A DNA stretch of 64,000 nt from an archaeon (lineage in GTDB: Archaea > Undinarchaeota > Undinarchaeia > Undinarchaeales > JBDRKL01). The notes under the pieces were generated by a model. The model ran no database searches, was not told where the DNA came from, and was given only the letters and a program-made list of their open reading frames with translations. Location of the stretch: positions 8,596 through 72,595 of the forward strand of contig JBDRKL010000012.1 in assembly GCA_043814055.1 (NCBI GenBank), in the 5' to 3' direction. Positions 1 to 64,000 of this stretch are shown here, in pieces. Both the position numbers and the translations under genes were made by a program. The first letter of the stretch is position 1. The number at the start of each line of letters is the position of its first letter.

Positions 1-281
1 TACCTTGTTTGGCCGTTAACTTCAATCTCAGCGCAGCCACCGTTGCATGGGTATGGGTCCAGCGTAAGAGTGACGTCACCGCAAAGACCGCCGGAACATA
101 ATACTTCAGCGCTGTAACCGAATGCCTGCTGTTGTATGACAGTTGCCGACGTTGAAAGCGGTGTTACAGTCACAACACCGGTAGCGGGAACAGAGCTTTC
201 AATTTGCGCAGATACAGAACCAGCGCAAAGCGTTAAAACTAATACCAAAACCATTATTGAACTCAATACTAAATTCTTCAT
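1..281 (-). CDS. exported protein, N-terminal fragment (gene continues past window start)
   Basis: Own minus-strand translation. ATG at 281-279 is preceded by GGGGAGGT (rc of 284-293). MKNLVLSSIMVLVLVLTLCAGSVSAQIESS... looks like a signal peptide. The frame stays open to position 1. It is absent from the ORF track because the window edge truncates it. Confidence 0.55.
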   Translation of the reverse strand, partial: MKNLVLSSIMVLVLVLTLCAGSVSAQIESSVPATGVVTVTPLSTSATVIQQQAFGYSAEVLCSGGLCGDVTLTLDPYPCNGGCAEIEVNGQTR

Positions 282-479
282 TTGTACCTCCCCAGGTAAA
301 CAATCTCTCAGAGAGAAACTGTGTAGTTAGAGAAGTATGAGTGTGTTTATAAAGATTGTTATTCTCCGGCTGATCCAAACCCACGTAGTGGGTTGGACAA
401 CTCACAAACCCGCCAAAGCGGGTTGCGCAACGCACATCAGTGCGTTTGCGCTGTCGCGAGTTTGTCCCGGAGGAAGAGC

Positions 480-583
480 GTCCCGCATGACGTTGGTTAT
501 GCTGCACAATGAAACGCCAGAGATTTTTAACAGTTTATATTGCTGGCGATTCATTGTGGCGGGACTGCTGAGTAAGTTGAGTG
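480..583 (-). repeat. R-family two-hairpin element (copy R5) in the 23S trailer, carrying a nested 54-nt hairpin (505-558)
   Basis: Minus strand reads CAACTTACTCAGCAGTCCCGC[CACAATGAATCGCCAG...CTGGCGTTTCATTGTG]CAGCATAACCAACGTCATGCGGGAC. It has the same GTCCCGC/GCGGGAC stem and AGCAUAAC-type loop as the copies at 26271-26301 and 26499-26529. Confidence 0.5.
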
Positions 584-660
584 CCATTGGTTAAAGCTCA
601 CGCTCAACTTTGGATCAATTCTAAAAAAATTTTAGAGTGGTCCCGCATAGAGTATGTATT

Positions 661-3610
<2,950 letters not shown>

Positions 3611-3828
3611 AAGTCTACGTCTATGCGGGACCAATGTTACATATTCCCGTGCAGACTAAAGCACGGAATGTAAGGCCGGTCATCGGGCATTGGGCTGTCG
3701 GGAGCCGTACCCTCGAGAACCTCTTCACTCCCACCCCAATAGATCTGGGAGTTGTGTCATCAATGAATTGATGATTGTGATTTCGAAGCGTGAGCTTCGA
3801 AAGACACCCAATTATTTGGGTGTGATGT

Positions 3829-4152
3829 TTAGTCAATTACCCGGCGAGCCACATCTTTTATTTTCTTCGCAGTGTCGTCGTGAAGGTCTTTTGCTGCTTT
3901 CGCTGCTTCGACCATTTTAGTAAGGAGCTTGTCTGCATCTGGCGCCTGCATTAGAGTATGAGATGCCAATGCATCGCTCTCTAGAGAGACTGCAGCTGTA
4001 AGTGCAAGATCTGTTCGGTTCAATGCCAAAATAAGGGACTCAAAATGTTCCCCTGCATCTCTGACATCCTTTTCAGATTCTGTAAGATCTTTTTCTACTT
4101 TGATTAGTGCATCTCTAAATGATTCAATTACTCTTTCTATATCTTCAGACAT
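3829..4152 (-). CDS. hypothetical 107-aa helical acidic protein encoded inside the tRNA-Ala/23S spacer
   Basis: Intact ORF on the same strand as the rRNAs. GAGGTGA lies 7 nt upstream of the ATG (rc of 4160-4166) and a CTTTAAAG box lies ~45 nt upstream. No motif recognised. Confidence 0.6.
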   Translation of the reverse strand: MSEDIERVIESFRDALIKVEKDLTESEKDVRDAGEHFESLILALNRTDLALTAAVSLESDALASHTLMQAPDADKLLTKMVEAAKAAKDLHDDTAKKIKDVARRVID

Positions 4153-4249
4153 TTTTATTTCACCTCGTTGATAGAGTTTCCTCTACTTAATTCTTTAAAG
4201 AACACGCCTTGTATCAGAGGGCGTTACTGCATTATGCAGCTTATTTGAC

Positions 4250-4331
4250 TATGATATGTGCCGAGCAAAGCGAGGCACACAAATTTCGCGTTAGCGAAAT
4301 TTCTTTTGGTCAAACTTTTCGTGAAAAGTTT
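4250..4331 (-). repeat. hairpin + TTGACCAAAAGAAA module (copy M1) directly after tRNA-Ala
   Basis: Minus strand: AAACTTTTCacgAAAAGTTT hairpin (4312-4331), TTGACCAAAAGAAA (rc of 4300-4313), then hairpins ATTTCGCtaacGCGAAAT and TGTGCC..GGCACA. Confidence 0.5.
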
Positions 4332-4334
4332 GAA

Positions 4335-4408
4335 TGGACCCAACGTGATTTGAACACGTGGCCTTCTGCTTGCAAAGCAGACGATCTACCGGACTGATCT
4401 ATGGGCCC
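4335..4408 (-). tRNA. tRNA-Ala (anticodon UGC), no intron, no encoded CCA
   Basis: Hand-folded cloverleaf GGGCCCA-TA-GATC..GATC-G-TCTGC-TTTGCAA-GCAGA-AGGCC-ACGTG-TTCAAAT-CACGT-TGGGTCC-A. The G3:U70 alanine identity pair is present. It sits at the canonical position between 16S and 23S. Confidence 0.92.
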
Positions 4409-4513
4409 AGTTTATGAACCCAGCCTCGGGCTCCAATATGATTATTATTGAGTGACCTGGTGAGAAAAAGACTCCCCCTGTTTAGCCCACAGACTTAGCT
4501 GTGGTGCTTTCTT

Positions 4514-5978
<1,465 letters not shown>

Positions 5979-6268
5979 AATGGGAGAGTTCTTTCTCACC
6001 AGGCCAATTTTTCAGATTCATTCCCCTTAAGGAGAAAGTCCTCACATTTTTTCCCGCGGCCTTGATACAACACGCATACGCCAAGGCATATGCATGTGTG
6101 TCATTCGCCGAAGGCGAACGACAGGTACCCCTCACAGCTTGAAAGAATGAGTGTCGCCACTCCCCGATTTCAGTAGCTAAGGGCCTTCGAAATACGAGAG
6201 GGCCGCGAGTTCTCGTGTAAACGAGAAATTAAAAGCTCTGTTAATATAGAAGGTGGGGTATATAAAGT

Positions 6269-6865
6269 TTACTTCAAAACCGTTCCTGTCTCGCAAAACC
6301 ACAAATACATGTCTAGTTCTGCAAGGTTCATGCCCAGAGTGTCAGCCAATTGCTTCAACTGGGCTTCAATCTCTAAATATCGTGTTCTGCTTAGCGATTT
6401 CGGCTTTTCAATTATGCCATGCACAGCGAGCAAATCAAGTATATGAAAGTCAATTATTGCATAATTCTCATACCCAATATTTCGTAAAAAATGGCTCGCC
6501 TCTTTCATGCCGAGGCCCTTCACATTTTGTACAAGCCAGTCGCGTTCTAAAACCAAATTGTCTTTGAGTTTTCTGGCGTTTACAATATAATTTGCTCTTG
6601 TATTTGGGAATCTATGACCGAGCTCCTTGAGCTTTTTCGCTAGTTGTTTCTCGCTGAGTTTTAGAAAGCCATCTCCAATTTCTTTTTGAATCCTAATCCC
6701 ACCCTCGGCTGTGTAATTCGCGGTGAGGATGCAGAAGCACAATTCTTTGAAAATTTCGTTGCTTGATTTTTTCCCAAGCGATTTGAACTCCTGTAGTCTT
6801 TCAGATATTTGCGAGCTTATATCGTTCGCTTTTAAATTTTCAACCCTGCAAATCAGCTCTTCCAT
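6269..6865 (-). CDS. ogg: N-glycosylase/DNA lyase, Ogg2-type 8-oxoguanine DNA glycosylase (HhH-GPD)
   Basis: 198 aa with a helix-hairpin-helix region, VKGLGMKEASHFLRNIGY, then IIDFHIL. Last gene of the oxidative-stress operon, overlapping dfx by 13 nt. Confidence 0.75.
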   Translation of the reverse strand: MEELICRVENLKANDISSQISERLQEFKSLGKKSSNEIFKELCFCILTANYTAEGGIRIQKEIGDGFLKLSEKQLAKKLKELGHRFPNTRANYIVNARKLKDNLVLERDWLVQNVKGLGMKEASHFLRNIGYENYAIIDFHILDLLAVHGIIEKPKSLSRTRYLEIEAQLKQLADTLGMNLAELDMYLWFCETGTVLK

Positions 6866-7227
6866 AACCCGTGCACGTTGCAGTATGCCTTGACAGTGTA
6901 GTTGTCGCCAATCTTGCAGAACTCCGCCTCAGGCGTATCCCCTGGCTTTAGGTGCTTTATTGTCATCTTGCCGTCTGCAATAATTTCAACCCACTCAATG
7001 TAGTGCTTTTCCTCCATCGGGTGCGGCACTTCGCCGACCTTTACGCGGATTTTTCCACCAACTTCTTCAACCACAGGCACGTGTTTCTCCTTGCCCTCGT
7101 CCTCGGTCTTCGCTACCTGGAGTTCCATGGGCTGGCCGCAGCAGATCAACTGGCCCACTCCGTCGTGCACTACAGCCACAATGTTGCCGCAGATATTGCA
7201 TTTGTAGAGTTCACCTTGGTTTGTCAT
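6853..7227 (-). CDS. dfx: desulfoferrodoxin (2Fe superoxide reductase)
   Basis: 124 aa. The N-terminal desulforedoxin Cys pattern is CNICGN...CCG. The C-terminal neelaredoxin-type domain has KHVPV...H...CNVHGLW. Confidence 0.85.
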   Translation of the reverse strand: MTNQGELYKCNICGNIVAVVHDGVGQLICCGQPMELQVAKTEDEGKEKHVPVVEEVGGKIRVKVGEVPHPMEEKHYIEWVEIIADGKMTIKHLKPGDTPEAEFCKIGDNYTVKAYCNVHGLWKS

Positions 7228-7742
7228 TTTAATCTCACCTCTGACAGTTCAAGATGGTCTTTTTCAACTTCTATGAAAGCTGTGAATATTTCCTTCACGC
7301 GCTCGTTGTCTGCTTCCGCAGCCGCTGCCTTGTAGAACTCTATCGCGCGAGTTTCTCTAGCGTGAGAATTCTCAAGGTTTTCTTTGTTCTCTACTGCGCA
7401 CTCGTCGTCCGCTTTCGGCACAGCATCAAGCTTGAGAATTTTTTTCCATACACTAGCATGCTCTGCCTCAACCTTGCCAAGAGCTTTGAAGAGTTTTTTC
7501 CCTTCCTCGTCATTAGTATCCTCGGCTGCGCAGAAATAAAATGCTGCATTACTGACTTCAACCTGCAGTGCCTTCTCAACATTTGCCTGGTCTTTCTCAG
7601 TCAGCTCAACGTCAAAGTTGACCTTCGCGTCCTGGATTTCCAGTATGTATTTCTTGTGCGCCCCGCAAAAAGGGCAGTTGTCCGGCGCAGACTCTCCGAT
7701 ATAGGGGTCTCCGCAAATTTCACATCTCCAAAGTTTTACCAT
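7224..7742 (-). CDS. rbr: reverse rubrerythrin (N-terminal rubredoxin-like CxxC..CxxC plus ferritin-like diiron domain)
   Basis: 172 aa with CEICGD...CPFCGA at the N-terminus and ExxH-type motifs (EAEHASVW, EVEKDHLE). AAGGAGGT SD precedes the ATG. Confidence 0.8.
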   Translation of the reverse strand: MVKLWRCEICGDPYIGESAPDNCPFCGAHKKYILEIQDAKVNFDVELTEKDQANVEKALQVEVSNAAFYFCAAEDTNDEEGKKLFKALGKVEAEHASVWKKILKLDAVPKADDECAVENKENLENSHARETRAIEFYKAAAAEADNERVKEIFTAFIEVEKDHLELSEVRLK

Positions 7743-7754
7743 TTTATTACCTCC

Positions 7755-7826
7755 TTACTTCTTTTTCTTAGTAACCTTCTTTTTCTTTTTGGTTGTGCAA
7801 CCACATCCGCATCCGCATTCTGGCAT
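7755..7826 (-). CDS. candidate 23-aa micro-ORF MPECGCGCGCTTKKKKKVTKKKK
   Basis: It fills the 89-nt gap between the Fur/PerR stop (7832) and the rbr start (7742). GGTGA lies 6-7 nt upstream of its ATG, and its stop overlaps the rbr SD (TAAGGAGGT). It is only visible as the tail of track ORF 7755..7976. Confidence 0.35.
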   Translation of the reverse strand: MPECGCGCGCTTKKKKKVTKKKK

Positions 7827-7831
7827 TTTAG

Positions 7832-8212
7832 TCACCGCCCTCCGCACTTTTTGCAAGTGCCGTGGAACATGATGCAGACGCAGTTCGCCGCGAAGTCTTG
7901 CTGGCTGAATTTTTTTAGCGCCTGCCTTGAAATTTCCTCTTGGAATGAATTGCATATTTTGTTGCATTTCCCGCACACACAGTGCTGGTGCGCGCAGGTG
8001 TTCCCATCGTAATGGTACTCGCTGTTTATCTCAAGCCGGAGTATTTCGCCGTGCTCAGCCATCTTGTTAAGGTTTCTGTAAACCGTGGCGAGCGTGATTG
8101 TGGGAATTTCCTTTTTCACTGCGGCGTGGACCATCTCTGCAGTTGGGTGTGTCTTGACGCTCTTGAGGTATTCAAGGATTTTGAGCTTCTGCGGGGTGTT
8201 TCTGCAGTTCAT
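7832..8212 (-). CDS. Fur-family (PerR-like) metal-dependent transcriptional regulator
   Basis: 126 aa with an N-terminal wHTH (ATVYRNLNKMAEHGEI), an HxH/CxxC metal site (HQHCVCGKC) and a C-terminal CKKCG. First gene of the peroxide/superoxide operon. Confidence 0.8.
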   Translation of the reverse strand: MNCRNTPQKLKILEYLKSVKTHPTAEMVHAAVKKEIPTITLATVYRNLNKMAEHGEILRLEINSEYHYDGNTCAHQHCVCGKCNKICNSFQEEISRQALKKFSQQDFAANCVCIMFHGTCKKCGGR

Positions 8213-8216
8213 ATTA

Positions 8217-8233
8217 TTAATAATGATTATTAA
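8217..8233. promoter_or_regulatory. perfect 8-1-8 palindrome TTAATAATgATTATTAA, Fur/PerR-box-like operator
   Basis: It lies 5-21 nt upstream of the Fur/PerR ATG and downstream of a TTTTATATA box (rc of 8251-8259). It resembles the 7-1-7 Fur/PerR box architecture (TnATAATnATTATnA). Confidence 0.55.
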
Positions 8234-8250
8234 ATGATAAAGAATACTAG

Positions 8251-8259
8251 TATATAAAA
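8251..8259 (-). promoter_or_regulatory. TATA box (TTTTATATA) of the oxidative-stress operon
   Basis: AT-rich octamer ~40-47 nt upstream of the ATG at 8212 on the minus strand. Confidence 0.4.
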
Positions 8260-8333
8260 GTTGTGGAGAAGTGGTGAAGACGCAACATTCTCTTGGTTTA
8301 ATTTGAACTAAAGTTAATAATAGGAGAGAATGA

Positions 8334-8460
8334 TGCGGGAGACAGGACTTGAACCTGCGAAGGCACTAAGCCATTGGATGTCTTAATCATCGAGCACTGA
8401 GCTCTCAGCACTCAAGATTTCTCTTGAGTCCAACCCATTTGGCCGCTTTGGTACTCCCGC
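8334..8460 (-). tRNA. tRNA-Leu (anticodon CAA) with 43-nt intron at 37/38 (intron about 8380-8422)
   Basis: Hand fold: GCGGGAG-TA-CCA..TGG-G-TTGGA-CTCAAG|intron|A-TCCAA, a long variable arm TGGCTTAGTGCCTTC, then GCAGG-TTCAAGT-CCTGT-CTCCCGC-A. The intron start AGAAATCTTGAG pairs back onto the anticodon region. Confidence 0.85.
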
Positions 8461-8720
8461 TTAGAGTGATTAATGTAATAACCCCTTAAAATTGCTTTTC
8501 ATATGGATTAGAGACCCATACCACCCCTTCACAAACCACTTCATACCCCAAAATAATGATAATGTAATTCGTTGTGGTAGTTATAGGGGCCATCACAAGG
8601 AAAACCTGGTAGTGGCCGGAGGTTCGCCTCCGGTTGCACTCTTTCTTTTAAATTGCTGTCGCAAGCAGTGATTTAAAAGCGCACACGTTCCGCGAAGCGG
8701 AATGTGTCGTGTTTCAAGAA

Positions 8721-8999
8721 TTAGAATCCGAATGCATCTATGAACTTTTTCAACTTGTTGTATTCGGCCATAAACTCGTCGCCAGCCTCGGTTATTGCAT
8801 AGTTCTTGCCTTCTTTGGTTTCAGTTTCTGTTATGAGTGTTTTTTCCAGCAATTCATTCACATACTCCATCATTTTCTTGTGCGAGAGATTTGACTTGTA
8901 CATCAAGTGAGTTGGTTTTATTGAGCCGCCTTTTGCGCGGATAGAGCCCAGCATGTCATAAATGATTTCCATCTTGGTTCGTCTTGTTGAGGGGCTCAT
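8721..8999 (-). CDS. small winged-helix DNA-binding protein
   Basis: 92 aa with the pattern EIIYDML....KPTHLMYKSNLSHKKMMEYVNELLEKTLI...YAITEAGDEF, typical of archaeal wHTH proteins. It overlaps the upstream membrane-protein gene by 4 nt. Confidence 0.55.
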   Translation of the reverse strand: MSPSTRRTKMEIIYDMLGSIRAKGGSIKPTHLMYKSNLSHKKMMEYVNELLEKTLITETETKEGKNYAITEAGDEFMAEYNKLKKFIDAFGF

Positions 9000-9673
9000 C
9001 TTTTGAATACTGATATTATGTTAAACAATAGTATGCCGTAACCAATTAGCTGTGCGACCATTCCGAGCGCGTAGAGCGTTGGCTCAAGTATCATGAACAC
9101 GAACGCGGCCTGGCTCACCAAAATGAAGAAAAACGCCAGCATAATCTGGAGAGCCGGACCGGACTTCTTCTTTGCATAGTTGTACTGGAAGAACGAGAAT
9201 ATGAAAAGCAGGAACGCCGCAGCGACCATATGGAAAACGCTGTAATATGTGAAGCTGAGCTCGGTTGAAATTACAGCGAACATCATCAGCAAAGCGAGCA
9301 CTCTCTTGTCCTTTGTCTTGAGTGTAAGCCAGAAGAGCAGGGCGAGCGAGAACAGGAAGCCTGCGCGGTAGAAGAACACGCCGAGCAAGTAGACGTTCAC
9401 AACGCTGGCCGAGGTCACTGCGGTTACCACAGACTCCATTGGAGCTCTGACTGAGCTGTAATACCTGGCGAAGTTCGCGAAAATCTTGATTAGGAACGAG
9501 AACGCAATCATCGCAAAGGAGTAGAACATTATGCTGTAGCTCTTGGCGCCGATAACTTTCCACGCGCGGTAGCTGAAGTAGAATATGCCCACTGCGACAA
9601 GCAGTGAAATTATGTCAAATATTATGTCATAGCCCGAGAACCAGACCGGGGTAAAGGTTAATGGAACGCCCAT
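8996..9673 (-). CDS. polytopic membrane protein (about 7 TM), unknown function
   Basis: The track ORF 8996..9859 was trimmed to the Met at 9673 (MGVPLTFTPVWF...) because the longer N-terminus runs through tRNA-Glu (9724-9798). Confidence 0.6.
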   Translation of the reverse strand: MGVPLTFTPVWFSGYDIIFDIISLLVAVGIFYFSYRAWKVIGAKSYSIMFYSFAMIAFSFLIKIFANFARYYSSVRAPMESVVTAVTSASVVNVYLLGVFFYRAGFLFSLALLFWLTLKTKDKRVLALLMMFAVISTELSFTYYSVFHMVAAAFLLFIFSFFQYNYAKKKSGPALQIMLAFFFILVSQAAFVFMILEPTLYALGMVAQLIGYGILLFNIISVFKR

Positions 9674-9723
9674 GGAGTAGGATAAAGGACAGAAGTATTT
9701 AAGGGTTTTTAAGTGAGAAGAAA

Positions 9724-9798
9724 TGCCCCAGCCGGGATTCGAACCCGAGTCTCCGCCTTGAAAGGGCGGAATGATTGGCCGGACTACACCACCGGGGC
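9724..9798 (-). tRNA. tRNA-Glu (anticodon UUC)
   Basis: GCCCCGG-TG-GTGTAGTCCGGCCAATCAT-TCCGCC-CTTTCAA-GGCGGA-GAC-TCGGG-TTCGAAT-CCCGG-CTGGGGC-A. No intron and no encoded CCA. Confidence 0.9.
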
Positions 9799-9990
9799 AG
9801 GTTTTTACCAATGTGCACCGAGATACAAAGCTTTTTTCGTCAACGTTTTTGCGAAGCAAAAAGGTTGGACTTCACACCACCGGGGCAACTTTATGTGCGC
9901 CAGGCAATGTACTTTTCTTTTGGTCAAGCTTTTCTTCGTAAAGAAAAGATTGCCGTTGAGTACACCACCGGGGCAACTTTAAGCTATAGG
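9799..9990 (-). repeat. two tandem 88-bp units, each starting with a copy of the tRNA-Glu 5' end (GCCCCGGTGGTGT)
   Basis: The exact 13-mer occurs at 9786-9798 (real tRNA), 9874-9886 and 9962-9974, a spacing of exactly 88 and 88 nt. Each unit has the tRNA 5' fragment, an A/T hairpin, TTGAC(C/G)AAAA, and a ~41-45 nt spacer. Confidence 0.8.
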
Positions 9991-10022
9991 GAGTATGCAT
10001 TAACGAATTTAAAGGTTGCTAT

Positions 10023-10098
10023 TTAGTTCAACTTGCTTGGTAGTTCCGTAGCATCACAAATGTAATGCGGAACCGCGTGTCAACTTCGCGAGAAGTTG
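10023..10098 (+). repeat. R-family two-hairpin element (copy R3)
   Basis: TAGTTCAACTTGCTTGGTAGTTCCGTAGCATCACAAATGTAATGCGGAACCGCGTGTCAACTTcgcgagAAGTTG. It is homologous to 26251-26327, with compensatory stem changes. Confidence 0.6.
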
Positions 10099-10101
10099 TA
10101 A

Positions 10102-10213
10102 TGGGCCCGTCGTGATTCGAACACGAGACCTCACGCTTTCGCAAGCGTGCCCGCATTTTGTGCGGAACACAGCCATATAAGGCGTGCGCTCCACCAGGCT
10201 GAGCTACGGGCCC
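10102..10213 (-). tRNA. tRNA-Ile (anticodon UAU) with 38-nt intron at 37/38 (intron about 10138-10175)
   Basis: GGGCCCG-TA-GCTC-AGCCTGGTG-GAGC-G-CACGC-CTTATA|intron|A-GCGTG-AGGTC-TCGTG-TTCGAAT-CACGA-CGGGCCC-A. The GGGCCCGTAGCTCAG start is typical of archaeal tRNA-Ile. The anticodon TAT reads from 10179-10177. Confidence 0.8.
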
Positions 10214-10349
10214 AAACTTTTATTTAGCCTATGGTTTTGGTTTCCGATGAACTGACCCGATAAGGCCGCAGCATCACCAAAGTGATGCGGCCTAACGCCC
10301 CTCCGCCGCTGTGCGGAGAGCTCCACGGGCCCAAACTTTTATTTAGCCT
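10206..10349 (-). repeat. 25-nt perfect direct repeat (10206-10230 and 10325-10349) bracketing a 94-nt R-family insertion (copy R4, 10231-10324)
   Basis: ACGGGCCCAAACTTTTATTTAGCCT occurs twice. It comprises the last codons and stop of ileS, 6 nt, and the first 8 nt of tRNA-Ile. The intervening sequence holds the hairpins GGCCGCAGCATCACcaaaGTGATGCGGCC and CTCCGCcgctgtGCGGAG. Confidence 0.85.
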
Positions 10350-13269
10350 TGTCAAACCCAATGCTTATCTCCTTGTCCTCGAATTTGCACTCGCCGGAAA
10401 CTTTTGCTTTTACTGGTAGTTCGGCTATATCAATCTTTTCAGCGCCGACTTTCAGCACGATTTCCTCGCGGAACTTGTTCAGTGCCCTGCGTGCAAATTC
10501 GTCTGAACTGGAGAATGTGACGTTGATTTTCTCATCAACCTTGAATTCGTTCTTCTTTCGCAACACCTGGACTGCGCGCATTACCTCGCGGGCTAGCGCT
10601 TCTTCCAGAATTGCTGGGGTGAGCTCGTTGTCCAGCACGAGCTTGCCGAACTCAAATTCTTTTTCAATTCCTTTTGTGCTTCCTGCCTTGAGCTCTTTCA
10701 CATTTGCCTGTGTTTTTATGACTTGCTCAAATGTTTTCAAGGCCTTCTTGACTTTGTCATCACCTTCAACTGCTAGAGTCTTGAGCGGCCAGCGGAGTTT
10801 TACTTTTGCTTCCTCGCGGGCAAAGAATGATGCTTCCACAATGCTGCGCGCGATTTTCATTTCTTCCTCAAGCTTTGCGTCTATTTTCTTTGAGTCCGGT
10901 TTTGGCCAGCTGAGCATGTGGATTGATTCCGGAGCTTTCTTGTCCAAAGGTTTTACAATTGCCTGGTATAGTTCCTCTGTGAGTATTGGGAGGATTGGCG
11001 CGGCTAAAATAAGGTACTGCTTGAGCACGTCATACAAGACCTTGAAAGCTGTGAGCTTGTCCGAGCCCTTTGCCGAAACCCAGGTTCGGTCGCGTATTAA
11101 TTTAATATACCAGCGCGAGAGATCCTCAACCATAAAGTCGCGCAGGAGCGGCGGAGCGTCAGGGAATTCCATATCCTCAAACGCCTGCGTAACCTGCTGG
11201 TTTAGAGTATTTATTCTTGAGATTATCCACTTGTCCTCGGGCTTGAGCTTTTTCGTGTCAAGCTTGAACTCTTCTGGGTTGAAGCCTTCAACATCCATGT
11301 ATTTCGCGAACTGCGCAACGTTCCAGAGAATGTTCAACGCTTTGTAAGCCTCGTCCATGTCTTTCCAATTCACGCGCAGGTCTTCGCCAGACCGCGAAGC
11401 TCCGAGGCAGTAAAGCCTCCAGGCTTCTGAGCCGATTTTTTCAATTACTTCAGAAGGTTCAATTACATTGCCAAGTGATTTTGACATCTTCGCGCCTTTC
11501 TCGTCCGAGATAAAGCCGTGCATGTAAACGTTCTTGTAAGGAGTTACGCCGTGAGAGACCATTGAGAGGCAGAGCTGAGAGTTGAACCAGCCGCGGATTT
11601 GATCCTTTCCTTCTGTGATGAAATCTGCAGGCCAGAGCTTCTTGAACTCCGTTTCATCTTTTGGGAATCCGAGCGATGCCCAGGTCGCTGCGCCTGAGTC
11701 CAGCCACACGTCAAGAATGTCCGGGATTCTGCGCATTTCCTTGCCGCACTCTTCGCACTTGAATGTTACCTTGTCAACGTGAGGCCTGTGGAGCTCTTTC
11801 ACGTCTGCATTGAGCTCTGCGCGTGAGCCGATTACTTTCACGTGGTTGTTCTCACAGCGCCAAATTGGCAATGGAATGCCCCAGTATCGTTGTCTTGAAA
11901 TGCACCAGTCCTGAATGTTCTCAAGCCAGTCGCGGAACCATCGCTCGCCAGCCCAGTCCGGACTCCACTTGACTTTCTTGTTCTCCGCAATGAGCTTATC
12001 CTTCATTTTTGAAACGCCGAGATACCACTGCTCTGTGGCTCTGTAAATAATCGGAGACTTGCAGCGCCAGCAGTGCGCGTACTCGTGCGAAACAGGGGTT
12101 TTCATCGCGAGAATTCCTTTTTCCTTGAGAACGTCAATGAATTTCGTGTTGTCCTTGCTCGCGTTCCAGCCTTGGTATTTCCCGCCGAGCTCGTTGAAGT
12201 CCCCGTTCTCTTCAACAACTGTAAATGCTGGAATGTCCAATTTCCTGCCAACATCAAAGTCCTCTGCGCCGCAGCCAGGGGCTGTGTGCACGCAACCTGA
12301 GCCTGCGCTGAGAGTTACGAAACCGTAGAACATCTCGTCTGAGACCGGCTGGATTGTGTAGGCGTTCGGGTATTTCTTGTGCATTTCCTCATGGACTGGC
12401 ATGTCCCCTGCGAATGGGTTGACATATTCAATTCCTTTCAGTTCACTGCCTTTCAGGGTTTCAACAACCTCGTACTTCTTCTCCATCATACCCATCAATG
12501 CAATTACGAACGGCTTTGCAAGAATCCAATACTCGTCTCCGACTTTGATTTTTGCATAGTCAAAATCAGGGTGCACCGCGACCATCATATTCATCGGGAG
12601 CGTCCAAGGTGTGGTTGTCCAGATTAAAACATACTCGTTCTTTTTTCCGCGGAGCTGGAACTTGACGTAAACTGAAGAGTCTGTTACTGTTTCGTATTCA
12701 AGCTCGTGCTTCGCGAGCGCAGTTGCGCAGCGCCAGCACCAGGTGACTGAGCGCGGGCCTGTGAAGAGAAGACCTTTGTCATGTGCTTTTTTGAGCGCCC
12801 ACCAGGCGCCTTCAATATAGGAGTCGTCAATTGTGCGGTATGGCTTGTCCCAGTCCATCCACACGCCGAGCCGGGCGAACTGCTCATTCATCTTCGCGAG
12901 ATTGTCAAGCGCGAATTTCCTGCAGTTGTCAATGAACTTGTCCATGCCAACGCCGGTTTCAATTTCTTTCTTGTTCTTGATGCCCATCAGCTCTTCAACT
13001 TTCACTTCAATCGGTAGGCCGTGCATGTCGTAGCCCGGCTGGGACCTGACGCTGTAGCCCTGCATTCGCTTGTAGCGCAGAATTGAATCCTTGAGAACTT
13101 TGTTCCAGGCGGTTCCAAGGTGGATGTTCCCGGTTGTGTATGGCGGGCCATCGTTGAAGTACCATTTCTTGTCCTTCTCGTGGAGCTTCTGGACTTTTTC
13201 AAAAATTTTCCCGTCTTTCCAGTACTTGAGAATCTTTTCCTCGGTTTCCTGCGGCTTGAATTGTTCCAT
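10339..13269 (-). CDS. ileS: isoleucyl-tRNA synthetase
   Basis: 976 aa with class I motifs PPYTTGNIHLGTAWN (HIGH-type) and KGAKMSKSLGN (KMSKS), plus a CP1 editing-domain-sized insertion. Confidence 0.95.
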   Translation of the reverse strand: MEQFKPQETEEKILKYWKDGKIFEKVQKLHEKDKKWYFNDGPPYTTGNIHLGTAWNKVLKDSILRYKRMQGYSVRSQPGYDMHGLPIEVKVEELMGIKNKKEIETGVGMDKFIDNCRKFALDNLAKMNEQFARLGVWMDWDKPYRTIDDSYIEGAWWALKKAHDKGLLFTGPRSVTWCWRCATALAKHELEYETVTDSSVYVKFQLRGKKNEYVLIWTTTPWTLPMNMMVAVHPDFDYAKIKVGDEYWILAKPFVIALMGMMEKKYEVVETLKGSELKGIEYVNPFAGDMPVHEEMHKKYPNAYTIQPVSDEMFYGFVTLSAGSGCVHTAPGCGAEDFDVGRKLDIPAFTVVEENGDFNELGGKYQGWNASKDNTKFIDVLKEKGILAMKTPVSHEYAHCWRCKSPIIYRATEQWYLGVSKMKDKLIAENKKVKWSPDWAGERWFRDWLENIQDWCISRQRYWGIPLPIWRCENNHVKVIGSRAELNADVKELHRPHVDKVTFKCEECGKEMRRIPDILDVWLDSGAATWASLGFPKDETEFKKLWPADFITEGKDQIRGWFNSQLCLSMVSHGVTPYKNVYMHGFISDEKGAKMSKSLGNVIEPSEVIEKIGSEAWRLYCLGASRSGEDLRVNWKDMDEAYKALNILWNVAQFAKYMDVEGFNPEEFKLDTKKLKPEDKWIISRINTLNQQVTQAFEDMEFPDAPPLLRDFMVEDLSRWYIKLIRDRTWVSAKGSDKLTAFKVLYDVLKQYLILAAPILPILTEELYQAIVKPLDKKAPESIHMLSWPKPDSKKIDAKLEEEMKIARSIVEASFFAREEAKVKLRWPLKTLAVEGDDKVKKALKTFEQVIKTQANVKELKAGSTKGIEKEFEFGKLVLDNELTPAILEEALAREVMRAVQVLRKKNEFKVDEKINVTFSSSDEFARRALNKFREEIVLKVGAEKIDIAELPVKAKVSGECKFEDKEISIGFDKAK

Positions 13270-13441
13270 TTATTTGTCTCAGGTTTGGCGCGCTTTTATT
13301 TATACTCAACCGTGCCCCAGAAATTTTGAAAAAAGGAGCACAGTTTCCACTAAAACTATCGTATTATGATAATTTCAGAGTCTGTGTTCATTAGATTACA
13401 AATGGGCTCGGTGGTTTAAATAAGTTTCTTCAGCAGAGTAG

Positions 13442-14806
13442 CTATTTCCTATACCTAACTTTTATCTCAACGCTTTCAAAGAACTCATACCACTTGTAGA
13501 ATACAAAGCCGATTAGGATTAGAATTATGCCGCCTTCAATTACGAAGCGCTGAAGCTGCATTATTAGGAACAGGCACATGAATATTCCAAGCAGGGCAGT
13601 GACTGGAAACCTGCCGATGTTAAGCGGAGCTCTGAACTTGCCCTGATAATGGTGCGACTTGTACCTGAGCACGATGAGCGAGAGGTTCACCAAGATAAAA
13701 GTCACGAAGATTGTGAAGTTCGTGAGCTCTGCGATTAAGTTTAGGTCACCACCGAGCATGAAGAGGATTGAAATTATGAGTATACAGAGTATCGCAACCC
13801 AAGGAGTCCTGTGCTTGTTGTGAATTCTTGAAAGAACTGAAGGGAGTGAGCGGGCGTGACTCATTCCATAAGCGATTCGGGAAGTTGAGAGAAGGGTTAT
13901 GAGAACTGTGTTCGCGGTTGAGATTAATGCAACGATGCCGAGAACCAGAAATGCTTTGGTGCCAAGCACAGATGCCGCGACATCAGCAAGCGGAGCTTTT
14001 GATGCTGCCAGATTTTCCCAGCCCATAACGCTCACGGCAGAGATTCCTACAAAAATATAGAGGATTGTTGTAATTGCAATTGAGAGTAACAATGCCTGAG
14101 GAATTACTTTTTCAGGATTCTTGGTTTCCTCAGAAAGTTTTACAACGCTTTCAAAGCCGATGAATGCGAAGAAAATCAATGCCGCGGCGCTGAACACGCC
14201 GGGAAAGCCGTTCGGCATTTCAGTGTAGCTCACAGAGCCGATTGAGGTGAGAGCGAGCACGATGATTGCAATAAGACCGCCGACTTCTATGATTGTGAAA
14301 ATAACGTTGAGGTTTGCGGATTGTCTAACCCCAATGAAATTGACATATGACAAAATTGCGAGCATTGCAATTGCTGGTGCAAGAACCGGAGTTCCAAACA
14401 GGGCAGAGAAATAACTGCCGAACCCAATTGCAACCACTGCCGCAGAGATTATTCCTGCGCTTAAAATCAACCAGCCGACCAAGTGCGCGAGCTTTTTTCC
14501 GAACGCGTGTTCTGCGTAAACATACTCGCCCGCGTCTTTTGGGAAAATTGAGGAAAGTTCAGCGTAACTAAAAGCTGTGAATAATGCAACCACGGATGCG
14601 ATAAGGAATGAGAGCCAGACTGAGTTGCCTGCGAGTCCGGCTGCTGAGCCGATGAGAACGTAAATTCCAGCGCCTGAAATTATGCCAACCCCACAAGAGG
14701 TGGCTTGGAGCAAACCAAGGTCACGACGCAGCGTGATTTCTTTATGCTCACGCTTCCGCTTGTGGTGATGTTCTGGATGCGTTCTGATTCGTTTTGGGTG
14801 TGTCAT
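13442..14806 (-). CDS. APC-superfamily amino acid/polyamine permease
   Basis: 454 aa with ~12 TM segments and the N-terminal signature LGLLQATSCGVGIISGAGIYVLIG. Confidence 0.75.
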   Translation of the reverse strand: MTHPKRIRTHPEHHHKRKREHKEITLRRDLGLLQATSCGVGIISGAGIYVLIGSAAGLAGNSVWLSFLIASVVALFTAFSYAELSSIFPKDAGEYVYAEHAFGKKLAHLVGWLILSAGIISAAVVAIGFGSYFSALFGTPVLAPAIAMLAILSYVNFIGVRQSANLNVIFTIIEVGGLIAIIVLALTSIGSVSYTEMPNGFPGVFSAAALIFFAFIGFESVVKLSEETKNPEKVIPQALLLSIAITTILYIFVGISAVSVMGWENLAASKAPLADVAASVLGTKAFLVLGIVALISTANTVLITLLSTSRIAYGMSHARSLPSVLSRIHNKHRTPWVAILCILIISILFMLGGDLNLIAELTNFTIFVTFILVNLSLIVLRYKSHHYQGKFRAPLNIGRFPVTALLGIFMCLFLIMQLQRFVIEGGIILILIGFVFYKWYEFFESVEIKVRYRK

Positions 14807-14919
14807 TGATTAGAGTGTCATAGGCAGTTCTATTTAAGCATTTTGAAGTCTGCAGTCCGCAAACAGATAATATATTATATTCGTTTTGGTTTATTGTAGC
14901 ATCGCCTTAAGGCAGAAAA

Positions 14920-17607
14920 ATGGCTGAATATTATAGTTTAAGCGCATCAGAAGCAATCAAAACCCTGAAGAGCTCTGGGAAAGGTCTGACCAGCCAAGAG
15001 GCTAGAAAGCGGCTGGAAGAGTTTGGACCAAATGAGCTGAAAAAAGAGACTGGGGCAACTGTTTTGCACATTTTTTTGAACCAGTTCACAAACGCGCTTA
15101 TTTTATTGCTAGTATTTGCAGGCGTTCTGTCCCTGGCCTTGGGGGAGATGATAGAGGCAGTGGCAATTTTTATAATAATACTGCTCAACGCAGTTCTTGG
15201 GTTTTTTCAGGAGTACAGGGCGGAAAAATCAATTGAGACCCTTGAAAGGATGTCAGCCCCCACGGCAAGGGTTCTGCGCGACGGGAAAGAGCAGAAAATT
15301 CCGGCAAGGGAAGTCGTGCCAGGGGACATTCTTTTGCTTGAGGCAGGGGACATTGTTTCAGCGGAAACGCGGCTCGTGGAGGTTTCAAGCCTGCAGATAG
15401 ACGAGGCGTCGCTGACCGGGGAATCCGTACCATCAGCCAAAACCACGGAGCAGTTTGGGCCTGGCACTTCAGTGGCTGATCAGGAGAACATCGCCTTTAT
15501 GGGAACCACAGTAACGTATGGGAAGGGGAAAGGCATTGTAATCAGCACGGGCATGAAAACAGAGTTCGGAAAAATTGCCGCTTCCCTGCAGGAAACAAAA
15601 GAAACTGAAACCCCGCTGCAGAGGAAATTTTCAGAGCTCGCTAGGCAGATAGGCATCATAACAATCGTCCTTATTGCAATAGTTTTTGTCTCCGGCACAA
15701 TCCAGGGGACTTTGTCAGTTGCAAAAATGCTTTTGCTGGCTCTGGTGCTCACCGTGTCCACAATTCCAAATTCATTGCCTCTGGTTGTTACTGTCGGGCT
15801 GTCAATGGGGACAAACCGGCTGGCAAAGAAGAACATGCTCGTCAAGAAGCTTTCCGCAGCGGAAAGCCTAGGCGCGGCAACCATTATTTGCAGCGACAAG
15901 ACCGGGACTATAACGAAAAACCAGATGACCATAACGGAAATGTTTTACAGCGACCAACGAATCAAGGTGAGCGGGGCCGGCTATGAGCCAGAAGGTAGTT
16001 TTTACGCCAGAGGCAAAAGGATTGACCCTGAGCAGCTTGAACTGCCCCTGCGCATAGGCTGCTTGTGCAACAATGCAAAGCTGGTTGAAAAAAGCGGCGA
16101 GTGGGGGATTCTCGGTGACCCGACCGAGGGCGCCTTGGCAGTCCTTGGAAAAAAGGGAGGGCTTGAAGAGGATGAATTGCTCCGCAATTTCTCTTTTGTT
16201 ACAGAGCTGCCATTTGACTCGGACAGGAAAAAAATGTCCGTCATATTTAAAAATGAGGTCAGCAAGAAGACAGAGGTCTATGTTAAAGGAGCCCCTGACC
16301 TTCTTCTGGATTCGTGCAGCAGGATAATTGAGAACGGCAAAGTGAGGAAACTCACAAAGAGGGACAGGGAAAAAATTCTTGAGACGAACGATTCTTTTGC
16401 AGGAAGAGCGCTGCGGGTTCTTGCCCTTGCATACAGGGAGCTTCCAGCGTCCAGTAAGTACAGCATTGAAAGCGTGGAAAAGGACCTAATATTCGCCGGG
16501 CTTGTAGGCATGATTGACCCGCCGAGAGATGGGGTCAGGCAGGCGGTTAAGGAGTGCTGGGAGGCGGGGATAAAAGTTATGGTGATAACAGGGGACCATG
16601 CCCTAACGACCAAGGCAGTGGCCCAAAAAATCGGATTGTTCAGGCGCGGGGACATTGTGCTCACAGGGGACGAAGTTGAAAAAATGAGCGATGCCGAGCT
16701 TGAGGGAAAGATTGAAAAAGTCAGGATTATTGCCAGAGCCCTGCCCATCCAGAAATTAAGAATTGTTGACATCCTGCAAAAGGGTGGGCACATTGTGGCA
16801 ATGACAGGTGACGGGGTGAACGACGCGCCCGCCCTGAAGAAGGCCGACATTGGGATATCAATGGGCATCACTGGCACTGACGTGGCCAAGGAAGTTTCAA
16901 AAGCGATCCTTGTGGACGATAATTTTGCCACAATAGTGAACGCCATTGCAGAGGGGAGGAACATCTACAACACTTTAATCCGGTCTGCCAGGTTCTTCCT
17001 TTCATGCAACACAGGGGAGATAACTGCGGTGTTTGTTGCGATAATGCTTGCATTTCCGCTCCCCCTGCTGCCGCTGCAGATTCTGCTCATGAACATGCTT
17101 ACTGACAATTTCCCGGCTCTAGGTCTTGGGTTTGAGCCGAGAGAGGAGGGGATTATGAAACGGAAGCCAAGGGACCCAAAAGAGAAGCCGATTACGAGGA
17201 GAGTATTCCTGTCAATAATTATCTTTGGATTAATAATGGGGCTGGGAACTTTGTTCATGTTCGTGCAATACGTAGACATTCACCTGGGCAAAGCACAGAC
17301 AGTGGCGTTCACAACGCTTGTAATGTTCCAGATGTTTGCCGTAATGAGTAGCAGGACGCTGTACCCCTCAAGAAAGCACCTTAATCCTCTCTCAAACATG
17401 TGGCTGTTCAGCGCGGTTTGCCTGTCGCTAGTCATACAACTGGCGGTTATTTACTGGTCTCCGCTGCAGTTAATCTTCGGAACCGTCCCTCTGCTTGGGG
17501 TTGACTGGCTCAAAATCATCGGCATCTCAAGCATGGGATTCGTGATGATGGAGATAAGCAAGCTTTTTGTTGGGGAGAGCAAGCCTCAGGCGGTTTGCCT
17601 CGTGTAG
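14920..17607 (+). CDS. P-type cation-transporting ATPase (type II, Ca2+/cation-like)
   Basis: 895 aa with the phosphorylation motif CSDKTGTITKN, TGES, and the hinge MTGDGVNDAPALKKADIGISMG. Confidence 0.9.
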   Translation: MAEYYSLSASEAIKTLKSSGKGLTSQEARKRLEEFGPNELKKETGATVLHIFLNQFTNALILLLVFAGVLSLALGEMIEAVAIFIIILLNAVLGFFQEYRAEKSIETLERMSAPTARVLRDGKEQKIPAREVVPGDILLLEAGDIVSAETRLVEVSSLQIDEASLTGESVPSAKTTEQFGPGTSVADQENIAFMGTTVTYGKGKGIVISTGMKTEFGKIAASLQETKETETPLQRKFSELARQIGIITIVLIAIVFVSGTIQGTLSVAKMLLLALVLTVSTIPNSLPLVVTVGLSMGTNRLAKKNMLVKKLSAAESLGAATIICSDKTGTITKNQMTITEMFYSDQRIKVSGAGYEPEGSFYARGKRIDPEQLELPLRIGCLCNNAKLVEKSGEWGILGDPTEGALAVLGKKGGLEEDELLRNFSFVTELPFDSDRKKMSVIFKNEVSKKTEVYVKGAPDLLLDSCSRIIENGKVRKLTKRDREKILETNDSFAGRALRVLALAYRELPASSKYSIESVEKDLIFAGLVGMIDPPRDGVRQAVKECWEAGIKVMVITGDHALTTKAVAQKIGLFRRGDIVLTGDEVEKMSDAELEGKIEKVRIIARALPIQKLRIVDILQKGGHIVAMTGDGVNDAPALKKADIGISMGITGTDVAKEVSKAILVDDNFATIVNAIAEGRNIYNTLIRSARFFLSCNTGEITAVFVAIMLAFPLPLLPLQILLMNMLTDNFPALGLGFEPREEGIMKRKPRDPKEKPITRRVFLSIIIFGLIMGLGTLFMFVQYVDIHLGKAQTVAFTTLVMFQMFAVMSSRTLYPSRKHLNPLSNMWLFSAVCLSLVIQLAVIYWSPLQLIFGTVPLLGVDWLKIIGISSMGFVMMEISKLFVGESKPQAVCLV

Positions 17608-19508
17608 TTCAGCTTGCCACCAGCCAGGAGGATTTGCATGAACCTTTTGGTCAGGCTATGCCTAACCTTGATTGGCCCGCCGTTGTATTTTATTGTAAAC
17701 TCTGCACTACAGTTCTTCATATGCGCCTTGATGCCCAGGATTTCAATTTTGCCGCCCTGCTTTATTTTGTTGTAGTCAGATTTGTCCGCAAACTCCAGGG
17801 GAATTATGCCAAAGTTGATTAGGTTGTCCTTGTGGATTCGCGCAAAGGATTTTGCAATCACTGCCTTGACCCCTAAGTACATTGGAGCGAGGGCTGCGTG
17901 CTCCCTTGAGGAGCCCTGACCATAATTTTCTCCGCCGATTATGAAGCCGCCCTTGTTCTTCTTTGCGCGGTTCACAAATTCCGGGTCAACCTGCTCAAAT
18001 ACATAGTCTGAAATTGCAGGAAGGTTGCTGCGCAGAGGAAGAAGTTTTGCCCCTGCCGGCATTATGTGGTCTGTGGTTATGTCATCACCAACTTTTAGAA
18101 GGACTTTTCCTGTGAGCACTGCAGGGAGCGGGTTCATTTTTGGGAGAGGCTTGATGTTTGGGCCGCGGATTATTTTGATATTTGAATTGGATTTTGGCGG
18201 CTTGATTATCATTCTGTCATCGATTGTGAATTTTGCAGGCAGTTTTACATCAGGGCACTTGCCGAGCTTTCTCGGGTCTGTGATTTTTCCAGTTAATGCG
18301 CAGGCAACTGCAGTTTCAGGGCTGCACAGGTATGCTTTCGCGCTTTTTGTCCCGCATCGGCCCTCAAAGTTGCGGTTGAAAGTCCTGATTGTAACCGCGT
18401 TTGTTTGCGGTGCCTGGCCCATTCCAATGCAAGGCCCGCAGGCGCACTCCAGAACTCTTGCGCCTGATGCAATTATGTGGGAAAGTTCTCCTGTCTCAGC
18501 AAGTTCATTTAAGACTTGTTTGGAGCCTGGGCTGATTGTGAGTGAAACATCAGGGTGAACTGTTTTTCCTTTGAGCATTGCAGCAACTGTCTTGAGGTCT
18601 TTGAGCGATGAGTTTGTGCAGGAGCCAATGCAGACTTGCTGGACTGGGGTTCCTGCGACTTGGCTGACTTTCACAACATTGCCTGGGCTGTGCGGCTTTG
18701 CGATTAAAGGTTCAAGCTTACTGAGATTTATTTCAATTGTTTCATCGTATTTCACCCCAGAATCTGCGCTCAACGCCTGCCAGTCTTTTGCGCGACCCTG
18801 CGCAGTAAGGAATTTCTTTGTAATATTGTCTGAGGGGAAGATTGATGTGGTTGCTCCGGTCTCGGTGCCCATATTCGTGATTGTGCCGCGCTCAGGAACT
18901 GTGAGCGTTAAGATGCCTGGGCCGTAGTATTCCAATATTTTTCCAACTGCGCCTTTCACCCCGAGTTTTCTGAGCACTTCAAGTATCACATCTTTGGCTG
19001 CAACGCAGTTCGGGAGTTTTCCTGTGAGTTTTACCCCTACAATTTTTGGAACTTTCACGTAGAATTCCCCGCCGCCCATTGCAACTGCAACATCCAAACC
19101 TCCAGCGCCGATTGCGATTGAGCCAACTCCGCCTGCAGTTGGAGTGTGCGAGTCTGAGCCGAGGAGAGTTCTGCCAGGTCTTGCGAAGCGCTCAAGATGG
19201 AGCTGATGACAGATTCCGTTACCGGCTCTTGAGAGAAGAATTCCATACTTTTCGGCAATGCTCTGCAGGAACTTGTGGTCGTCCGCGTTGCGGAAGTCGC
19301 TCTGGAGCGTGTTGTGGTCAATGTAAGAAACCGAGAGCTCGGTCTTGACTTTCTTGACACCCATTGCCTCAAATTGGAGGTAGGCCATTGTGCCTGTTGC
19401 GTCCTGGGTGAGCGTTTGGTCTATCCGTATTGCAATCTCGCTGTCCGGCTCCCACTTGCCTTTCACTATGTGCTTTTCAAGGATTTTTTGAGCCAGGGAT
19501 TTTGCCAT
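17586..19508 (-). CDS. acn: aconitate hydratase (fused aconitase catalytic plus swivel domains)
   Basis: 640 aa with Fe-S ligand motifs IGSCTNSS and CGPCIGMG and a C-terminal swivel GENYGQGSSREHAA. Confidence 0.85.
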   Translation of the reverse strand: MAKSLAQKILEKHIVKGKWEPDSEIAIRIDQTLTQDATGTMAYLQFEAMGVKKVKTELSVSYIDHNTLQSDFRNADDHKFLQSIAEKYGILLSRAGNGICHQLHLERFARPGRTLLGSDSHTPTAGGVGSIAIGAGGLDVAVAMGGGEFYVKVPKIVGVKLTGKLPNCVAAKDVILEVLRKLGVKGAVGKILEYYGPGILTLTVPERGTITNMGTETGATTSIFPSDNITKKFLTAQGRAKDWQALSADSGVKYDETIEINLSKLEPLIAKPHSPGNVVKVSQVAGTPVQQVCIGSCTNSSLKDLKTVAAMLKGKTVHPDVSLTISPGSKQVLNELAETGELSHIIASGARVLECACGPCIGMGQAPQTNAVTIRTFNRNFEGRCGTKSAKAYLCSPETAVACALTGKITDPRKLGKCPDVKLPAKFTIDDRMIIKPPKSNSNIKIIRGPNIKPLPKMNPLPAVLTGKVLLKVGDDITTDHIMPAGAKLLPLRSNLPAISDYVFEQVDPEFVNRAKKNKGGFIIGGENYGQGSSREHAALAPMYLGVKAVIAKSFARIHKDNLINFGIIPLEFADKSDYNKIKQGGKIEILGIKAHMKNCSAEFTIKYNGGPIKVRHSLTKRFMQILLAGGKLNYTRQTA

Positions 19509-19543
19509 GCGTGATGTCCGTAAGATTTATTTATATATGTTAG

Positions 19544-19563
19544 TATGAAGCGTCAGCTTCATA
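19544..19563. promoter_or_regulatory. perfect inverted repeat TATGAAGCgtcaGCTTCATA in the divergent acn/regulator intergenic region
   Basis: An 8-bp arm, 4-nt spacer palindrome sits between two TATA-like boxes (TTTATTTATATAT and AAGTATATAAAGG). Candidate operator for the adjacent wHTH protein. Confidence 0.4.
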
Positions 19564-19612
19564 TGTGATGAGGTAAAAAAGTATATAAAGGAGAATTAAT
19601 ACCGCTATACAT

Positions 19613-19990
19613 ATGACAAAGGAAACGCTTTCAGTGCTGAGCGAGAAAGTCAGGGAAGAGGAAGACCCTGAGGTTTTGCTTAGCGAGATTTTTAAGTTCA
19701 TAAACCTGGAACCGGCGATGATTGCGATTTATTTCAAGCTGCTTCATTCTGAAAAAGCAATGACTGTTACCGATTTGAAGGGCGCGCTGACTTATTCCGA
19801 GCGGACGATTAGAAAGTATCTCAAGGACATGCTGGACACCGGGTACATCAAGCGGACCACTATTGAGGAGGAAAGACCGTGCTATGCGTACTTTGCGGTT
19901 TCCCCGAAGAAGGTTTGGCAGAAACTAGTAAGTGAAGTTAGAAAGGTGAGGAAAAGAGCTACAAAGGCATTTGGGAAATATAACGGTTAA
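19613..19990 (+). CDS. wHTH transcriptional regulator (TrmB/MarR-like)
   Basis: 125 aa with MTVTDLKGALTYSERTIRKYLKDMLDTGYIKR, a helix-turn-helix plus wing pattern. Confidence 0.55.
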   Translation: MTKETLSVLSEKVREEEDPEVLLSEIFKFINLEPAMIAIYFKLLHSEKAMTVTDLKGALTYSERTIRKYLKDMLDTGYIKRTTIEEERPCYAYFAVSPKKVWQKLVSEVRKVRKRATKAFGKYNG

Positions 19991-21201
19991 GCCTGGTATT
20001 TCTTAAACTTCTGCTCAAGTTTTGGGTCCTGCAAAGTGTTCATCACGTACTCTGCGAATTTTGCGCCTGTTGCTCCGGACTTGTGCCCGGTTACCTTGAG
20101 TTTTTTCTCATACTGCTCACAGATGTCAAGAGCCATGTCAAGTTTTTTGGATTTTTCCCCAAAGCCGATGTGGTTTAATAGCATTGCAGTTGCTTTCATC
20201 ATGCTTGATGGGTCTGCGTATTCGCCGCGGCCTTCCTCAACCATTCGCGGAGCGGTTCCGTGGATTGCCTCAAACATCGCGTACTGCTTTCCAATGTTCG
20301 CGCTGCCAGCGCTCCCGACCCCGCCCTGAATTTGCGCTGCCTCGTCCGTGATTATGTCGCCGTAAAGATTTGGAAGCACTACAACTTTGAATTCTTTCTG
20401 CCGCGCCGGGTCTATGAGCTTCGCAGTCATTATGTCTATGAACCAGTCGTCCCATTTTACCATAGGATAGTTCTTCGCGATGCGCTCTGCAGTGTCAAGG
20501 AACTTGCCGTCAGTTGCCTTGACCACGTTGGCTTTTGTCACAACGCTTACCTTGTTAATTTTATTTTTCTTTGCGTACTCAAATGCGAGCTTGATTATGC
20601 GCTCCGAGCCCTGGGTTGTGATTACCTTGAAGTCAATTGCAAGGTCCTTTGTTACATTGATTCCTTTGCTGCCGAGTATGTAAGCGCCTTCTGTGTTTTC
20701 CCTGAAGAATATCCAGTCAATTCCCTTGTCCGGAACGCTGATTGGCCGCACATTCGCGAACAGGTCAAGCTCGCGGCGCATTGCCACGTTCGCGCTTTCA
20801 ATGTTCGGCCACTTGTCGCCCTTCTTTGGCGTGAGTGTTGGGCCTTTGAGAATGATGTGGCAGGCTTTGAGCTGCTTGAGCACGTCGTCCGGGATTGCCT
20901 TTTTGGCTTTTGCGCGGTTTTCAATTGTGAGCCCGGTTATCTCGCGGATTTCAATCTTGCCGCTCTTTATTTCATCCGCGAGCAGGAATTCAAGAATTGT
21001 TCGCGCTGGCTTGCAGATGTACGGGCCGATTCCGTCTCCGCCTGCTATGCCGATTATGATTGGGTTAAGCTTGCTGTAGTCTGTCCACTTCTGCCCCTTC
21101 TTGAGCTTGTCAACTCGAGCGAGCTGTTCTTCAAGAACTTTTCCAAAATGGTTCTTCGCTTTTGTGATTGCTTGTTTATTCATCGTGCATGTATGCGACA
21201 T
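19987..21201 (-). CDS. icd: isocitrate dehydrogenase (isocitrate/isopropylmalate dehydrogenase family)
   Basis: 404 aa with NLYGDIITDEAAQIQGGVGSAGSANIG. An alternative start at 21183 (MNKQ...) would give an 8-nt overlap with the aclA stop. Confidence 0.85.
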   Translation of the reverse strand: MSHTCTMNKQAITKAKNHFGKVLEEQLARVDKLKKGQKWTDYSKLNPIIIGIAGGDGIGPYICKPARTILEFLLADEIKSGKIEIREITGLTIENRAKAKKAIPDDVLKQLKACHIILKGPTLTPKKGDKWPNIESANVAMRRELDLFANVRPISVPDKGIDWIFFRENTEGAYILGSKGINVTKDLAIDFKVITTQGSERIIKLAFEYAKKNKINKVSVVTKANVVKATDGKFLDTAERIAKNYPMVKWDDWFIDIMTAKLIDPARQKEFKVVVLPNLYGDIITDEAAQIQGGVGSAGSANIGKQYAMFEAIHGTAPRMVEEGRGEYADPSSMMKATAMLLNHIGFGEKSKKLDMALDICEQYEKKLKVTGHKSGATGAKFAEYVMNTLQDPKLEQKFKKYQA

Positions 21202-23002
21202 CGTCCTGCGGATGCCTGTAAAGTCCTTGCTTGAGCCTGTACTGGTCCAGGATGTGACCGATTATGCCGATGCTCCTCCCAAGCAGGAAGAATGAGTTTA
21301 GGACTCCGGTGTTTACCATTTCATCAATCTCAGCGTCTTTGAACTGACCTGTGCTTTTCATCAGGTCAAGGAATGTTACTCCGATGCAGCCGTCCACGTT
21401 CAGGATGAGCGTGCCTTTCTTCTGGGTTGTGATTTTTTCAACTGCGAGCGCGTAGTCAAGGTACTCAGTTGACTTGAAGTTCTTCTTTGCGAACTTGACG
21501 AGCACTGTGACTCGCTTGTCAGGATTTCCTATGCTCTTGATGCGGTGACCGATGCCGGGGATGTATTTGCCCTGCTTTTTCATTTCCTTGACAAAGTCCT
21601 CTGGCTTTGTGCCAGCGTCCTTTGCCTGCTTGAAGAACATTGCGGCGTCGCTGATTGCCCCGCCAAATCTTGGACCAATTGTGAGTATGCCTGAAGCGAG
21701 TGATGACATAACATCTCTGCCTGCGCGGGCTGCAACTATCGCGTTATGAGCGCCTGAGACGCATGGACCGTGGTCTGCTGTGGTTTTCAAAATCATTTCA
21801 ATGTAGTCGTTAGCGTACTTCGGAAGCTTTTTCTTGAACCAGAGCTGGGCGATTGTTTCACCAAGGGTTCCTTTCTCAACGAATTCGCTTATCGGACGGT
21901 CTCCGTAGGTTGCTTCCTCGCCGCGGTCATCAGAAATCGTGCAGATGAAATTTGTCGGCCTTCTTACTTTGCCTTCTTTCACAGCTTTTTTGTAGTCCAT
22001 TGGAACGTTTGGAAGATTTTCAGGGATTGGAATCTCCTTGTACTTATTGCCTGAAACCCGTTCATAAGTCTTGCGTATTTTTTCCCCGAAGTCGTTGAAT
22101 GAGTTTGGTACTATTGCTCCGGCTTCTACAAGGGCTTTGTTCTTCGCGTCCGCGGTTTCCTTGTTGCTTCCTGCTTTCGCACCAGCGTGGCCGAACTGGA
22201 CTTCAGTCAGGAACATTTTCGCGCAGGTTCCAGTCACCCACATCACCAAGGGCTTCTTGAGCTGTTTCTTTTTGAGTGCTTCCGCAATATCGTACTCCTC
22301 AGTTCCGCCAACTTCGCCAAGGCAGACCATCATTTTCACTTTTGGATTATTTTCATAGCGGAGTAGATGTGAAAGTAAAGTTGAGCCGGGGTATTTGTCC
22401 CCGCCGATTGCCATTCCCTCGTAAACTCCGTCCGAGTTGTGCGAGACAATGTTGAAGAGCTCGTTTATCATTCCGCCGGATTTTGAAACCAAGCCAACTG
22501 AGCCCTGCTGGAATAGGCGGGAGGCGATTATGTTGTCTATTGTTCCGCCTGTGTTCCCAATCTTGAAAGCGCCTGCTGTCATTCCACCGACTGTTGCAGG
22601 TCCGATTATTACTTTGCCGAGCTTTTTCGCAAGCGCGGCAAGCTCGCGTTCCCTGCGCTCAGGCACTCCTTCTGCAATTACTGCGATTGTCTTGATTTTT
22701 TTGTGCTCAAGGGCTTCCTTGGTGGTTGAGTATGCTGAGCGGAATGAGGCGAAGTTCAGCATCACACTAACGTCAGGGTGCTTTTGCATTGCCTCGTTGA
22801 TTGTGCGGTACATTGGAATGAGAATTTCGTTTGGACCGAAGAAATATTTCTGAAGACCGGCGCGGGTTTCGTTCACAATCGCTGCTATGCTTGGTTTTTT
22901 TCGTCCGCAGACATAGTCAAAGTCCAGCATTCTCTGGATTGCGTTTTCGCGGTTGCCGTACATTATTGCTCGGGTGTCTTTTGTGAAGAGTGAGGCGCTC
23001 AT
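21176..23002 (-). CDS. aclA: ATP-citrate lyase alpha subunit (CoA-ligase domains fused to a citrate-synthase-like lyase domain)
   Basis: 608 aa with the phosphohistidine loop VQFGHAGAKAG and a C-terminal citrate-synthase-type GPRFGGA and GHRIKSIGNPDKR. Confidence 0.85.
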   Translation of the reverse strand: MSASLFTKDTRAIMYGNRENAIQRMLDFDYVCGRKKPSIAAIVNETRAGLQKYFFGPNEILIPMYRTINEAMQKHPDVSVMLNFASFRSAYSTTKEALEHKKIKTIAVIAEGVPERRERELAALAKKLGKVIIGPATVGGMTAGAFKIGNTGGTIDNIIASRLFQQGSVGLVSKSGGMINELFNIVSHNSDGVYEGMAIGGDKYPGSTLLSHLLRYENNPKVKMMVCLGEVGGTEEYDIAEALKKKQLKKPLVMWVTGTCAKMFLTEVQFGHAGAKAGSNKETADAKNKALVEAGAIVPNSFNDFGEKIRKTYERVSGNKYKEIPIPENLPNVPMDYKKAVKEGKVRRPTNFICTISDDRGEEATYGDRPISEFVEKGTLGETIAQLWFKKKLPKYANDYIEMILKTTADHGPCVSGAHNAIVAARAGRDVMSSLASGILTIGPRFGGAISDAAMFFKQAKDAGTKPEDFVKEMKKQGKYIPGIGHRIKSIGNPDKRVTVLVKFAKKNFKSTEYLDYALAVEKITTQKKGTLILNVDGCIGVTFLDLMKSTGQFKDAEIDEMVNTGVLNSFFLLGRSIGIIGHILDQYRLKQGLYRHPQDDVAYMHDE

Positions 23003-24237
23003 TTAACCCCCAGAGCGATTGGAACAACTGCAGTCATGTGAGATTCAGGACCGTGCACTTTAATTGGAATTCCGGTTTCCTTGCCGAGCTTACGCATGTT
23101 GTCCAGGCCTTCCTTGAAGTTCGGCCCTCCGCGGCGCACGTAGATTTTTACTTTATTTTTCTTTAGCTTTGGTGCGTACTCGCGCAGGGCCTGAATTATT
23201 CCTGTGAAAGTTTTTGCAACATCAGTGAAGTTCGCGATGCCTCCGCCTATGATTAGGATTTTGCCGTTGTTTCGCGTCATTAAGTCCAGGATTGTTTTCG
23301 CGTAGTTGTAAGTTTCCTCAGTGCTCGGGTTGCCACTATACTCGCCGTAGTTCGCAAGCTCTTTGCTAAAGCCCAGGTCGCATACTGTGTCTGAGTAAAT
23401 CACGGACGCTCCGCCGCCTGCGACCATTGTCCAGACTTTTCCTTTTGGATTAAGGATTGTTAATTTCAAAGAAGCGCCTGAATCCTCATCAATCTTTTTT
23501 ATGTAATGCTCTTCGCGCGTAAGCTTTCTTCCGAATGGAGCTGGGAATTCCAAATCACCCCAGATTGCTGCATTTTCAAAGAACGCGGTGTCGTCAAGCT
23601 TTGCGACAAGGTCCAGCGGGACTATGTTTTTGCCTGAGAACACGAACGGGTTGAATTCTATGTATGTGAAGCCGAGTTCTGTGAAAGTTTTGTAAACTGA
23701 TTTTATGAAATTGATTATTTGCTCTCGATTCTTAACTCCGGCTGGGACAAGTTTTTTAAAATCCACATTGCTCAAAGAGCCTAGGATTGGCACTTTCGTG
23801 GTTTTCACATTAGCCCAATTTTCTTCAACGTCAACTCCGCCCTTTGTTGAGAAGTAAATATTATCGCCATCGCGGTCCATCTTCATCGCGAGGTAATACT
23901 CTTCGTCGTGCGGCACAAAAGGTTCAATGAGGAAGTGCGTGAGAACTCCGGTTGTTTTCCCAACCGTGGCTGTGCGGTTCATATTTTTCTTGATGAAGGC
24001 GGTTGCTTGAGCTAGGTTCGCGTTGAGCAGGATGAGTTTGTTCTTGCCGCGCTTTCCGAATAGCTGGTCTGGCTTTACAACAAGCTTGGTCTTTTTGAGC
24101 CACTGGTTCTTTTCGCCGAGCTGACCGAGCTTGGTTTCAGGAGTTACAAGAACGAGCTTGCCTGGGATTGAAGAATTCTTAATGTATTTTGCCAGGAGTA
24201 GTTTTCCGTCGTACTCCCGAATGCCGCGTTCTGCCAT
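22999..24237 (-). CDS. aclB: ATP-citrate lyase beta subunit (ATP-grasp)
   Basis: 412 aa, N-terminus MAERGIREYDGKLLLAKY..., ATP-grasp succinyl-CoA-synthetase-beta-like. 4-nt overlap with aclA. Confidence 0.8.
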   Translation of the reverse strand: MAERGIREYDGKLLLAKYIKNSSIPGKLVLVTPETKLGQLGEKNQWLKKTKLVVKPDQLFGKRGKNKLILLNANLAQATAFIKKNMNRTATVGKTTGVLTHFLIEPFVPHDEEYYLAMKMDRDGDNIYFSTKGGVDVEENWANVKTTKVPILGSLSNVDFKKLVPAGVKNREQIINFIKSVYKTFTELGFTYIEFNPFVFSGKNIVPLDLVAKLDDTAFFENAAIWGDLEFPAPFGRKLTREEHYIKKIDEDSGASLKLTILNPKGKVWTMVAGGGASVIYSDTVCDLGFSKELANYGEYSGNPSTEETYNYAKTILDLMTRNNGKILIIGGGIANFTDVAKTFTGIIQALREYAPKLKKNKVKIYVRRGGPNFKEGLDNMRKLGKETGIPIKVHGPESHMTAVVPIALGVK

Positions 24238-24795
24238 TTATTCTAACACCAATTCGTATTTGTGCGGGTTGTGCATCTGCATTCCGTGGACAGCAGAGTA
24301 TGAGATTGAAGTCCCTATGCACACAGTCACTTCGCCGCTAAGGTCTTTTGGTACATCATTAAAGAGCAGATAGCCGGTTCTCGTCTCGTTTGGCTCAACA
24401 TCTAAGCCGTCAAAGTTCCAGCCGGTTATCTCGTATTTGTCCGGGATTTTCTGCACGTATGCGTTCTCTGAGTAGAAAGTGAGTGGAGCTGTTCCAACGT
24501 TCTTGACCTCAATTGAGGCGCGGAACTCTGTAACTTCAGAGCCGGTTGAGTCAAGGTGCGTGAAATAGCCGATATCAATGAGCTTGGTCTCGAACATTCC
24601 GTAATTGTGCTCCTTGTTTATCCAGGCGTAGTTGTATTCCTCTTCAAATTCAGGCTCAGGTTCTGACTCATCTGCTGGCGCAGAAACCTCTACTGGAGAT
24701 GGCTCTGCCGCTGGTTCCTCCATTGGGAATTGGATACAGCCTGATGCTGACACTACAAGGATTAAAATAAGTGCAAAGAGAGCGAGTTTTCTCAT
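24238..24795 (-). CDS. lipoprotein-like exported protein (Ig-like/DUF4352-like C-terminal domain)
   Basis: Track ORF 24238..25242 was trimmed to the Met at 24795: MRKLALFALILILVVSASGC (signal plus lipobox-like Cys), then an acidic linker. Its stop abuts the aclB start. Confidence 0.6.
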   Translation of the reverse strand: MRKLALFALILILVVSASGCIQFPMEEPAAEPSPVEVSAPADESEPEPEFEEEYNYAWINKEHNYGMFETKLIDIGYFTHLDSTGSEVTEFRASIEVKNVGTAPLTFYSENAYVQKIPDKYEITGWNFDGLDVEPNETRTGYLLFNDVPKDLSGEVTVCIGTSISYSAVHGMQMHNPHKYELVLE

Positions 24796-24858
24796 AGCTG
24801 GAGGTAGGGAAGGATAATATTTAAAGTTGTTTGTATAATCAAATGGAGAGGTGAAAGA

Positions 24859-25551
24859 ATGGAATTGAAACAAGCTCCAGCGATAATACCAGCACTGGAT
24901 TTGCCGATTGCAGAGGCAGGGGAATTGGTCGCGAAGCTGAAGGATGTTGAGGACAAGATTGCCGCTTACAAGATTAGCTCGCTTCACGCGTTTGAGTGCG
25001 GGCTGAAGGTTGCGGTTGATGAGCTCAGAAAGCACACTGAGCTGCCGATAATTTATGACCACCAGAAGGGCTGTACTGATATCCCTGCGATTACTGAAAA
25101 GCAGGTCAGGCTTGCCAAGAAACTGGGAGTTGATGCTTTCATCGCGGTTCCGCTTGGTGCAGGAGGGGGGACGCTTAGCGCTTTTGTTAATACTGCGAAA
25201 GAAGTTGAGGTTCTGCCGATTGTTTTGCTTGAAATGACCCACTCAGGGGCAAATGACTTTTTGAAAGATGACACGCCGAAATTGGTTTTTGAAAAAGCAA
25301 GCGCGCTCGGAGTGAAATATTATGTTGCTCCGGGAAATAAGCCGGACAAACTAAAGGAGTACAAGGCAATGATTGGCGATGCTTTAATAATGAGCCCGGG
25401 AATTGGAGTTCAAGGCGGCGGAGCTGAGGAAGCAGTAGCTGCGGGGACTGATTACCCGATTGTCGGCGGGGCGATTTACAAGGCAGATGATCCTGTTGCT
25501 GCGGTTAATGAGTTGTATGAGCAGGCGAAAAGGGGGTATGAAACAAGATGA
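24859..25551 (+). CDS. pyrF: orotidine 5'-phosphate decarboxylase
   Basis: 230 aa with IIPALDL and IIYDHQKGCTDIP (Asp-x-Lys-x-x-Asp type). GGAGAGGTGA SD precedes the start. Confidence 0.8.
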   Translation: MELKQAPAIIPALDLPIAEAGELVAKLKDVEDKIAAYKISSLHAFECGLKVAVDELRKHTELPIIYDHQKGCTDIPAITEKQVRLAKKLGVDAFIAVPLGAGGGTLSAFVNTAKEVEVLPIVLLEMTHSGANDFLKDDTPKLVFEKASALGVKYYVAPGNKPDKLKEYKAMIGDALIMSPGIGVQGGGAEEAVAAGTDYPIVGGAIYKADDPVAAVNELYEQAKRGYETR

Positions 25552-26186
25552 CAAAAAAAGAAATTGCTGAGATTCTGCTGAAGATAAAAGCTGTAACGCT
25601 GAACGTGAAGGAGCCGTACACTTACGCGTCCGGAATAAGAAGCCCGATTTACACTGACAACAGGCTGCTGATGTCGCACGTTCCTGAGCGCAGGAGGATT
25701 GTTGAAATAATGCAGGAGGCTCTTAAGGAAAAGGGAATTGACTTTGACGTGATTGCAGGCACAGCGACCGCGGGGATACCGCACGCTGCGTGGCTCTCTG
25801 AGCTTGAAAATTCCCCTATGATTTATGTGCGCGGGAAGCAGAAGGAGCACGGCAAGCAGAACAAGGTTGAGGGCAATCTTGAGACCGGGCAGACCGTGAT
25901 TGTGGTTGAGGATTTGATAAGCACAGGCGGGAGCTCAATTGAAACTGTTGAGGCAATCCGAAGCGCAGGCGGGATTGTTGAGAATGTTCTTGTGATTTTC
26001 ACCTATGACATGAAGAAAGCAAAGGACGCGTTTGAGAAGGCGAAGTGCAATGTGATTGCTCTTTGTGATTTTGGCTCAATGATTGAAGAGGCAGCTGAGC
26101 GAAAATACATTACAGAAAAAGAGGCTGAGATTGCGAAAGAGTGGAATAAGGATCCTGAGAATTGGGGTAAGAAGTATGGGTTTTGA
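25548..26186 (+). CDS. pyrE: orotate phosphoribosyltransferase
   Basis: 212 aa with the PRPP-binding loop VIVVEDLISTGGSS. 4-nt overlap with pyrF. Confidence 0.85.
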   Translation: MTKKEIAEILLKIKAVTLNVKEPYTYASGIRSPIYTDNRLLMSHVPERRRIVEIMQEALKEKGIDFDVIAGTATAGIPHAAWLSELENSPMIYVRGKQKEHGKQNKVEGNLETGQTVIVVEDLISTGGSSIETVEAIRSAGGIVENVLVIFTYDMKKAKDAFEKAKCNVIALCDFGSMIEEAAERKYITEKEAEIAKEWNKDPENWGKKYGF

Positions 26187-26250
26187 ATAAGAAAAGGTTT
26201 AAATTATATAGTAATTACCAATATAGCTCCCTTAGTGGGCAAATAGCAAA

Positions 26251-26327
26251 GTAGTTTGACTTGCTTGGCAGTCCCGCAGCATCACAAACTTAACGCGGGA
26301 CAATTTGTCAACTGAATTTGCAGTTGT
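26251..26327 (+). repeat. R-family two-hairpin element (copy R1), abutting the tRNA-Asn 5' end
   Basis: GTAGTTTGACTTGCTTGGCA-GTCCCGC-agcatcacaaacttaac-GCGGGAC-aatttgt-CAACTGaatttgCAGTTG-t. Hairpin 1 is 26271-26301 and hairpin 2 is 26309-26326. Confidence 0.65.
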
Positions 26328-26452
26328 GCCTCTGTAGCTCAGCGGTAGAGCGTCTGGCTGTTATCACAAAGCGCGCTTTGTGAATCATCACGAAGCGCAG
26401 CGAAGTGATGGGTACCAGAAGGTCGCAGGTTCAAATCCTGCCGGAGGCGCCA
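26328..26452 (+). tRNA. tRNA-Asn (anticodon GUU) with 50-nt intron at 37/38 (26364-26413); CCA encoded
   Basis: GCCTCTG-TA-GCTC-AGCGGTA-GAGC-G-TCTGG-CTGTTA|intron|A-CCAGA-AGGTC-GCAGG-TTCAAAT-CCTGC-CGGAGGC-G-CCA. The intron forms two hairpins (TCACAAAGCgcGCTTTGTGA and CATCAC..GTGATG). Confidence 0.88.
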
Positions 26453-26477
26453 ATCTTATTTTCATTTATTTAACCAA

Positions 26478-26556
26478 AGGCAAACAAATAGCTTGGCAGT
26501 CCCGCAGCATAACAAACTTAACGCGGGACAATTTGCCGGCGTAATTTGACGCCGAT
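26478..26556 (+). repeat. R-family two-hairpin element (copy R2), 3' of tRNA-Asn
   Basis: GGCAAACAAATAGCTTGGCA-GTCCCGC-agcataacaaacttaac-GCGGGAC-aatttg-CCGGCGtaatttgaCGCCG. Hairpin 1 is nearly identical to R1, and hairpin 2 has a completely different but still complementary stem. Confidence 0.65.
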
Positions 26557-26651
26557 TTATGCAAAAACCTGAATAATTTGAATAGAAAGGAAAAATCCAG
26601 AAAGATTTAAAAACTCAACCGCCATATGAGGCAATCTAAATAGGCTAAGCA

Positions 26652-27932
26652 ATGACATCCAATCCTTTTGAAAACGCGCTAAAACAGCTTGAGAAAGCTA
26701 ACTCCATCGAGCCCATAGACCCGGGCATATACGAGATTCTGAAGACACCGCAGAGGATTTATGAAGTTTCCGTTCCAGTCCAGAAGGACGACGGGAGCAT
26801 AGAAAACTGCAAGGGCTACCGCGTCCAGTACAACGACGCGCGCGGACCCACGAAAGGTGGCATAAGGTTCCACCCGAACGTGACGCTTGACGAGGTCAAG
26901 GCGCTCTCGGCGTGGATGACCTGGAAGTGCGCGGTTGTTAATGTTCCATTCGGCGGAGCCAAGGGCGGGGTAACCTGTAATCCCAAGGGAATGAGTGAGA
27001 CTGAGCTTGAGAGCCTGAGCAGGGGATTTATGCGCGAGATTGCCGGGTTCATAGGCCCGGACACGGACATTCCAGCTCCTGATGTTTACACCAATCCGAA
27101 GATAATGAACTGGATGAGAGATGAATACTCAAAGATAGTCGGCAAGGACACGCCGGCTATTATCACTGGAAAGCCAATTGAGCAGGGAGGTTCTGAAGGC
27201 AGGGGTGCAGCAACCGCGAAGGGCGGTGTTTTTGTCCTGACCGAGGCGTGCAAGCACGTTTCAAACTGCCCGCCTGAGGTTGTTGCGAAGTGCAAGCAGA
27301 GCGGAAAGTGCCAGACCCATGCCAAGGTTGTTGTGCAGGGCTACGGGAACGCAGGAGCTCACGTGGCTGAGATTCTTGACAAGCTCGGCTACAAGGTGAT
27401 TTCAGTCAGTGACTCGCACGGCGGCATAGTCAATGAAGATGGCTTGGACCTGAAAAAAGTAGATGAGCACAAGAAGGAAACCGGCTCAGTTATTGGTTTG
27501 GAAGGTGCAAAAGATATTTCTGACGAGGAACAGCTTGAGCTGGACTGCCACATACTCGTTCCTGCCGCGCTGGAGAACCAGATTACGGAAGAGAACGCGG
27601 ACAAGATAAAAGCGAACATAATTCTTGAGCTCGCGAACGGGCCGACAACTCCTGAGGCGGACAAGATACTCTGGGAAAAGAAGAAATTTTTGATACCGGA
27701 TATTCTCGGAAATGCGGGCGGCGTGACTGTGAGCTATTACGAGTGGTTGCAGAACAAGAGCGGAGAGCACTGGACCGAGGAGGATGTTTTCGCAAAGCTC
27801 AAGATAGTTATGGAGAAGGCATTCCACGACGTGTGGGCTGTTTCAAAAGAGTATGATATTGATATGAGAACTGCGGCATTCGTGCTCGCGGTTAGAAGAG
27901 TTTCTGAGGCTGAAAAAGCTAGGCAGAAGTAG
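26652..27932 (+). CDS. gdhA: glutamate dehydrogenase
   Basis: 426 aa with KGGIRFHP and the active-site PFGGAKGG, plus the Rossmann VVVQGYGNAG. Confidence 0.92.
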   Translation: MTSNPFENALKQLEKANSIEPIDPGIYEILKTPQRIYEVSVPVQKDDGSIENCKGYRVQYNDARGPTKGGIRFHPNVTLDEVKALSAWMTWKCAVVNVPFGGAKGGVTCNPKGMSETELESLSRGFMREIAGFIGPDTDIPAPDVYTNPKIMNWMRDEYSKIVGKDTPAIITGKPIEQGGSEGRGAATAKGGVFVLTEACKHVSNCPPEVVAKCKQSGKCQTHAKVVVQGYGNAGAHVAEILDKLGYKVISVSDSHGGIVNEDGLDLKKVDEHKKETGSVIGLEGAKDISDEEQLELDCHILVPAALENQITEENADKIKANIILELANGPTTPEADKILWEKKKFLIPDILGNAGGVTVSYYEWLQNKSGEHWTEEDVFAKLKIVMEKAFHDVWAVSKEYDIDMRTAAFVLAVRRVSEAEKARQK

Positions 27933-28877
27933 TTACCAATCAACAGCCCGAGTTTTCATTCCTGTTTTCTGCTCCAAGTATTTCACAGCGTGCAGGGCTG
28001 CTTTTGTTCCGTTGCCCACCGCAGTTGTGATTTGTTTTGTCCCGCCAATCACGTCACCGGCTGCGTAGAGCCCTGGTATGCTTGTTGCGCCTTCCCTGGA
28101 AACTTTCACGTGACCTTCCTCGTCCAGCTTCGCGCCAATCTTGCCGGCCATTTCAGAGGCTGGGTTTACTCCAATGTTTATGAAAACTCCGTCTGTTTCT
28201 ATGATTTTTTCCTCGTTTGTTTTTGTGTTGTGGACTTTGAGCCCGGTAACTAGCTTGCCGCCGAGCACTTCCAGCGCGGCGGTGTTAATTATGAGCTCCA
28301 CATTGCTTTGCTTTAGGTTTTTAAGCGTTGCCGCGTCAGCGCGGAACTCCTCCCGCCTGTGGATGAGATAAACTTTCTTCGCGATTTTGCTTAGCAGGAG
28401 AGCTGAGTCAACAGCTGTGTTCCCGCCTCCGATTACAGCGACTGTTCTGCCTCTGAAAAATTGAGCGTCGCACGTGGTGCAGTAGCTGACCCCCTTGCCG
28501 CGGAACTCTTCCTCACCAGGGATGCCGAGCTTGCGGTGCTCTGCGCCTGTTGCGAAAATCACAACCCAGGCCTTGTACTCAGCCTTGGCTGTCTTGAGTA
28601 TGAACTGCTCGTTGTCCATCTTGAGCTCGGTTACCGGCTCCATAAGGACCTTTGCGCCGGCCTTCTCTGCCTGTTCCTTCATTTTTTGAGATAAAGTTGT
28701 GCCAGCGATGCCTTCAGGATAACCAGGATAGTTCTCTATGAACGGGGTCTGCGCCATCTGCCCTCCTGGTATCTTTGACTCAAATAGGATGGTCTTCACT
28801 TCCTGGCGGGCTGCATAGATTCCAGCGGTCATTCCAGCTGGTCCGCAGCCAACGATTAGTATGTCGTATTTGTCCAT
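27933..28877 (-). CDS. trxB: thioredoxin-disulfide reductase
   Basis: 314 aa with FAD motif ILIVGCGPAGMTA, redox-active CTTCDAQ, NADPH motif VAVIGGGNTAVD and AAGDV. Confidence 0.88.
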   Translation of the reverse strand: MDKYDILIVGCGPAGMTAGIYAARQEVKTILFESKIPGGQMAQTPFIENYPGYPEGIAGTTLSQKMKEQAEKAGAKVLMEPVTELKMDNEQFILKTAKAEYKAWVVIFATGAEHRKLGIPGEEEFRGKGVSYCTTCDAQFFRGRTVAVIGGGNTAVDSALLLSKIAKKVYLIHRREEFRADAATLKNLKQSNVELIINTAALEVLGGKLVTGLKVHNTKTNEEKIIETDGVFINIGVNPASEMAGKIGAKLDEEGHVKVSREGATSIPGLYAAGDVIGGTKQITTAVGNGTKAALHAVKYLEQKTGMKTRAVDW

Positions 28878-29055
28878 AGCTCAAGAATGGGACGCGGTTT
28901 TAATATAGTTTGCGCAAGAAAAACCTTAAATACGGGGAACAACACTGATAGTCTTACAAATGAAACTAAGTGAGTGTCTTCACAGCTAGAGAAATGATTT
29001 CACTTAGTTTGGATTCTGGAAAATTTTTAAAGAGCTTTAGCTGTAAAATTAAAGC

Positions 29056-29197
29056 AAAAAATGGCCCGGGTAGTTCATTGGCAACCTTTTTCTTTTCACA
29101 AAAGAAAAAGCTCGAACGCGCACAGCGCGTTGAGCAACTCGCTGTCGCGAGTTTGTTTGACCAAAAAGAAAACTTCGGACCGATTTGCGAAAAAAAT
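29056..29197 (+). repeat. 135-bp unit beginning with a 20-nt copy of the tRNA-His start region (pseudo 5' fragment), then a hairpin module (copy M4)
   Basis: AAAAAATGGCCCGGGTAGTT occurs at 29056-29075 and again at 29191-29210, where it is the real tRNA start. After the first copy comes CATTGGCAACC + CTTTTTCTTTTcacAAAAGAAAAAG + two GC hairpins (29110-29135, 29136-29153) + TTGACCAAAAAGAAAA (29157-). Confidence 0.8.
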
Positions 29198-29273
29198 GGC
29201 CCGGGTAGTTTAGTGGTTAGAATTGGAGACTGTGGATCTTCAGACGCGAGTTCAATTCCCGCCCTGGGCCCCA
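29198..29273 (+). tRNA. tRNA-His (anticodon GUG) with genome-encoded G-1, C73 and CCA
   Basis: G(-1)-GCCCGGG-TA-GTTTAGTGGTTAGAAT-T-GGAGA-CTGTGGA-TCTTC-AGAC-GCGAG-TTCAATT-CCCGC-CCTGGGC-C-CCA. One A.C mismatch in the T stem. Confidence 0.85.
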
Positions 29274-29276
29274 TTC

Positions 29277-29360
29277 AACCTTTTTTCCCTTGCGATTGGG
29301 GGAAAAAGCTTGACCAAAAATCAGGGGCGTTCGCTCGCTACGCTTGCGAAGCCCCACTTC
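29277..29360 (+). repeat. hairpin + CTTGACCAAAAA module (copy M5) plus a 32-nt GC hairpin in the hisS leader
   Basis: AACCTTTTTTCCCttgcgattGGGGGAAAAAG-CTTGACCAAAAA (29309-29320), then GGGGCGTTCGC..GCGAAGCCCC (29324-29355). Confidence 0.6.
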
Positions 29361-29378
29361 TTTTTACAGGTGATTTAG

Positions 29379-30668
29379 ATGGATAAATTTGAAGCCACCC
29401 GCGGAATGAGGGATTTCCTTCCAGAGGAGATGGAGAAGAGAAGGTATGTTATTGATATTATTAGGACGACCTTCAAGACCTATGGCTTTGGCGAGATTTG
29501 GACTCCTGCGCTTGAGAGCCTTGGGCTGCTAAGCGCAAAGAGTGGAGGCGGGGACGAGATTGCAAAGACAATATTCACGCTCAAGGACCAAGGAGGAAGG
29601 ATGCTCGGGCTCAAGTTTGACCAGACTGTTCCAACCTCAAGGGTTATCGCGAACAACCCGCAGCTTACAAAGCCATTCAAGCGATTCATAATCAGCCCGG
29701 TTTGGAGGTATGAGAGACCGCAAGCAGGGCGATATAGGGAATTCTGGCAGGCGGATGTGGATATTTTCGGCTCGAAAAACCCAGAGGCAGATGTTGAGAC
29801 TGTTGCGTGCACAGCCGCTGTTCTTACTGCGCTTGAGTTTGAGGAGTATGAGATAATCATAAACAACAGAAAACTGCTCAAGGGGCTTGCGATGCAGTTC
29901 GGATTCAAGGAGAACCAGGTTGTGGACCTGCAGAGGTGCATTGACAAGCTGGACAAGAACAGCGAGGGTGAAGTTGTGCGCGAAGCAGCTGAGAAAGGGC
30001 TTGACGAGGACTTGGTAAGGGACTTTATAGCCACGATAAGCATGGAAGGGAAGCCGGAGGATGTTTTGAAAAAGATAAAGCCAAGTTTGAAAGATACACT
30101 TGCGCTGGAAGGGCTTGGCGAACTAGAGGAGTTTATTTCACTTTCAAAGCCGTATGGCATTTATGAGAAGCTCAAGCTGAACTTGAGCATGGTAAGAGGC
30201 TTGGATTATTACACCGGCACGATTTTTGAGTTCAAGGCAACTGACGCCAAGATTGGCTCGTTTATGGGCGGCGGAAGGTTTGACAAGCTTGTTTCAGCTG
30301 CAGGCGGAGAAGCGATTGCAGCCACCGGGCTTTCAATAGGCGTGGACAGGCTTGTTGAAATTTTGAGAACTAAAGAGAAACTCAAGGCAAGCGGCGGGTG
30401 CAGGGTTCTTGTAGGCTATTTCCCTAACTGCAGGGAGAAAGCAATTGAGATTGCGCAGGGATTGAGGAAGGCTGGGGTTGAAACTGATTTTGACACAAAG
30501 CGCAGGAGCGTTTCAAAAGTTCTGGACTATGCGAACGCGAAGAAGATTCCTTACGTGGTTCTTGTTGGAGAGAAAGAGCTGAAGGAGAACAAGGTTGCGC
30601 TTAAGAATATGGAAACAGGAGAGCAGAAGTTGGTTAAGGAGAGCGAGCTGTTAAAAAGTTTAAAGTAG
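29379..30668 (+). CDS. hisS: histidyl-tRNA synthetase (complete, with anticodon-binding domain)
   Basis: 429 aa with class II motif 2 VWRYERPQAGRYREFWQ, the HisRS motifs RGLDYYTG and GGGRFDKL, motif 3 ATGLSIGVDR, and a C-terminal alpha/beta anticodon-binding domain. AGGTGAT SD. Confidence 0.9.
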   Translation: MDKFEATRGMRDFLPEEMEKRRYVIDIIRTTFKTYGFGEIWTPALESLGLLSAKSGGGDEIAKTIFTLKDQGGRMLGLKFDQTVPTSRVIANNPQLTKPFKRFIISPVWRYERPQAGRYREFWQADVDIFGSKNPEADVETVACTAAVLTALEFEEYEIIINNRKLLKGLAMQFGFKENQVVDLQRCIDKLDKNSEGEVVREAAEKGLDEDLVRDFIATISMEGKPEDVLKKIKPSLKDTLALEGLGELEEFISLSKPYGIYEKLKLNLSMVRGLDYYTGTIFEFKATDAKIGSFMGGGRFDKLVSAAGGEAIAATGLSIGVDRLVEILRTKEKLKASGGCRVLVGYFPNCREKAIEIAQGLRKAGVETDFDTKRRSVSKVLDYANAKKIPYVVLVGEKELKENKVALKNMETGEQKLVKESELLKSLK

Positions 30669-30698
30669 TGGGAAAAACATAGGTAATGATTATGGCAA

Positions 30699-30887
30699 GT
30701 GAGTATCTTCACATGGATATGCAAACTGGACACGAAGTCCCGTCTAGTTATACCTTTTAAGGCGCGGAAAGAGCTTGAGATTTCTGATTCTGTTCTTTTG
30801 AAACTTACAGAAGACGGACTAGTTGTTACAAAATCTAATGGAGAAGAGGGAAGGCCAATTTCTAAGATGTGTAGGAGAGTAGAATGA
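30699..30887 (+). CDS. AbrB/SpoVT-type small DNA-binding protein (GTG start)
   Basis: 62 aa with SRLVIPFKARKELEISDSVLLKLTEDGLVV, matching the swapped-hairpin AbrB-type pattern. It lies between hisS and hisG. Confidence 0.45.
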   Translation: MSIFTWICKLDTKSRLVIPFKARKELEISDSVLLKLTEDGLVVTKSNGEEGRPISKMCRRVE

Positions 30888-30935
30888 AAAATTCAGCAGA
30901 GTGTCTTCATTTTAGGAATACCAAATAAGGGGCGT

Positions 30936-31508
30936 TTGAAAGAGCCAGCAGTAGAACTTTTAAAAAAGGCAGGTTTGATTCTTGGCGAGAATGGGAGGTG
31001 CCTGAGCAACAAGGTAGAGGGGGAGAATATTGTTGTGCAGTCTTTCAGGGCAAAGGACATTCCGCTCTATATTGCAGAGGGCGCTGTGGATGTGGGAATT
31101 ACAGGATATGACATTTGGAAAGAGTCCAGATTAGAGCTGAAAGAATTGCTTGACCTGAAATTCGGTTACTGCGACTTGATTTTGGCAGGGGTGGCTGGGA
31201 AAAAAATAAAGAGAGGGGTGAGGGTTGGAACTTCATTTCCCATGCTTACTGCAAATTACTTCGCAAGGCAGGGAATCGCAGCGAGGATTATTGAAGTTTC
31301 AGGCGCAGTTGAGATTCTTCCAAAGTTAGGAATTGCCGATTTTGTAGTTGACTTGACCAGCACGGGCGCCACCTTGAGGGAGAACGGGCTGGTTGTGCTT
31401 GACAAAATTTTGAGCTCTTCAGCAAGATTGCTGTGCAGGCGGATGAAAGAAAAAAACGTAAAATTTGCTGAGCGACTCAGGGAGGTTATTGAAAATGAAA
31501 ATTTATGA
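30936..31508 (+). CDS. hisG: ATP phosphoribosyltransferase, short form (true start probably upstream at a non-canonical codon, 30891-30918)
   Basis: 190 aa from the TTG. The conserved HisG N-terminus ILGIPNKGRL is encoded in-frame just upstream of that TTG. PRPP-binding DLTSTGATLRENGL is present. There is no C-terminal regulatory domain, so this is the short form. Confidence 0.85.
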   Translation: MKEPAVELLKKAGLILGENGRCLSNKVEGENIVVQSFRAKDIPLYIAEGAVDVGITGYDIWKESRLELKELLDLKFGYCDLILAGVAGKKIKRGVRVGTSFPMLTANYFARQGIAARIIEVSGAVEILPKLGIADFVVDLTSTGATLRENGLVVLDKILSSSARLLCRRMKEKNVKFAERLREVIENENL

Positions 31509-32772
31509 GATGGGGGAAGTCCCGAAAACAATAATGATGCGAGCTAAGACTGACGTTGACTCTGTTAAAGAAAGTGTAGGAGAAACAATAAAAAATATCA
31601 GAAAAAATGGGGATACAGCGCTTCGCAAGTATACTGAGAAGTTTGACAGGGTTTTGATAGAGGATTTCAAAACCAGTGAGGACGAGATTAGGGAAGCATA
31701 TGAGGAGATAGATCCGCTTGTTCTTGAAAAAATCAAAGAGCAAATTGAGTATTCAAAAAAGTTCGCGAGCGCAGACAAGAAGAATTTAAAAGAGGAGTGG
31801 AGCGTTCAGCTTGGGGAAGGAATTGAAGGTGGTTTGAAACTTACTCCGATTGAAAGTGTTGGGCTCTACGTGCCAGGCGGGAAAAACCCGTTCCCGACTG
31901 TGATGCAGATTCTTGCGATTCCTGCAAAGATTGCTGGGGTGGAGAAGATTGTTGCGTGCACTCCACCACAGAAAGACGGAAAAATACTAGCAGAGGTTTT
32001 GGTTGCTGCAGATTTGTGCGGCGTGGATGAGGTTTACAAGATGGGCGGGGCGCAGGCAGTTGCTGCTTTTGCTTACGGGACTGAGAGCGTGCCAAAGGTT
32101 TTGAAAGTTGTGGGGCCGGGGAATCCATATGTTACTGCTGCAAAGCTGCTGTGCTTTGGGGAAATTGGGATTGACATGCCAGCAGGACCGAGCGAAGCAT
32201 TGATTATTGCAGATGAAGGCGCAACTCCAAGTTGGCTTGCAGCAGATATCCTTGCAAGGGCAGAGCACGGACCGGATTCTGCCGCTGTGCTTGTAACCTG
32301 GAAAAGGGAAATTGCTGAGAAAACCTTGGAGGAAGTTGGAAGGCAGAAGAAAGAGCGTTCAAGGCAGGAGTATATTGAAACTGCGCTAGAAAAATACTGC
32401 GCGGTTGTTCTTGTCAAGGATTTAAGAGAAGCTGTTGATTTTGCAAACGAATATGCTCCGGAGCACTTGGAGCTACAGGTGGAGAGCCCAAGAGAGATTC
32501 TGCCCTTGATAAATAATGCAGGGTCAGTGTTTCTCGGTTATTACAATCCAGTGGCTGTTGGCGACTACGCAAGCGGCGTGAACCACATATTGCCAACCGG
32601 TCAGTGGGCCAAGATGTTCTCGCCTGTAAGCGTTGAGACATTTATGAAGCGCGTGCAGTTTTCGTATGTGAACAAAACCGGGCTTGAGAAGCTGAAAGGA
32701 ATTGTTGACACGATTGCTGATATTGAAGGTTTGGACGCGCACAGGGAGAGCGTAGATATTAGGCTCCGCTGA
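31495..32772 (+). CDS. hisD: histidinol dehydrogenase
   Basis: Track ORF trimmed to the ATG at 31495 (GGGAGG 10-15 nt upstream). 425 aa with ARAEHGPDSAAVLVT and SVFLGYY..VAVGDYASGVNHILPT. Confidence 0.9.
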   Translation: MKIYEMGEVPKTIMMRAKTDVDSVKESVGETIKNIRKNGDTALRKYTEKFDRVLIEDFKTSEDEIREAYEEIDPLVLEKIKEQIEYSKKFASADKKNLKEEWSVQLGEGIEGGLKLTPIESVGLYVPGGKNPFPTVMQILAIPAKIAGVEKIVACTPPQKDGKILAEVLVAADLCGVDEVYKMGGAQAVAAFAYGTESVPKVLKVVGPGNPYVTAAKLLCFGEIGIDMPAGPSEALIIADEGATPSWLAADILARAEHGPDSAAVLVTWKREIAEKTLEEVGRQKKERSRQEYIETALEKYCAVVLVKDLREAVDFANEYAPEHLELQVESPREILPLINNAGSVFLGYYNPVAVGDYASGVNHILPTGQWAKMFSPVSVETFMKRVQFSYVNKTGLEKLKGIVDTIADIEGLDAHRESVDIRLR

Positions 32773-32801
32773 GAACAGCGGGGTTCGATTGGAGGTGAAA
32801 A

Positions 32802-33407
32802 ATGAAAATTGAGGAAAAAAGGAAGACCAGCGAGTCTGAAATAAAAGTGGTTTTGGAAGATGGTCAGAGAAGAGATATGAAAATTGATACTGGCTTGAAC
32901 TTTTTGAACCACCAAGTGAAGCAGATAGCGTGGCGGCTGTGCATGAACATAGACGCGAGCATAAAGAACACAACTGAGTACAGGAGCACGCACACGATGT
33001 CAGAGGATTTGGGAATAGTGCTAGGCAGGGCTTTGCTCAAGATGTACGAACAGAAAGCAAAAGAAGGTGTGAATGGGTTCGGCGCAGCGTATGGAGTGAT
33101 TGACGAGGCGCGGGCTTTCGCAGCGGTGAGCATAGAAGGCAGGGCAAACTCGTTTGTGGAGATGTGCCCTGAAATTGAGCGGCTTGAACTTGTTGAGGAT
33201 ATGCTGTGCTGGGACTTGGTCGCATTCCTTGAAGGGCTTGCGCAGGGCATGAAAGCAACTGTGCAGGTGAACATTGAGCGTGGCAGAGACCCCCACCACT
33301 CCTGGGAAGCTACGTACAGGGCACTCGGAGAGGCGCTCAAAATAGCACTTCAGAAGAATGAATGGAGGAAAGGCACAATTGCAGGAGTAAAAGGAACACT
33401 AGAATGA
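32802..33407 (+). CDS. hisB: imidazoleglycerol-phosphate dehydratase
   Basis: 201 aa with RGRDPHHSWEATYRALGEAL (the second His-His-x-x-Glu motif) and an upstream TGLNFLNHQ. Confidence 0.8.
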   Translation: MKIEEKRKTSESEIKVVLEDGQRRDMKIDTGLNFLNHQVKQIAWRLCMNIDASIKNTTEYRSTHTMSEDLGIVLGRALLKMYEQKAKEGVNGFGAAYGVIDEARAFAAVSIEGRANSFVEMCPEIERLELVEDMLCWDLVAFLEGLAQGMKATVQVNIERGRDPHHSWEATYRALGEALKIALQKNEWRKGTIAGVKGTLE

Positions 33408-34063
33408 AAGCTGTAATTTTTGACATGGACGGGGTGCTGGTCAAGGAGGACCGGTACTGGAAAGTGGCCAGTGAAGTGGCATTTGACCTAGCGGGGAGAA
33501 GGATTCCTTTTGCTTTCGTTCAAGAGTGCAAAAGCAGGGGAATGAATTCAAACTGGGAAATCTGCTACGAGTTCGTCAAAGGGACTGGGATTGATTATGA
33601 AGGAGTCAAAGAACTTTTTCAGAAAAAGTTGGCAGAATTAAATCCAAAAAATGAGCTTGTAATAAGTAGAGAGGCTTTCCTTGATGTTTTCTTTAGCCTG
33701 AAGCCCTTGTACTCAATGTACATAGCGACCAGCAGACCGAGGAAAGAAGCGCTGGAGGCGGTTGAGCAGACTGTTCTTTCAGAATTTTTCAATGAGGATT
33801 CGGTTTATGGAATGGAAGATGCCGCACCTGAGAAAAATCTGAAAGAAGCCCTGTTCTCCATGGTCAGGGAGAAAAACAAATTAGGGGACTGCATCGTGGT
33901 TGGGGATACTGTTTCAGATGTCCTGGCAGGAAAGCGCCTTGGGTTCATGGCAGTTGGAGTTTATGGCAGTTTGGACAATAGGGCAGACCTTGAAAAAGCC
34001 AGGGCGGATATTTTGGCAGAGAACCTATCGGAGCTTTGGATTTTGTTGGATGGAATCAAATGA
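33404..34063 (+). CDS. HAD-superfamily hydrolase, candidate histidinol-phosphate phosphatase
   Basis: ATGA overlap with the hisB stop. MKAVIFDMDGVLV (HAD motif I) and VVGDTVSDVLAG (motif IV). Its position inside the his operon suggests the missing phosphatase step. Confidence 0.6.
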   Translation: MKAVIFDMDGVLVKEDRYWKVASEVAFDLAGRRIPFAFVQECKSRGMNSNWEICYEFVKGTGIDYEGVKELFQKKLAELNPKNELVISREAFLDVFFSLKPLYSMYIATSRPRKEALEAVEQTVLSEFFNEDSVYGMEDAAPEKNLKEALFSMVREKNKLGDCIVVGDTVSDVLAGKRLGFMAVGVYGSLDNRADLEKARADILAENLSELWILLDGIK

Positions 34064-34731
34064 AAATTTATCCTGCAATTGATTTGCTTGGCGGAAGAGC
34101 AGTGCAATTGGTTGGCGGAGATCCAACTAAGCTTTTGTTTAGCAGGGATGCTCTTGAGCAGGCTGAGAAATTCAAAGAAGTGACCTTGTGGCTGATTGAT
34201 TTGAATTCTGCACTAGGCAATGGATCTAACCTCAAACTTATAAAAAAAATACTCACTAAAAGCCCTGCTTGCGTTGGAGGAGGCATTCGAACCATAGAAA
34301 AAGCCAATGAAATGTTAGAAGCAGGGGCTGAAAAAATAATCATTGGAACAAAAGCAGTTGAAGACCCTGAGTTTTTGAAAAACTTCGATCCAGAAAAGGT
34401 GATAGTTGCACTTGACTGCAAGAAGGGGAAAGTATGCATTGATGCGTGGCAATCTGAGACTGGGCGCGAAGTTGAAGACATTGGAGCAAAATATTACCTT
34501 GTAACAAATATTGATGTTGAGGGACGGCAGGAAGGACTTGACTTTTCTTTTGTTGAGAATGTTTTGGACAAATTGCCTAATGTGATAATTTCTGGCGGAA
34601 TTTCTTCCCCAGAAGATGTTTTTAAAATTAAAAAAATGGGCGCGTACGGTGTCGTTATAGGCAGCGCGCTTTATTCTGGAAAAATAAAACTTGAGGAGGT
34701 TTTAAATGAAAAAAATAATGCCATGCCTTGA
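34060..34731 (+). CDS. hisA: ProFAR isomerase
   Basis: ATGA overlap with the HAD gene. MKIYPAIDLLGGRAVQLVGG, then ...VIISGGISS...GVVIGSALY. Confidence 0.88.
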   Translation: MKIYPAIDLLGGRAVQLVGGDPTKLLFSRDALEQAEKFKEVTLWLIDLNSALGNGSNLKLIKKILTKSPACVGGGIRTIEKANEMLEAGAEKIIIGTKAVEDPEFLKNFDPEKVIVALDCKKGKVCIDAWQSETGREVEDIGAKYYLVTNIDVEGRQEGLDFSFVENVLDKLPNVIISGGISSPEDVFKIKKMGAYGVVIGSALYSGKIKLEEVLNEKNNAMP

Positions 34732-35455
34732 CACTTTTGATGGAAAGCTTGTCAAAGGCGTGAAGTTTGAGATAAACAAAGAATTTGGAGACCCAGTAGA
34801 GTATGCAAAGAAGTATTGTGAAGATGGTGCTGACGAGCTTGCTGTGCTGGACATTAACGCGACTCCTGAAGGGAGAGCTACATTGCTCGAGGTTGTGAAG
34901 AACATTTCAGCAGTGTGCACTGTGCCGCTCACAGTTGGGGGCGGAATACGGAGTGTTGAAGAGATTGAAAAAGTGCTTGATGCAGGCGCTGACAAGGTTT
35001 CAATAAACACCGCTGCTGTGAATCGACCTGAGTTGATTAAAGAAGCTGCTGAAAAATTTGGCTCTGAAAAAATTGTTGTAGCAATTGACTTCACCAAGAA
35101 AGATGGAACTTGGAAAGTGCTTGTTAATGCAGGAAAAACAATTGTTGACAAAGACGTGATTGAATGGGCCAAAGAAGCTGAGGAGTTGGGCGCAGGAACT
35201 TTGCTTCCAACTAGTTTGGATGCTGATGGGACAAAAAAGGGCTTTGATTTAGAGGCAACCCGGCTGATAAAAGAGTCTGTTTCAGTGCCAGTAATCGCAA
35301 GTGGCGGCGCAGGAACTCTTGAGGACATGTACAAAGTGCTGACAGAGGGTAAAGCGGATGTTGCATTGGCAGCAAGTATTTTCCACTACGGAGAATACAC
35401 AGTACGGGATGTCAAGAAGTATCTAAAAGAAAAAGGAGTTGAGGTGAATCTATGA
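34706..35455 (+). CDS. hisF: imidazole glycerol phosphate synthase cyclase subunit
   Basis: 249 aa with [27 protein letters not shown] and VIASGGAG. Confidence 0.92.
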
Positions 35456-36009
35456 ATTTGAAACCAGTTATTGCTCAGGACGCCAGCACAAAAGAAGTGC
35501 TTATGCTAGCGTGGGCCAATGAAGAAGCGCTTGAGAAAACAAAGGAAACCGGGTATGCCTGGTATTGGTCAAGAAGCAGAAATAAACTGTGGAAGAAGGG
35601 TGAGAGCTCAGGAAATGTGCAGAAGATTGTTGAGGTTATGGAAGACTGTGACAAGGATGCTCTGCTGTACATTGTTGAGCAGAAAGGAAATGCCTGCCAC
35701 ACTGGGAAATATTCCTGCTTCAAAAAGGAAAAACCATTTACGCTTGAAGTTTTGGAAAAAGTGATTGAGCAGAGGAAGCTGGAGAAACAAGAAGGCAGTT
35801 ATACTGTGAAGCTTTTGGAGGATGAGGAATTGGCGTGTGAGAAAGTTTTGGAAGAGGCAGGAGAAGTTGTGCAGGCGGTGAAGAAAGAGGGAAAACAGAG
35901 AACAATTGAAGAGGCCGCTGACGTGCTGTATCACTTGATGGTTTTGCTCGCTGGGAAAGGTATAAAATGGATAGAGGTTGTTGGGGAATTAAGCAATAGG
36001 TCTAAATAA
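35452..36009 (+). CDS. hisI: bifunctional PR-AMP cyclohydrolase / PR-ATP pyrophosphatase
   Basis: 185 aa. HisI part: [17 protein letters not shown]...CDKDALL...GNACHTG..SCF. HisE part: EEAGEV......[14 protein letters not shown]. Confidence 0.88.
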
Positions 36010-37567
36010 ACACCTTAATATCATCATTATACCGCAGGGCTCTTTCAACTATCTTTCCGAGCTTGGTCCTTCTGTTAAGGCGGATTTCAGTGATTCTTCC
36101 TATTTTTGTCTTTAGGAGGAAGTTCTTGCCGGCGTAGAGCGTGACCTCCTTGTTCGCGCACTCATTATCAAGCGTTATTATGTAATCGCTCTTGGTTTGC
36201 TGCACCACGGCTTTTGAGCCCTTTGGCGCGTCACCGGCTGGCATCACGACTGTTTCCTCGCCGAAGGTGTAGATTTCATACTCAAGCCGGCCGGACTCAA
36301 AGTCAAGCACTTCAACAACCGGGCGCGCAAGGTCAGCTTCCATCATCCCTGCAGGAACTTTGACCTTCATTTTGGTCTCGTAGACTGTTTGGATTTTCGC
36401 GTCCTTTATGAAAATTACAGTGTCAACTATGTGCGCGATCTGACCGAGCTCTAATCGCCCAACTAATCTTTGTATCGCGTTAACAGGCTCGCTTGAGTGA
36501 GTGACTCCAACCATTCCGACCCCAGCTAGGCGCATATCCGCGAAGACCGTGAAGTCAGAGCTCTTCCTTAGCTCGTCGTAGATTGTATAGTCAGGCCGGA
36601 CAAGGAGGAGTATGTCAGCGGACTTTGCCATTGAGCCCTCAAGCGGACCGTATTGCGTGATTTCTTTTCCAACCTGAAGATCGCGGGGGCTCTCAAGGGT
36701 TTTAACAATTGTTCCTTTTTCCTGGTAGTGCTCGGCAAGTGCTGCAGCGAATGAGGATTTGCCTGCGCCAGGGGAGCCGCAGATGAATATGCCCTCGGCT
36801 TTCCCGTCCAAGCGCTCGCGAAGCTTGTCTGACATTAAGTATGAGTCCAAGGTTGGTTTTTTGATTGGATGCGCAGCTGTGATTTCCATTACGTTCGTGA
36901 AAGGCGGTTCTGTAATTACGATGCGATAGTTCCCATCCTGCACAACTGTGGCACCGTTCGCGCTTATCTCGGTTGTGCGGGTCGCGCGGGCCTTGTCCAT
37001 TATACCGCGGTAGAGCCCGTCAAGCTCTTCGTCTTTCATTGGCTCCTCGCGGATTGCAGCGAACTCAACCTTGCCTGGCATTCCTTTCTTTGCCATTGGG
37101 GAAAGCCCTGCCTTGAGGTGCACGCTCATTGTCTCCTTGTCAAAGAACTGCTCAATGCCCGGCGCGTCCTTTAGCTTTGTCTCAATGTGCTTGCACTCTA
37201 TGCCGCGGGCTTTTGCCGCGAGGTACATTATGTAATCACCGGTTAGAAGAGTTGCGCCGAGTTTTGTGGCTGCCTCGCGTATCATGCCATCAATTGAGCC
37301 GAAGCGCGCTGCCTTGATTTCCTCAACGCTCGGCCGCTCGCCGTGATAGTTCAAAGTGATTTTGCCTTTCTTCTCAAGCTCCTTGAGCTTGGCGAGCTCC
37401 TCAAGCCCGTCAAAGCCGATTGTGCGTCCTTTGTTCGCCTGGTTCTCCAGCTCGGAAATTACTGATTCAAGAATTATGACTTCGCCATTGAGCTTGCCGG
37501 ACTCAATAAGCTCTGAAATTTTGCCGATTATGATAATGCTTGTGTCCGGCAGAGTCTTCTTATCCAT
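36002..37567 (-). CDS. PIN-domain / PilT-like ATPase fusion protein (COG1855-like)
   Basis: 521 aa with an N-terminal PIN-like region, Walker [13 protein letters not shown], and a C-terminal KH/TRAM-sized extension. Confidence 0.6.
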
Positions 37568-37663
37568 ACAAAGCTTTAAAAGACCAGAGTATTAATTTGT
37601 TTCTATGAGACACACACTAAGAAATTGGTTTTGCGTGTTCATCAACATCGGAGGCCGATGTTG

Positions 37664-38140
37664 ATGATTTCAAAAGCGGTTTTTCTCAAACTGAAGCAGG
37701 ACCAGAAAGAGCGCGTGCTCGCAGCGCTTTTTGAGGCAAAGTTCAAGAGCTTCAGCATTTTGAAGGAGAGCGTTGTTATTGATGTTCCAGCCGGCTACAG
37801 CGTTCGCGTTGCGGCTGTGCTTCAGTGCGAGGAGCAGGACGAAATAGTCAAGAGAATTTTCGTTGTTATGGAAGAGTTCAACGACTTCCTGACCACAAAG
37901 GACATTAATGAGATTTACACCCACGTGGACGAGCTTGCCAAGACCGGCGAGTTTGTTCCGGAGCGGGATGATTTCTGGGTTGTGACGAACGAGAAGTGGA
38001 CCTACGAAGCGTATGAATACGCGCGCGGCAAGGTTGCACTAATGGACGCGGACGCGGTTATTGAGGGCATTGAAAAATACTACGACAAGTCGCGAGAGCT
38101 ACGAGATGCTGTGAGGCACTTCGGGCTTGTAAAGGAATAA
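37664..38140 (+). CDS. hypothetical protein
   Basis: GGAGG at 37650-37654 favours the ATG at 37664 (9-nt spacing) over 37658 or the track start at 37625. No recognisable motif. Confidence 0.5.
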   Translation: MISKAVFLKLKQDQKERVLAALFEAKFKSFSILKESVVIDVPAGYSVRVAAVLQCEEQDEIVKRIFVVMEEFNDFLTTKDINEIYTHVDELAKTGEFVPERDDFWVVTNEKWTYEAYEYARGKVALMDADAVIEGIEKYYDKSRELRDAVRHFGLVKE

Positions 38141-38142
38141 AA

Positions 38143-38577
38143 CTAAGAACTCATCTGAGTGTTTTCAGAATTTGGCAGGTTCAGGTTTACCAGGACATCC
38201 TGGAACTCAGGGCCATTGAGTATCAGCTCAACTTCAGTAAGTATGCCAACGAGCTCGGTGCCGTTTACCACAGGGAGCTTTTTTATCTTGTACTCCGCCA
38301 TTAGCTTTGCCGCGTCCTGCAGGGTTGTCTCAGGGGTTGTCACAACGAGGGGTGAGCTCATTATTTCTCCGACTGTTGTCGCATTCGGCTTTTTGTCCTT
38401 CGCGATGACCTTGTACATTAGGTCAGTGCTCGTCACGATGCCGAGCGCCTCTGTTTCACTAACTATTATCACACAGCTGAGCTGGTGCTTTTCCATTTCC
38501 TTGACCGCCTTGACCACGCTGGTTTCCTTCGTGGTGGTGTAAACATTCCTAGACATTACTTCTGCAACTGTTGTCAT
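38143..38577 (-). CDS. CBS-domain pair protein
   Basis: 144 aa with two CBS repeats (VMSRNVYT...GIVTSTDL and IMSSPLVV...GILTEVEL). Confidence 0.8.
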   Translation of the reverse strand: MTTVAEVMSRNVYTTTKETSVVKAVKEMEKHQLSCVIIVSETEALGIVTSTDLMYKVIAKDKKPNATTVGEIMSSPLVVTTPETTLQDAAKLMAEYKIKKLPVVNGTELVGILTEVELILNGPEFQDVLVNLNLPNSENTQMSS

Positions 38578-38600
38578 AAATTCATCTTTGATTTTGGGTT

Positions 38601-39020
38601 TTATATGCTTGCGGGTTCGCGGAGCTTTAGCCCCAGCTTCTGCTCAAGCTTCTTGATGAGCTTGTCGTCCGGAACCATTGAGCCTGACATTAACTTGTTT
38701 ATCACAGATTCTTTCTCGTTGAGCATCTGCGCGAACTCGTCCTTCTTCTTCCCACTTCTATTCCATACGTTGCGGATTAGCTCAGAGTAGTTTTCAACAA
38801 GCTCCAGCTCGCCGGGCTCGTCAGAATATGAAGGTTGGGATTGGGGCTGAGAGAACTTTGGCGCAGAAACGCTTTTAGAAGATTTTGAAACCGGCTGCGG
38901 CACTGAGAACTGAACCTCTTCACCATATCTCACGCAGTCGTCGCAAACGCTGAGAATTGAGCCCTCTGTTTTTATCTTCCTGACTCTTCTAAGTTCCTTG
39001 CCGCAAAGTTCGCAGTCCAT
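38601..39020 (-). CDS. mbf1: archaeal multiprotein bridging factor 1 (zinc ribbon plus cro/C1 HTH)
   Basis: 139 aa with an N-terminal CELCG...CDDC zinc ribbon and a C-terminal HTH KKDEFAQMLNEKESVINKLMSG. Confidence 0.75.
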   Translation of the reverse strand: MDCELCGKELRRVRKIKTEGSILSVCDDCVRYGEEVQFSVPQPVSKSSKSVSAPKFSQPQSQPSYSDEPGELELVENYSELIRNVWNRSGKKKDEFAQMLNEKESVINKLMSGSMVPDDKLIKKLEQKLGLKLREPASI

Positions 39021-39027
39021 TTCTTCC

Positions 39028-39849
39028 TTAAACCAATTTTACAGTAATTTTTCCCTTTGTGTCGCTGTCAAAATCATGACTGAAATAGTATATCCTTGGA
39101 CCATAGAAGGTGTGGCTCCACTCTTCCCCGGGGTCAATCTTGACCGGAGCGGTTCCCTGTTCAAAATTTATTTTGTGAGGATATTCGTCCATGTTAACCC
39201 AAGTTATGCGTGCAGGGGAGTTCACTATCAGGACATCTGGCTCAAAACTCCATCTGTACATGTAGATTGTTTCAGAACTAGCGGGTTCAATTTCTGTTGC
39301 ATCTGCATAGGAAGGGATTGAATATGCTGTTGAGAGAGTCACACGAATTCGGCCATTCAAACGCGGGTAAAGGCTGCAATCGTAACTGTAAATTTTTGGA
39401 CCAATGAAAGAATAGGTCCAGGATTCACCTTGCGCCAGTTTTGGGGACTCCGCATAATTATTGCCGAATCTTACCCTGTGATACTTGGTGTCAGTGTTCA
39501 CCCAAGTAACTTCAACGAGATTGGCAGCATCAATAACTTCTGGCTTAAAGCCCTTTGCAGTTATTTCCACTGTGGCAGTGGCAACTTTAATTTCCGCACC
39601 AAGTTCTTCTTTTTCTTCTGTTTTCACGAGTTTTATTGCTGTTTTTGGAGTTTCAGGGGTTTTTAGCTCAGCAGGTTTGATTGGATTCACCACAAGGCTG
39701 ACCTCGGCAATGTTTGATGGTGTGGCTGATGTTTCCTGATAACCCATTCCAGCAAGGGAGTTTAAAGGGAAGTATGAGAACTGCACCCCGATTACTATAA
39801 TGAGTATTCCGATGATAAGACCAGTTGCAACGGCGTCGTATTTGTCCAT
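39028..39849 (-). CDS. membrane-anchored protein with two cupredoxin-like repeats lacking obvious Cu ligands
   Basis: 273 aa with one N-terminal TM. The repeats F(K/E)P(E/D)V(I/L).....V.WVN.D...H..(R/N)F....... are typical of the cupredoxin fold, but no Cys-His-Met ligand set was seen. Confidence 0.45.
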   Translation of the reverse strand: MDKYDAVATGLIIGILIIVIGVQFSYFPLNSLAGMGYQETSATPSNIAEVSLVVNPIKPAELKTPETPKTAIKLVKTEEKEELGAEIKVATATVEITAKGFKPEVIDAANLVEVTWVNTDTKYHRVRFGNNYAESPKLAQGESWTYSFIGPKIYSYDCSLYPRLNGRIRVTLSTAYSIPSYADATEIEPASSETIYMYRWSFEPDVLIVNSPARITWVNMDEYPHKINFEQGTAPVKIDPGEEWSHTFYGPRIYYFSHDFDSDTKGKITVKLV

Positions 39850-39924
39850 AATTACGAATAGGAAAAGGTGGTTTATATTCGTTTCTGGCGTTAGGTATTT
39901 ATTAGAGGAGGGCGAAAAGGGGTT

Positions 39925-40479
39925 ATGGAATATAGGGATGTCTGGGTTGTTTCAGCGTTTTCAATACTGTCGGCGTTATCGTATTTGTTTTTTGACACGC
40001 TCGGGCCGTTTAATGGGAATTATTACCTGGATGCTTTTATGGAATTGCTTTCACAACTTGGCGGGGTTTACATTTACTTCGCGCTCGGCGGGGCCCTCGT
40101 GGGCTACGCGTTCCTCTACGGCAGGGGCGAGATGAAGCAAAAGGGCGCATTTTTCATGTTCGCGCTCCTCGTGGACACCCTGCTCATACTCGCGCTCAAG
40201 GACCTGATTGGCAGGGAGCGGCCGATTCCTGAAACACATTACACAAAGGCGTTCCCGAGCGGGCACGCAGCGAACGGAATATTCACCGCGAAGATGCTCG
40301 GTGACTGGTATCCAAAGTTCAGGGGCGGGTTGTACGCGTTTATGCTGCTCTGCGTCTCAAGCAGGATTTATTTTGGAGCTCATTATCTTTCAGATATTTT
40401 CGCAGGGTTTGCGATAAGCTATGGGACCGCGGTGCTGTGGATGTGGGTTTATGGGAAGTATGTTGAGAAGTCTGAATAG
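39925..40479 (+). CDS. PAP2-family membrane phosphatase
   Basis: 184 aa with KDLIGRERP, PSGHAANG and SRIYFGAHYLSD, the three PAP2 motifs. Confidence 0.85.
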   Translation: MEYRDVWVVSAFSILSALSYLFFDTLGPFNGNYYLDAFMELLSQLGGVYIYFALGGALVGYAFLYGRGEMKQKGAFFMFALLVDTLLILALKDLIGRERPIPETHYTKAFPSGHAANGIFTAKMLGDWYPKFRGGLYAFMLLCVSSRIYFGAHYLSDIFAGFAISYGTAVLWMWVYGKYVEKSE

Positions 40480-40481
40480 CC

Positions 40482-40562
40482 GAGCGTTAGCGAAGCTCCG
40501 AATCGCTCTGCGATTCGTTTTTTGGTCAAGCTTTTTTCACAAATATAACCAATAAAAAGGTT
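40482..40562 (-). repeat. hairpin + CTTGACCAAAAA module (copy M6), no downstream gene on its strand
   Basis: Minus strand: AACCTTTTTattggttatatttgtgAAAAAAG-CTTGACCAAAAAAC + GAATCGCagaGCGATTC + GAGCttcgctaacGCTC. Confidence 0.55.
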
Positions 40563-40669
40563 GTCTCAGATCGCCCATCACTCATCACCTTATCAGATCG
40601 ATGTCGGATCTTCATTGACAGCTTATGTTAATAAATAAACTAATATAAATAGTGTTTTAAGTTGCGGTT

Positions 40670-40894
40670 TTATGCTGTTTCTTCTTCAGATTCTTCTTCA
40701 GCCGGCGCTTCCGGTTCGGATGATTCCCCTTCTGCAGGTGTCTCGTCCTCAATGGATTCGTCGTCGCAGCAATCGCAAGAATCGTCAGTTGACTCTTCTG
40801 CAGGTGCCTCGTTTGAAGTTTCTTCAGAAGTCTCTTTGGTGGTCTCTTCTGCAGTTGCGTCCACAGATGTTTCGTTTTGTGTTTCTTCTTCCAT
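40670..40894 (-). CDS. hyper-acidic 74-aa protein with a central DDSCDCCDDES motif
   Basis: A strong SD, AAAGGAGGAAATCAAAATG, and a position 29 nt downstream of the ferredoxin stop on the same strand. Alternative plus-strand Ser-rich ORFs lack any SD. Confidence 0.6.
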   Translation of the reverse strand: MEEETQNETSVDATAEETTKETSEETSNEAPAEESTDDSCDCCDDESIEDETPAEGESSEPEAPAEEESEEETA

Positions 40895-40923
40895 TTTGAT
40901 TTCCTCCTTTAATTGATTATGAG

Positions 40924-41163
40924 TTATGCCTCAACCGCTGTGTCTTCTGCAGGGACTTCAGTTGGTAGGGTCTTTGGCTTTATTTCAATTGCAGTCTGCG
41001 GGCAGGCTGAAACACATGCTCCACATTCTACACAGACATTTGGATTTGCCTGTGGCTTGCCGTCCGGGCCTTTGCTGTCTTCCATCGCTTTAGGGTCAAG
41101 CGGGCATACTGCTACGCACGCTTTGCAATTTATGCATAGTTCATAGTTTACTATTGCTGGCAT
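40924..41163 (-). CDS. 2x[4Fe-4S] ferredoxin
   Basis: 79 aa with CINCKACVAVCP and CVECGACVSACP. GGAGAGGTGAT SD. Confidence 0.9.
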   Translation of the reverse strand: MPAIVNYELCINCKACVAVCPLDPKAMEDSKGPDGKPQANPNVCVECGACVSACPQTAIEIKPKTLPTEVPAEDTAVEA

Positions 41164-41275
41164 TTTTCAATCACCTCTCCGACTTTAAAATTTTAATCAT
41201 ATATAAAACTATTGCAACCTGTATGCAGTGAAGTTGCAGAAAAGGTTATTAAAGCATTAGGGCAAAATTGGCTGT

Positions 41276-41824
41276 ATGAAGCTCATTGTTGGAGTCACAG
41301 GAGCGTCTGGAATGCCTCTAGCCCAGCGGCTGCTTGAAGTTCTCGCTGAGAAAAAGGTTGAGGTTCATTTGATTGTTTCTGAGAGCGCGAAGAAAGTTAT
41401 GGAGTTTGAGGAAACCAAGCTGGAGAATTTGGAGAAACTCGCTGCGGAAGTTCACAATGAGAAAGATATTTCGGCTTCAATCGCGTCCGGCTCGTTCAAG
41501 ACGGACGGTATGGTTGTGATTCCGTGCAGCATGAAAACCATTGGCGGCTTGGCGTCGGGCTACTCGGACAATTTGATTCTGCGCGCAGGGGATGTTTGTC
41601 TTAAGCAGGACAGGAAATTAATTCTTGTGCCGCGGGAGACTCCGCTGAGTTATATTCACTTGAAGAACTTGACCACACTGAAACAGGCCGGAGCTGTGAT
41701 TCTGCCGCCGGTGGTGGCGTTCTACCAGAAGCCGCGCACTTTGGAGGATATGACAGATTTTATAATAGGCAAAGTCTTAGATTCGCTTGAGATTGAACAT
41801 AAACTATACGAGAGGTGGAAGTAA
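41276..41824 (+). CDS. ubiX: flavin prenyltransferase UbiX (makes prenyl-FMN for UbiD enzymes)
   Basis: 182 aa with VGVTGASG and VVIPCSMKTIGGLASG. Confidence 0.88.
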   Translation: MKLIVGVTGASGMPLAQRLLEVLAEKKVEVHLIVSESAKKVMEFEETKLENLEKLAAEVHNEKDISASIASGSFKTDGMVVIPCSMKTIGGLASGYSDNLILRAGDVCLKQDRKLILVPRETPLSYIHLKNLTTLKQAGAVILPPVVAFYQKPRTLEDMTDFIIGKVLDSLEIEHKLYERWK

Positions 41825-43081
41825 ATGAAACCATTGAACTTTCAACAGGCAGTTGAGAAGCTCCGCGAGAAAGGAATGCTTGAGGTTGTTTCAGAAGAGC
41901 GCAGCATTGGAGAAATCGCTGAGAAGATTAAGGACTTGAAGCCGATTCTTTTTGAGAATACCGGGACAGATTATAAGGTTGCTGCGAACGTTTGTGGCAA
42001 GGAACTTTTTGAAGCTTACTTTGACGCGCCTTGGAAAGATATCCGCGCGCAGTTTGGGAAAGCTGCTGGAAGTCCTGGCACGGTTGAAGCAACTGACGAG
42101 TTTCCGTTTGAGGAAACCGATGATGATTTTGAAAGCCTGCCGATTCCAATGTACTACAAAGGCGACGGCGGGAAATACATCACTGCAGGGGTTTTCGTGA
42201 TTGAGCAGGATGGGGTGAGGAATTTGTCTTATCACAGGACTATGATTGTTGACGGCAAGACCGCGGTTGTGCGGTTGTGCAAGAGGCATTTGTGGGACGC
42301 GTATGAGAAGAATGGGAATGAATTGGATGTGGCGATTTGCATTGGATTAGATCCTGCGCTTCTTTCAGTTGCATCTTTCTCCACCAAGGAGCCGATGGAT
42401 GAGACTGAGATTGCAGCAGGGTTCTATGAACAGCCGCTGAAGATGGTCAAGATGAGCAACGGGATTTCAGTTCCGCGCTGTGCAGAGATTGTGATTCTTG
42501 GAAAGATTACAAAAGAGCAGGCAAAGGAAGGGCCATTTGTTGACTCAACCGGAACTATGGACGGGGAGAGGCAGCAACCGGTGTTCAAACTTGAGAAAGT
42601 TCTGCGCAAGAAAGATGCGATATTCTATGCACTCGTGCCAGGCCGCGGAGAGCACTCATTCCTGATGGGTGTGAGCAAGGAGCCGATTTTGTTCAACGAG
42701 ATTGCAAAGGTCGCGGACATTCAGGATATTTCATTCGCAGACGGCGGGATAGAATGGATGGGCGCTGTGGTGAGCATCAAGAAGAAGTCTGATGCTGATG
42801 TGAAGAAAGTTATTGAAACCGCGTTCGCTACACACAAGAGCCTGAAGCACGTCTGGGTGTTTGATGAGGACATTGACCTGCTGAACCATATGGACCGCGA
42901 ATGGGCGTTCACTACGCGGTTCCAGGGCGACAAGGACATTTACACTTATCCAGGCGAGCCAGGGTCAAGCCTTGACCCGAGCTCAGAGCCAGGTGATGAC
43001 AGGAGAAATACGTGCAAGGTTGGGTTTGACTGTACGATACCGATGGGGAAGGACAAGAAGGACTTTGAGAAGGTGGCGTGA
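41825..43081 (+). CDS. UbiD-family decarboxylase, candidate trans-anhydromevalonate-5-phosphate decarboxylase
   Basis: 418 aa with UbiD-like architecture. It starts 1 nt after the ubiX stop. The functional call rests on clustering with MVK, AcnX L/S and IPK. Confidence 0.7.
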   Translation: MKPLNFQQAVEKLREKGMLEVVSEERSIGEIAEKIKDLKPILFENTGTDYKVAANVCGKELFEAYFDAPWKDIRAQFGKAAGSPGTVEATDEFPFEETDDDFESLPIPMYYKGDGGKYITAGVFVIEQDGVRNLSYHRTMIVDGKTAVVRLCKRHLWDAYEKNGNELDVAICIGLDPALLSVASFSTKEPMDETEIAAGFYEQPLKMVKMSNGISVPRCAEIVILGKITKEQAKEGPFVDSTGTMDGERQQPVFKLEKVLRKKDAIFYALVPGRGEHSFLMGVSKEPILFNEIAKVADIQDISFADGGIEWMGAVVSIKKKSDADVKKVIETAFATHKSLKHVWVFDEDIDLLNHMDREWAFTTRFQGDKDIYTYPGEPGSSLDPSSEPGDDRRNTCKVGFDCTIPMGKDKKDFEKVA

Positions 43082-43881
43082 GGATGGATTTGCATAGTGA
43101 GACAGCAAATGAGCAAAAACGGCTTGAGTACCTGAGAGGCATTCTTCAAAAACTTGAAAAATGCCAGGGATATTGGGAAAAAGTAGCAAGTGCTGTTGTA
43201 GATTCAAATAAATACAAAATTGGTGCATTTTTAAAAGAGAATAAAGAGCTGGGACGGGATGTCGAACAGATTATGATTACAGAGCTGAACGACGACCCTG
43301 GACTAAACAACGGTAATTACCTGTGGATGCTAAAGCTCACATATAAATTATATGAGGAGATTAATAGGATACTAGGGAAGGCGGACTCAGACGAGATTAC
43401 TAATATAGATGCAGATGCGAAAATTAAGAGTTTGTACCGCAGGACGAAGATGTTGCGGGTAAAGGAACTTCGAAAAATCAAGACACGCCCTGTGCCGGAA
43501 TCTGCGCATGGAATGACATTAGAACTTTTGAAAGCACTCAACAAGGAAATTTCTAGAATCACTGAGGAAATAGAAAGGGAACAGAACAAGCTTGAAAAAC
43601 TTGAGAATAGGCGGAAGAAGGCATCCTTGACGAAGAAAAGGAAACCCAAAACCCCTGAGAAACTCCACCCAAAAGGTATGGAGCTTGAGGATCTCCGCGC
43701 TCTTGTTTTGAAAAAATACCAGTGGTACATGAGGTATATGAACGACGAGCAGGAGTTCCCAAGCTTCACAGAAGATAGTATAAAGAATGCGGAAAAAAAG
43801 TATACGTTGGTGGATATGAACAAGGAGATGGACTTCCTGCTTAAGCACAAGAGCAGGAAGGATTTTGAAGAGGAAGCGTAG
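43078..43881 (+). CDS. hypothetical Lys/Glu-rich coiled-coil protein (267 aa) inserted between the UbiD-type gene and mvk
   Basis: GTGA overlap with the UbiD stop (or ATG at 43084). Its stop lies 1 nt before the mvk ATG. It is markedly A/T-rich relative to flanks (hand count 43141-43260 about 33% GC versus 55% for 42961-43020). Confidence 0.6.
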   Translation: MRMDLHSETANEQKRLEYLRGILQKLEKCQGYWEKVASAVVDSNKYKIGAFLKENKELGRDVEQIMITELNDDPGLNNGNYLWMLKLTYKLYEEINRILGKADSDEITNIDADAKIKSLYRRTKMLRVKELRKIKTRPVPESAHGMTLELLKALNKEISRITEEIEREQNKLEKLENRRKKASLTKKRKPKTPEKLHPKGMELEDLRALVLKKYQWYMRYMNDEQEFPSFTEDSIKNAEKKYTLVDMNKEMDFLLKHKSRKDFEEEA

Positions 43882-43882
43882 C

Positions 43883-44854
43883 ATGGCAGAAGGCAGTGGC
43901 TTTGGAAAAGTGATTTTGTTCAACGAGCACTTCGTTGTTTATGGAGTTCCAGCTATTGCGAGCGCGATTTCTAACAAGACTGTTGCAAAGGTTACTGAAG
44001 CTGAGAGCCTGAAGCCGAGTGGCAACGAGGGCTCAATGGTCGGGAACGGCTGGGTGCTTGAGGACAACAGGGATGCGAACGAGGGCTATAAAACCAAGAA
44101 GCTTGAGCACCAGAAAGAATCAATTGAGCTTGTCCTGAACGCTGCAGATTTTATTGCAGATGAAACTCCAATTAAGATTGAGCTCGGCGGGGACTTGAAA
44201 GCCGTGGGCGGAGTTGGGGCGAGCGCTGCGGTCTGCGTTTCAATCGCGCGGGCTTTGAGCAAGGAATTTGAACTGGGCTTTGATGATGATAAAATAAATG
44301 AGATTGCCTATGAAGGAGAAAAAGCATATGCTGGAACCCCTAGCGGGATTGACAACACTGCTTCAACTTATGGCGGGCTTCTGTGGTTTGTGAAGAATAC
44401 TGAGGGCGGGGCTAACACAATGGATTTGATGGAGCTCAAGGAGCCTTTGGAAATTGTGATGGGAAATACTGGGATTACTACTGATACCAAAGCAGCGGTT
44501 GAGGGAGTTCGGGAAAGGAAAGAGGGGAATCCTGAGTATGAGAAAATATTTGCGCGGGCGCACGAGCTTGGGAAAGAAGCGCTCATCGCGTTGAATGATT
44601 TTAATTTGGAGAAAGTTGGGGCGTTGATGAATGAGAATCACGGAATGCTTCAGAAGATTGGAGTTTCGCACGAGAAGCTTGACGAGCTCGTGGAAATTGC
44701 GCAGGAGAACGGAGCTCTTGGAGCGAAGATGACTGGCGGCGGAATGGGCGGATATATGCTTGCGCTTACTCCGGGCAAGGAACTGCAGGAGAAAGTTGCG
44801 AAGGCGATGGAAGACACGGGTTATGAAGCTTTGAGGACTAAGATTGGGGTTTAA
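43883..44854 (+). CDS. mvk: mevalonate kinase
   Basis: Trimmed to MAEGSGFGKVILFNEHFVVYG (GHMP motif I). Motif II VGGVGASAAV, catalytic SGIDNTASTYGG, motif III GAKMTGGGMGG. Confidence 0.85.
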   Translation: MAEGSGFGKVILFNEHFVVYGVPAIASAISNKTVAKVTEAESLKPSGNEGSMVGNGWVLEDNRDANEGYKTKKLEHQKESIELVLNAADFIADETPIKIELGGDLKAVGGVGASAAVCVSIARALSKEFELGFDDDKINEIAYEGEKAYAGTPSGIDNTASTYGGLLWFVKNTEGGANTMDLMELKEPLEIVMGNTGITTDTKAAVEGVRERKEGNPEYEKIFARAHELGKEALIALNDFNLEKVGALMNENHGMLQKIGVSHEKLDELVEIAQENGALGAKMTGGGMGGYMLALTPGKELQEKVAKAMEDTGYEALRTKIGV

Positions 44855-46048
44855 ATGAACTTAACAAAAGACGAAGAGGCAATGCTCAATGGAGAGCATG
44901 GGAACGCGAAGAAAAAGTCAATGGAAATTCTAGTTGCGCTGGGGAAGATTTTTGGAGCTGAGCGGTTGATTCCTGTAAAGAGTGTTCAAGTTGCAGGGGT
45001 TTCATATTCAAATTTAGGCGAGCCAGGCTTGGAGTACTTGTCCGAGCTTGCGAAGGATGGTAAGGTTGAAGTTTTGACTACGCTGAATCCAGCAGGGATG
45101 GATTTGAAGAACTGGGAAGAATTGGGGTTTGCGCCTGAGTTTGCTGAGAAGCAGAAGCGAGTTATTAATGCGTTCACTGCGATGGGGATTCAAGCGACTT
45201 GCACCTGCACTCCTTATTTGATTGGTAACAAGCCAAAGCTTGGCGAGCACATTGCGTGGAGTGAGTCGAGCGCGGTGACTTATGCGAACTCTATGCTTGG
45301 CGCGAGGACTAATCGGGAAGGTGGGCCGAGCGCTTTGGCTGCGGCGCTGACTGGGAAAACGCCTGAGTATGGTTTGCACTTGGATGAGAACAGGAAACCG
45401 CATATTCATTTTAAGGTTGAAGTGAAATTGGAAAAGCTTTCGGACTATGGGGCTTTGGGCTATGCGATTGGACAGAAGTGCGAGAACAAGATTGCTTATA
45501 TCAGCGGCGTGGAAAAGCCGAGTGTGGATGAGCTCAAGACACTCTGTGCTTCGATTGTAACTTACGGAGCTCAGCCGATTTTCCATATGGAAGGGGTTAC
45601 ACCTGAAACTACAAACTACGAACTACCAACTACAAACTACACAATCACAGAGGCAGACATCAAAGAAGCCTACGAGGCGTTGACTGATGAAGGAACTGAT
45701 GTTGACTTTGTAAGTATTGGTTGTCCGCACGCGAGCATTGAGGAGATTGAAAAAGTTGCAGAGCTGTTGGAAGGTAAACAGGTTAAGGTTGATACTTGGA
45801 TTGCAACTGCGCGGCCTATCAAAGTTGAAGCAGACAAGTTGGGCTTTTCAAAAACTATTGAAGATGCAGGAGCGAAGTTTTCGTGCGATACCTGTATGGC
45901 AGTAGCTCCGCTCAAGGGCAGGTTCAAAACTTGTGCGACTACGAGCGCGAAGGCGTGCTACTACGCGAGGAACAAGAACGCGATGAAGATGCGGATTGGA
46001 AGCTTGGAGCAATGCATTGATGCGGCGGTGAGTGGGGAATGGAGATGA
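44855..46048 (+). CDS. aconitase-X (DUF521-like) catalytic subunit, candidate phosphomevalonate dehydratase large subunit
   Basis: 397 aa. The N-terminus LTKDEEAMLNGEHGNAKKKSMEILVALG is typical of the AcnX large subunit, with Cys residues for an Fe-S cluster. Operon context supports the call. Confidence 0.7.
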   Translation: MNLTKDEEAMLNGEHGNAKKKSMEILVALGKIFGAERLIPVKSVQVAGVSYSNLGEPGLEYLSELAKDGKVEVLTTLNPAGMDLKNWEELGFAPEFAEKQKRVINAFTAMGIQATCTCTPYLIGNKPKLGEHIAWSESSAVTYANSMLGARTNREGGPSALAAALTGKTPEYGLHLDENRKPHIHFKVEVKLEKLSDYGALGYAIGQKCENKIAYISGVEKPSVDELKTLCASIVTYGAQPIFHMEGVTPETTNYELPTTNYTITEADIKEAYEALTDEGTDVDFVSIGCPHASIEEIEKVAELLEGKQVKVDTWIATARPIKVEADKLGFSKTIEDAGAKFSCDTCMAVAPLKGRFKTCATTSAKACYYARNKNAMKMRIGSLEQCIDAAVSGEWR

Positions 46049-46335
46049 AAGAGCAGATAAAGAATTTCTTAATGCCGGATTTGAAGAGGGTTGTACTATT
46101 TTCCCTAATCAGTCTAGGCATGTATATTATAGCTTTTCATATTTTTAAGGGGTATTTAGCAACTTATGGCTACCCATTGCCATTCGGTTATGCTAAGACA
46201 GTGCCGGGAAGCATATTTGCAGGCCCATTGTATATAGCTTGGAGCATACCGAATATACTGGCGAATCTCTTGATTTATTACTTGATTGCGTGCCTATTTT
46301 CTTTTGCTTATGAGAATCTGCGAGGTTCAAAATGA
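46039..46335 (+). CDS. small hydrophobic protein (2-3 TM) between the two AcnX subunit genes
   Basis: 98 aa (or a start at 46045, giving an ATGA overlap with the upstream stop). Its end overlaps the downstream ATG by 4 nt. A/T-rich. Confidence 0.5.
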   Translation: MEMKEQIKNFLMPDLKRVVLFSLISLGMYIIAFHIFKGYLATYGYPLPFGYAKTVPGSIFAGPLYIAWSIPNILANLLIYYLIACLFSFAYENLRGSK

Positions 46336-46715
46336 AAGGCAGAACAATAGTTAAAGGAATCGCAGAAGGCATTGCCCTGGTCAGCCAAGAGCCCATCTCA
46401 TTCTACGGCGGAGTTGACCCGGACACTGGAATTGTGGTTGAAAAAGGGCATGCCCTTGAAGGAAAAGAACTGACTGGGAAGATTCTCGTGTTCCCGCAGG
46501 GCAAAGGGAGCACAGTCGGGTCCTATGTTATTTACGCGCTGAAGAAAAATGGCAAGGCGCCTGCGGCGATTGTTTGCAGGGAAACCGAGACCATTGTCGC
46601 GGTCGGGGCGATTATCGCAGAGATTCCAATGGTGGATAAAGTAGATATATCAGGAATTAATAGTGGCGATAAGCTTAAAGTGGATGGAGACCAAGGGGAA
46701 GTAATCATATTATGA
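46332..46715 (+). CDS. aconitase-X swivel (DUF126-like) subunit, candidate phosphomevalonate dehydratase small subunit
   Basis: 127 aa with GRTIVKGIAEG.ALVS.EPISFYGGVDP.TG and LVFPQGKGSTVGSYV. Confidence 0.7.
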   Translation: MKGRTIVKGIAEGIALVSQEPISFYGGVDPDTGIVVEKGHALEGKELTGKILVFPQGKGSTVGSYVIYALKKNGKAPAAIVCRETETIVAVGAIIAEIPMVDKVDISGINSGDKLKVDGDQGEVIIL

Positions 46716-47620
46716 TAAAAGCATCTGCACCTTCAAAATTAATGCTGTTTGGGGAGCACGCGCTACTCTACGGCGAGCCCGCGATAGCCACTGCGGTTGA
46801 CAAGCGGGCGCACGTCACAGCCTGCGAACTTGAAAAGCCGCGGATTGTGATTGAGCGCAAGGAATCAGATGAGAGCATAGATATTTCTATCAAAGACAAG
46901 TCAGACCACCCAATTGCAAAAGCTGTCCAGGCAACGTTGAAGCACCTTAACAAGAATGTCGGCATTGGAATTGAAATTGACAACGGCGTCACGGACAGCG
47001 CTGCCATAATCAGCGCGACCACGGGCGCAGTGATGAAGCTTCTTACTGACAACTTGATAAAGCCCGAGGTGGCTGAGGTCTCGTATGAAACAGGAAAACT
47101 GCTGAACAACGGAACGAATGGCATAGACAGCACTGTCACGACTTTTGGGGGCACTGTCATGTTTGAGAAGGGGCAGGGCAGGACTGTTCCAATTCATAAT
47201 GACCTGAGCTTTGTCATAGGAGACACAGGAATAAGGAGCGACCCGAACGAGCTTATTGCAAAAATAAAGACAGTGGCGGAGGACCCAAAAGTTGCGCTCA
47301 TGGTATTCAGCATCGGCTCGCTTGTGCGGCGCGCGAATAACGCGCTCATAGCAGGGAACCCGCTTGAGATTGGCCGTCTGATGGATATGAACCACGTGTT
47401 TCTCAGGAATCTTGGCGTGAGCAACCAGTCGCTGGAAAACATAATTGAAGCGGCGAAGGAGACCGGCGCATTCGGAGCCAAGATAACAGGGACAGGCGGC
47501 GAGGGCACGGTAATTGCGCTCACAGACAAGCCAAACGAAGTTGCAAAGGCGATGAAAGAGGCGGGAGCAGTGAAAGCATTCTCAATAAAAAGCAACCAGG
47601 AGGGAGTGAGAATTGAATAA
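46712..47620 (+). CDS. second GHMP-kinase-fold protein, MVK-like but with degenerate phosphate-binding loops
   Basis: 302 aa. Motif I is intact (APSKLMLFGEHALLYG) and the catalytic NGIDSTVTTFGG is intact. Motif II reads DNGVTDSAA instead of PxGSGLGSSAA, and motif III reads TGTGGEG. Confidence 0.7.
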   Translation: MIKASAPSKLMLFGEHALLYGEPAIATAVDKRAHVTACELEKPRIVIERKESDESIDISIKDKSDHPIAKAVQATLKHLNKNVGIGIEIDNGVTDSAAIISATTGAVMKLLTDNLIKPEVAEVSYETGKLLNNGTNGIDSTVTTFGGTVMFEKGQGRTVPIHNDLSFVIGDTGIRSDPNELIAKIKTVAEDPKVALMVFSIGSLVRRANNALIAGNPLEIGRLMDMNHVFLRNLGVSNQSLENIIEAAKETGAFGAKITGTGGEGTVIALTDKPNEVAKAMKEAGAVKAFSIKSNQEGVRIE

Positions 47621-48407
47621 CGGAAAGGATTTAGTTTTCATAAAGCTGGGAGGTTCTGCAATAACTTTCAAGGACCAGCCAGGGAAGGCGAATTTTAAAG
47701 TGCTTGACAGGAGCGCGGCGGAGATTGCAGAAATTGCCATAGATTATAATTTATTGGTCGGCCACGGCGGAGGTTCGTTTCCGCACCCGGTCGCACAGGA
47801 GTACAAGGTGCAGGAGGGAATTAAGATATGCGGAACAAAAGGATTCGTGGAGACGCAGAATGCGGTGCGCAAGATTAACTCTCTCGTGGTGAAGAGTCTT
47901 GTGGACAAGGGAGTTCCTGTTGTTCCTATACAAACCTCCGCGTGCGCTGTGATGTCAAAGGGCGAGATAACCGAGATGTATCTTGACCCGATAAAAGAGG
48001 CGTTAAAGAACAGGATGGTTCCTGTGCTAAATGGGGACGTGCTATTTGACCTGACAACAGGCTGCGGCATAGCTTCCACTGAGATGATATTTAATTACCT
48101 TGCGAAAAAGCTCGGGCCAAAGCGCATCATACTTGGGGCGAATGTTGACGGGGTTTACGCAGGCGGGGCTGATGGCGGCAAGCTCATAGCAAGAATAGAC
48201 AAGAACAACAAGCGGAAAATTATTGAAGAACTTAAAGAAGTTGAGCCAGCAGTCCCGGATGTTACTGGAAGCATGGCTCACAAGGTTGAAGAGCTTTATA
48301 ATTTGAGCAAACTGGATATTGGAATACAAATAGTAAACATGCTGAAGGAGGGGTACCTGAAAAGGGCAGTGCAAGGCGAGCACCTGGGCACTATTATTCA
48401 CGTGTAA
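47613..48407 (+). CDS. ipk: isopentenyl phosphate kinase
   Basis: 264 aa from a TTG start, amino-acid-kinase fold with VFIKLGGSAITFK and VGHGGGSFPH. Confidence 0.85.
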   Translation: MNNGKDLVFIKLGGSAITFKDQPGKANFKVLDRSAAEIAEIAIDYNLLVGHGGGSFPHPVAQEYKVQEGIKICGTKGFVETQNAVRKINSLVVKSLVDKGVPVVPIQTSACAVMSKGEITEMYLDPIKEALKNRMVPVLNGDVLFDLTTGCGIASTEMIFNYLAKKLGPKRIILGANVDGVYAGGADGGKLIARIDKNNKRKIIEELKEVEPAVPDVTGSMAHKVEELYNLSKLDIGIQIVNMLKEGYLKRAVQGEHLGTIIHV

Positions 48408-48408
48408 A

Positions 48409-49458
48409 ATGGCAAGCAAAACTGAGAACAGAAAACTGGACCACATCAACATATGCTCTGATGAGGGCGTTGAGGCGAAGGAGAAGAGCACAATGCTTGA
48501 GCTCGTGGACTTTGTGCACGAGGCGCTTCCTGAGATAAATATTGATGAAATTGATTTGTCAGTTGAGCTGTTCGGGAAAAAACTCAACGCGCCAATCATA
48601 ATCAGCGCAATGACCGGCGGGCACGCAGTAGCTGAAAAAATAAACAAAAACCTCGCGAAGGCGGCGCAGAAGCTCGGGGTCGGGTTTGGGGTTGGCTCGC
48701 AGAGGGCGATGATTGAGGATGAAAAGCTCGCATACACTTACCAGGTGCGGGATGTTGCACCGGACATACTTGTGATTGGGAATATTGGCGCGCCACAGAT
48801 TCGCGAATATGAAAAAGGCGAGGTGCAGAAAGCGGTTGAGGATATTGAAGCGGATGTTCTCGCAGTGCACTTGAACGCATTGCAGGAAGTGATACAGCCG
48901 GAGGGCGACACGGATTTCAAGGGATTCGCTGATGATATTGGAAAGCTTGTGAAGAAAATGAAAGTGCCGGTGATTGTAAAGGAAACCGGAGCTGGAATTT
49001 CAAAAGAGGCGGCTAAAGAGCTGATAGAAAAAGGAGTCGCAGGCATAGACACTGGCGGGGCAGGAGGAACTTCCTTCGCAGCGGTTGAATACAAGCGGAC
49101 CAAGGGAAAGGACACGGGCTTGTGGGACTGGGGCATACCAACCGCAGCCTCAATACTTGAGGTCAGGAGCGTTTCAAAAGACATCCCGCTTATTGCAACA
49201 GGAGGAATACGGACAGGGATGAGTGTTGCAAAGACGATTGCGCTCGGCGCGGACGCGGCGGGAATTGGATTGCCTCTGCTCAACGCGGCAAGGGAAAGCT
49301 CGGAGAAAGTTGAGGAAGAGCTTGAAAAAATAATTGACAGCCTGAAAAAAGCCATGTTCCTGACAGGTTCTGCCAGCTTGGGAGAATTGAAGAAGAAAAA
49401 AATTGTCCTCAAAGGCGAACTATATAACTGGGCAGTGCAAAGGGGGCTGAATGGCTAA
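48409..49458 (+). CDS. fni: type 2 (FMN-dependent) isopentenyl-diphosphate delta-isomerase
   Basis: 349 aa with IIISAMTGG, VKETGAGIS, GGAGGTSFA and ATGGIRTG. Confidence 0.9.
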   Translation: MASKTENRKLDHINICSDEGVEAKEKSTMLELVDFVHEALPEINIDEIDLSVELFGKKLNAPIIISAMTGGHAVAEKINKNLAKAAQKLGVGFGVGSQRAMIEDEKLAYTYQVRDVAPDILVIGNIGAPQIREYEKGEVQKAVEDIEADVLAVHLNALQEVIQPEGDTDFKGFADDIGKLVKKMKVPVIVKETGAGISKEAAKELIEKGVAGIDTGGAGGTSFAAVEYKRTKGKDTGLWDWGIPTAASILEVRSVSKDIPLIATGGIRTGMSVAKTIALGADAAGIGLPLLNAARESSEKVEEELEKIIDSLKKAMFLTGSASLGELKKKKIVLKGELYNWAVQRGLNG

Positions 49459-50341
49459 GAAAAAGGGCGTGGAGAAGATAGAGGTTACACTTGCGGAGAA
49501 GGCAAAAACGCTCATTGAGATAACCCGGCCGGTGAACTGCGGAATGATAGGAATTTCAGTTGCCATCGCAATGTGGGTTGGGTTTGGAGGAATGCCTCTG
49601 TTTGTCCTGCTGATTGCTGCGCTGGTGGCTGCGATAGGCATAAACGCCGCAGGGAACGCGCTTAATGATTATTATGACATTGATATTGACAGGATAAACA
49701 AACCGGGCAAGGCGCTTCCATCAGGGAAGATAACCAAGGTTGGGCTTTGGATTTATGCCACTTTGTTGTTCGCTATGGGAAATACGGTTGCGATGCTCTA
49801 CTTGACCAAAATCCCAATAATAATTGCAGTAATTAATTCTGTCCTCCTCATAGTCTATGCGATAAAAGTCAAGAAGTCAGGATTCCTGGGGAACATAATG
49901 ATAAGCTACCTTGTTGCTTCTGTGTTTGCGTTCGCGGCCGCGGTTGTTGACGCGCTCATGATAGGAATATTCCTTTCAATAGCTGCGTTCTTCACGAATG
50001 CAGCACGTGAAATTCTGAAGGACCTTGAGGATGTCAGGGGGGACGAGCTTGGCGGAGCGCAGACGCTTCCGCTAGCAGAGGGCGGCAAAAAGACCATGAT
50101 AGTTGTTGCGTCATTCCTGATACTCGCGATAATATTGAGCCCGCTGCCATACCTGCTTGAAATACTTTCAATGTACTACATAGCAATAATACTCGTGGCT
50201 GACACAATATTGCTCGGTGTGATATACTCAGTCCTGAATAAGCGGACAAGAAAAAGCGCCACGGTCAACCAGAGGCGCATAAAGTTCGCAGCGATAATAG
50301 GAATTCTCGCGTTCCTCGCGGGAACTGTTCCATGGCCATAA
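49451..50341 (+). CDS. UbiA-family prenyltransferase, digeranylgeranylglyceryl phosphate synthase-like
   Basis: 296 aa with ~8 TM and Asp-rich motifs NALNDYYDIDIDRINKP and KDLEDVRGDE. Confidence 0.8.
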   Translation: MAKKKGVEKIEVTLAEKAKTLIEITRPVNCGMIGISVAIAMWVGFGGMPLFVLLIAALVAAIGINAAGNALNDYYDIDIDRINKPGKALPSGKITKVGLWIYATLLFAMGNTVAMLYLTKIPIIIAVINSVLLIVYAIKVKKSGFLGNIMISYLVASVFAFAAAVVDALMIGIFLSIAAFFTNAAREILKDLEDVRGDELGGAQTLPLAEGGKKTMIVVASFLILAIILSPLPYLLEILSMYYIAIILVADTILLGVIYSVLNKRTRKSATVNQRRIKFAAIIGILAFLAGTVPWP

Positions 50342-51363
50342 ATGAAACCTGCACCCCAAGGATTGTGATAGAAAACAACGCATTAGATGGGATTGGCGAT
50401 ATTGTTGAGGGGGGCAGGGCGCTCATAGTTGCTGACGAAACCACAATGAGGGTTGCAGGAGACCGGGTAAAAAAAGCGCTTGAGGAAAAGGGAATTGATG
50501 TTAGCGTTTATTTTGCAAAGATTTCTGATGAGAAAACTGTTTCCGAGGCAGTGGATGCTGTGAAAGAATCAGGCGCTGAGATTGTTCTGGGAATTGGGGG
50601 AGGAACTTGCATAGACATTGCAAAACTTAGCTCGTTCAGGAATAACGTGCCGTTTATTTCAGTTCCGACATCTGCCGCGCACGATGGGATCTGCTCGCCA
50701 GTTGCCTCAATAAAGCAGGCAGACGGGCTGAAGTCATATCCGGCAAAGCCGCCGATTGCGGTTGTTGCTGATATTTTAATCATAAAAAATGCACCTGAGA
50801 AATTTTACGCTGCAGGTGTGGGGGATTTAATCGCGAATTTCACTGCCGTGGCTGACTGGGAATTGGCAAGAGATGAAAAGGGCGACGAGTTCAATGAGGA
50901 ATCTGCCGAGCTTTCAAGGAAGAGCGCGCAGGCGATTTTGGAGGCAATTGATTCGGTTGCGGAGCGGAGTGATGAGGGAGTAAGAATTGTTATGGATGCT
51001 CTAATCAAGTCAGGGGTTTCAATGTGCATGGCAGGCTCCAGCAGACCGTGCTCTGGGGCTGAGCACTTGTTCTCGCACAACTTGGACAAGATTGCAGGCT
51101 TTCCAGCACTGCACGGCGCCCAGTGCGGGGTCGGCGCGATATTGATGGCAAAACTGCACGGGCTTGACTGGGAAAAATACAAGGAAGTGCTTGAGAAGGT
51201 TGGGGCTCCGACCACTGCAAAAGAGCTTGGGGTGAGTGAGGGGCAAATCGTGCAGGCACTCGTTAGTGCACACATGCTCCGGGATAGGTACACAATACTA
51301 CACAAGGCGCCGTTGAACGAAGAAAAAGCTAAAGAACTAGCAAAGATTACAGGTGTAATATGA
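50332..51363 (+). CDS. egsA: sn-glycerol-1-phosphate dehydrogenase
   Basis: 343 aa with LGIGGGTCIDIAK, AAHDG and SGAEHLFSH (metal ligands of the G1PDH/Fe-ADH fold). Confidence 0.85.
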   Translation: MAINETCTPRIVIENNALDGIGDIVEGGRALIVADETTMRVAGDRVKKALEEKGIDVSVYFAKISDEKTVSEAVDAVKESGAEIVLGIGGGTCIDIAKLSSFRNNVPFISVPTSAAHDGICSPVASIKQADGLKSYPAKPPIAVVADILIIKNAPEKFYAAGVGDLIANFTAVADWELARDEKGDEFNEESAELSRKSAQAILEAIDSVAERSDEGVRIVMDALIKSGVSMCMAGSSRPCSGAEHLFSHNLDKIAGFPALHGAQCGVGAILMAKLHGLDWEKYKEVLEKVGAPTTAKELGVSEGQIVQALVSAHMLRDRYTILHKAPLNEEKAKELAKITGVI

Positions 51364-52109
51364 AAGACGTAAGGAAGCACATATTTGACAAGCTCAAGAA
51401 AGAGAAACTTGTATTCACATTGCTAGACCCTGAAAAGCTTGACGCGAAAGAGGCCGGAAAGCTCGCGAAGAAGCTTGAGGACATTGGGTCTGATGCCATA
51501 ATGCTCGGCGGCTCAACAACTGGCTCAATAGATGATGTTGCAAAGGCGGTTAAGGATGCAGTGAGCATTCCGATAATACTTTTCCCAAGCTCTGCGATGT
51601 CACTCTCAAAGCACGCGGATGCTGTGTTCTTCATGAGCCTGATAAACTCTGAGAAGATTGAATACCTGATGGGGGAGCAATTGAAGGGCTCACTAATGGT
51701 CAAGAATTATGGCTTGGAACCGATAGGAATGGGCTACATCGTGATAAATACTGGTGAGCCAACAATGGTTGAGAAGGTTGCACAGATAAGGCGGCTCACG
51801 AACAAGGAAGCGGTATCGTGCGCGCTAGCCGCTGAGTACTTCGGGATGAAAGTGGTCTACCTTGAGGCAGGATCCGGGGCGCAGAGCCCTGTGCCAGACA
51901 GCATGATAAGCGCTGTGAAAAAGGAGATTGGAGTGCCGCTCATAGTTGGCGGCGGAATAAACGGCCCGCTGATGGCCAAGAAGAAGCTTGAGGCAGGGGC
52001 TGACATTATTGTAATAGGCACTGTGATAGAAAAGGCGTACGCAAAGGCCGCTGAGATAATTGACATTGTAAAAAAAATCCCGGTTGAAAAGAAAGGATTG
52101 AAAAAATGA
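51360..52109 (+). CDS. geranylgeranylglyceryl phosphate synthase (PcrB/GGGPS family)
   Basis: 249 aa with TLLDPEK, IMLGGSTTG, VYLEAGSGA and LIVGGGI. Confidence 0.85.
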   Translation: MKDVRKHIFDKLKKEKLVFTLLDPEKLDAKEAGKLAKKLEDIGSDAIMLGGSTTGSIDDVAKAVKDAVSIPIILFPSSAMSLSKHADAVFFMSLINSEKIEYLMGEQLKGSLMVKNYGLEPIGMGYIVINTGEPTMVEKVAQIRRLTNKEAVSCALAAEYFGMKVVYLEAGSGAQSPVPDSMISAVKKEIGVPLIVGGGINGPLMAKKKLEAGADIIVIGTVIEKAYAKAAEIIDIVKKIPVEKKGLKK

Positions 52110-52354
52110 GCTGGTTGTTCTCCTTAAGAATGAAACTGCACAGGGTTAAAAGGAGAAAGAAAACTATCCCAGACATTAAGGAAGAAATAGAGGAACTGAA
52201 ATCAGGAATAGTCCATCTAAATGATCAGTACATGCAGCGAACCATAGAAGACCGGGAGTACGAGAGAAAAAAGCAGGATGCTCTGCATAAAATTCATCAT
52301 CTTGAGGAGAGGATACTTGAGAAGAAGATGGAGAATATGGGCGAAAATATGTAA
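52106..52354 (+). CDS. small basic coiled-coil protein (82 aa)
   Basis: ATGA overlap with the GGGPS stop. No recognisable motif. Confidence 0.45.
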   Translation: MSWLFSLRMKLHRVKRRKKTIPDIKEEIEELKSGIVHLNDQYMQRTIEDREYERKKQDALHKIHHLEERILEKKMENMGENM

Positions 52355-52369
52355 ATTTTTGAGTAACAA

Positions 52370-53047
52370 ATGAAACTAGCAGTACTTTTTTCAGGGGGCA
52401 AGGACAGTACAATGGCTTTGCACAAGGTTCTGAAGCAGGGGCACGACGTTACTCATTTGGTTTCTGCGTTTCCGAAGAACCCAGAGAGCATGCTTTACCA
52501 CACTTCAAATATTGAGCTTACCAAGCTCGCGGCAGAAGCGATTGGAATTCCACTTTTGAAACTTGAGGTTGAAAGTTTGGAAGACACTGGGGAGGCGGCT
52601 GAGCTTGAGGAAGCTTTGGAGAAGCTGGATATTGAGGGAATTGTTGTTGGCGGAGTTAGCTCAAAATATCAGGCAAGGATTTTCAGTGCGATTGCAGACA
52701 AGCTTGGGATTGAGATGATTGCCCCGTACTGGGGAAAGCCGCACGAAGAATTGATTCGGGAGGCGATTGGAGCTGGGTATGATATCAGGATTACTTCTGT
52801 TTCTGCTGATGGGCTTGATGAGAATTGGCTTGGAAGGAAATTGGACTTGGAAACGCTTGAAGAGTTAAAGAAGCTTAAAGAAACGTATGGGGTTGATATT
52901 GGGGGCGAGGGCGGGGAGTACTGCACTGTGGTTGTTGCAGGGCCGATTTTCAAGAAGCGAATTAAGTTTTTGGAGTCTGAAAAGGTTTGGGAAGGGATGA
53001 GCGGGAAGCTTGTTGTGAAAAAGGCAGAGCTCGTGGCGAGCAAATAA
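52370..53047 (+). CDS. diphthine-ammonia ligase (Dph6 / MJ0570-type PP-loop ATPase)
   Basis: 225 aa with the PP-loop VLFSGGKDS and GEGGEYCT. Confidence 0.75.
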   Translation: MKLAVLFSGGKDSTMALHKVLKQGHDVTHLVSAFPKNPESMLYHTSNIELTKLAAEAIGIPLLKLEVESLEDTGEAAELEEALEKLDIEGIVVGGVSSKYQARIFSAIADKLGIEMIAPYWGKPHEELIREAIGAGYDIRITSVSADGLDENWLGRKLDLETLEELKKLKETYGVDIGGEGGEYCTVVVAGPIFKKRIKFLESEKVWEGMSGKLVVKKAELVASK

Positions 53048-53120
53048 TAATACACCGAGGCACGGGCGAGGAGAGCTTGGTTAAGGTTTATATAGCACTT
53101 TCAATTAATGGCAATCGGGA

Positions 53121-54209
53121 ATGACATTTAGCGAACGAACTAACAAGATACTGCACGCAGCAGTTTTGTTCCTTTCCCTGTACTTTTTCCTAGTTTCAAT
53201 AAAGCTCATGGGCGGGTCGTTCAAGCTTATGGGCTCAGGTTTTGCCGAGACGCTCCTGAGCGCGACTGCGAATCCGCTTACAGCACTCTTTATTGGAATT
53301 CTTGCAACTGCAATTATTCAAAGCTCATCTTCAACTACTTCAATTATTGTTGCGTTCGTTGGCGCTGGTATGCTGCCGCTTGAGGCAGCTATCCCTATGG
53401 TAATGGGTGCAAATATTGGAACAACAGTTACAAACACCTTGGTTTCATTTGCCCATCTTACGCGGCGGAGCGAGTTCAGATTGGCGTTTTCTTCTTCAAT
53501 TGTCCACTTATTTTTCAACGCGATTATTGTTATGATATTTTTCCCGCTTGAACAAGCTACTCATATTCTTCAGAGAACTGCGATTTATATGGCTGATATG
53601 ACTGTTGGAACTTCAGGCATGACTTTCACAAGCCCGTTGGATCAAGTAATTACGCCAGTTGTGAAAGCAGTGATACACGTTCTTCCTCCTCAGTACATGA
53701 TACTAATTTCAGTTGTGGTGCTTATGATTGCGCTGAAGTATCTTGTGACAGCAACAAAAGTCCTGTTCATTTCAGGCAGGGAGAATTTCCTGAGCAAGTA
53801 CTTGTTCAAGACTGCCAAAATAAGCTTTGTGTGCGGATTCCTACTTACTGCGCTTGTGCAAAGCAGTTCAATCACAACATCACTTGTAGTTCCATTTGCA
53901 GGGGCAGGCCTCTTGTCACTAGAGCAAATATTCCCATTCGCACTGGGCGCAAATATTGGAACTACGGTTACAGCGTTCCTTGCGGCTCTGGTTACTGGAA
54001 CAACAATGGCGCTGGCGCTTGCATATGTGCACATACTCTTCAATTCGCTTGGCGCAATTGTGATATGGCCAATTAGAAAATTGCCGATATGGATGGCGGA
54101 GAAGATGGGCGAGATAGTTGAGAAAAAGCGCAGGGTAGCTCTTATATACGTGGCAGTAATATTCTACATACTGCCCCTCATGGTCTTAATATTAAGCGGG
54201 GTGATTTAA
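53121..54209 (+). CDS. Na+/phosphate cotransporter family membrane protein
   Basis: 362 aa with a duplicated signature, QSSS.TTS..V......L......GANIGTTVT (53300s and 53860s). Confidence 0.8.
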   Translation: MTFSERTNKILHAAVLFLSLYFFLVSIKLMGGSFKLMGSGFAETLLSATANPLTALFIGILATAIIQSSSSTTSIIVAFVGAGMLPLEAAIPMVMGANIGTTVTNTLVSFAHLTRRSEFRLAFSSSIVHLFFNAIIVMIFFPLEQATHILQRTAIYMADMTVGTSGMTFTSPLDQVITPVVKAVIHVLPPQYMILISVVVLMIALKYLVTATKVLFISGRENFLSKYLFKTAKISFVCGFLLTALVQSSSITTSLVVPFAGAGLLSLEQIFPFALGANIGTTVTAFLAALVTGTTMALALAYVHILFNSLGAIVIWPIRKLPIWMAEKMGEIVEKKRRVALIYVAVIFYILPLMVLILSGVI

Positions 54210-54211
54210 AA

Positions 54212-54967
54212 ATGGAACTTTACAAAAGAATATATGATGCGTGGAAGAAGCGGCCGATACTGGAAGATGCATATAATCATGCAGCAGACATACTGAAGCG
54301 GGACCAGTACATGTTCAATGAGGTCTGCACTGCCCTAATAAGCGGCGGCTCCACAAGGGAGAGCAGTACTGATGAGGAGAGGGACATAGTTGAGATAATC
54401 ACAGAGGAAGACCACAAGATAAACGACATGGCGAGGAGCATCCGCCAGGAACTGCTGTCTTATCTTGCGCTGAACAGCTCGCCTGACCTGTCATCCTCGC
54501 TTGTGCTCACGAGCCTTGTGATATACCTTGAGCGGCTTGGGGATTACACAAAGGACCTTGCTCAGCTTACCCTGCTCAACGCGCCGAAGTTCAGGCAGAT
54601 GACTTACCATGGGGACATAGAAAAATATCAAAAGCACTTGATGGTAATGTTTGACCTTACAATAAAGGCATTTGAAAACGGGGACAAGGTTGCGGCGATG
54701 AAAGTAATGAACGAGAATGTCAAGCTCAGGAATGAGACTGATGTTTTGCTGCACAAAATCAATACTGACAAAAACATACGCGGCAGGGAGGCAATGACCT
54801 ACACTTTGTACACCCGATATTTCAGGAGAGTTGCCGGGCACTTGGAAAATGTCGCATCAAGCGTGATTTCGCCATTCCCTGACTTGGGGTTCAAGCACGC
54901 TGCAGGGGTTAAGCTCACGGAGAAGAGAACAAAGATGAGCAATATTGTGAAAAAGAGAGGGAAGTAG
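54212..54967 (+). CDS. PhoU-like regulatory protein (paralog 1)
   Basis: 251 aa with LERLGDYTKDLAQL and RRVAGHLENVASSV, the two PhoU-type helices. It starts 2 nt after the transporter stop. Confidence 0.65.
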   Translation: MELYKRIYDAWKKRPILEDAYNHAADILKRDQYMFNEVCTALISGGSTRESSTDEERDIVEIITEEDHKINDMARSIRQELLSYLALNSSPDLSSSLVLTSLVIYLERLGDYTKDLAQLTLLNAPKFRQMTYHGDIEKYQKHLMVMFDLTIKAFENGDKVAAMKVMNENVKLRNETDVLLHKINTDKNIRGREAMTYTLYTRYFRRVAGHLENVASSVISPFPDLGFKHAAGVKLTEKRTKMSNIVKKRGK

Positions 54968-55108
54968 ACAAAGTTCTTATACATAAAGATAAAAATCAAC
55001 TCGTATGGATGTTGTGATTCTAATACTGGCTTTTTTTACATAGGTCAGACAATAGATATACTCATAAGGAAGGCGATTGACAAGGAAAAGCCGCTGTGGC
55101 TACTTGTT

Positions 55109-55600
55109 TTGCCGGCTCTTCTCCTGCCGACGTATATCTTAAGCGATTTTTTCTTCAAGTTCATCCTCCTTTTCATACTCATAATGTGGAGCCGCGTATG
55201 CAGGAGCTCGGGTTATGGATTGAATTACCAGTTTCCGCTCATAGTTGCAGGCGGCATAGTGCTCGGACCTGCAGCAGGGGCAATCCTTGGTTTTGTGCCG
55301 CTGATCCTCGTGCCATTCATCCGGCCTGACGCACAGGTCGTGTCAATATACCAGAGCGCGGTGCTCCTGACTATAATAGGCGCAGTGAGCGGGTTCCTTG
55401 GCGGGTTTGGACCAGGGCTTTGGGTGGATTTTGCAATTTGGTCCCTGGTAGCGTTCAACATTGTCCGGCTGGTCCTGCTGTTCGGGCGTTTGCCGCCGAA
55501 GAATACTGTGTTCTTTTTCCCCATAAACGTGGGAATCAATTACTATCTAATTACCAATTATCTCGTTCCAATAATAACTTGGCTGGGTGGTAATGCTTAA
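55109..55600 (+). CDS. membrane protein, start uncertain
   Basis: 163 aa from a TTG. The frame is open from 54968 with no ATG, GTG or TTG before 55109. About 5 TM. Confidence 0.45.
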   Translation: MPALLLPTYILSDFFFKFILLFILIMWSRVCRSSGYGLNYQFPLIVAGGIVLGPAAGAILGFVPLILVPFIRPDAQVVSIYQSAVLLTIIGAVSGFLGGFGPGLWVDFAIWSLVAFNIVRLVLLFGRLPPKNTVFFFPINVGINYYLITNYLVPIITWLGGNA

Positions 55601-55620
55601 AGCATAGGAGGACAAATAAA

Positions 55621-56469
55621 ATGAAAATGATAGAAAAAATCAGGGAAAAAATCAAGGCTTACAAGGAGATGTATTACATCTGGAGGAAGCGGCCTACTGC
55701 AACGTTCCAGGAAATAACTGACATCTGGACCAAGGAACCTATGCTGAAGAAGGCAAGGAAGAACGCTGTAGACATGCTTAAGCGCGATCAGTTCATGTTC
55801 AACGAGGTTTCAAATGCACTCCTGACAGGCGAGATAATAAGGAAGACTTCAAAGGGCAAGACAGAGAGCATAGTTGACATCCTGCAGAGGGAAGACGAGA
55901 AGATAAACGAGTACACGCAACAGATAAGGAGAGAGGTAATGAATTATATGGCGGACAACTCTGCGCCGAATGTTGAAGCCTCGCTTGTGCTTACCAGCTT
56001 GGTAATAGACCTTGAAAGATTAGGAGACCAGACAAAGGACCTTGCAAAGCTCACACTTATTAGCAAACCTGATTTTGAGAAGCGGACATATATGAGGGAC
56101 ATAGAGAAACAGCAGAGGAGAATAATGGGAATGTTTGACAAGACCATCACGGCCTTTGAGAACAAGGACAAGGAAGTGGCGGGCGAGGTGATGGATGATA
56201 ACGTCTCACTCAGGAACGAGACCGACGTTTTGCTGCACACGCTAAGCACTGACAAAAACATACGCGGCAGGGAAATGCTGATGTACACGCTTTATATTCG
56301 GTTTTACAGAAGGGCTGCAGCGCACTTGGAGAACATCGCGTCAAGCGTGATTTCCCCGTTCCCATATCTGGGATTCAAGAGCGCGCCTGATGTGAAACTG
56401 CACAAGAAAAGGAAGAAGATGAGTAGGATTGTTAAAAAGAAGAGCAAGACTGCTAAAAGCCAATCCTAG
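55621..56469 (+). CDS. PhoU-like regulatory protein (paralog 2)
   Basis: 282 aa, clearly paralogous to 54212-54967 (LERLGDQTKDLAKL, RRAAAHLENIASSVISPFP). Confidence 0.65.
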   Translation: MKMIEKIREKIKAYKEMYYIWRKRPTATFQEITDIWTKEPMLKKARKNAVDMLKRDQFMFNEVSNALLTGEIIRKTSKGKTESIVDILQREDEKINEYTQQIRREVMNYMADNSAPNVEASLVLTSLVIDLERLGDQTKDLAKLTLISKPDFEKRTYMRDIEKQQRRIMGMFDKTITAFENKDKEVAGEVMDDNVSLRNETDVLLHTLSTDKNIRGREMLMYTLYIRFYRRAAAHLENIASSVISPFPYLGFKSAPDVKLHKKRKKMSRIVKKKSKTAKSQS

Positions 56470-57136
56470 TTCCGGTGAATTCCTGGTTTGAAAGAATTTT
56501 TTCTATGTTAGCCAGGTCTTTGCCATTTACAATAGCCATCTTGATTTTGCTCTCTGCGAGCATCTCCGCCGCGACCTTGTCCATTATGGTTGCCTTGTTG
56601 GCCTCGTGCTCCTGGTCGCCGAGCTTTTTCAGCTCTTCGTAGGAGATTGTTTCAAGTGGTTTCGCGTCCTTGTTCTTCTTTGGGTCTGAGTCGTAAACAT
56701 AATCAACGTCAGTTCCTTTCACAACAAGCTCTGCACCCCAGGTTTTTGCAATTTCCACAGCCACTGCGTCGGTTCTTTGCCCGGGCCTGAAGCCGCCAGC
56801 AACTATGATTTTGCCAGGGTGAGCTTTTGTGAGTGCAATAAATTCTGCCTCGCTTCGCGGGACTTCGGGGCAGGCGTTTTGGTCAAGGGCTGAGATTAGA
56901 GTTGAAGCAACGAATCGTGATGCTTGGATTCCGATTAGGTCAAGAAGACGCGGGTCCTTGGTGAATTTTTTCCCAGCCTTGCCAAATTCGCGGGAGAGTT
57001 TTCCGCCGCCGACAACAATTGCGAGCTCATGCTCTGCTGACCAATTTGAGACAGAAGAAGCTAGTTTTTCAAGAAATTCAAAGTCAACGGAATTCGGCGC
57101 GAGAATTGAGCCGCCGAATTTGAGGACTGCTTTCAT
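56453..57136 (-). CDS. pyrH: UMP kinase (archaeal type)
   Basis: Track ORF trimmed to MKAVLKFGGSIL at 57136. IVVGGG and GGFRPGQRTD are present. Confidence 0.85.
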   Translation of the reverse strand: MKAVLKFGGSILAPNSVDFEFLEKLASSVSNWSAEHELAIVVGGGKLSREFGKAGKKFTKDPRLLDLIGIQASRFVASTLISALDQNACPEVPRSEAEFIALTKAHPGKIIVAGGFRPGQRTDAVAVEIAKTWGAELVVKGTDVDYVYDSDPKKNKDAKPLETISYEELKKLGDQEHEANKATIMDKVAAEMLAESKIKMAIVNGKDLANIEKILSNQEFTGTRIGF

Positions 57137-57140
57137 TATA

Positions 57141-57347
57141 TTATATTGTTTCCTTGCCTGTTGCGCGCACCATGAACCCTGCAAGGCGGTTTCGCACTTT
57201 CTTGCTCGGGCAGTTGAGCTCGCGCGAGTCCATGAGCTCCTGGAGCGTTTTCTTGATTTGTTCAAAGTCAGGCTTGAACTTGGTTGGGTACTTCTCAATA
57301 AGGTCCTTACCTGCTCTTTTTATGAAAGTTTGTTTTATATTGCCCAT
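57141..57347 (-). CDS. rps17e: 30S ribosomal protein S17e
   Basis: Trimmed to MGNIKQTFIKRAGKDLIEKYP...KKVRNRLAGF. A TTTATAAA box lies 26-33 nt upstream, which suggests a leaderless mRNA. Confidence 0.85.
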   Translation of the reverse strand: MGNIKQTFIKRAGKDLIEKYPTKFKPDFEQIKKTLQELMDSRELNCPSKKVRNRLAGFMVRATGKETI

Positions 57348-57382
57348 TGTGGCACTTGTATCTATTAACTGCTTTATAAAGA

Positions 57383-57406
57383 TTGTCAAAGCGCAAGCTT
57401 TGACAA
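57383..57406. promoter_or_regulatory. perfect 10-bp inverted repeat TTGTCAAAGCgcaaGCTTTGACAA between rps17e and nop5
   Basis: It lies in the 111-nt divergent intergenic region, next to the palindromic TATA TTTATAAA (57373-57380). Confidence 0.4.
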
Positions 57407-57458
57407 ACAGCAGTTCACTCAGTGAATCGCTGGATTATTAAAGGAGAAGATACAGATA

Positions 57459-58247
57459 ATGCCTATGAATTTCTCAAAAGAACAGCTAGCAGAGCATGAG
57501 AAGAACTCGGCAATCACCAAGCGGGAGCTGAAGGAAGCTCTTTCTAGTTCAGACCAGAGGATTTCACAGATAGTGACCTCTATTAGCGAGCTGGATGAAT
57601 CAATTAATGTTAATGTTGAAAGGCTTAGGGAGTGGTATATGTTATATTACCCAGAGGTTGTGGCGAAGATAAAGAACAACGAGGCGTTCGTGAAGGCGAC
57701 TGCAAAAGCGAAGTCAAGGGATGATTTTCATGACGTGCCGAAGGACTCCATAGGCGCGGATTTCGCGCAGACTGATGTGGACACGATGAGGATTTTAGCG
57801 CGCTCAATTCAGGAGACCTACGAGCTTCAGGAGAAGTTTAGGAATGTTCTGAAGACCCTGATGAAGGCGAATTACCCGAACTTGCAGACAGTTGCTGGGG
57901 ATATTGTCGGCGCAAAGCTCATCGCGCATGCAGGAGATGCTGAGCGTTTGGCAAGGATGGCGAGCTCAACGATTCAAATTCTCGGCGCTGAGAAGGCTTT
58001 GTTCAGGCACATGACCACTGGAGCGAAATCTCCTAAATATGGAATTTTGCTCCAGCATCAACTGCTTCAGAGCGCAAGGCGCGGGGAGAAAGGCAAGGTT
58101 GCGCGGGCTGTGGCTGGGAAGATTTCAATTGCGGTGAAAGTGGATGTTTACGGCGGCGAGTACTGCGGGGACAAATTGAGAAAGGACATGGAACGGGCTG
58201 TGGAGAGGATTAAGGAGAAAGCTAAGAGGAAGGGGTTGAAAGGATGA
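57459..58247 (+). CDS. nop5: Nop5 (Nop56/58) C/D box sRNP core protein, short form
   Basis: 262 aa with LREWYMLYYPE (NOSIC-type), GAEKALFRH and PKYGILLQH (Nop domain). 4-nt overlap with fibrillarin. Confidence 0.85.
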   Translation: MPMNFSKEQLAEHEKNSAITKRELKEALSSSDQRISQIVTSISELDESINVNVERLREWYMLYYPEVVAKIKNNEAFVKATAKAKSRDDFHDVPKDSIGADFAQTDVDTMRILARSIQETYELQEKFRNVLKTLMKANYPNLQTVAGDIVGAKLIAHAGDAERLARMASSTIQILGAEKALFRHMTTGAKSPKYGILLQHQLLQSARRGEKGKVARAVAGKISIAVKVDVYGGEYCGDKLRKDMERAVERIKEKAKRKGLKG

Positions 58248-58897
58248 ATAAGAAATTTGACCAAATAAGATACATTGGAAAAGACGTTGCAACCGAGAAC
58301 ATTGTTCCAGGCAGCCGGGTATATGGTGAGAAGATTGAGAAGAAGGCTGGGGTTGAATTCAGGCTCTGGGACCCGTACCGCTCAAAGATGGCTGCAGCGC
58401 TCAGGCAGGGCGTCAAGACTTTCCCATTTAAGGAAGATTCAAAAGTTCTTTATCTCGGGGCTGGGAATGGAACCACGGTTTCGCACATTGCAGATGTTTG
58501 CAAACACGGTTTTGTTTACTCAGTTGAGTTCTCACCAAGAGCTGTGACTGACTTGATGATGGTTGCTGATGAGAGGAAAAACATAATTCCAATTCTGGCG
58601 AATGCGAAATTCCCAGAGAGATATGCAGAGAAGGTGCCGCAGGTTGATATTCTTTATGAGGATGTTGCGCAAAAGGGGCAGGTTGACATTCTGAAAGTGA
58701 ATGCGGACAAGTTCCTGAAGCAGGATGGGTATTTGTTTTTGATGGTTAAAGCAAGGTCAATTGATGTTACAAAGGAGCCAAAGTATGTGTTTGAAGTTGT
58801 GGCGAATGAATTGATGGAGAATTACAAAATTTTAGAACGCATTAAGCTTGACCCGTACGAGAAGGACCATATGTGCATTGTGATGCAGAAGAAATGA
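58244..58897 (+). CDS. flpA: fibrillarin-like rRNA/tRNA 2'-O-methyltransferase
   Basis: 217 aa with the SAM motif VLYLGAGNGTTVSHIAD. Confidence 0.92.
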   Translation: MNKKFDQIRYIGKDVATENIVPGSRVYGEKIEKKAGVEFRLWDPYRSKMAAALRQGVKTFPFKEDSKVLYLGAGNGTTVSHIADVCKHGFVYSVEFSPRAVTDLMMVADERKNIIPILANAKFPERYAEKVPQVDILYEDVAQKGQVDILKVNADKFLKQDGYLFLMVKARSIDVTKEPKYVFEVVANELMENYKILERIKLDPYEKDHMCIVMQKK

Positions 58898-58902
58898 TAC
58901 AA

Positions 58903-59012
58903 CCTTTTTCCGCGAAGGCGCGCAAAAAGCTCAAACACACAAAGTGTGTTGAGCAACACGCTGTCGCGTGTTTGCTTGACCAAAAAAATTCGCTTCGCTC
59001 GAAAGGTAGAAT
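58903..59012 (+). repeat. hairpin module (copy M7): CCTTTTT..AAAAAG hairpin, two covarying GC hairpins, then CTTGACCAAAAAAA
   Basis: AACCTTTTTCCGCGAAGGCGCGCAAAAAG + GCTCAAACACACaaaGTGTGTTGAGC (58929-58954) + AACACGCtgtcGCGTGTT (58955-58972) + TGCTTGACCAAAAAAA. TTGACC lies 37 nt before the ATG at 59013. Confidence 0.65.
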
Positions 59013-59930
59013 ATGATAAGAGAAGAACTGCTCAATAAGGTCTCGCAAACCCTGCGCGAGGCAGGCTACGAAGTTGCGCTCCAGTGCACGCCAAGCTGTT
59101 TTGACATACTCGCCCGCAGTGGGCACATTCTGCTCGTGAAAGTTTTGACAAATGTTGACTCGCTCTATGAGGAGCAGGCCGAGGATTTGAAAAGGATTGC
59201 GGATGTTCTGGACGCTTCGCCGCTGCTCGTTGGCGGCACTGCGCGGGGCGAGATGATGAAGGAGAGCACGATGTATGAGAGGCACGGGATTCCTGCTGTT
59301 TCGTTTGACACTTTTGCCGAGACCATAGTTGATAAAAGATTGCCTTTTGTTTACGCGAAGAAGGGCGGGTTCTACGCGCACATCAACGCGGACTTTTTGA
59401 AGAAGTTGCGGGAGAAGAAAGACCTTTCTTTGAATGATTTGGCGCGGGAAGCCGGGGTTTCAAAAGCAACGATTCAGAATTATGAGAAGGGTGAGGGCGC
59501 TGAGGTTGACAATATCTTCCGCCTGCAGGAAGCGCTGGGCGACTTGGTTCTGGATCCCATTGACTTATTTGACTTTGAGGAGAAACCTATAGAGGTTCAG
59601 CCGCGGACTGTCTACGAGCGCGAAATTCACGCGCAGCTTGGCGATATAGGTTTTAAAACAACTGCGGTTACAAAGGCGGCGTTTAGCATTGTTGGAAAGC
59701 ACAAGGATGATATTCTGCTCACTGGCTTGAGGAAGGAGTCAATTGAGAAAAAAGCGCAGGACATCCACGGGGCTTCAATGGCGCTTGAGCAGCACGGGAT
59801 GTTCGTTGTGAACAAGGCGGTGCAGAAAAGCGTTTCAGGAGTTCCTGTTCTTGAAAGGAAAGAGCTTGACAAGGTTGTTACATCAAGGGAATTACTTAAA
59901 ATACTGAAAGAACTAGAGGAGGAACAATGA
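59013..59930 (+). CDS. putative HTH (cro/C1-type) transcriptional regulator, COG1395-like
   Basis: 305 aa with a central HTH, KDLSLNDLAREAGVSKATIQNYEKG. The architecture is typical of the conserved archaeal regulator family. Confidence 0.6.
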   Translation: MIREELLNKVSQTLREAGYEVALQCTPSCFDILARSGHILLVKVLTNVDSLYEEQAEDLKRIADVLDASPLLVGGTARGEMMKESTMYERHGIPAVSFDTFAETIVDKRLPFVYAKKGGFYAHINADFLKKLREKKDLSLNDLAREAGVSKATIQNYEKGEGAEVDNIFRLQEALGDLVLDPIDLFDFEEKPIEVQPRTVYEREIHAQLGDIGFKTTAVTKAAFSIVGKHKDDILLTGLRKESIEKKAQDIHGASMALEQHGMFVVNKAVQKSVSGVPVLERKELDKVVTSRELLKILKELEEEQ

Positions 59931-60250
59931 GCGAAACCATTATTGTGCAGAAAGGATTCAGGAATTTGAAAGAGTTTATAGCAGGGCAGAATAATTTTTA
60001 CGCGTATTTCCTAAAAGGGAATGACTGGGGTGAGATTCGCAGGAGGCATCCTTGGTTCAAGAGATTCCAGAAAGAACATCCAGAGTTGGAAAAAGCACTG
60101 GTAAAGGCAGTGGGAAAAGCAGTAAAGGAACGGGACGAATATCCTTACGAGCAATTGTTTGAGGCGTACAAACTGATGTCAGAGATGGTGCATTCGGGCG
60201 ATTTCAAGAAGGGAAGATACAAGGAACCTAGCCGGATTTTGATTTCGTGA
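59927..60250 (+). CDS. hypothetical protein (107 aa)
   Basis: ATGA overlap with the upstream gene. No motif recognised. Confidence 0.5.
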   Translation: MSETIIVQKGFRNLKEFIAGQNNFYAYFLKGNDWGEIRRRHPWFKRFQKEHPELEKALVKAVGKAVKERDEYPYEQLFEAYKLMSEMVHSGDFKKGRYKEPSRILIS

Positions 60251-60271
60251 GTTGTTCAAATACCCCAAGGC

Positions 60272-61861
60272 TCACTCTTCACCCAACTTCTCAAGTATAG
60301 TGTCAAGTTTTGCATCAATCTCGTCAAGCCGCTTTTCAATATCCTCATCTGAAACAGCAGCAGGAGTTTCAACCACGGATTCTTCCGCCTCAACCACTTC
60401 AGCCCCACCGAACATTGTTTTCAGGAGCGCTGCGTGTACATCGTCAAGATTTGAATATTCCGCGGTCTTAATTACATAAGCCCGCTCCTCTTCGCCAAGC
60501 AAGTTGACCCCTGCAAGAGCCATTATCCTCTGGCCGCTGCCAGAGCCGCTCACGATTGATGACAGCGCATACAAATTCTTGTCTTCGTCCTGATAAATCT
60601 GAACCTGTTGCGGTATCCAGCCCTCAAAGTTCTGCACCTCTGCGCGCGCGAACCTGAATATCTTGTTCACTCCGGCGAGATTTCTCTCCAGCTTGTCAAG
60701 TTTTAATAGCGTGATTTCTCCAGAGTTCGTATGGTCTGCTCCAACGAGGAGTATTCCCGCAATCCTTGCGCCGCTTATCTCTCCGCCTATCGGCTCGTAA
60801 ACAACCACCCAGTATAACTTGTCATTGTATACTGTGAGGAAGGGGTATTTCTGCCACGTGCTGGAGCTGCTGCTGAGCTGACCGCCTGGAATCTCGTACA
60901 GGGATTCGCCATCTGATGAGCGCTGTGTGACGTGCTTAGCCCACCAGCCGAACCTGTTGTAACCGTATACATTGGCCTGCTGGAGCGCTAGGCTCTCTGG
61001 GTAGCAGCGGACGTCCCCACCCAGGAACTCTGAGAGCTCCTGAAGCTCGTCCGGGTTGTAATGCGTTATATCCGAATTTTTAGCGTTTACCAATGTGACG
61101 CCTTCAAATGATTTCTTGTATGTGAATATGAACCAGTTGATTGAGGTCCTTGGATAAACCCACCAGTACCCGCCGTCTGCGTCGGTTGTTATGTAGCCGT
61201 CATCAACCAGCCAAAGCCTGTTGTGGTACCAGGCACGGCGCTTTGAGTAATCCCAAAAGAGCTTGGCCTCTGTGTGCTCCAAGTCAATCTCTGTGACAAC
61301 AGGGCTGGCCTCTATCTCTGCCGAGGTTTGGGAAACGCCTGGTGCGCTTTTTGTGAGCTGGTTTATGAGGCCTCGCGGTTCTATTACTGCGCGCCACACG
61401 AGCTCTCCTTCTTCATAGACAGGGTCAGTGTCAATTACATCAGCCCAGCCAAAGCGGTTAGCGCGAAGCCTGATTCCTCCAGTGTTCTCCGGGACTTTTC
61501 TGACAACGCTCGTCTGGAAGAGGGTGGTTTCCTTTAGCTCAGCGAGGTCTACTTCCTGCGCGTTGAAGTCTGCGCCATCCTCCACGTTGTAGAAGCTTGG
61601 GGACATGCCGACCCAGAGAATGCTCCAGACGCCGCCGATAGCGATTACGGCGATGAAATATGCTATGATTAGCTTTGCAGAGTTGTTAATCTGCAGAGGG
61701 ACTGGCTCTTCAGAATCAAACTTGAGTACATTGAGAGCCAGGAGTATGCCGGGAATTCCGAAGAAGATTCCGAAGTACACGATTTGCACGTCCAGGGATT
61801 GCCACCATAGGAAATAAGTTATGAGCAAAAGCGGTATTACAAGAAATAGGTTTTTTTTCAT
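60272..61861 (-). CDS. membrane protein with a large extracytoplasmic domain and an acidic C-terminal tail
   Basis: 529 aa with three N-terminal TM segments, a Trp/Tyr-rich central domain and a C-terminal coiled/acidic tail. No family recognised. Confidence 0.6.
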   Translation of the reverse strand: MKKNLFLVIPLLLITYFLWWQSLDVQIVYFGIFFGIPGILLALNVLKFDSEEPVPLQINNSAKLIIAYFIAVIAIGGVWSILWVGMSPSFYNVEDGADFNAQEVDLAELKETTLFQTSVVRKVPENTGGIRLRANRFGWADVIDTDPVYEEGELVWRAVIEPRGLINQLTKSAPGVSQTSAEIEASPVVTEIDLEHTEAKLFWDYSKRRAWYHNRLWLVDDGYITTDADGGYWWVYPRTSINWFIFTYKKSFEGVTLVNAKNSDITHYNPDELQELSEFLGGDVRCYPESLALQQANVYGYNRFGWWAKHVTQRSSDGESLYEIPGGQLSSSSSTWQKYPFLTVYNDKLYWVVVYEPIGGEISGARIAGILLVGADHTNSGEITLLKLDKLERNLAGVNKIFRFARAEVQNFEGWIPQQVQIYQDEDKNLYALSSIVSGSGSGQRIMALAGVNLLGEEERAYVIKTAEYSNLDDVHAALLKTMFGGAEVVEAEESVVETPAAVSDEDIEKRLDEIDAKLDTILEKLGEE

Positions 61862-62020
61862 AAGAGTGGTGTAATGTGGAGGGGGTAATATAGTTTGGGG
61901 GATAGGGAGTTAGGAAAAAAGAGTTAGTTTTCTGCAAAGCCCCCCTCATTCGTAACACTTATATACTACTTTTAGTAGAGTATACAGTCCGATTAATTTT
62001 ACTGGGAGGTAAATAAACAA

Positions 62021-63670
62021 ATGACACAAATGGGAGGGCAGCCTGTCTACATTATGTCAGACAAGGCGCAGAGGACCATGGGCAGGGATGCCCAGCGAAT
62101 GAACATCATGGCCGGTCGAATAGTTGCCGAGACCGTGAGAACTACTTTAGGCCCGAAGGGAATGGACAAGATGCTTGTTGATTCTTTGGGCGATGTTGTG
62201 ATTACGAACGACGGCGCGACCATACTGACCGAGATGGACATAAACCACCCGGCAGCGAAGATGCTGGTTGAGGTCGCGAAGACCCAGGACAAAGAGGTCG
62301 GCGACGGAACAACTACAGCTGTTGTTATCGCAGGCGAGCTCCTGAAGAAGGCAGAGGAGCTTTTGGACCAGGGCATACACCCGACAGTCATAACAAGGGG
62401 TTACCGCCTGGCGAACGACAAGGCTCAGGAAGTGCTGGAGAGCATTGCCGAGAATGTCTCGCACACCGACAGGGACACGCTTGAGAAAATCGCAATGACC
62501 GCGATGACCGGAAAATCAGCTGAGAGGGCAAGAGAAAGTCTTGCGAAGCTCGCTGTTGAGGCAGTCACGCTGGTCGCTGATGAACGCGATGGAAAAAGGA
62601 CAGTGAACCAGGACAATATCAAGCTGGAGAAGAAGCAGGGCGGCTCAATTGACGACTCAGAGCTGATAAAAGGGATTATACTTGACAAGGAAAGAGCCCA
62701 CTCTGGAATGCCAGAGCGCGTTGAAAAAGCAAAGATCGCTTTGGTTGACGCTGCGATTGAAATCAAGAAGACAGAGACCGACGCTGAGATAAGCATCACA
62801 GACCCGAGCAAGCTCAAGGACTTCCTTGACCAGGAAGAGAACATGCTGAAAGAGATGGTTGAGAAGGTCAAGAAGTCTGGCGCGAACGTGCTGTTCTGCC
62901 AGAAGGGCATAGAGGACATTGCACAGCACTTCCTAGCAAAGGCAGGAATCCTGGCTGCGCGAAGGGTTAAGAAGAGCGACATGGACGCGCTCGCAAGGGC
63001 CACGGGCGGAAAGGTTGTTTCAAGCCTTGACAGCCTGACAGAAAAGGACCTTGGCTACGCAGGCATTGTTGAGGAGAAGAAAATTGCAGGCGACGAAATG
63101 ATGTTCGTGACCGGCTGCAAGTCCCCGAAAGCTGTTTCCGTTCTAGTGAGGGGCGGGACAGAGCACGTTGTGGACGAGGTTGAGCGCGCATTGAAGGACG
63201 CAGTCGGCGGAGTCGCATCTGCAATTGAGCTTGGAAAAATTGTTGGCGGCGGCGGGGCTGTTGAGATGGAAGTCGTGAAGGAGCTGAGAAAAGCTGCTGA
63301 GAAAACAGGCGGCAGGGAACAGCTCGCAATGACAGCTTTCGCAGACGCGCTGGAAATCATTCCAAGAACCCTTGCTGAGAACGCAGGTCTTGACACAATA
63401 GACAAGCTCGTTGAGCTCAGGAGCCAGCACGAGAAAGCAGGAAACAAATGGATCGGGCTTGACGTGTTCACTGGAAAGACTATGGACATGTACAAGGAAG
63501 GCGTCATAGAGCCGCTCAAGATAAAGACGCAGGCGATTAAGAGCGCGTCAGAAGCGGCAGAAATGATTCTGCGCATAGACGACATTATCAGCGCAAGGAA
63601 CATGAGTGAGTCCGGCGGTGGCGGTGGAATGCCGCCTGAAGGAATGGGTGGAATGCCAGGGATGATGTAA
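62021..63670 (+). CDS. ths: thermosome subunit (group II chaperonin)
   Basis: 549 aa with [28 protein letters not shown] and the C-terminal GGM-type tail [26 protein letters not shown]. Confidence 0.95.
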
Positions 63671-63761
63671 GGCCTCGGTCTGTTTAGCCCACTTCGCGAA
63701 GCGAATGTGGGTGCTCACCCTCCGCGAGCAGGCGGAGGTGTGGATGCCGGGGATGATGTAG
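63649..63761 (+). repeat. imperfect ~21-nt direct repeat of the thermosome 3' end bracketing a 70-nt two-hairpin insertion (copy R6)
   Basis: GGAATGCCAGGGATGATGTAA (ends at 63670) versus GGATGCCGGGGATGATGTAG (ends at 63761). Between them lie CCCACTTCGCgaaGCGAATGTGGG and CCTCCGCgagcagGCGGAGG. Confidence 0.7.
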
Positions 63762-63875
63762 ATACCCAATAAATAATCTGAAGAGGGGCTCAATACAAGG
63801 GCTCCTCTTTTTCTAATTTTTTAATCGTTATCATAAGCTTTAAATAGATACTTTCTTTATTCCGCAGTGGTAACA

Positions 63876-64000
63876 ATGCCGCTAAGAGAGGAAACTTACG
63901 AAATAGTCCCGATTGACCCTGTTCACAAGGCTGAGAGGAAGCACGAGAGCCTTGAGAAGGAAATTGCAGACATAAAAGCCGCGATGAGGGGGACTGTTGG
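63876..64000 (+). CDS. hypothetical protein, N-terminal fragment (runs off window end)
   Basis: Own translation from the ATG at 63876: MPLREETYEIVPIDPVHKAERKHESLEKEIADIKAAMRGT... The frame is open to the window edge and no SD is obvious. Confidence 0.35.
   Translation, partial: MPLREETYEIVPIDPVHKAERKHESLEKEIADIKAAMRGTV

Follow-up and report, generated by a model that had tools for sequence, protein, structure and literature searches.

A short intergenic motif, composed of a T-run, a variable loop, an A-run and TTGACC, recurs at gene boundaries throughout the 64-kb stretch of DNA analysed here (the window), and its copy downstream of the fibrillarin gene raises the question of what such a cassette is. 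The initial annotation took it for a regulatory device which ends one transcription unit and starts the next. Here we compare the cassettes with orthologous sites of relatives and with copies from other genomes, and we ask whether they are promoters, terminators, RNA elements, remnants of integration or mobile repeats.

The cassette unit and its copies in the window

The window is archaeal and carries 16S rRNA, tRNA-Ala and 23S rRNA genes on the minus strand; its further tRNA genes are those for tRNA-Glu and tRNA-His and three intron-containing ones. The seven cassettes described initially were all recovered, each within 3 nt of its original position. All of them are intergenic (0/7 inside tRNAs), and a relaxed scan found no further copy in the 64 kb. 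Chance origin of the motif was ruled out by shuffle controls: the pattern CTTTT-N2-32-AAARBTTGACSAAAA matched four times in the window and had 0 matches in each of 100 dinucleotide shuffles, and AAAGCTTGACCAAAA (up to 3 mismatches) gave 13 matches compared to 4.8 expected. The proposed pairing of T-run and A-run holds, while the extent of the stem has to be corrected, as CAA also pairs with TTG. The unit consists of CAAsCTTTT(T)–variable top–(A)AAAAGsTTG, a near-perfect hairpin, followed by an ACCAAAA(A/G) tail, and the stem CAAsCTTTTT...AAAAAGsTTG has a single, conserved internal mismatch. Core lengths range from 27 to 57 nt in the seven window copies and the approximately 145 copies elsewhere, the latter being a minimum among the matches listed.

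The focal cassette (58900-58988, plus strand) is of a long form with three hairpins, CAACCTTTTTCCGCG-aagg-CGCGCAAAAAG, GCTCAAACACAC-aaa-GTGTGTTGAGC and CAACACGC-tgtc-GCGTGTTTG, the last being followed by CTTGACC and A7. Another long-form cassette (29082-29167, plus strand) lies between a tRNA-His pseudo-start and the real tRNA-His and has an orthologous short form in the related loci L123/L125. The two long copies share 86% identity over 63 nt, both contain two extra hairpins placed between AAAAAG and TTGACC, and the differences within these hairpins are compensatory (ACACAC/GTGTGT vs ACGCGC/GCGCGT; ACGC/GCGT vs TCGC/GCGA). A short cassette (29276-29320, plus strand) begins 2 nt past the tRNA-His 3′ end and is followed by a GC hairpin (29324-29357) and hisS. 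Between convergent transcription units, a short cassette with a 16-nt loop (40519-40563, minus strand) abuts the end of a C/D-box sRNA (40564-40619, minus strand; C box AUGAAGA, D′ box CUGA, C′ box UGAUGA, D box CUGA; two 12-nt guides), which matched 11 archaeal C/D families over its full length, with scores below threshold (best E = 7e-5). As this cassette directly follows the sRNA and is faced by a convergent PAP2 gene, it has an upstream partner.

The remaining three copies are on the minus strand. Two belong to tRNA-Glu tandem units with an 88-nt period, namely CAATCTTTTCTT-tacg-AAGAAAAGCTTGACCAAAAG in unit 1 (9917-9952) and CAACCTTTTTGC-ttc-GCAAAAACGTTGACGAAAAA in unit 2 (9833-9867). The third, a short cassette with the sequence CAAACTTTTC-ac-GAAAAGTTTGACCAAAAG (4303-4332), is located 2 nt past tRNA-Ala in the spacer toward the 23S rRNA gene. 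It has a structured tail (4195-4302, minus strand) composed of two hairpins, a GTCAAA complementary to TTTGAC, and the hairpin CUGCAUAAUGCAG (CUGC-AUAAU-GCAG in this region). As RNA, the focal region and this tRNA-Ala tail fold far better than shuffled sequences (z = -3.65 and -4.95, respectively). A known RNA family was ruled out, since in the window and 20 archaeal loci only rRNA and tRNA reached the gathering score of an Rfam 15 family and none did so on the cassettes.

Empty sites in related genomes

The closest relative reached for the focal junction is L131, which is fully syntenic and whose fibrillarin and downstream HTH/PDDEXK protein are 74% and 75% identical, respectively, to those of the window. 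The whole 115-nt insert from the fibrillarin stop to the HTH/PDDEXK start (58898-59012, plus strand) is missing in L131, where the junction reads ...GAGTGAaATGCTC... and the two genes are 1 nt apart (TGAaATG). The segments AGAAATGATA and AGAATATGATA, which flank the insert, possibly represent a short duplication of an overlapping stop/start.

The spacer between tRNA-His and hisS is likewise free of the cassette in all five related lineages (L121/L122, L123-L125, L126, L127, and L128/L129), in which it spans 25-45 nt and includes a Shine-Dalgarno sequence. The third site is the module of tRNA-His pseudo-start plus cassette, which is present in L123-L125 and not in L121, L126, and L128, with HisRS being 90% identical between the module carrier (L123/L125) and the module-free L121. 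The copy in L125 has the same inner hairpin CTTTTTCTTTTCACAAAAGAAAAA and the same tail AAAAAGAAAACTTCGG as the window, its closing stem has been changed compensatorily from CAAC/GTTG to CGCC/GGCG, and the orthologous cassette of L123/L125 contains GGCGGCG in place of TTGACC. Over its inner 24 nt, the tRNA-His cassette does not differ between two lineages with only 64% identical HisRS, which implies either strong constraint, i.e. a function, or horizontal spread.

Cassette density differs accordingly among the loci compared: seven copies are found in the 64-kb window, none in 20.6 kb of L131, and a single one, that of L123/L125, in the loci of the hisS relatives (about 55 kb). HisRS and fibrillarin of the window are at most 64% and at most 74% identical, respectively, to those of other lineages. 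Presence or absence at orthologous sites was established for three sites and, judged by these sequence comparisons, demonstrates that the window copies are lineage-specific insertions into once tight junctions.

The repeat family outside the window

The exact core occurs at a minimum of 120 loci in a pattern scan with one genome per species, and the archaeal form was found at a minimum of 120 loci in a metagenome scan, mostly from groundwater and sediment. After removal of duplicates, at least 145 distinct archaeal copies were obtained (about 145 were listed), a sample that is biased by the use of exact-match patterns and by the collection of at least 120 loci per scan. Archaeal copies have the form CAACCTTTT(T)–loop–AAAAGCTTGACCAAAA, as in the window, with CAACCTTTT/AAAAGCTTG as the inverted-repeat arms of the core. 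The carriers are mostly of the DPANN type (Woese-, Micr- and Parvarchaeota MAGs) and also include MAGs labelled Methanosarcinales and one Thermoproteota MAG. A second, REP-like class is bacterial (Oscillospiraceae, Acutalibacteraceae, Ruminococcus, and one Anaerolineae MAG); its core CAAGCTTTTGAAAAAGCTTGACCAAAACTTT has almost the same 27 nt as the archaeal one and is preceded by GC-rich hairpins. Among 2.9 million viral contigs of IMG/VR, a single one matched the element, and an association with viruses was thereby ruled out.

The left end of the element, CAACC, is sharp and in every copy set against the insertion neighbour. Such neighbours are stop codons, tRNA 3′ ends, start codons of the opposite strand and, for copies in tRNA introns, the end of the 5′ exon. 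From CAACC, the A/T-based hairpin, hypervariable at its top, leads to the conserved GCTTGACCAAAA, past which the right part is variable and rich in hairpins. Some whole inserts end with AAAGGT(T)G; conservation does not generally reach the right boundary. In a subfamily comprising 13 of the 145 copies, the right arm is extended, and GCTTGAC pairs with a downstream GTCAAGC followed by a hairpin with the loop CATAAAG and a covarying stem. The tail of the tRNA-Ala copy resembles this arm (...GTCAAGCTTGAAG-GGGGCATAAAGCCCC); it pairs TTTGAC with GTCAAA, and the others have CTTGAC and GTCAAG, a compensatory difference. Full-text literature searches revealed no account of the archaeal repeat, which is very widespread in DPANN-type archaea and akin to MITEs and REPs.

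The archaeal copies are strongly associated with tRNA genes. According to ARAGORN, which misses non-canonical introns, 38 of 145 copies are located in a tRNA or at most 150 nt away from one, compared to about 3% expected from the tRNA density in the same loci, corresponding to an approximately eightfold enrichment. At least 12 family copies are located inside tRNA genes as intron-like inserts, for example in the anticodon loop (L033, L041, L035, L055), the T-loop (L010, L063) and the D-loop (L114), and in L033 and L041 the Rfam tRNA model spans the insert. The intron copy of L041 has a T-run as long as T9. In L088 and L112, copies are located right at tRNA 3′ ends. Relative to the nearest tRNA, 25 copies have the opposite and 13 the same orientation. 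None of 86 bacterial copies was near a tRNA.

Pseudo-starts and duplicated targets

What the initial annotation had called pseudo-starts can be traced to duplication of the target, i.e. the tRNA start and its leader, beside the cassettes. The tRNA-His pseudo-start GCAAAAAATGGCCCGGGTAGTT (29054-29075, plus strand) is the left copy of a target duplication of about 22 nt, the right copy of which is at the real tRNA-His (29187-29210). The region 9874-9981 (minus strand) holds two tRNA-Glu pseudo-starts TAAAGTTGCCCCGGTGGTGT (9962-9981 and 9874-9893) as duplicated target segments, with the unit 1 cassette between them; the real tRNA-Glu starts at 9798. The tRNA-Glu fragment plus linker GTGTACTCAACGGCAATCTTTT is common to the window and L104.

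The same architecture is found in the family. When 35 nt to the left of CAACC were compared with 250 nt to the right of ACCAAAA, exact direct repeats of at least 11 nt were detected in 31 of 110 testable copies (about 28%), compared to 9 of 110 in the control. The duplications are variable in length (about 9-45 nt); the left duplicate extends to CAACC and is often more diverged toward the junction, and the right one begins 0-130 nt past the core. Duplicated segments comprise the leader plus the first 9-31 nt of a tRNA, on the other strand the last 16-20 nt of a tRNA plus the trailer, and also starts of protein genes or their 5′ UTR. Tandem arrays are present in L104, L161, L168, L184, and L247. 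A further pseudo-start in the window (10300-10345) has a hairpin insert without the T-run cassette, so that this genome duplicates tRNA starts more broadly than beside cassettes.

Possible promoter and terminator functions

The initial annotation described an evolved terminator-plus-promoter insulator: the T-run hairpin would stop upstream transcription, and TTGACC (as BRE) together with the A-run (as TATA box) would restart it some 26 nt downstream, the spacing to the next start being fixed. That the cassette is portable is borne out by the three sites of presence or absence and by the occurrence of the same core in many archaeal loci; the fixed-distance promoter is not supported. The distances from TTGACC to the next start had been calculated correctly as 37 nt (58976 to 59013), 69 nt (29310 to 29379), 41 nt (29157 to 29198), 41 nt (9927 to 9886), and 45 nt (9843 to 9798). 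The 41/41/45 spacings are not independent, because they stem from paralogous units, the tRNA-Glu units being an 88-nt tandem repeat. A narrow spacing (37-45 nt) is confined to the window. Of 120 family copies with enough downstream DNA, 27 have a next start on the same strand, and their distances are spread flatly from 10 to 304 nt. A fixed promoter spacing was rejected on this distribution. For copies within tRNA introns, the distance to the 3′ exon also varies, from 15 to more than 110 nt.

Several features favour the insulator nevertheless. All seven window copies are co-oriented with the local genes, five of the seven have a start 37-69 nt downstream, and with T5-6 runs inserted in the fibrillarin and tRNA-His–hisS operons, downstream expression would depend on read-through or else on a new promoter. 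The tail AAAAAGAAAACTTCGG, which is rich in A, is kept ahead of tRNA-His (at about -35 to -22) in another lineage, the HisRS of which is 64% identical, and the tails ACCAAA, GCGAAA, and ACGAAA are loosely similar to purine-rich BRE elements. Against this, neither T/A alternation nor a TATA-like box is present in the tail ACCAAAAA(G), whereas clear promoters in the window are of the TTTATATA/TTTAAAT type and have an A-rich upstream element. TTGACC has been lost in the orthologous L125 copy, and in L104 a sequence with TATA-like A/T-rich runs, found right upstream of the real tRNA-Glu, recurs after each cassette and ahead of the tRNA-Glu start that follows. Orientation with respect to the longest flanking ORFs, a crude ORF-based measure, was (+,+) in 20, (-,-) in 29, (-,+) in 14, and (+,-) in 13 cases, which means 29 antisense versus 20 sense copies within co-directional gene pairs; a directional insulator was ruled out by this approximately random orientation. 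The cassette thus differs from archaeal BRE/TATA promoters by the missing TATA-type box, the missing fixed spacing and the random orientation in the family. An evolved insulator appears fairly unlikely to us, and a dedicated promoter in the cassette is not supported by these features.

On the reverse strand, an ATG is located 0-7 nt from CAACC in 12 copies, and the reverse complement ...AAAAGGTTG may be a Shine-Dalgarno-like sequence for these starts. A leftward leaderless promoter was also considered, as a reverse-strand T-run lies 25-30 nt from the ATG in 11 of 17 cases; it was rejected, since these are mostly members of one 36-nt subfamily and the arrangement is inapplicable to the window copies.

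The terminator part of the proposal fares better. On the sense strand, T5-T6 runs are present in five window copies and T4 runs in two, and T4-6 runs lie 2-3 nt past tRNA-Ala, tRNA-His, the C/D sRNA, and the fibrillarin stop codon. A T-run directly after RNA genes and a stop codon matches archaeal oligo-T terminators, for which the conserved GCTTGACC of the cassette is not required. It is plausible from this placement that the cassettes work as archaeal oligo-T terminators. Since the palindrome provides T-runs on both strands, they could serve as bidirectional terminators after insertion, and the genes past the inserts (the HTH/PDDEXK gene, hisS, tRNA-His, and tRNA-Glu) would then rely on read-through or weak cryptic initiation.

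Nature and origin of the repeat

We consider the cassettes to be probably copies of a palindromic DNA repeat that is insertional and non-autonomous, of the MITE/REP kind, and widespread in uncultivated archaea. Its insertion or amplification often duplicates 11-45 nt of the target; pseudo-starts result wherever this target comprises a tRNA leader together with the first 13-25 nt of the tRNA, and the units can then amplify in tandem. The hairpin presumably acts in DNA: a trans-acting enzyme may recognise it as a cruciform or in single-stranded form, or it may be a palindrome that stalls replication and thereby triggers template switching. Among 116 distinct hairpins with 5-12 Watson-Crick pairs each, 12 isolated stem mismatches were counted, of which G.T accounted for 1 and A.C for 5, numbers that are too small to favour either strand. 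A strand-specific RNA structure was rejected, as an RNA-type wobble signature is missing in these small counts. The scarcity of wobbles and the mixed orientation favour a DNA-level palindrome, again with the reservation of small counts.

A mobilising gene does not accompany the repeat in the DNA sampled, which comprises 64 kb of this genome and short loci of the others. All-against-all clustering of 804 ORFs within 2.5 kb of the copies yielded no recurrent protein (the largest cluster comprised 7 loci), and neither a recurrent transposase, integrase or RAYT-like gene nor a reverse transcriptase was seen within this distance of archaeal copies. A linked transposase or integrase was ruled out by this lack of a recurrent ORF family. 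Pairs of ends bracketing an ORF at consistent spacing were not present in the sampled DNA either, so that an autonomous element bracketed by two ends was dismissed. We presume that a hairpin-recognising HUH-type enzyme acting in trans, an IS1634-like transposase, which generates long variable duplications, or palindrome-induced template switching are the candidates for mobilisation.

The cassettes share with MITEs that they are short, non-coding, multi-copy and intergenic, that their arms form an inverted repeat, and that insertion polymorphism between relatives and flanking target duplications occur. In a MITE census, a high MITE density is given, without detail, for a Woesearchaeal genome (PMC11602168). 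Classical cut-and-paste MITEs have fixed target-site duplications of a few bp and two defined terminal repeats, whereas the duplications of the cassettes are variable (about 9-45 nt), only the left end and the core are conserved, an autonomous partner is missing in the sampled DNA, and there is a strong bias for tRNA genes and introns. The defined left end, the variable right end and the long variable duplications are therefore a poor fit to standard DDE MITEs. With bacterial REP/BIME sequences, i.e. imperfect palindromes of 20-40 nt that have a conserved motif at their flank and are moved by RAYT/IS200-IS605-type HUH enzymes, the cassettes have in common an imperfect palindrome plus conserved flanking motif outside genes, and the placement at gene ends and inside operons. 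REPs can terminate transcription or stabilise transcripts. Unlike the archaeal cassettes, REPs show no target duplication and are unlinked to tRNA genes and introns.

The link to tRNAs is the starting point of two other explanations. In one, the cassette is an RNA-level element, either a BHB-type tRNA intron module or a processing signal, which the splicing endonuclease would cut out; after circularisation, it would occasionally enter RNA ends or loops again and return to DNA as a copy. Its hairpin followed by ACCA resembles a tRNA acceptor minihelix, and CAACC is located 0-2 nt past position 37/38 in anticodon-loop introns, at the break point of D- and T-loop introns, and, for intergenic copies, 2-3 nt past mature RNA 3′ ends. 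T-loop introns open with CAACCTTT and finish with AAAGGTTG, which closes the intron. The duplicated tRNA starts carry a leader of 7-13 nt and set in about 25-29 nt past the TATA box, as a copied primary transcript would. Work by Fujishima and colleagues from 2010 reportedly found related introns at different tRNA positions in Thermoproteales. These BHB-type introns likewise place one sequence at the D-loop, anticodon loop and T-loop of different tRNAs; the cassettes differ from them in being mostly outside tRNAs, in either orientation and also beside protein genes. The stems are almost free of G.U wobbles, with A.C if anything commoner, copies point both against (25) and along (13) the nearest tRNA, no reverse transcriptase was seen within 2.5 kb of any copy, and the bacterial family with the same core is unlinked to tRNA genes. 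An RNA-level origin is unlikely in our judgement, yet a serious competitor.

The other explanation traces the cassettes to integrases acting at tRNA genes: plasmids or viruses would have integrated and later been deleted, with the cassettes left as scars and partial tRNA copies as attL/attR duplications. Integrases prefer anticodon-loop and T-loop positions of tRNAs. As at att sites of integrative elements, partial tRNA copies flank the cassettes and the break points lie in these loops, and in L084 a flanking half-tRNA-Arg has diverged from the intact gene, as a displaced att copy would. The "element" between the repeats is, on the other hand, merely 30-170 nt in every case, with inserts of tens of nt and no integrase, and no integrase recurs nearby. 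Leader-containing 5′ fragments are common, the same structure occurs at protein-gene starts and where two genes are 1 nt apart, duplications are missing from many copies, and one match was obtained in 2.9 million viral contigs. We regard integration scars as highly improbable.

Significance

If the cassettes are an insertional palindromic repeat, annotators should be warned that such motifs are insertions and not core promoters. Copies located in once tight operon junctions are natural experiments on the tolerance of archaea toward oligo-T hairpins. Since REP-like repeats of bacteria have a near-identical core, one may ask whether both are recognised by a common machinery. As the repeat occurs in tRNA introns of all three loops, it is a concrete candidate source for the gain of archaeal tRNA introns and for the disruption of genes. 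In a far-reaching version, to which we assign little credence at present, the repeat would be an insertion sequence seeking gene boundaries and tRNA loops that creates new archaeal tRNA introns. It might then share a mobilising enzyme with its bacterial counterpart and, owing to the T-runs on both strands, could split continuous tRNA genes into separately transcribed halves, which would make it a living intermediate toward the split tRNA genes of Nanoarchaeota.

Repeats and hairpins beside tRNA genes

The intron-containing tRNA located at 10102-10213 on the minus strand is preceded by a 28-nt pseudo-start, taaataaaagtttGGGCCCGTgGAGCTC, which represents a duplicate of the tRNA start (10300-10345, minus strand), and the insert separating the two copies is rich in hairpins and lacks the cassette with its CAACC end and T-run. 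A second, hairpin-containing repeat family (GCTTGGCAGTCCCGCAGCATCACAAACTTAACGCGGGAC...) lies on either side of the two intron-containing tRNAs, at 10035-10092, 10266-10290, 26263-26320, and 26491-26548 of the window, and its orientation relative to the tRNA varies. In addition, tRNA ends are adjoined by small hairpins which share the CAAC...GTTG base of the cassette and are devoid of T- and A-runs: CAACTGAATTTGCAGTTG (26309-26326, plus strand) is located 1 nt 5' of the tRNA at 26328, and CAACTTCTCGCGAAGTTG-ACAC (10081-10098, minus strand) 3 nt past the tRNA at 10102.

Cassette copies in other loci and a bacterial REP-like repeat

Outside the window, a 14-codon ORF, MDENGMSNVVSLKV, is present on either side of the cassette in the family locus L039 (3520-3640). 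Only synonymous substitutions distinguish these copies, which suggests a duplicated leader peptide of which both copies are maintained. In L041 (5245-5370), a further family locus, a tRNA-Gln-like gene contains an insert in its anticodon loop, and the cassette within this insert carries a T9 run, a putative strong archaeal terminator, judged by its length, within a tRNA gene. Among the matches listed, a REP-like repeat with the core CAAGCTTTTGAAAAAGCTTGACCAAAACTTT was multi-copy in Oscillospiraceae, Acutalibacteraceae, Ruminococcus, and one Anaerolineae MAG (e.g., the pattern-scan loci L012, 2969-2991, and L066, 2700-2722). This bacterial core is identical to the shortest archaeal cassette at 26 of 27 positions. 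The repeat has no tRNA link; it is preceded by GC hairpins, which likewise end in CTTGACC.

Further RNA genes, rRNA spacer, and histidine genes

An additional intron-containing tRNA at 8334-8460 (minus strand; 41.9 bits, exceeding the Rfam gathering score) was detected neither by the whole-window Rfam scan nor by ARAGORN. At 40564-40619 (minus strand), a C/D-box sRNA that carries two guides of 12 nt matched 11 archaeal C/D families over their full length, all below threshold (best E = 7e-5). The spacer between tRNA-Ala and 23S rRNA (3617-4333) comprises 717 nt and contains an ORF of 107 amino acids (3829-4152, minus strand) without a Pfam match, which possesses its own TATA-like box and a Shine-Dalgarno sequence; the 23S rRNA may therefore be transcribed separately from the 16S-tRNA-Ala unit. 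Copies of the motif (G)AGTGTCTTCAC / GATTGCCTTCAC precede both tRNA-His-hisS and the his operon (about 28966-28985, 30696-30712, and 30893-30908). Its position is conserved in the tRNA-His/hisS loci of related lineages (L121, 9700-9720; L126, 2200-2215; L128, 9820-9835), and it may serve as a regulatory site of the histidine pathway.

Follow-up and report, generated by a model that had tools for sequence, protein, structure and literature searches.

The window, as the whole 64-kb stretch of DNA analysed here is called, belongs to a little-known archaeal lineage without cultivated members; the closest relatives that bear a name are metagenome-assembled genomes (MAGs) of Undinarchaeota. Its thermosome gene ends in a sequence that recurs shortly downstream, which raises the question of how a protein-coding gene came to possess two 3′ ends. 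The explanation favoured here on the basis of sequence comparison, with a probability of roughly 55%, is that gene termini are insertion sites of small, non-autonomous hairpin elements whose arrival duplicates 14–26 bp of the target (~18 bp at the thermosome gene). These would form a lineage-specific family of tiny (65–110 nt) non-coding elements with two or three hairpins, one of which would have landed at the thermosome end.

The doubled 3′ end of the thermosome gene

The thermosome protein of the window is an exact match of the NCBI entry MFH1424950.1 ("thermosome subunit beta [archaeon]") and contains PF00118 (Cpn60_TCP1). The last codons of its gene, GGT GGA ATG CCA GGG ATG ATG TAA, encode a GGM-type tail (...GGMPGMM*). 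According to the original prediction, a second copy of this end lies 91 nt downstream and ends at 63761, the two copies enclose a two-hairpin element of 70 nt, the upstream copy preserves the reading frame and provides the stop, and the likely original terminator follows the second copy. Direct reading and folding agree with all of this, the element measuring 73 nt (Table 1). The two copies are identical at 16 of 18 positions, and both differences are A/G exchanges (third position of the Pro codon; TAA/TAG); when one indel is allowed, the duplication extends from ~18 to ~24 bp. Because the spacing is 91 nt, the downstream copy is out of frame with the upstream copy.

Table 1. Positions in the window of the doubled thermosome end and of the other features discussed
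Feature	Position	Strand	Remarks
Thermosome (group II chaperonin) CDS	62021..63670	+	549 aa; from the list of open reading frames
Upstream copy of the duplication, ATGCCAGGGATGATGTAA	63653..63670	+	Contiguous with the thermosome CDS; functional last five codons and TAA
Inserted two-hairpin element, 73 nt	63671..63743	-	Folds; shared hairpin; layout; absent in five relatives
Hairpin CCCACTTCGC-GAA-GCGAATGTGGG, preceded by motif CTGTTTAG	63687..63712	+	
Hairpin with core CCTCCGC-GAGCAG-GCGGAGG	63716..63742	+	Core at 63719-63738
Downstream orphan copy of the duplication, ATGCCGGGGATGATGTAG	63744..63761	+	Non-coding; ancestral position relative to the terminator
Terminator-like hairpin (12 pairs) and T-run, the original one	63780..63820	+	Layout of AATAATCTG, hairpin and T-run common to relatives
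Second copy of the TGTTTAGCCCAC-hairpin-TGCT module	4479..4508	+	16S/tRNA-Ala spacer
tRNA-Glu 5′-end events	9782..9980	-	Three 5′-end copies: 9782-9804, 9870-9892, 9958-9980
ileS/tRNA-Ile event	10206..10349	-	25/25-nt duplication (10206-10230, 10325-10349)
tRNA-His 5′-end event	29056..29216	+	Duplication 29056-29081, 29191-29216
Long-form CAACC...TTGACCAAAA element	58898..59012	+	Between the fibrillarin stop and the start of the next gene (HTH)

The original prediction also carried the doubt that the low complexity of the GGM tail might suffice to explain the similarity. The pattern ATGCCRGGGATGATGTAR, with up to two mismatches, occurs in the window at these two sites alone and in none of 100 dinucleotide shuffles, and a scan of the 64 kb for short-range direct repeats found 9 where 0.23 are expected; a chance match is therefore rejected. 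Low complexity is no explanation, because the second copy does not code for protein, contains a stop codon and is separated from the first by 73 nt of unrelated hairpin sequence. The tail is indeed repetitive, GGAATGCC being present twice in the CDS, and the source is a MAG, but chance similarity or an assembly artefact is effectively refuted, since the repeat is imperfect and shorter than typical assembly k-mers and the same architecture is found at four other loci of the window and on independently assembled contigs from other samples. Tandem duplication of the thermosome end is likewise rejected, the sequence past the second copy being unrelated to the insert.

Read on the minus strand, the insert consists of 5 nt, a first hairpin (CCTCCGC-N6-GCGGAGG), 7 nt, a second hairpin and a 17-nt tail (CTAAACAGACCGAGGCC). 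Its DNA fold has a dG of -19.2 kcal/mol (z = -3.5, no shuffle folding as well), and the RNA fold of 63640-63820 yields the same two hairpins. The ends of the insert (GGCCTCGGTCTG... and ...GGCGGAGGTGTGG) are not inverted repeats, and all pairing is confined to the two internal hairpins. Several known kinds of structured RNA or repeat were considered and rejected. No match to Rfam is found at 63600-63900 even at E≤5, which leaves no place for an H/ACA RNA or any other Rfam family; the same result, together with the fact that ATGATGT and CTGT are not canonical boxes, excludes a C/D box sRNA. A genuine C/D candidate scored elsewhere in the window (40563-40619). An archaeal bulge-helix-bulge intron, with two 3-nt bulges around a 4-bp helix at the junctions, does not fit the two autonomous hairpins of the predicted fold, and no pairing joins the repeat copies into such a motif; direct repeats cannot pair with each other. 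A diversity-generating retroelement with a variable and a template repeat is also rejected: the repeat is 18 nt only, compared with a template repeat of ~100 nt, the exchanges run opposite to the A-to-N differences of such pairs, as the would-be variable repeat (the upstream copy) has A where the downstream copy has G, the neighbourhood includes no reverse transcriptase, and the C-terminal tail of the thermosome is conserved where a variable domain would be expected.

Comparison of thermosome 3′ ends among relatives, proposed with the original prediction, shows where the gene formerly ended. When the thermosome was used to scan collections of genomes and metagenomes, no relative exceeded 75%; a protein search gave relatives at 82%. 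Five relatives, with thermosomes 73–80% identical (L001, L002, L003, L356 and L357), have no insert, and their stop codon leads almost directly to the homologous terminator or to the promoter of the next gene. The homologous terminator (AATCT/AATAAT, hairpin and T-run) stands 9–15 nt past the stop in L357, L003, L002 and L001, and in the window it is the downstream copy that has this spacing (TAG, 15 nt, AATCTG...) and so occupies the position of the CDS end of the relatives. The window therefore carries an insertion with a target duplication. The empty site would read ...GGGATGATGTA[A/G] joined straight to ATACCCAAT.

In L161, the closest relative, the thermosome end bears an element of similar appearance, in this case without a duplication, which counts against the favoured explanation. 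The four-fold-degenerate sites of the two thermosome genes are only 44% identical; because the orphan copy is 16/18 identical to the functional end, it would, if neutral, be much younger than the split of the two lineages. The signs of orthology between the two inserts are mixed: their tails look homologous (CTAAAC...), which speaks for it, whereas the absence of a duplication in L161 and the preservation of the orphan copy speak against it.

Related inserts in the window and in other genomes

The original prediction regarded the thermosome end as a protein-gene example of a duplication also present at tRNA loci, and this is corroborated at three of them. The duplication at ileS/tRNA-Ile is perfect and extends over the stop codon of ileS, the 6 nt that separate the two genes and the initial 8 nt of tRNA-Ile; the insert (94 nt, 10231-10324) has two hairpins. 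At tRNA-His the duplication is perfect over 20 nt and matches at 24 of 26 positions overall, and the insert of 109 nt has three hairpins and belongs to a family with the motifs CAACC-T5...TTGACCAAAA. At tRNA-Glu, two tandem 65-nt inserts of the CAACC...TTGAC family separate three copies of the 5′ end, with duplications of ~14 and 20 bp; the two inserts are far more diverged than the flanking repeats, and tandem duplication is rejected here as well. None of the Ile, His and Glu inserts has terminal inverted repeats. The element behind the fibrillarin gene is flanked by a short duplication only (ATGATA; about 6–11 bp), compared with lengths of ~14, 15, 18, 20, 25 and 26 bp for the others.

The resemblance predicted between the hairpins of the thermosome and ileS/tRNA-Ile inserts holds: a CCTCCGC-N6-GCGGAG hairpin is common to the thermosome insert and to 10300-10318, where 0.02 such matches are expected. 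The motif CTCCGC-N5-7-GCGGAG occurs twice in the window and once in 359 other loci, and all three copies, the only ones of this type observed, lie in two-hairpin inserts of 71–94 nt with a duplicated gene terminus on both sides (tRNA-Ile, 25/25; thermosome, 16/18; tRNA-Asn of L359, 15/15). The layout of the thermosome insert and its gene-relative polarity are the same in the tRNA-Ile and tRNA-Asn inserts, the latter in another genome. The motif CTGTTTAG with its hairpin, in turn, recurs in the 16S/tRNA-Ala spacer. Among the few copies of the hairpin families the stems are strongly divergent and covary, and the flanking motifs are conserved; members of the CAACC family are co-oriented with transcription in every case. 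No family motif was found in an initial set of other loci, and no donor copy identical to any insert is present in the 64 kb. Scans of viral contigs for CCGCAGCATCACAAA, AAAGCTTGACCAAAAA and CCTCCGC-N6-GCGGAGG gave only scattered matches, probably chance occurrences or generic hairpins.

Presence and absence of such inserts differ among relatives. The ileS/tRNA-Ile site is empty in L358 and L359, the tRNA-Glu site is empty in L359, and in the syntenic region of L357 the fibrillarin stop and the next start codon (HTH gene) abut. The core of the tRNA-His insert (TTTTTCTTTTCACAAAAGAAAAA ... AAAAAGAAAACTTCGG) is shared by the window and L482, the HisRS proteins being 64% identical. In L482 it lies upstream of tRNA-His and is preceded by at least 10 nt of the tRNA's own 5′ end; only 10 nt are visible because the contig starts inside the copy. 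In both genomes the orphan fragment matches the genome's own tRNA-His at lineage-specific positions. L480 has no such insert, although its HisRS is 90% identical to that of L482.

It is very unlikely that the duplications are themselves functional and selected, either as an SD-like GGAGG with a mini-ORF or as orphan tRNA 5′ fragments that, by pairing with precursor tRNAs, act as regulatory leaders of adjacent aminoacyl-tRNA synthetase genes. Such a role would suit the sequence GGAGGTGTGGATG... at 63734-63746, in which an SD-like GGAGG is followed 5 nt later by ATG CCG GGG ATG ATG TAG, the location of tRNA-His immediately before hisS and the his operon and of tRNA-Ile immediately behind ileS, and the tRNA-His core that is identical in two distant genomes with an orphan fragment that tracks its own tRNA. 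Against it, the thermosome, ileS/tRNA-Ile and tRNA-Glu sites are empty in relatives and L480 is without the tRNA-His insert, the SD-like sequence is buried within a hairpin stem in the DNA fold, and the loops show no regular correspondence to codons or anticodons (CAC for His, TTC for Glu).

Mechanism of insertion and competing explanations

If hairpin elements do insert at gene termini, they would be mobile and non-autonomous, moved in trans by an enzyme encoded outside the window. Offset cleavage or joining at integration would copy 14–26 bp of target on both sides, and the preferred target would be the first ~10–20 transcribed bases of tRNA genes, with the GC-rich ATGCCGGGGATGATGTAG end of the thermosome gene as an occasional additional target. 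The upstream copy would then complete the thermosome ORF with TAA and the downstream copy would be a non-coding relic in front of the original terminator; the insertion presumably persists because a complete gene end is restored by the duplication. In the ths mRNA the element probably adds two stem-loops to the 3′-UTR, which would be read through to the old terminator. The thermosome end (TGCCGGGGATGATGTAG) was also compared with tRNA-Glu (GCCCCGGTGGTGTAG) as a possible mimic of a tRNA 5′ end; 12 of 16 aligned positions match, but this is only in the top 2.6% of random 17-mers and the polarity of the element implies the opposite strand, so that mimicry is a weak lead at most.

Several observations fit insertion of a discrete element less well. 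The duplications vary in length, unlike those made by a classical transposase, the elements lack terminal inverted repeats, the CTCCGC type comes to only three copies, and among ~50 proteins of the window scanned against Pfam there is no transposase, integrase, Cas1 or reverse transcriptase. On the orphan side of the thermosome insert, its first 5–7 nt are similar to the stretch of gene that follows the duplication, with an offset of a 1–2 nt indel; clean staggered cuts account for this less well than do microhomology-mediated joining or similarity of att arms. The variable length and the junction microhomology keep two rivals alive, att-type recombination and template switching.

Site-specific recombination of the integrase type, in which the duplicate is an att core and the insert a miniature, decayed or trans-mobilised integrative element that brought a copy of the gene end, in the manner of phages, ICEs and archaeal integrative elements at tRNA genes and the ends of conserved protein genes, is unlikely, even if much of the pattern resembles it. 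The sites, tRNA genes and one housekeeping gene at its 3′ end, are classical for integrases; the segment of identity differs in length among sites, and beyond the perfect repeat an imperfect similarity continues on one side only, as in att arms; gene-relative polarity is fixed; and the tandem array at tRNA-Glu resembles att-site accretion. CCTCCGC-N6-GCGGAGG, an inverted repeat with a 6-nt spacer, has the geometry of a tyrosine-recombinase core site. However, the spacers differ among the CTCCGC hairpins (GAGCAG, ACAGCG, CTTCTT), and one family goes with different targets and duplicates (His and Glu; Ile, Asn and thermosome), each of which would need its own att core. In addition, inserts of 65–110 nt encode nothing and would imply an implausibly small double-stranded circle of 90–135 bp, the scanned proteins include no integrase, and the part of the tRNA that is duplicated is the 5′ end, not the 3′ end.

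Improbable to about the same degree is an origin without any dedicated element or enzyme, in which fragile and strongly transcribed loci undergo template switching or end joining mediated by microhomology. A polymerase would leave the gene end, copy a hairpin module elsewhere and re-enter upstream, which would give duplications of variable length such as the 14 to 26 bp seen here. This would agree with the 4–6 nt of microhomology and 1–2 nt indels at junctions (GCTCA[C]GTGGCT, CCCGT[GG]AGCTC, GGTGT[GA]AGTCC, GGTG[T]GGATGCC), with sites at very highly expressed genes (tRNAs, thermosome, rRNA operon spacer), with three unrelated hairpin families that have the same flanking pattern, and with the lack of a mobile-element gene among the scanned proteins. 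But only one junction of the two shows clear microhomology, the 64 kb hold no identical donor and family members share motifs while their stems differ, the CTCCGC inserts are consistent in layout and polarity, and one tRNA-His core at the same position in two genomes with HisRS only 64% identical is hard to obtain from random repair.

Little probability is given to retroposition of the SINE type, that is, target-primed reverse transcription of a two-hairpin RNA at a nick, which would also produce duplications of variable length. L1 and Alu 5′ junctions show microhomology and extra nucleotides, and here too these are found at one junction only; the other end is A-rich in several inserts (ATAAAAG, CCAAAACCAT, GTAAAAACC, ...GCG followed by A7), and the CAACC family is always co-oriented with transcription. 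The thermosome insert, however, has no A-rich end, T5 runs in the elements would terminate archaeal transcription, no reverse transcriptase is present among the scanned proteins, and no archaeal system of this type is known.

More tentatively, the inserts may represent an undescribed class of archaeal mini-elements, non-coding hairpin cassettes of 65–110 nt placed site-specifically by trans-acting machinery that leaves long, variable target duplications. The sites would be the first transcribed bases of tRNAs and GC-rich gene ends that resemble them, the region of the thermosome stop being one, and the machinery could be a target-primed reverse transcriptase, a recombinase with folded single strands as its substrate, or Cas1- or casposase-like. 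One family at least (CAACC-T5 ... TTGACCAAAAAGAAAA) may serve as a portable terminator/promoter cassette and so re-wire the transcription of tRNAs; the old tRNA promoter might then give transcripts that stop at the CAACC-T5 hairpin, with a new start ~25–30 nt past AAAAAGAAAA.

Comparison with known elements and implications

The closest likeness in architecture is to the double-hairpin elements (DHEs) of fungal mitochondrial genomes, known from Allomyces, chytrids and Schizosaccharomyces. As PMC10085805 (citing Paquin et al., 2000) describes them, DHEs are, like the present inserts, tiny and non-coding with two adjacent hairpins, lie in intergenic spacers and in rRNA spacers or genes, differ in presence among related genomes while near-identical copies occur in diverged ones, and have no established mechanism of mobilisation (PMC10085805). 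The inserts share with them two adjacent stable hairpins in ~50–100 nt of intergenic sequence and presence/absence polymorphism, a likeness of architecture only, as DHEs belong to another domain of life and show no sequence relationship. Unlike DHEs, the inserts divide into several families, whose single-stranded motifs are conserved and whose stems covary strongly. To our knowledge, long target duplications and a preference for tRNA 5′ ends have not been described for DHEs.

Bacterial REP/BIME palindromes, which depend on RAYT (IS200/IS605-like), are similarly short, extragenic, non-autonomous and located past stop codons, and can serve as mRNA 3′ stabilisers or terminators. They insert without target duplication, whereas several inserts here have long ones; they are found in bacteria in many copies per genome, whereas the host here is archaeal and the copy number appears modest; and no RAYT/TnpA (Y1 HUH) protein is present among the ~50 window proteins scanned. 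MITEs share with the inserts small size, lack of coding capacity, multiple copies, direct target duplications and empty sites in relatives, but they have terminal inverted repeats, in place of which only internal hairpins are found here, and short duplications of fixed length, where those of the inserts are long (14–26 bp) and variable; no transposase of a parent IS was found among the same proteins.

Integrative elements and their decayed, cis-mobilisable remnants use tRNA genes by preference, or the 3′ ends of housekeeping genes (for example ICESt1/St3 and CIMEs at fda; archaeal elements of the SSV type), leave a direct repeat of ~15–30 bp over a gene terminus that stays intact and can accrete in tandem at one site; they extend over kilobases and possess, or formerly possessed, an integrase gene. 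The inserts have the direct repeat over a gene terminus on both sides, but they are hairpins of 65–110 nt without coding capacity for an integrase or its remnants, and they duplicate the 5′ end of tRNAs where integrative elements duplicate the 3′ end. Casposons, in archaeal hosts, are 8–20 kb long with TIRs, Cas1 and PolB, make duplications of a fixed 14–15 bp, target tRNA genes as well as a conserved protein gene (aEF-2) at its 3′ end, and share the duplication between tandem insertions. Cas1-mediated spacer integration, which includes ectopic integration, duplicates a sequence of repeat length. The inserts are too small for casposons, have variable duplications and no TIRs, with no Cas1 among the scanned proteins, and they are not spacer-sized.

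The integration signature, with long (14–26 bp) duplications, a preference for tRNA 5′ ends and regeneration of the gene end by duplication, is unusual and does not match any characterised transposase or integrase. Similar small inserts where tRNA genes begin, both here and in related genomes, point to an undescribed kind of tiny insertion element, which, if mobile, would be among the smallest insertion elements of prokaryotes. The elements reshape the sequence next to strongly expressed genes (tRNAs, the rRNA spacer, the chaperonin), and the orphan tRNA 5′ fragments and duplicated CDS ends that they leave can mislead tRNA and gene callers. Perfect repeats of 25 bp, as at ileS/tRNA-Ile, are ready substrates for precise deletion.

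Duplication of the thermosome gene end

The thermosome gene ends in GGT GGA ATG CCA GGG ATG ATG TAA, and its last 18 nt recur on the far side of a 73-nt insert (Table); the 91-nt offset between the copies puts the second out of frame. With one indel permitted, the similarity runs ~6 nt further (GGTG-GAATGCC vs GGTGTGGATGCC). The original prediction of a gene end duplicated around a two-hairpin insertion was correct in all of its elements when the repeat, shuffles, folds and terminator were checked. A degenerate 18-mer pattern allowing up to two mismatches occurs only at these two sites in the window and in 0 of 100 shuffled sequences. The insert forms two strong hairpins (DNA fold, -19.2 kcal/mol, z = -3.5; the RNA fold agrees). 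A terminator-like hairpin and T-run lie beyond the downstream copy, hereafter the orphan copy, which is not contiguous with the gene body.

The closest thermosomes in a genome-collection search belong to Candidatus Undinarchaeota MAGs (75% identity); a protein search found closer ones (77-82%), whose contigs were fetched for comparison (L numbers denote loci from relatives' genomes). In L357, L003, L002 and L001, a homologous terminator of AAT(A)AT(C)T, hairpin and T-run lies within ~9-15 nt of the stop codon; L357 (thermosome 79%) has the gene order Nop5-fibrillarin-HTH-thermosome. In L356 (80%), the promoter region of the next gene directly follows the stop codon. In the alignment, the ancestral terminator spacing belongs to the downstream copy and not to the upstream copy; the 91 bases extra in the window therefore consist of the insert plus the 18-nt gene-end duplicate. 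Both copies are contiguous with their own original flank, as expected for target duplication.

The protein is unchanged, and the consequence for the mRNA is likely to be modest, namely two added stem-loops in the 3' UTR; the insert lacks a T-run, and transcripts therefore probably terminate at the old terminator. A GGAGG in the 3' arm of the second hairpin lies 5 nt before the orphan ATG CCG GGG ATG ATG TAG, which creates a potential Shine-Dalgarno sequence and 5-codon mini-ORF; since the stem sequesters the GGAGG, this arrangement is probably coincidental.

Met, Pro and Gly codons fix 15 of the 18 duplicated positions in the functional copy; therefore, the identity of the copies gauges decay of the orphan. 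The window and L161, its closest relative, share only 44% identity at four-fold sites of the thermosome gene, against at most two changes in the orphan copy, which is thus far younger than the split between the two genomes. L161 and L163 (82%) carry ~91 nt with three different hairpins in the same post-stop place, with no duplication, and the stop-proximal end of this stretch looks homologous to the window insert (CTAAAC..., minus strand). L484 (77%) has ~38 extra GC-rich bases between stop codon and terminator; ATCCGGGGC, which resembles the CDS end ATGCCGGGG, appears in them twice, and the stretch may be the decayed trace of a similar event. The stop-to-terminator spacer has evidently been hit repeatedly within the clade.

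Repeats and inserts at other gene termini

Nine short-range direct repeats are present in the window against 0.23 expected (~40-fold enrichment), and, apart from two internal to proteins and a weak one of 16 nt, all are at gene termini. The ileS/tRNA-Ile repeat covers the last ileS codons and stop, the 6-nt spacer and 8 nt at the start of the intron-containing tRNA-Ile. Relatives have the tRNA directly after IleRS: in L359 as TAA, 3 nt and tRNA, and in L358 with the ORF running into the tRNA, where the called IleRS ORF stops at a TAG in the D-loop. The tRNA-Glu site is empty in L359, and the fibrillarin stop and HTH start codons abut in L357. The tRNA-Asn duplication in L359 (JGI Ga0118724_1000012; IleRS 70% and thermosome 79% identical to those of the window) extends the phenomenon to a further genome.

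Table. Coordinates of the repeats, inserts and neighboring features (window positions unless a locus is named)
Feature	Position	Description
Thermosome ORF	62021-63670	
Upstream copy	63653-63670	ATGCCAGGGATGATGTAA
Orphan copy	63744-63761	ATGCCGGGGATGATGTAG
Insert hairpins	63687-63712; 63716-63742	
Terminator-like hairpin, T-run	63780-63820	
GGAGG and orphan copy	63734-63761	
ileS/tRNA-Ile repeat	10206-10230; 10325-10349	perfect, 25 nt; flanks 94-nt two-hairpin insert
tRNA-Ile-ileS linkage	10102-13269 (-)	tRNA 6 nt past ileS in ancestral arrangement; anticodon TAT (read by eye)
tRNA-His repeat		tRNA positions -8 to +18 repeated 135 nt upstream; 109-nt three-hairpin insert between
tRNA-His-hisS linkage	29199-30668 (+)	tRNA directly upstream of hisS and his biosynthesis operon
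tRNA-Glu repeat		three copies of 5' end, 88-nt spacing; two related 65-nt inserts
Fibrillarin/HTH junction		gap filled by long CAACC-T5 member; repeat ATGATA only
tRNA-Asn repeat	L359 3536-3636	5' end TGCCCCTGTAGCTCA repeated 86 nt upstream (15/15 nt); 71-nt two-hairpin insert
IleRS ORF end	L358 5675-5689	
tRNA-His upstream insert	L482 1-100	
tRNA-His, no insert	L480 5790-5860	
Extra bases	L484 4154-4195	
58-nt modules	26263-26320; 26491-26548	two hairpins, loop AGCATCACAAAC; 90% identity
tRNA-Asn(GTT)	26328-26449	intron-containing; flanked by the 58-nt modules
Related AGCATCACAAAC-loop copies	10036-10098; 10262-10295	second within tRNA-Ile insert
C/D box sRNA candidate	40563-40619 (-)	snoPyro_CD 30.5 bits, E = 0.02, below Rfam gathering score
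Intron-containing tRNA	8334-8460 (-)	127 nt; Rfam tRNA 41.9 bits
Two genes between HTH gene and thermosome	59927-61861	107 aa; 529 aa (-), no Pfam match

The thermosome insert belongs with the tRNA-Ile insert, with which it shares CTCCGC-N6-GCGGAG (0.02 expected). Among 359 other loci this signature occurs once, in the L359 tRNA-Asn insert (CTCCGC-CTTCTT-GCGGAG). Read with the CTCCGC hairpin first, which is the minus strand for the thermosome, the three inserts have one layout: orphan repeat, 5-6 nt, H1, 7-8 nt, H2, a 17-33-nt tail, and then the repeat contiguous with the gene body. The other thermosome-insert hairpin and its CTGTTTAGCCCAC leader recur in the 16S/tRNA-Ala spacer.

A second family, with the signature CAACC-T5-(variable stem)-A5G-CTTGACCAAAA, comprises the tRNA-His, tRNA-Glu and fibrillarin inserts and sequences immediately 3' of tRNA-His, tRNA-Ala and a C/D sRNA candidate. 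Its orientation is always that of the upstream gene, its base is conserved and its inner stems are compensatory; it looks like a terminator. The families are small within these 64 kb of the genome. In the sRNA candidate, C, D', C' and D boxes are visible by eye, and a CAACC-T5...TTGACCAAAA module directly follows it. The four AGCATCACAAAC-loop copies are all on the plus strand irrespective of gene orientation.

Possible mobility and mechanisms

L482, whose HisRS is 64% identical to that of the window, shares the core of the insert upstream of tRNA-His, with identical TTTTTCTTTTCACAAAAGAAAAA and AAAAAGAAAACTTCGG blocks; the TTTTTCTTTTCACAAAAGAAAAA hairpin has the loop CAC, a His codon. Each orphan fragment matches the tRNA of its own genome: that of L482, of which 10 nt are visible because the contig begins inside it, matches CGGATAGTCT and not CGGGTAGTT of the window. 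L480, with a HisRS 90% identical to that of L482, is without the insert. The simpler reading is two independent insertions of one element at this site, each copying the target of its own genome; an ancient structure, in which orphan and tRNA evolved in concert and which was lost in L480, also fits. The shared core may reflect either spread of the element to both genomes or a conserved leader of the tRNA-His-hisS-his operon. Beside the empty sites, this case is informative evidence for mobility.

Judging from junction anatomy alone, we favor a model in which small non-autonomous elements insert and duplicate their target. The details depart from classical cut-and-paste transposition: duplications vary from 14 to 26 bp, the inserts have no terminal inverted repeats, and at the orphan-side junction the first 5-7 nt of the insert resemble gene sequence beyond the repeat with a 1-2-nt offset (GCTCA[C]GTGGCT, CCCGT[GG]AGCTC, GGTGT[GA]AGTCC, GGTG[T]GGATGCC). 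No transposase, integrase, Cas1 or reverse transcriptase is encoded among the ~50 window proteins. Because of these features, att-type site-specific recombination and microhomology-mediated template switching at highly transcribed genes are viable alternatives to such insertion, as is, with less likelihood, target-primed retroposition.

The closest architecture is that of double-hairpin elements of fungal mitochondria (PMC10085805); bacterial REP/BIME are similar in position and possible function, and integrative elements and casposons in gene-terminus duplication. For every known system tested, at least one defining feature is missing here, and a literature search returned no account of such elements in archaea, DPANN or Undinarchaeota.

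Other features of the window

The intron-containing tRNA at 8334-8460 was found by the E-value-mode Rfam scan only, and was missed by the gathering-mode scan and ARAGORN. Both genes between the HTH gene and the thermosome are absent from syntenic L357, where the thermosome directly follows HTH. Regions 17586-24237 and 41276-47620 encode ATP-citrate lyase subunits, aconitase, isocitrate dehydrogenase, AcnX-type mevalonate pathway genes, UbiD/UbiX and a full his operon. This content is richer than is usually reported for DPANN-like genomes; the nearest named relatives of the thermosome are nevertheless Undinarchaeota MAGs.
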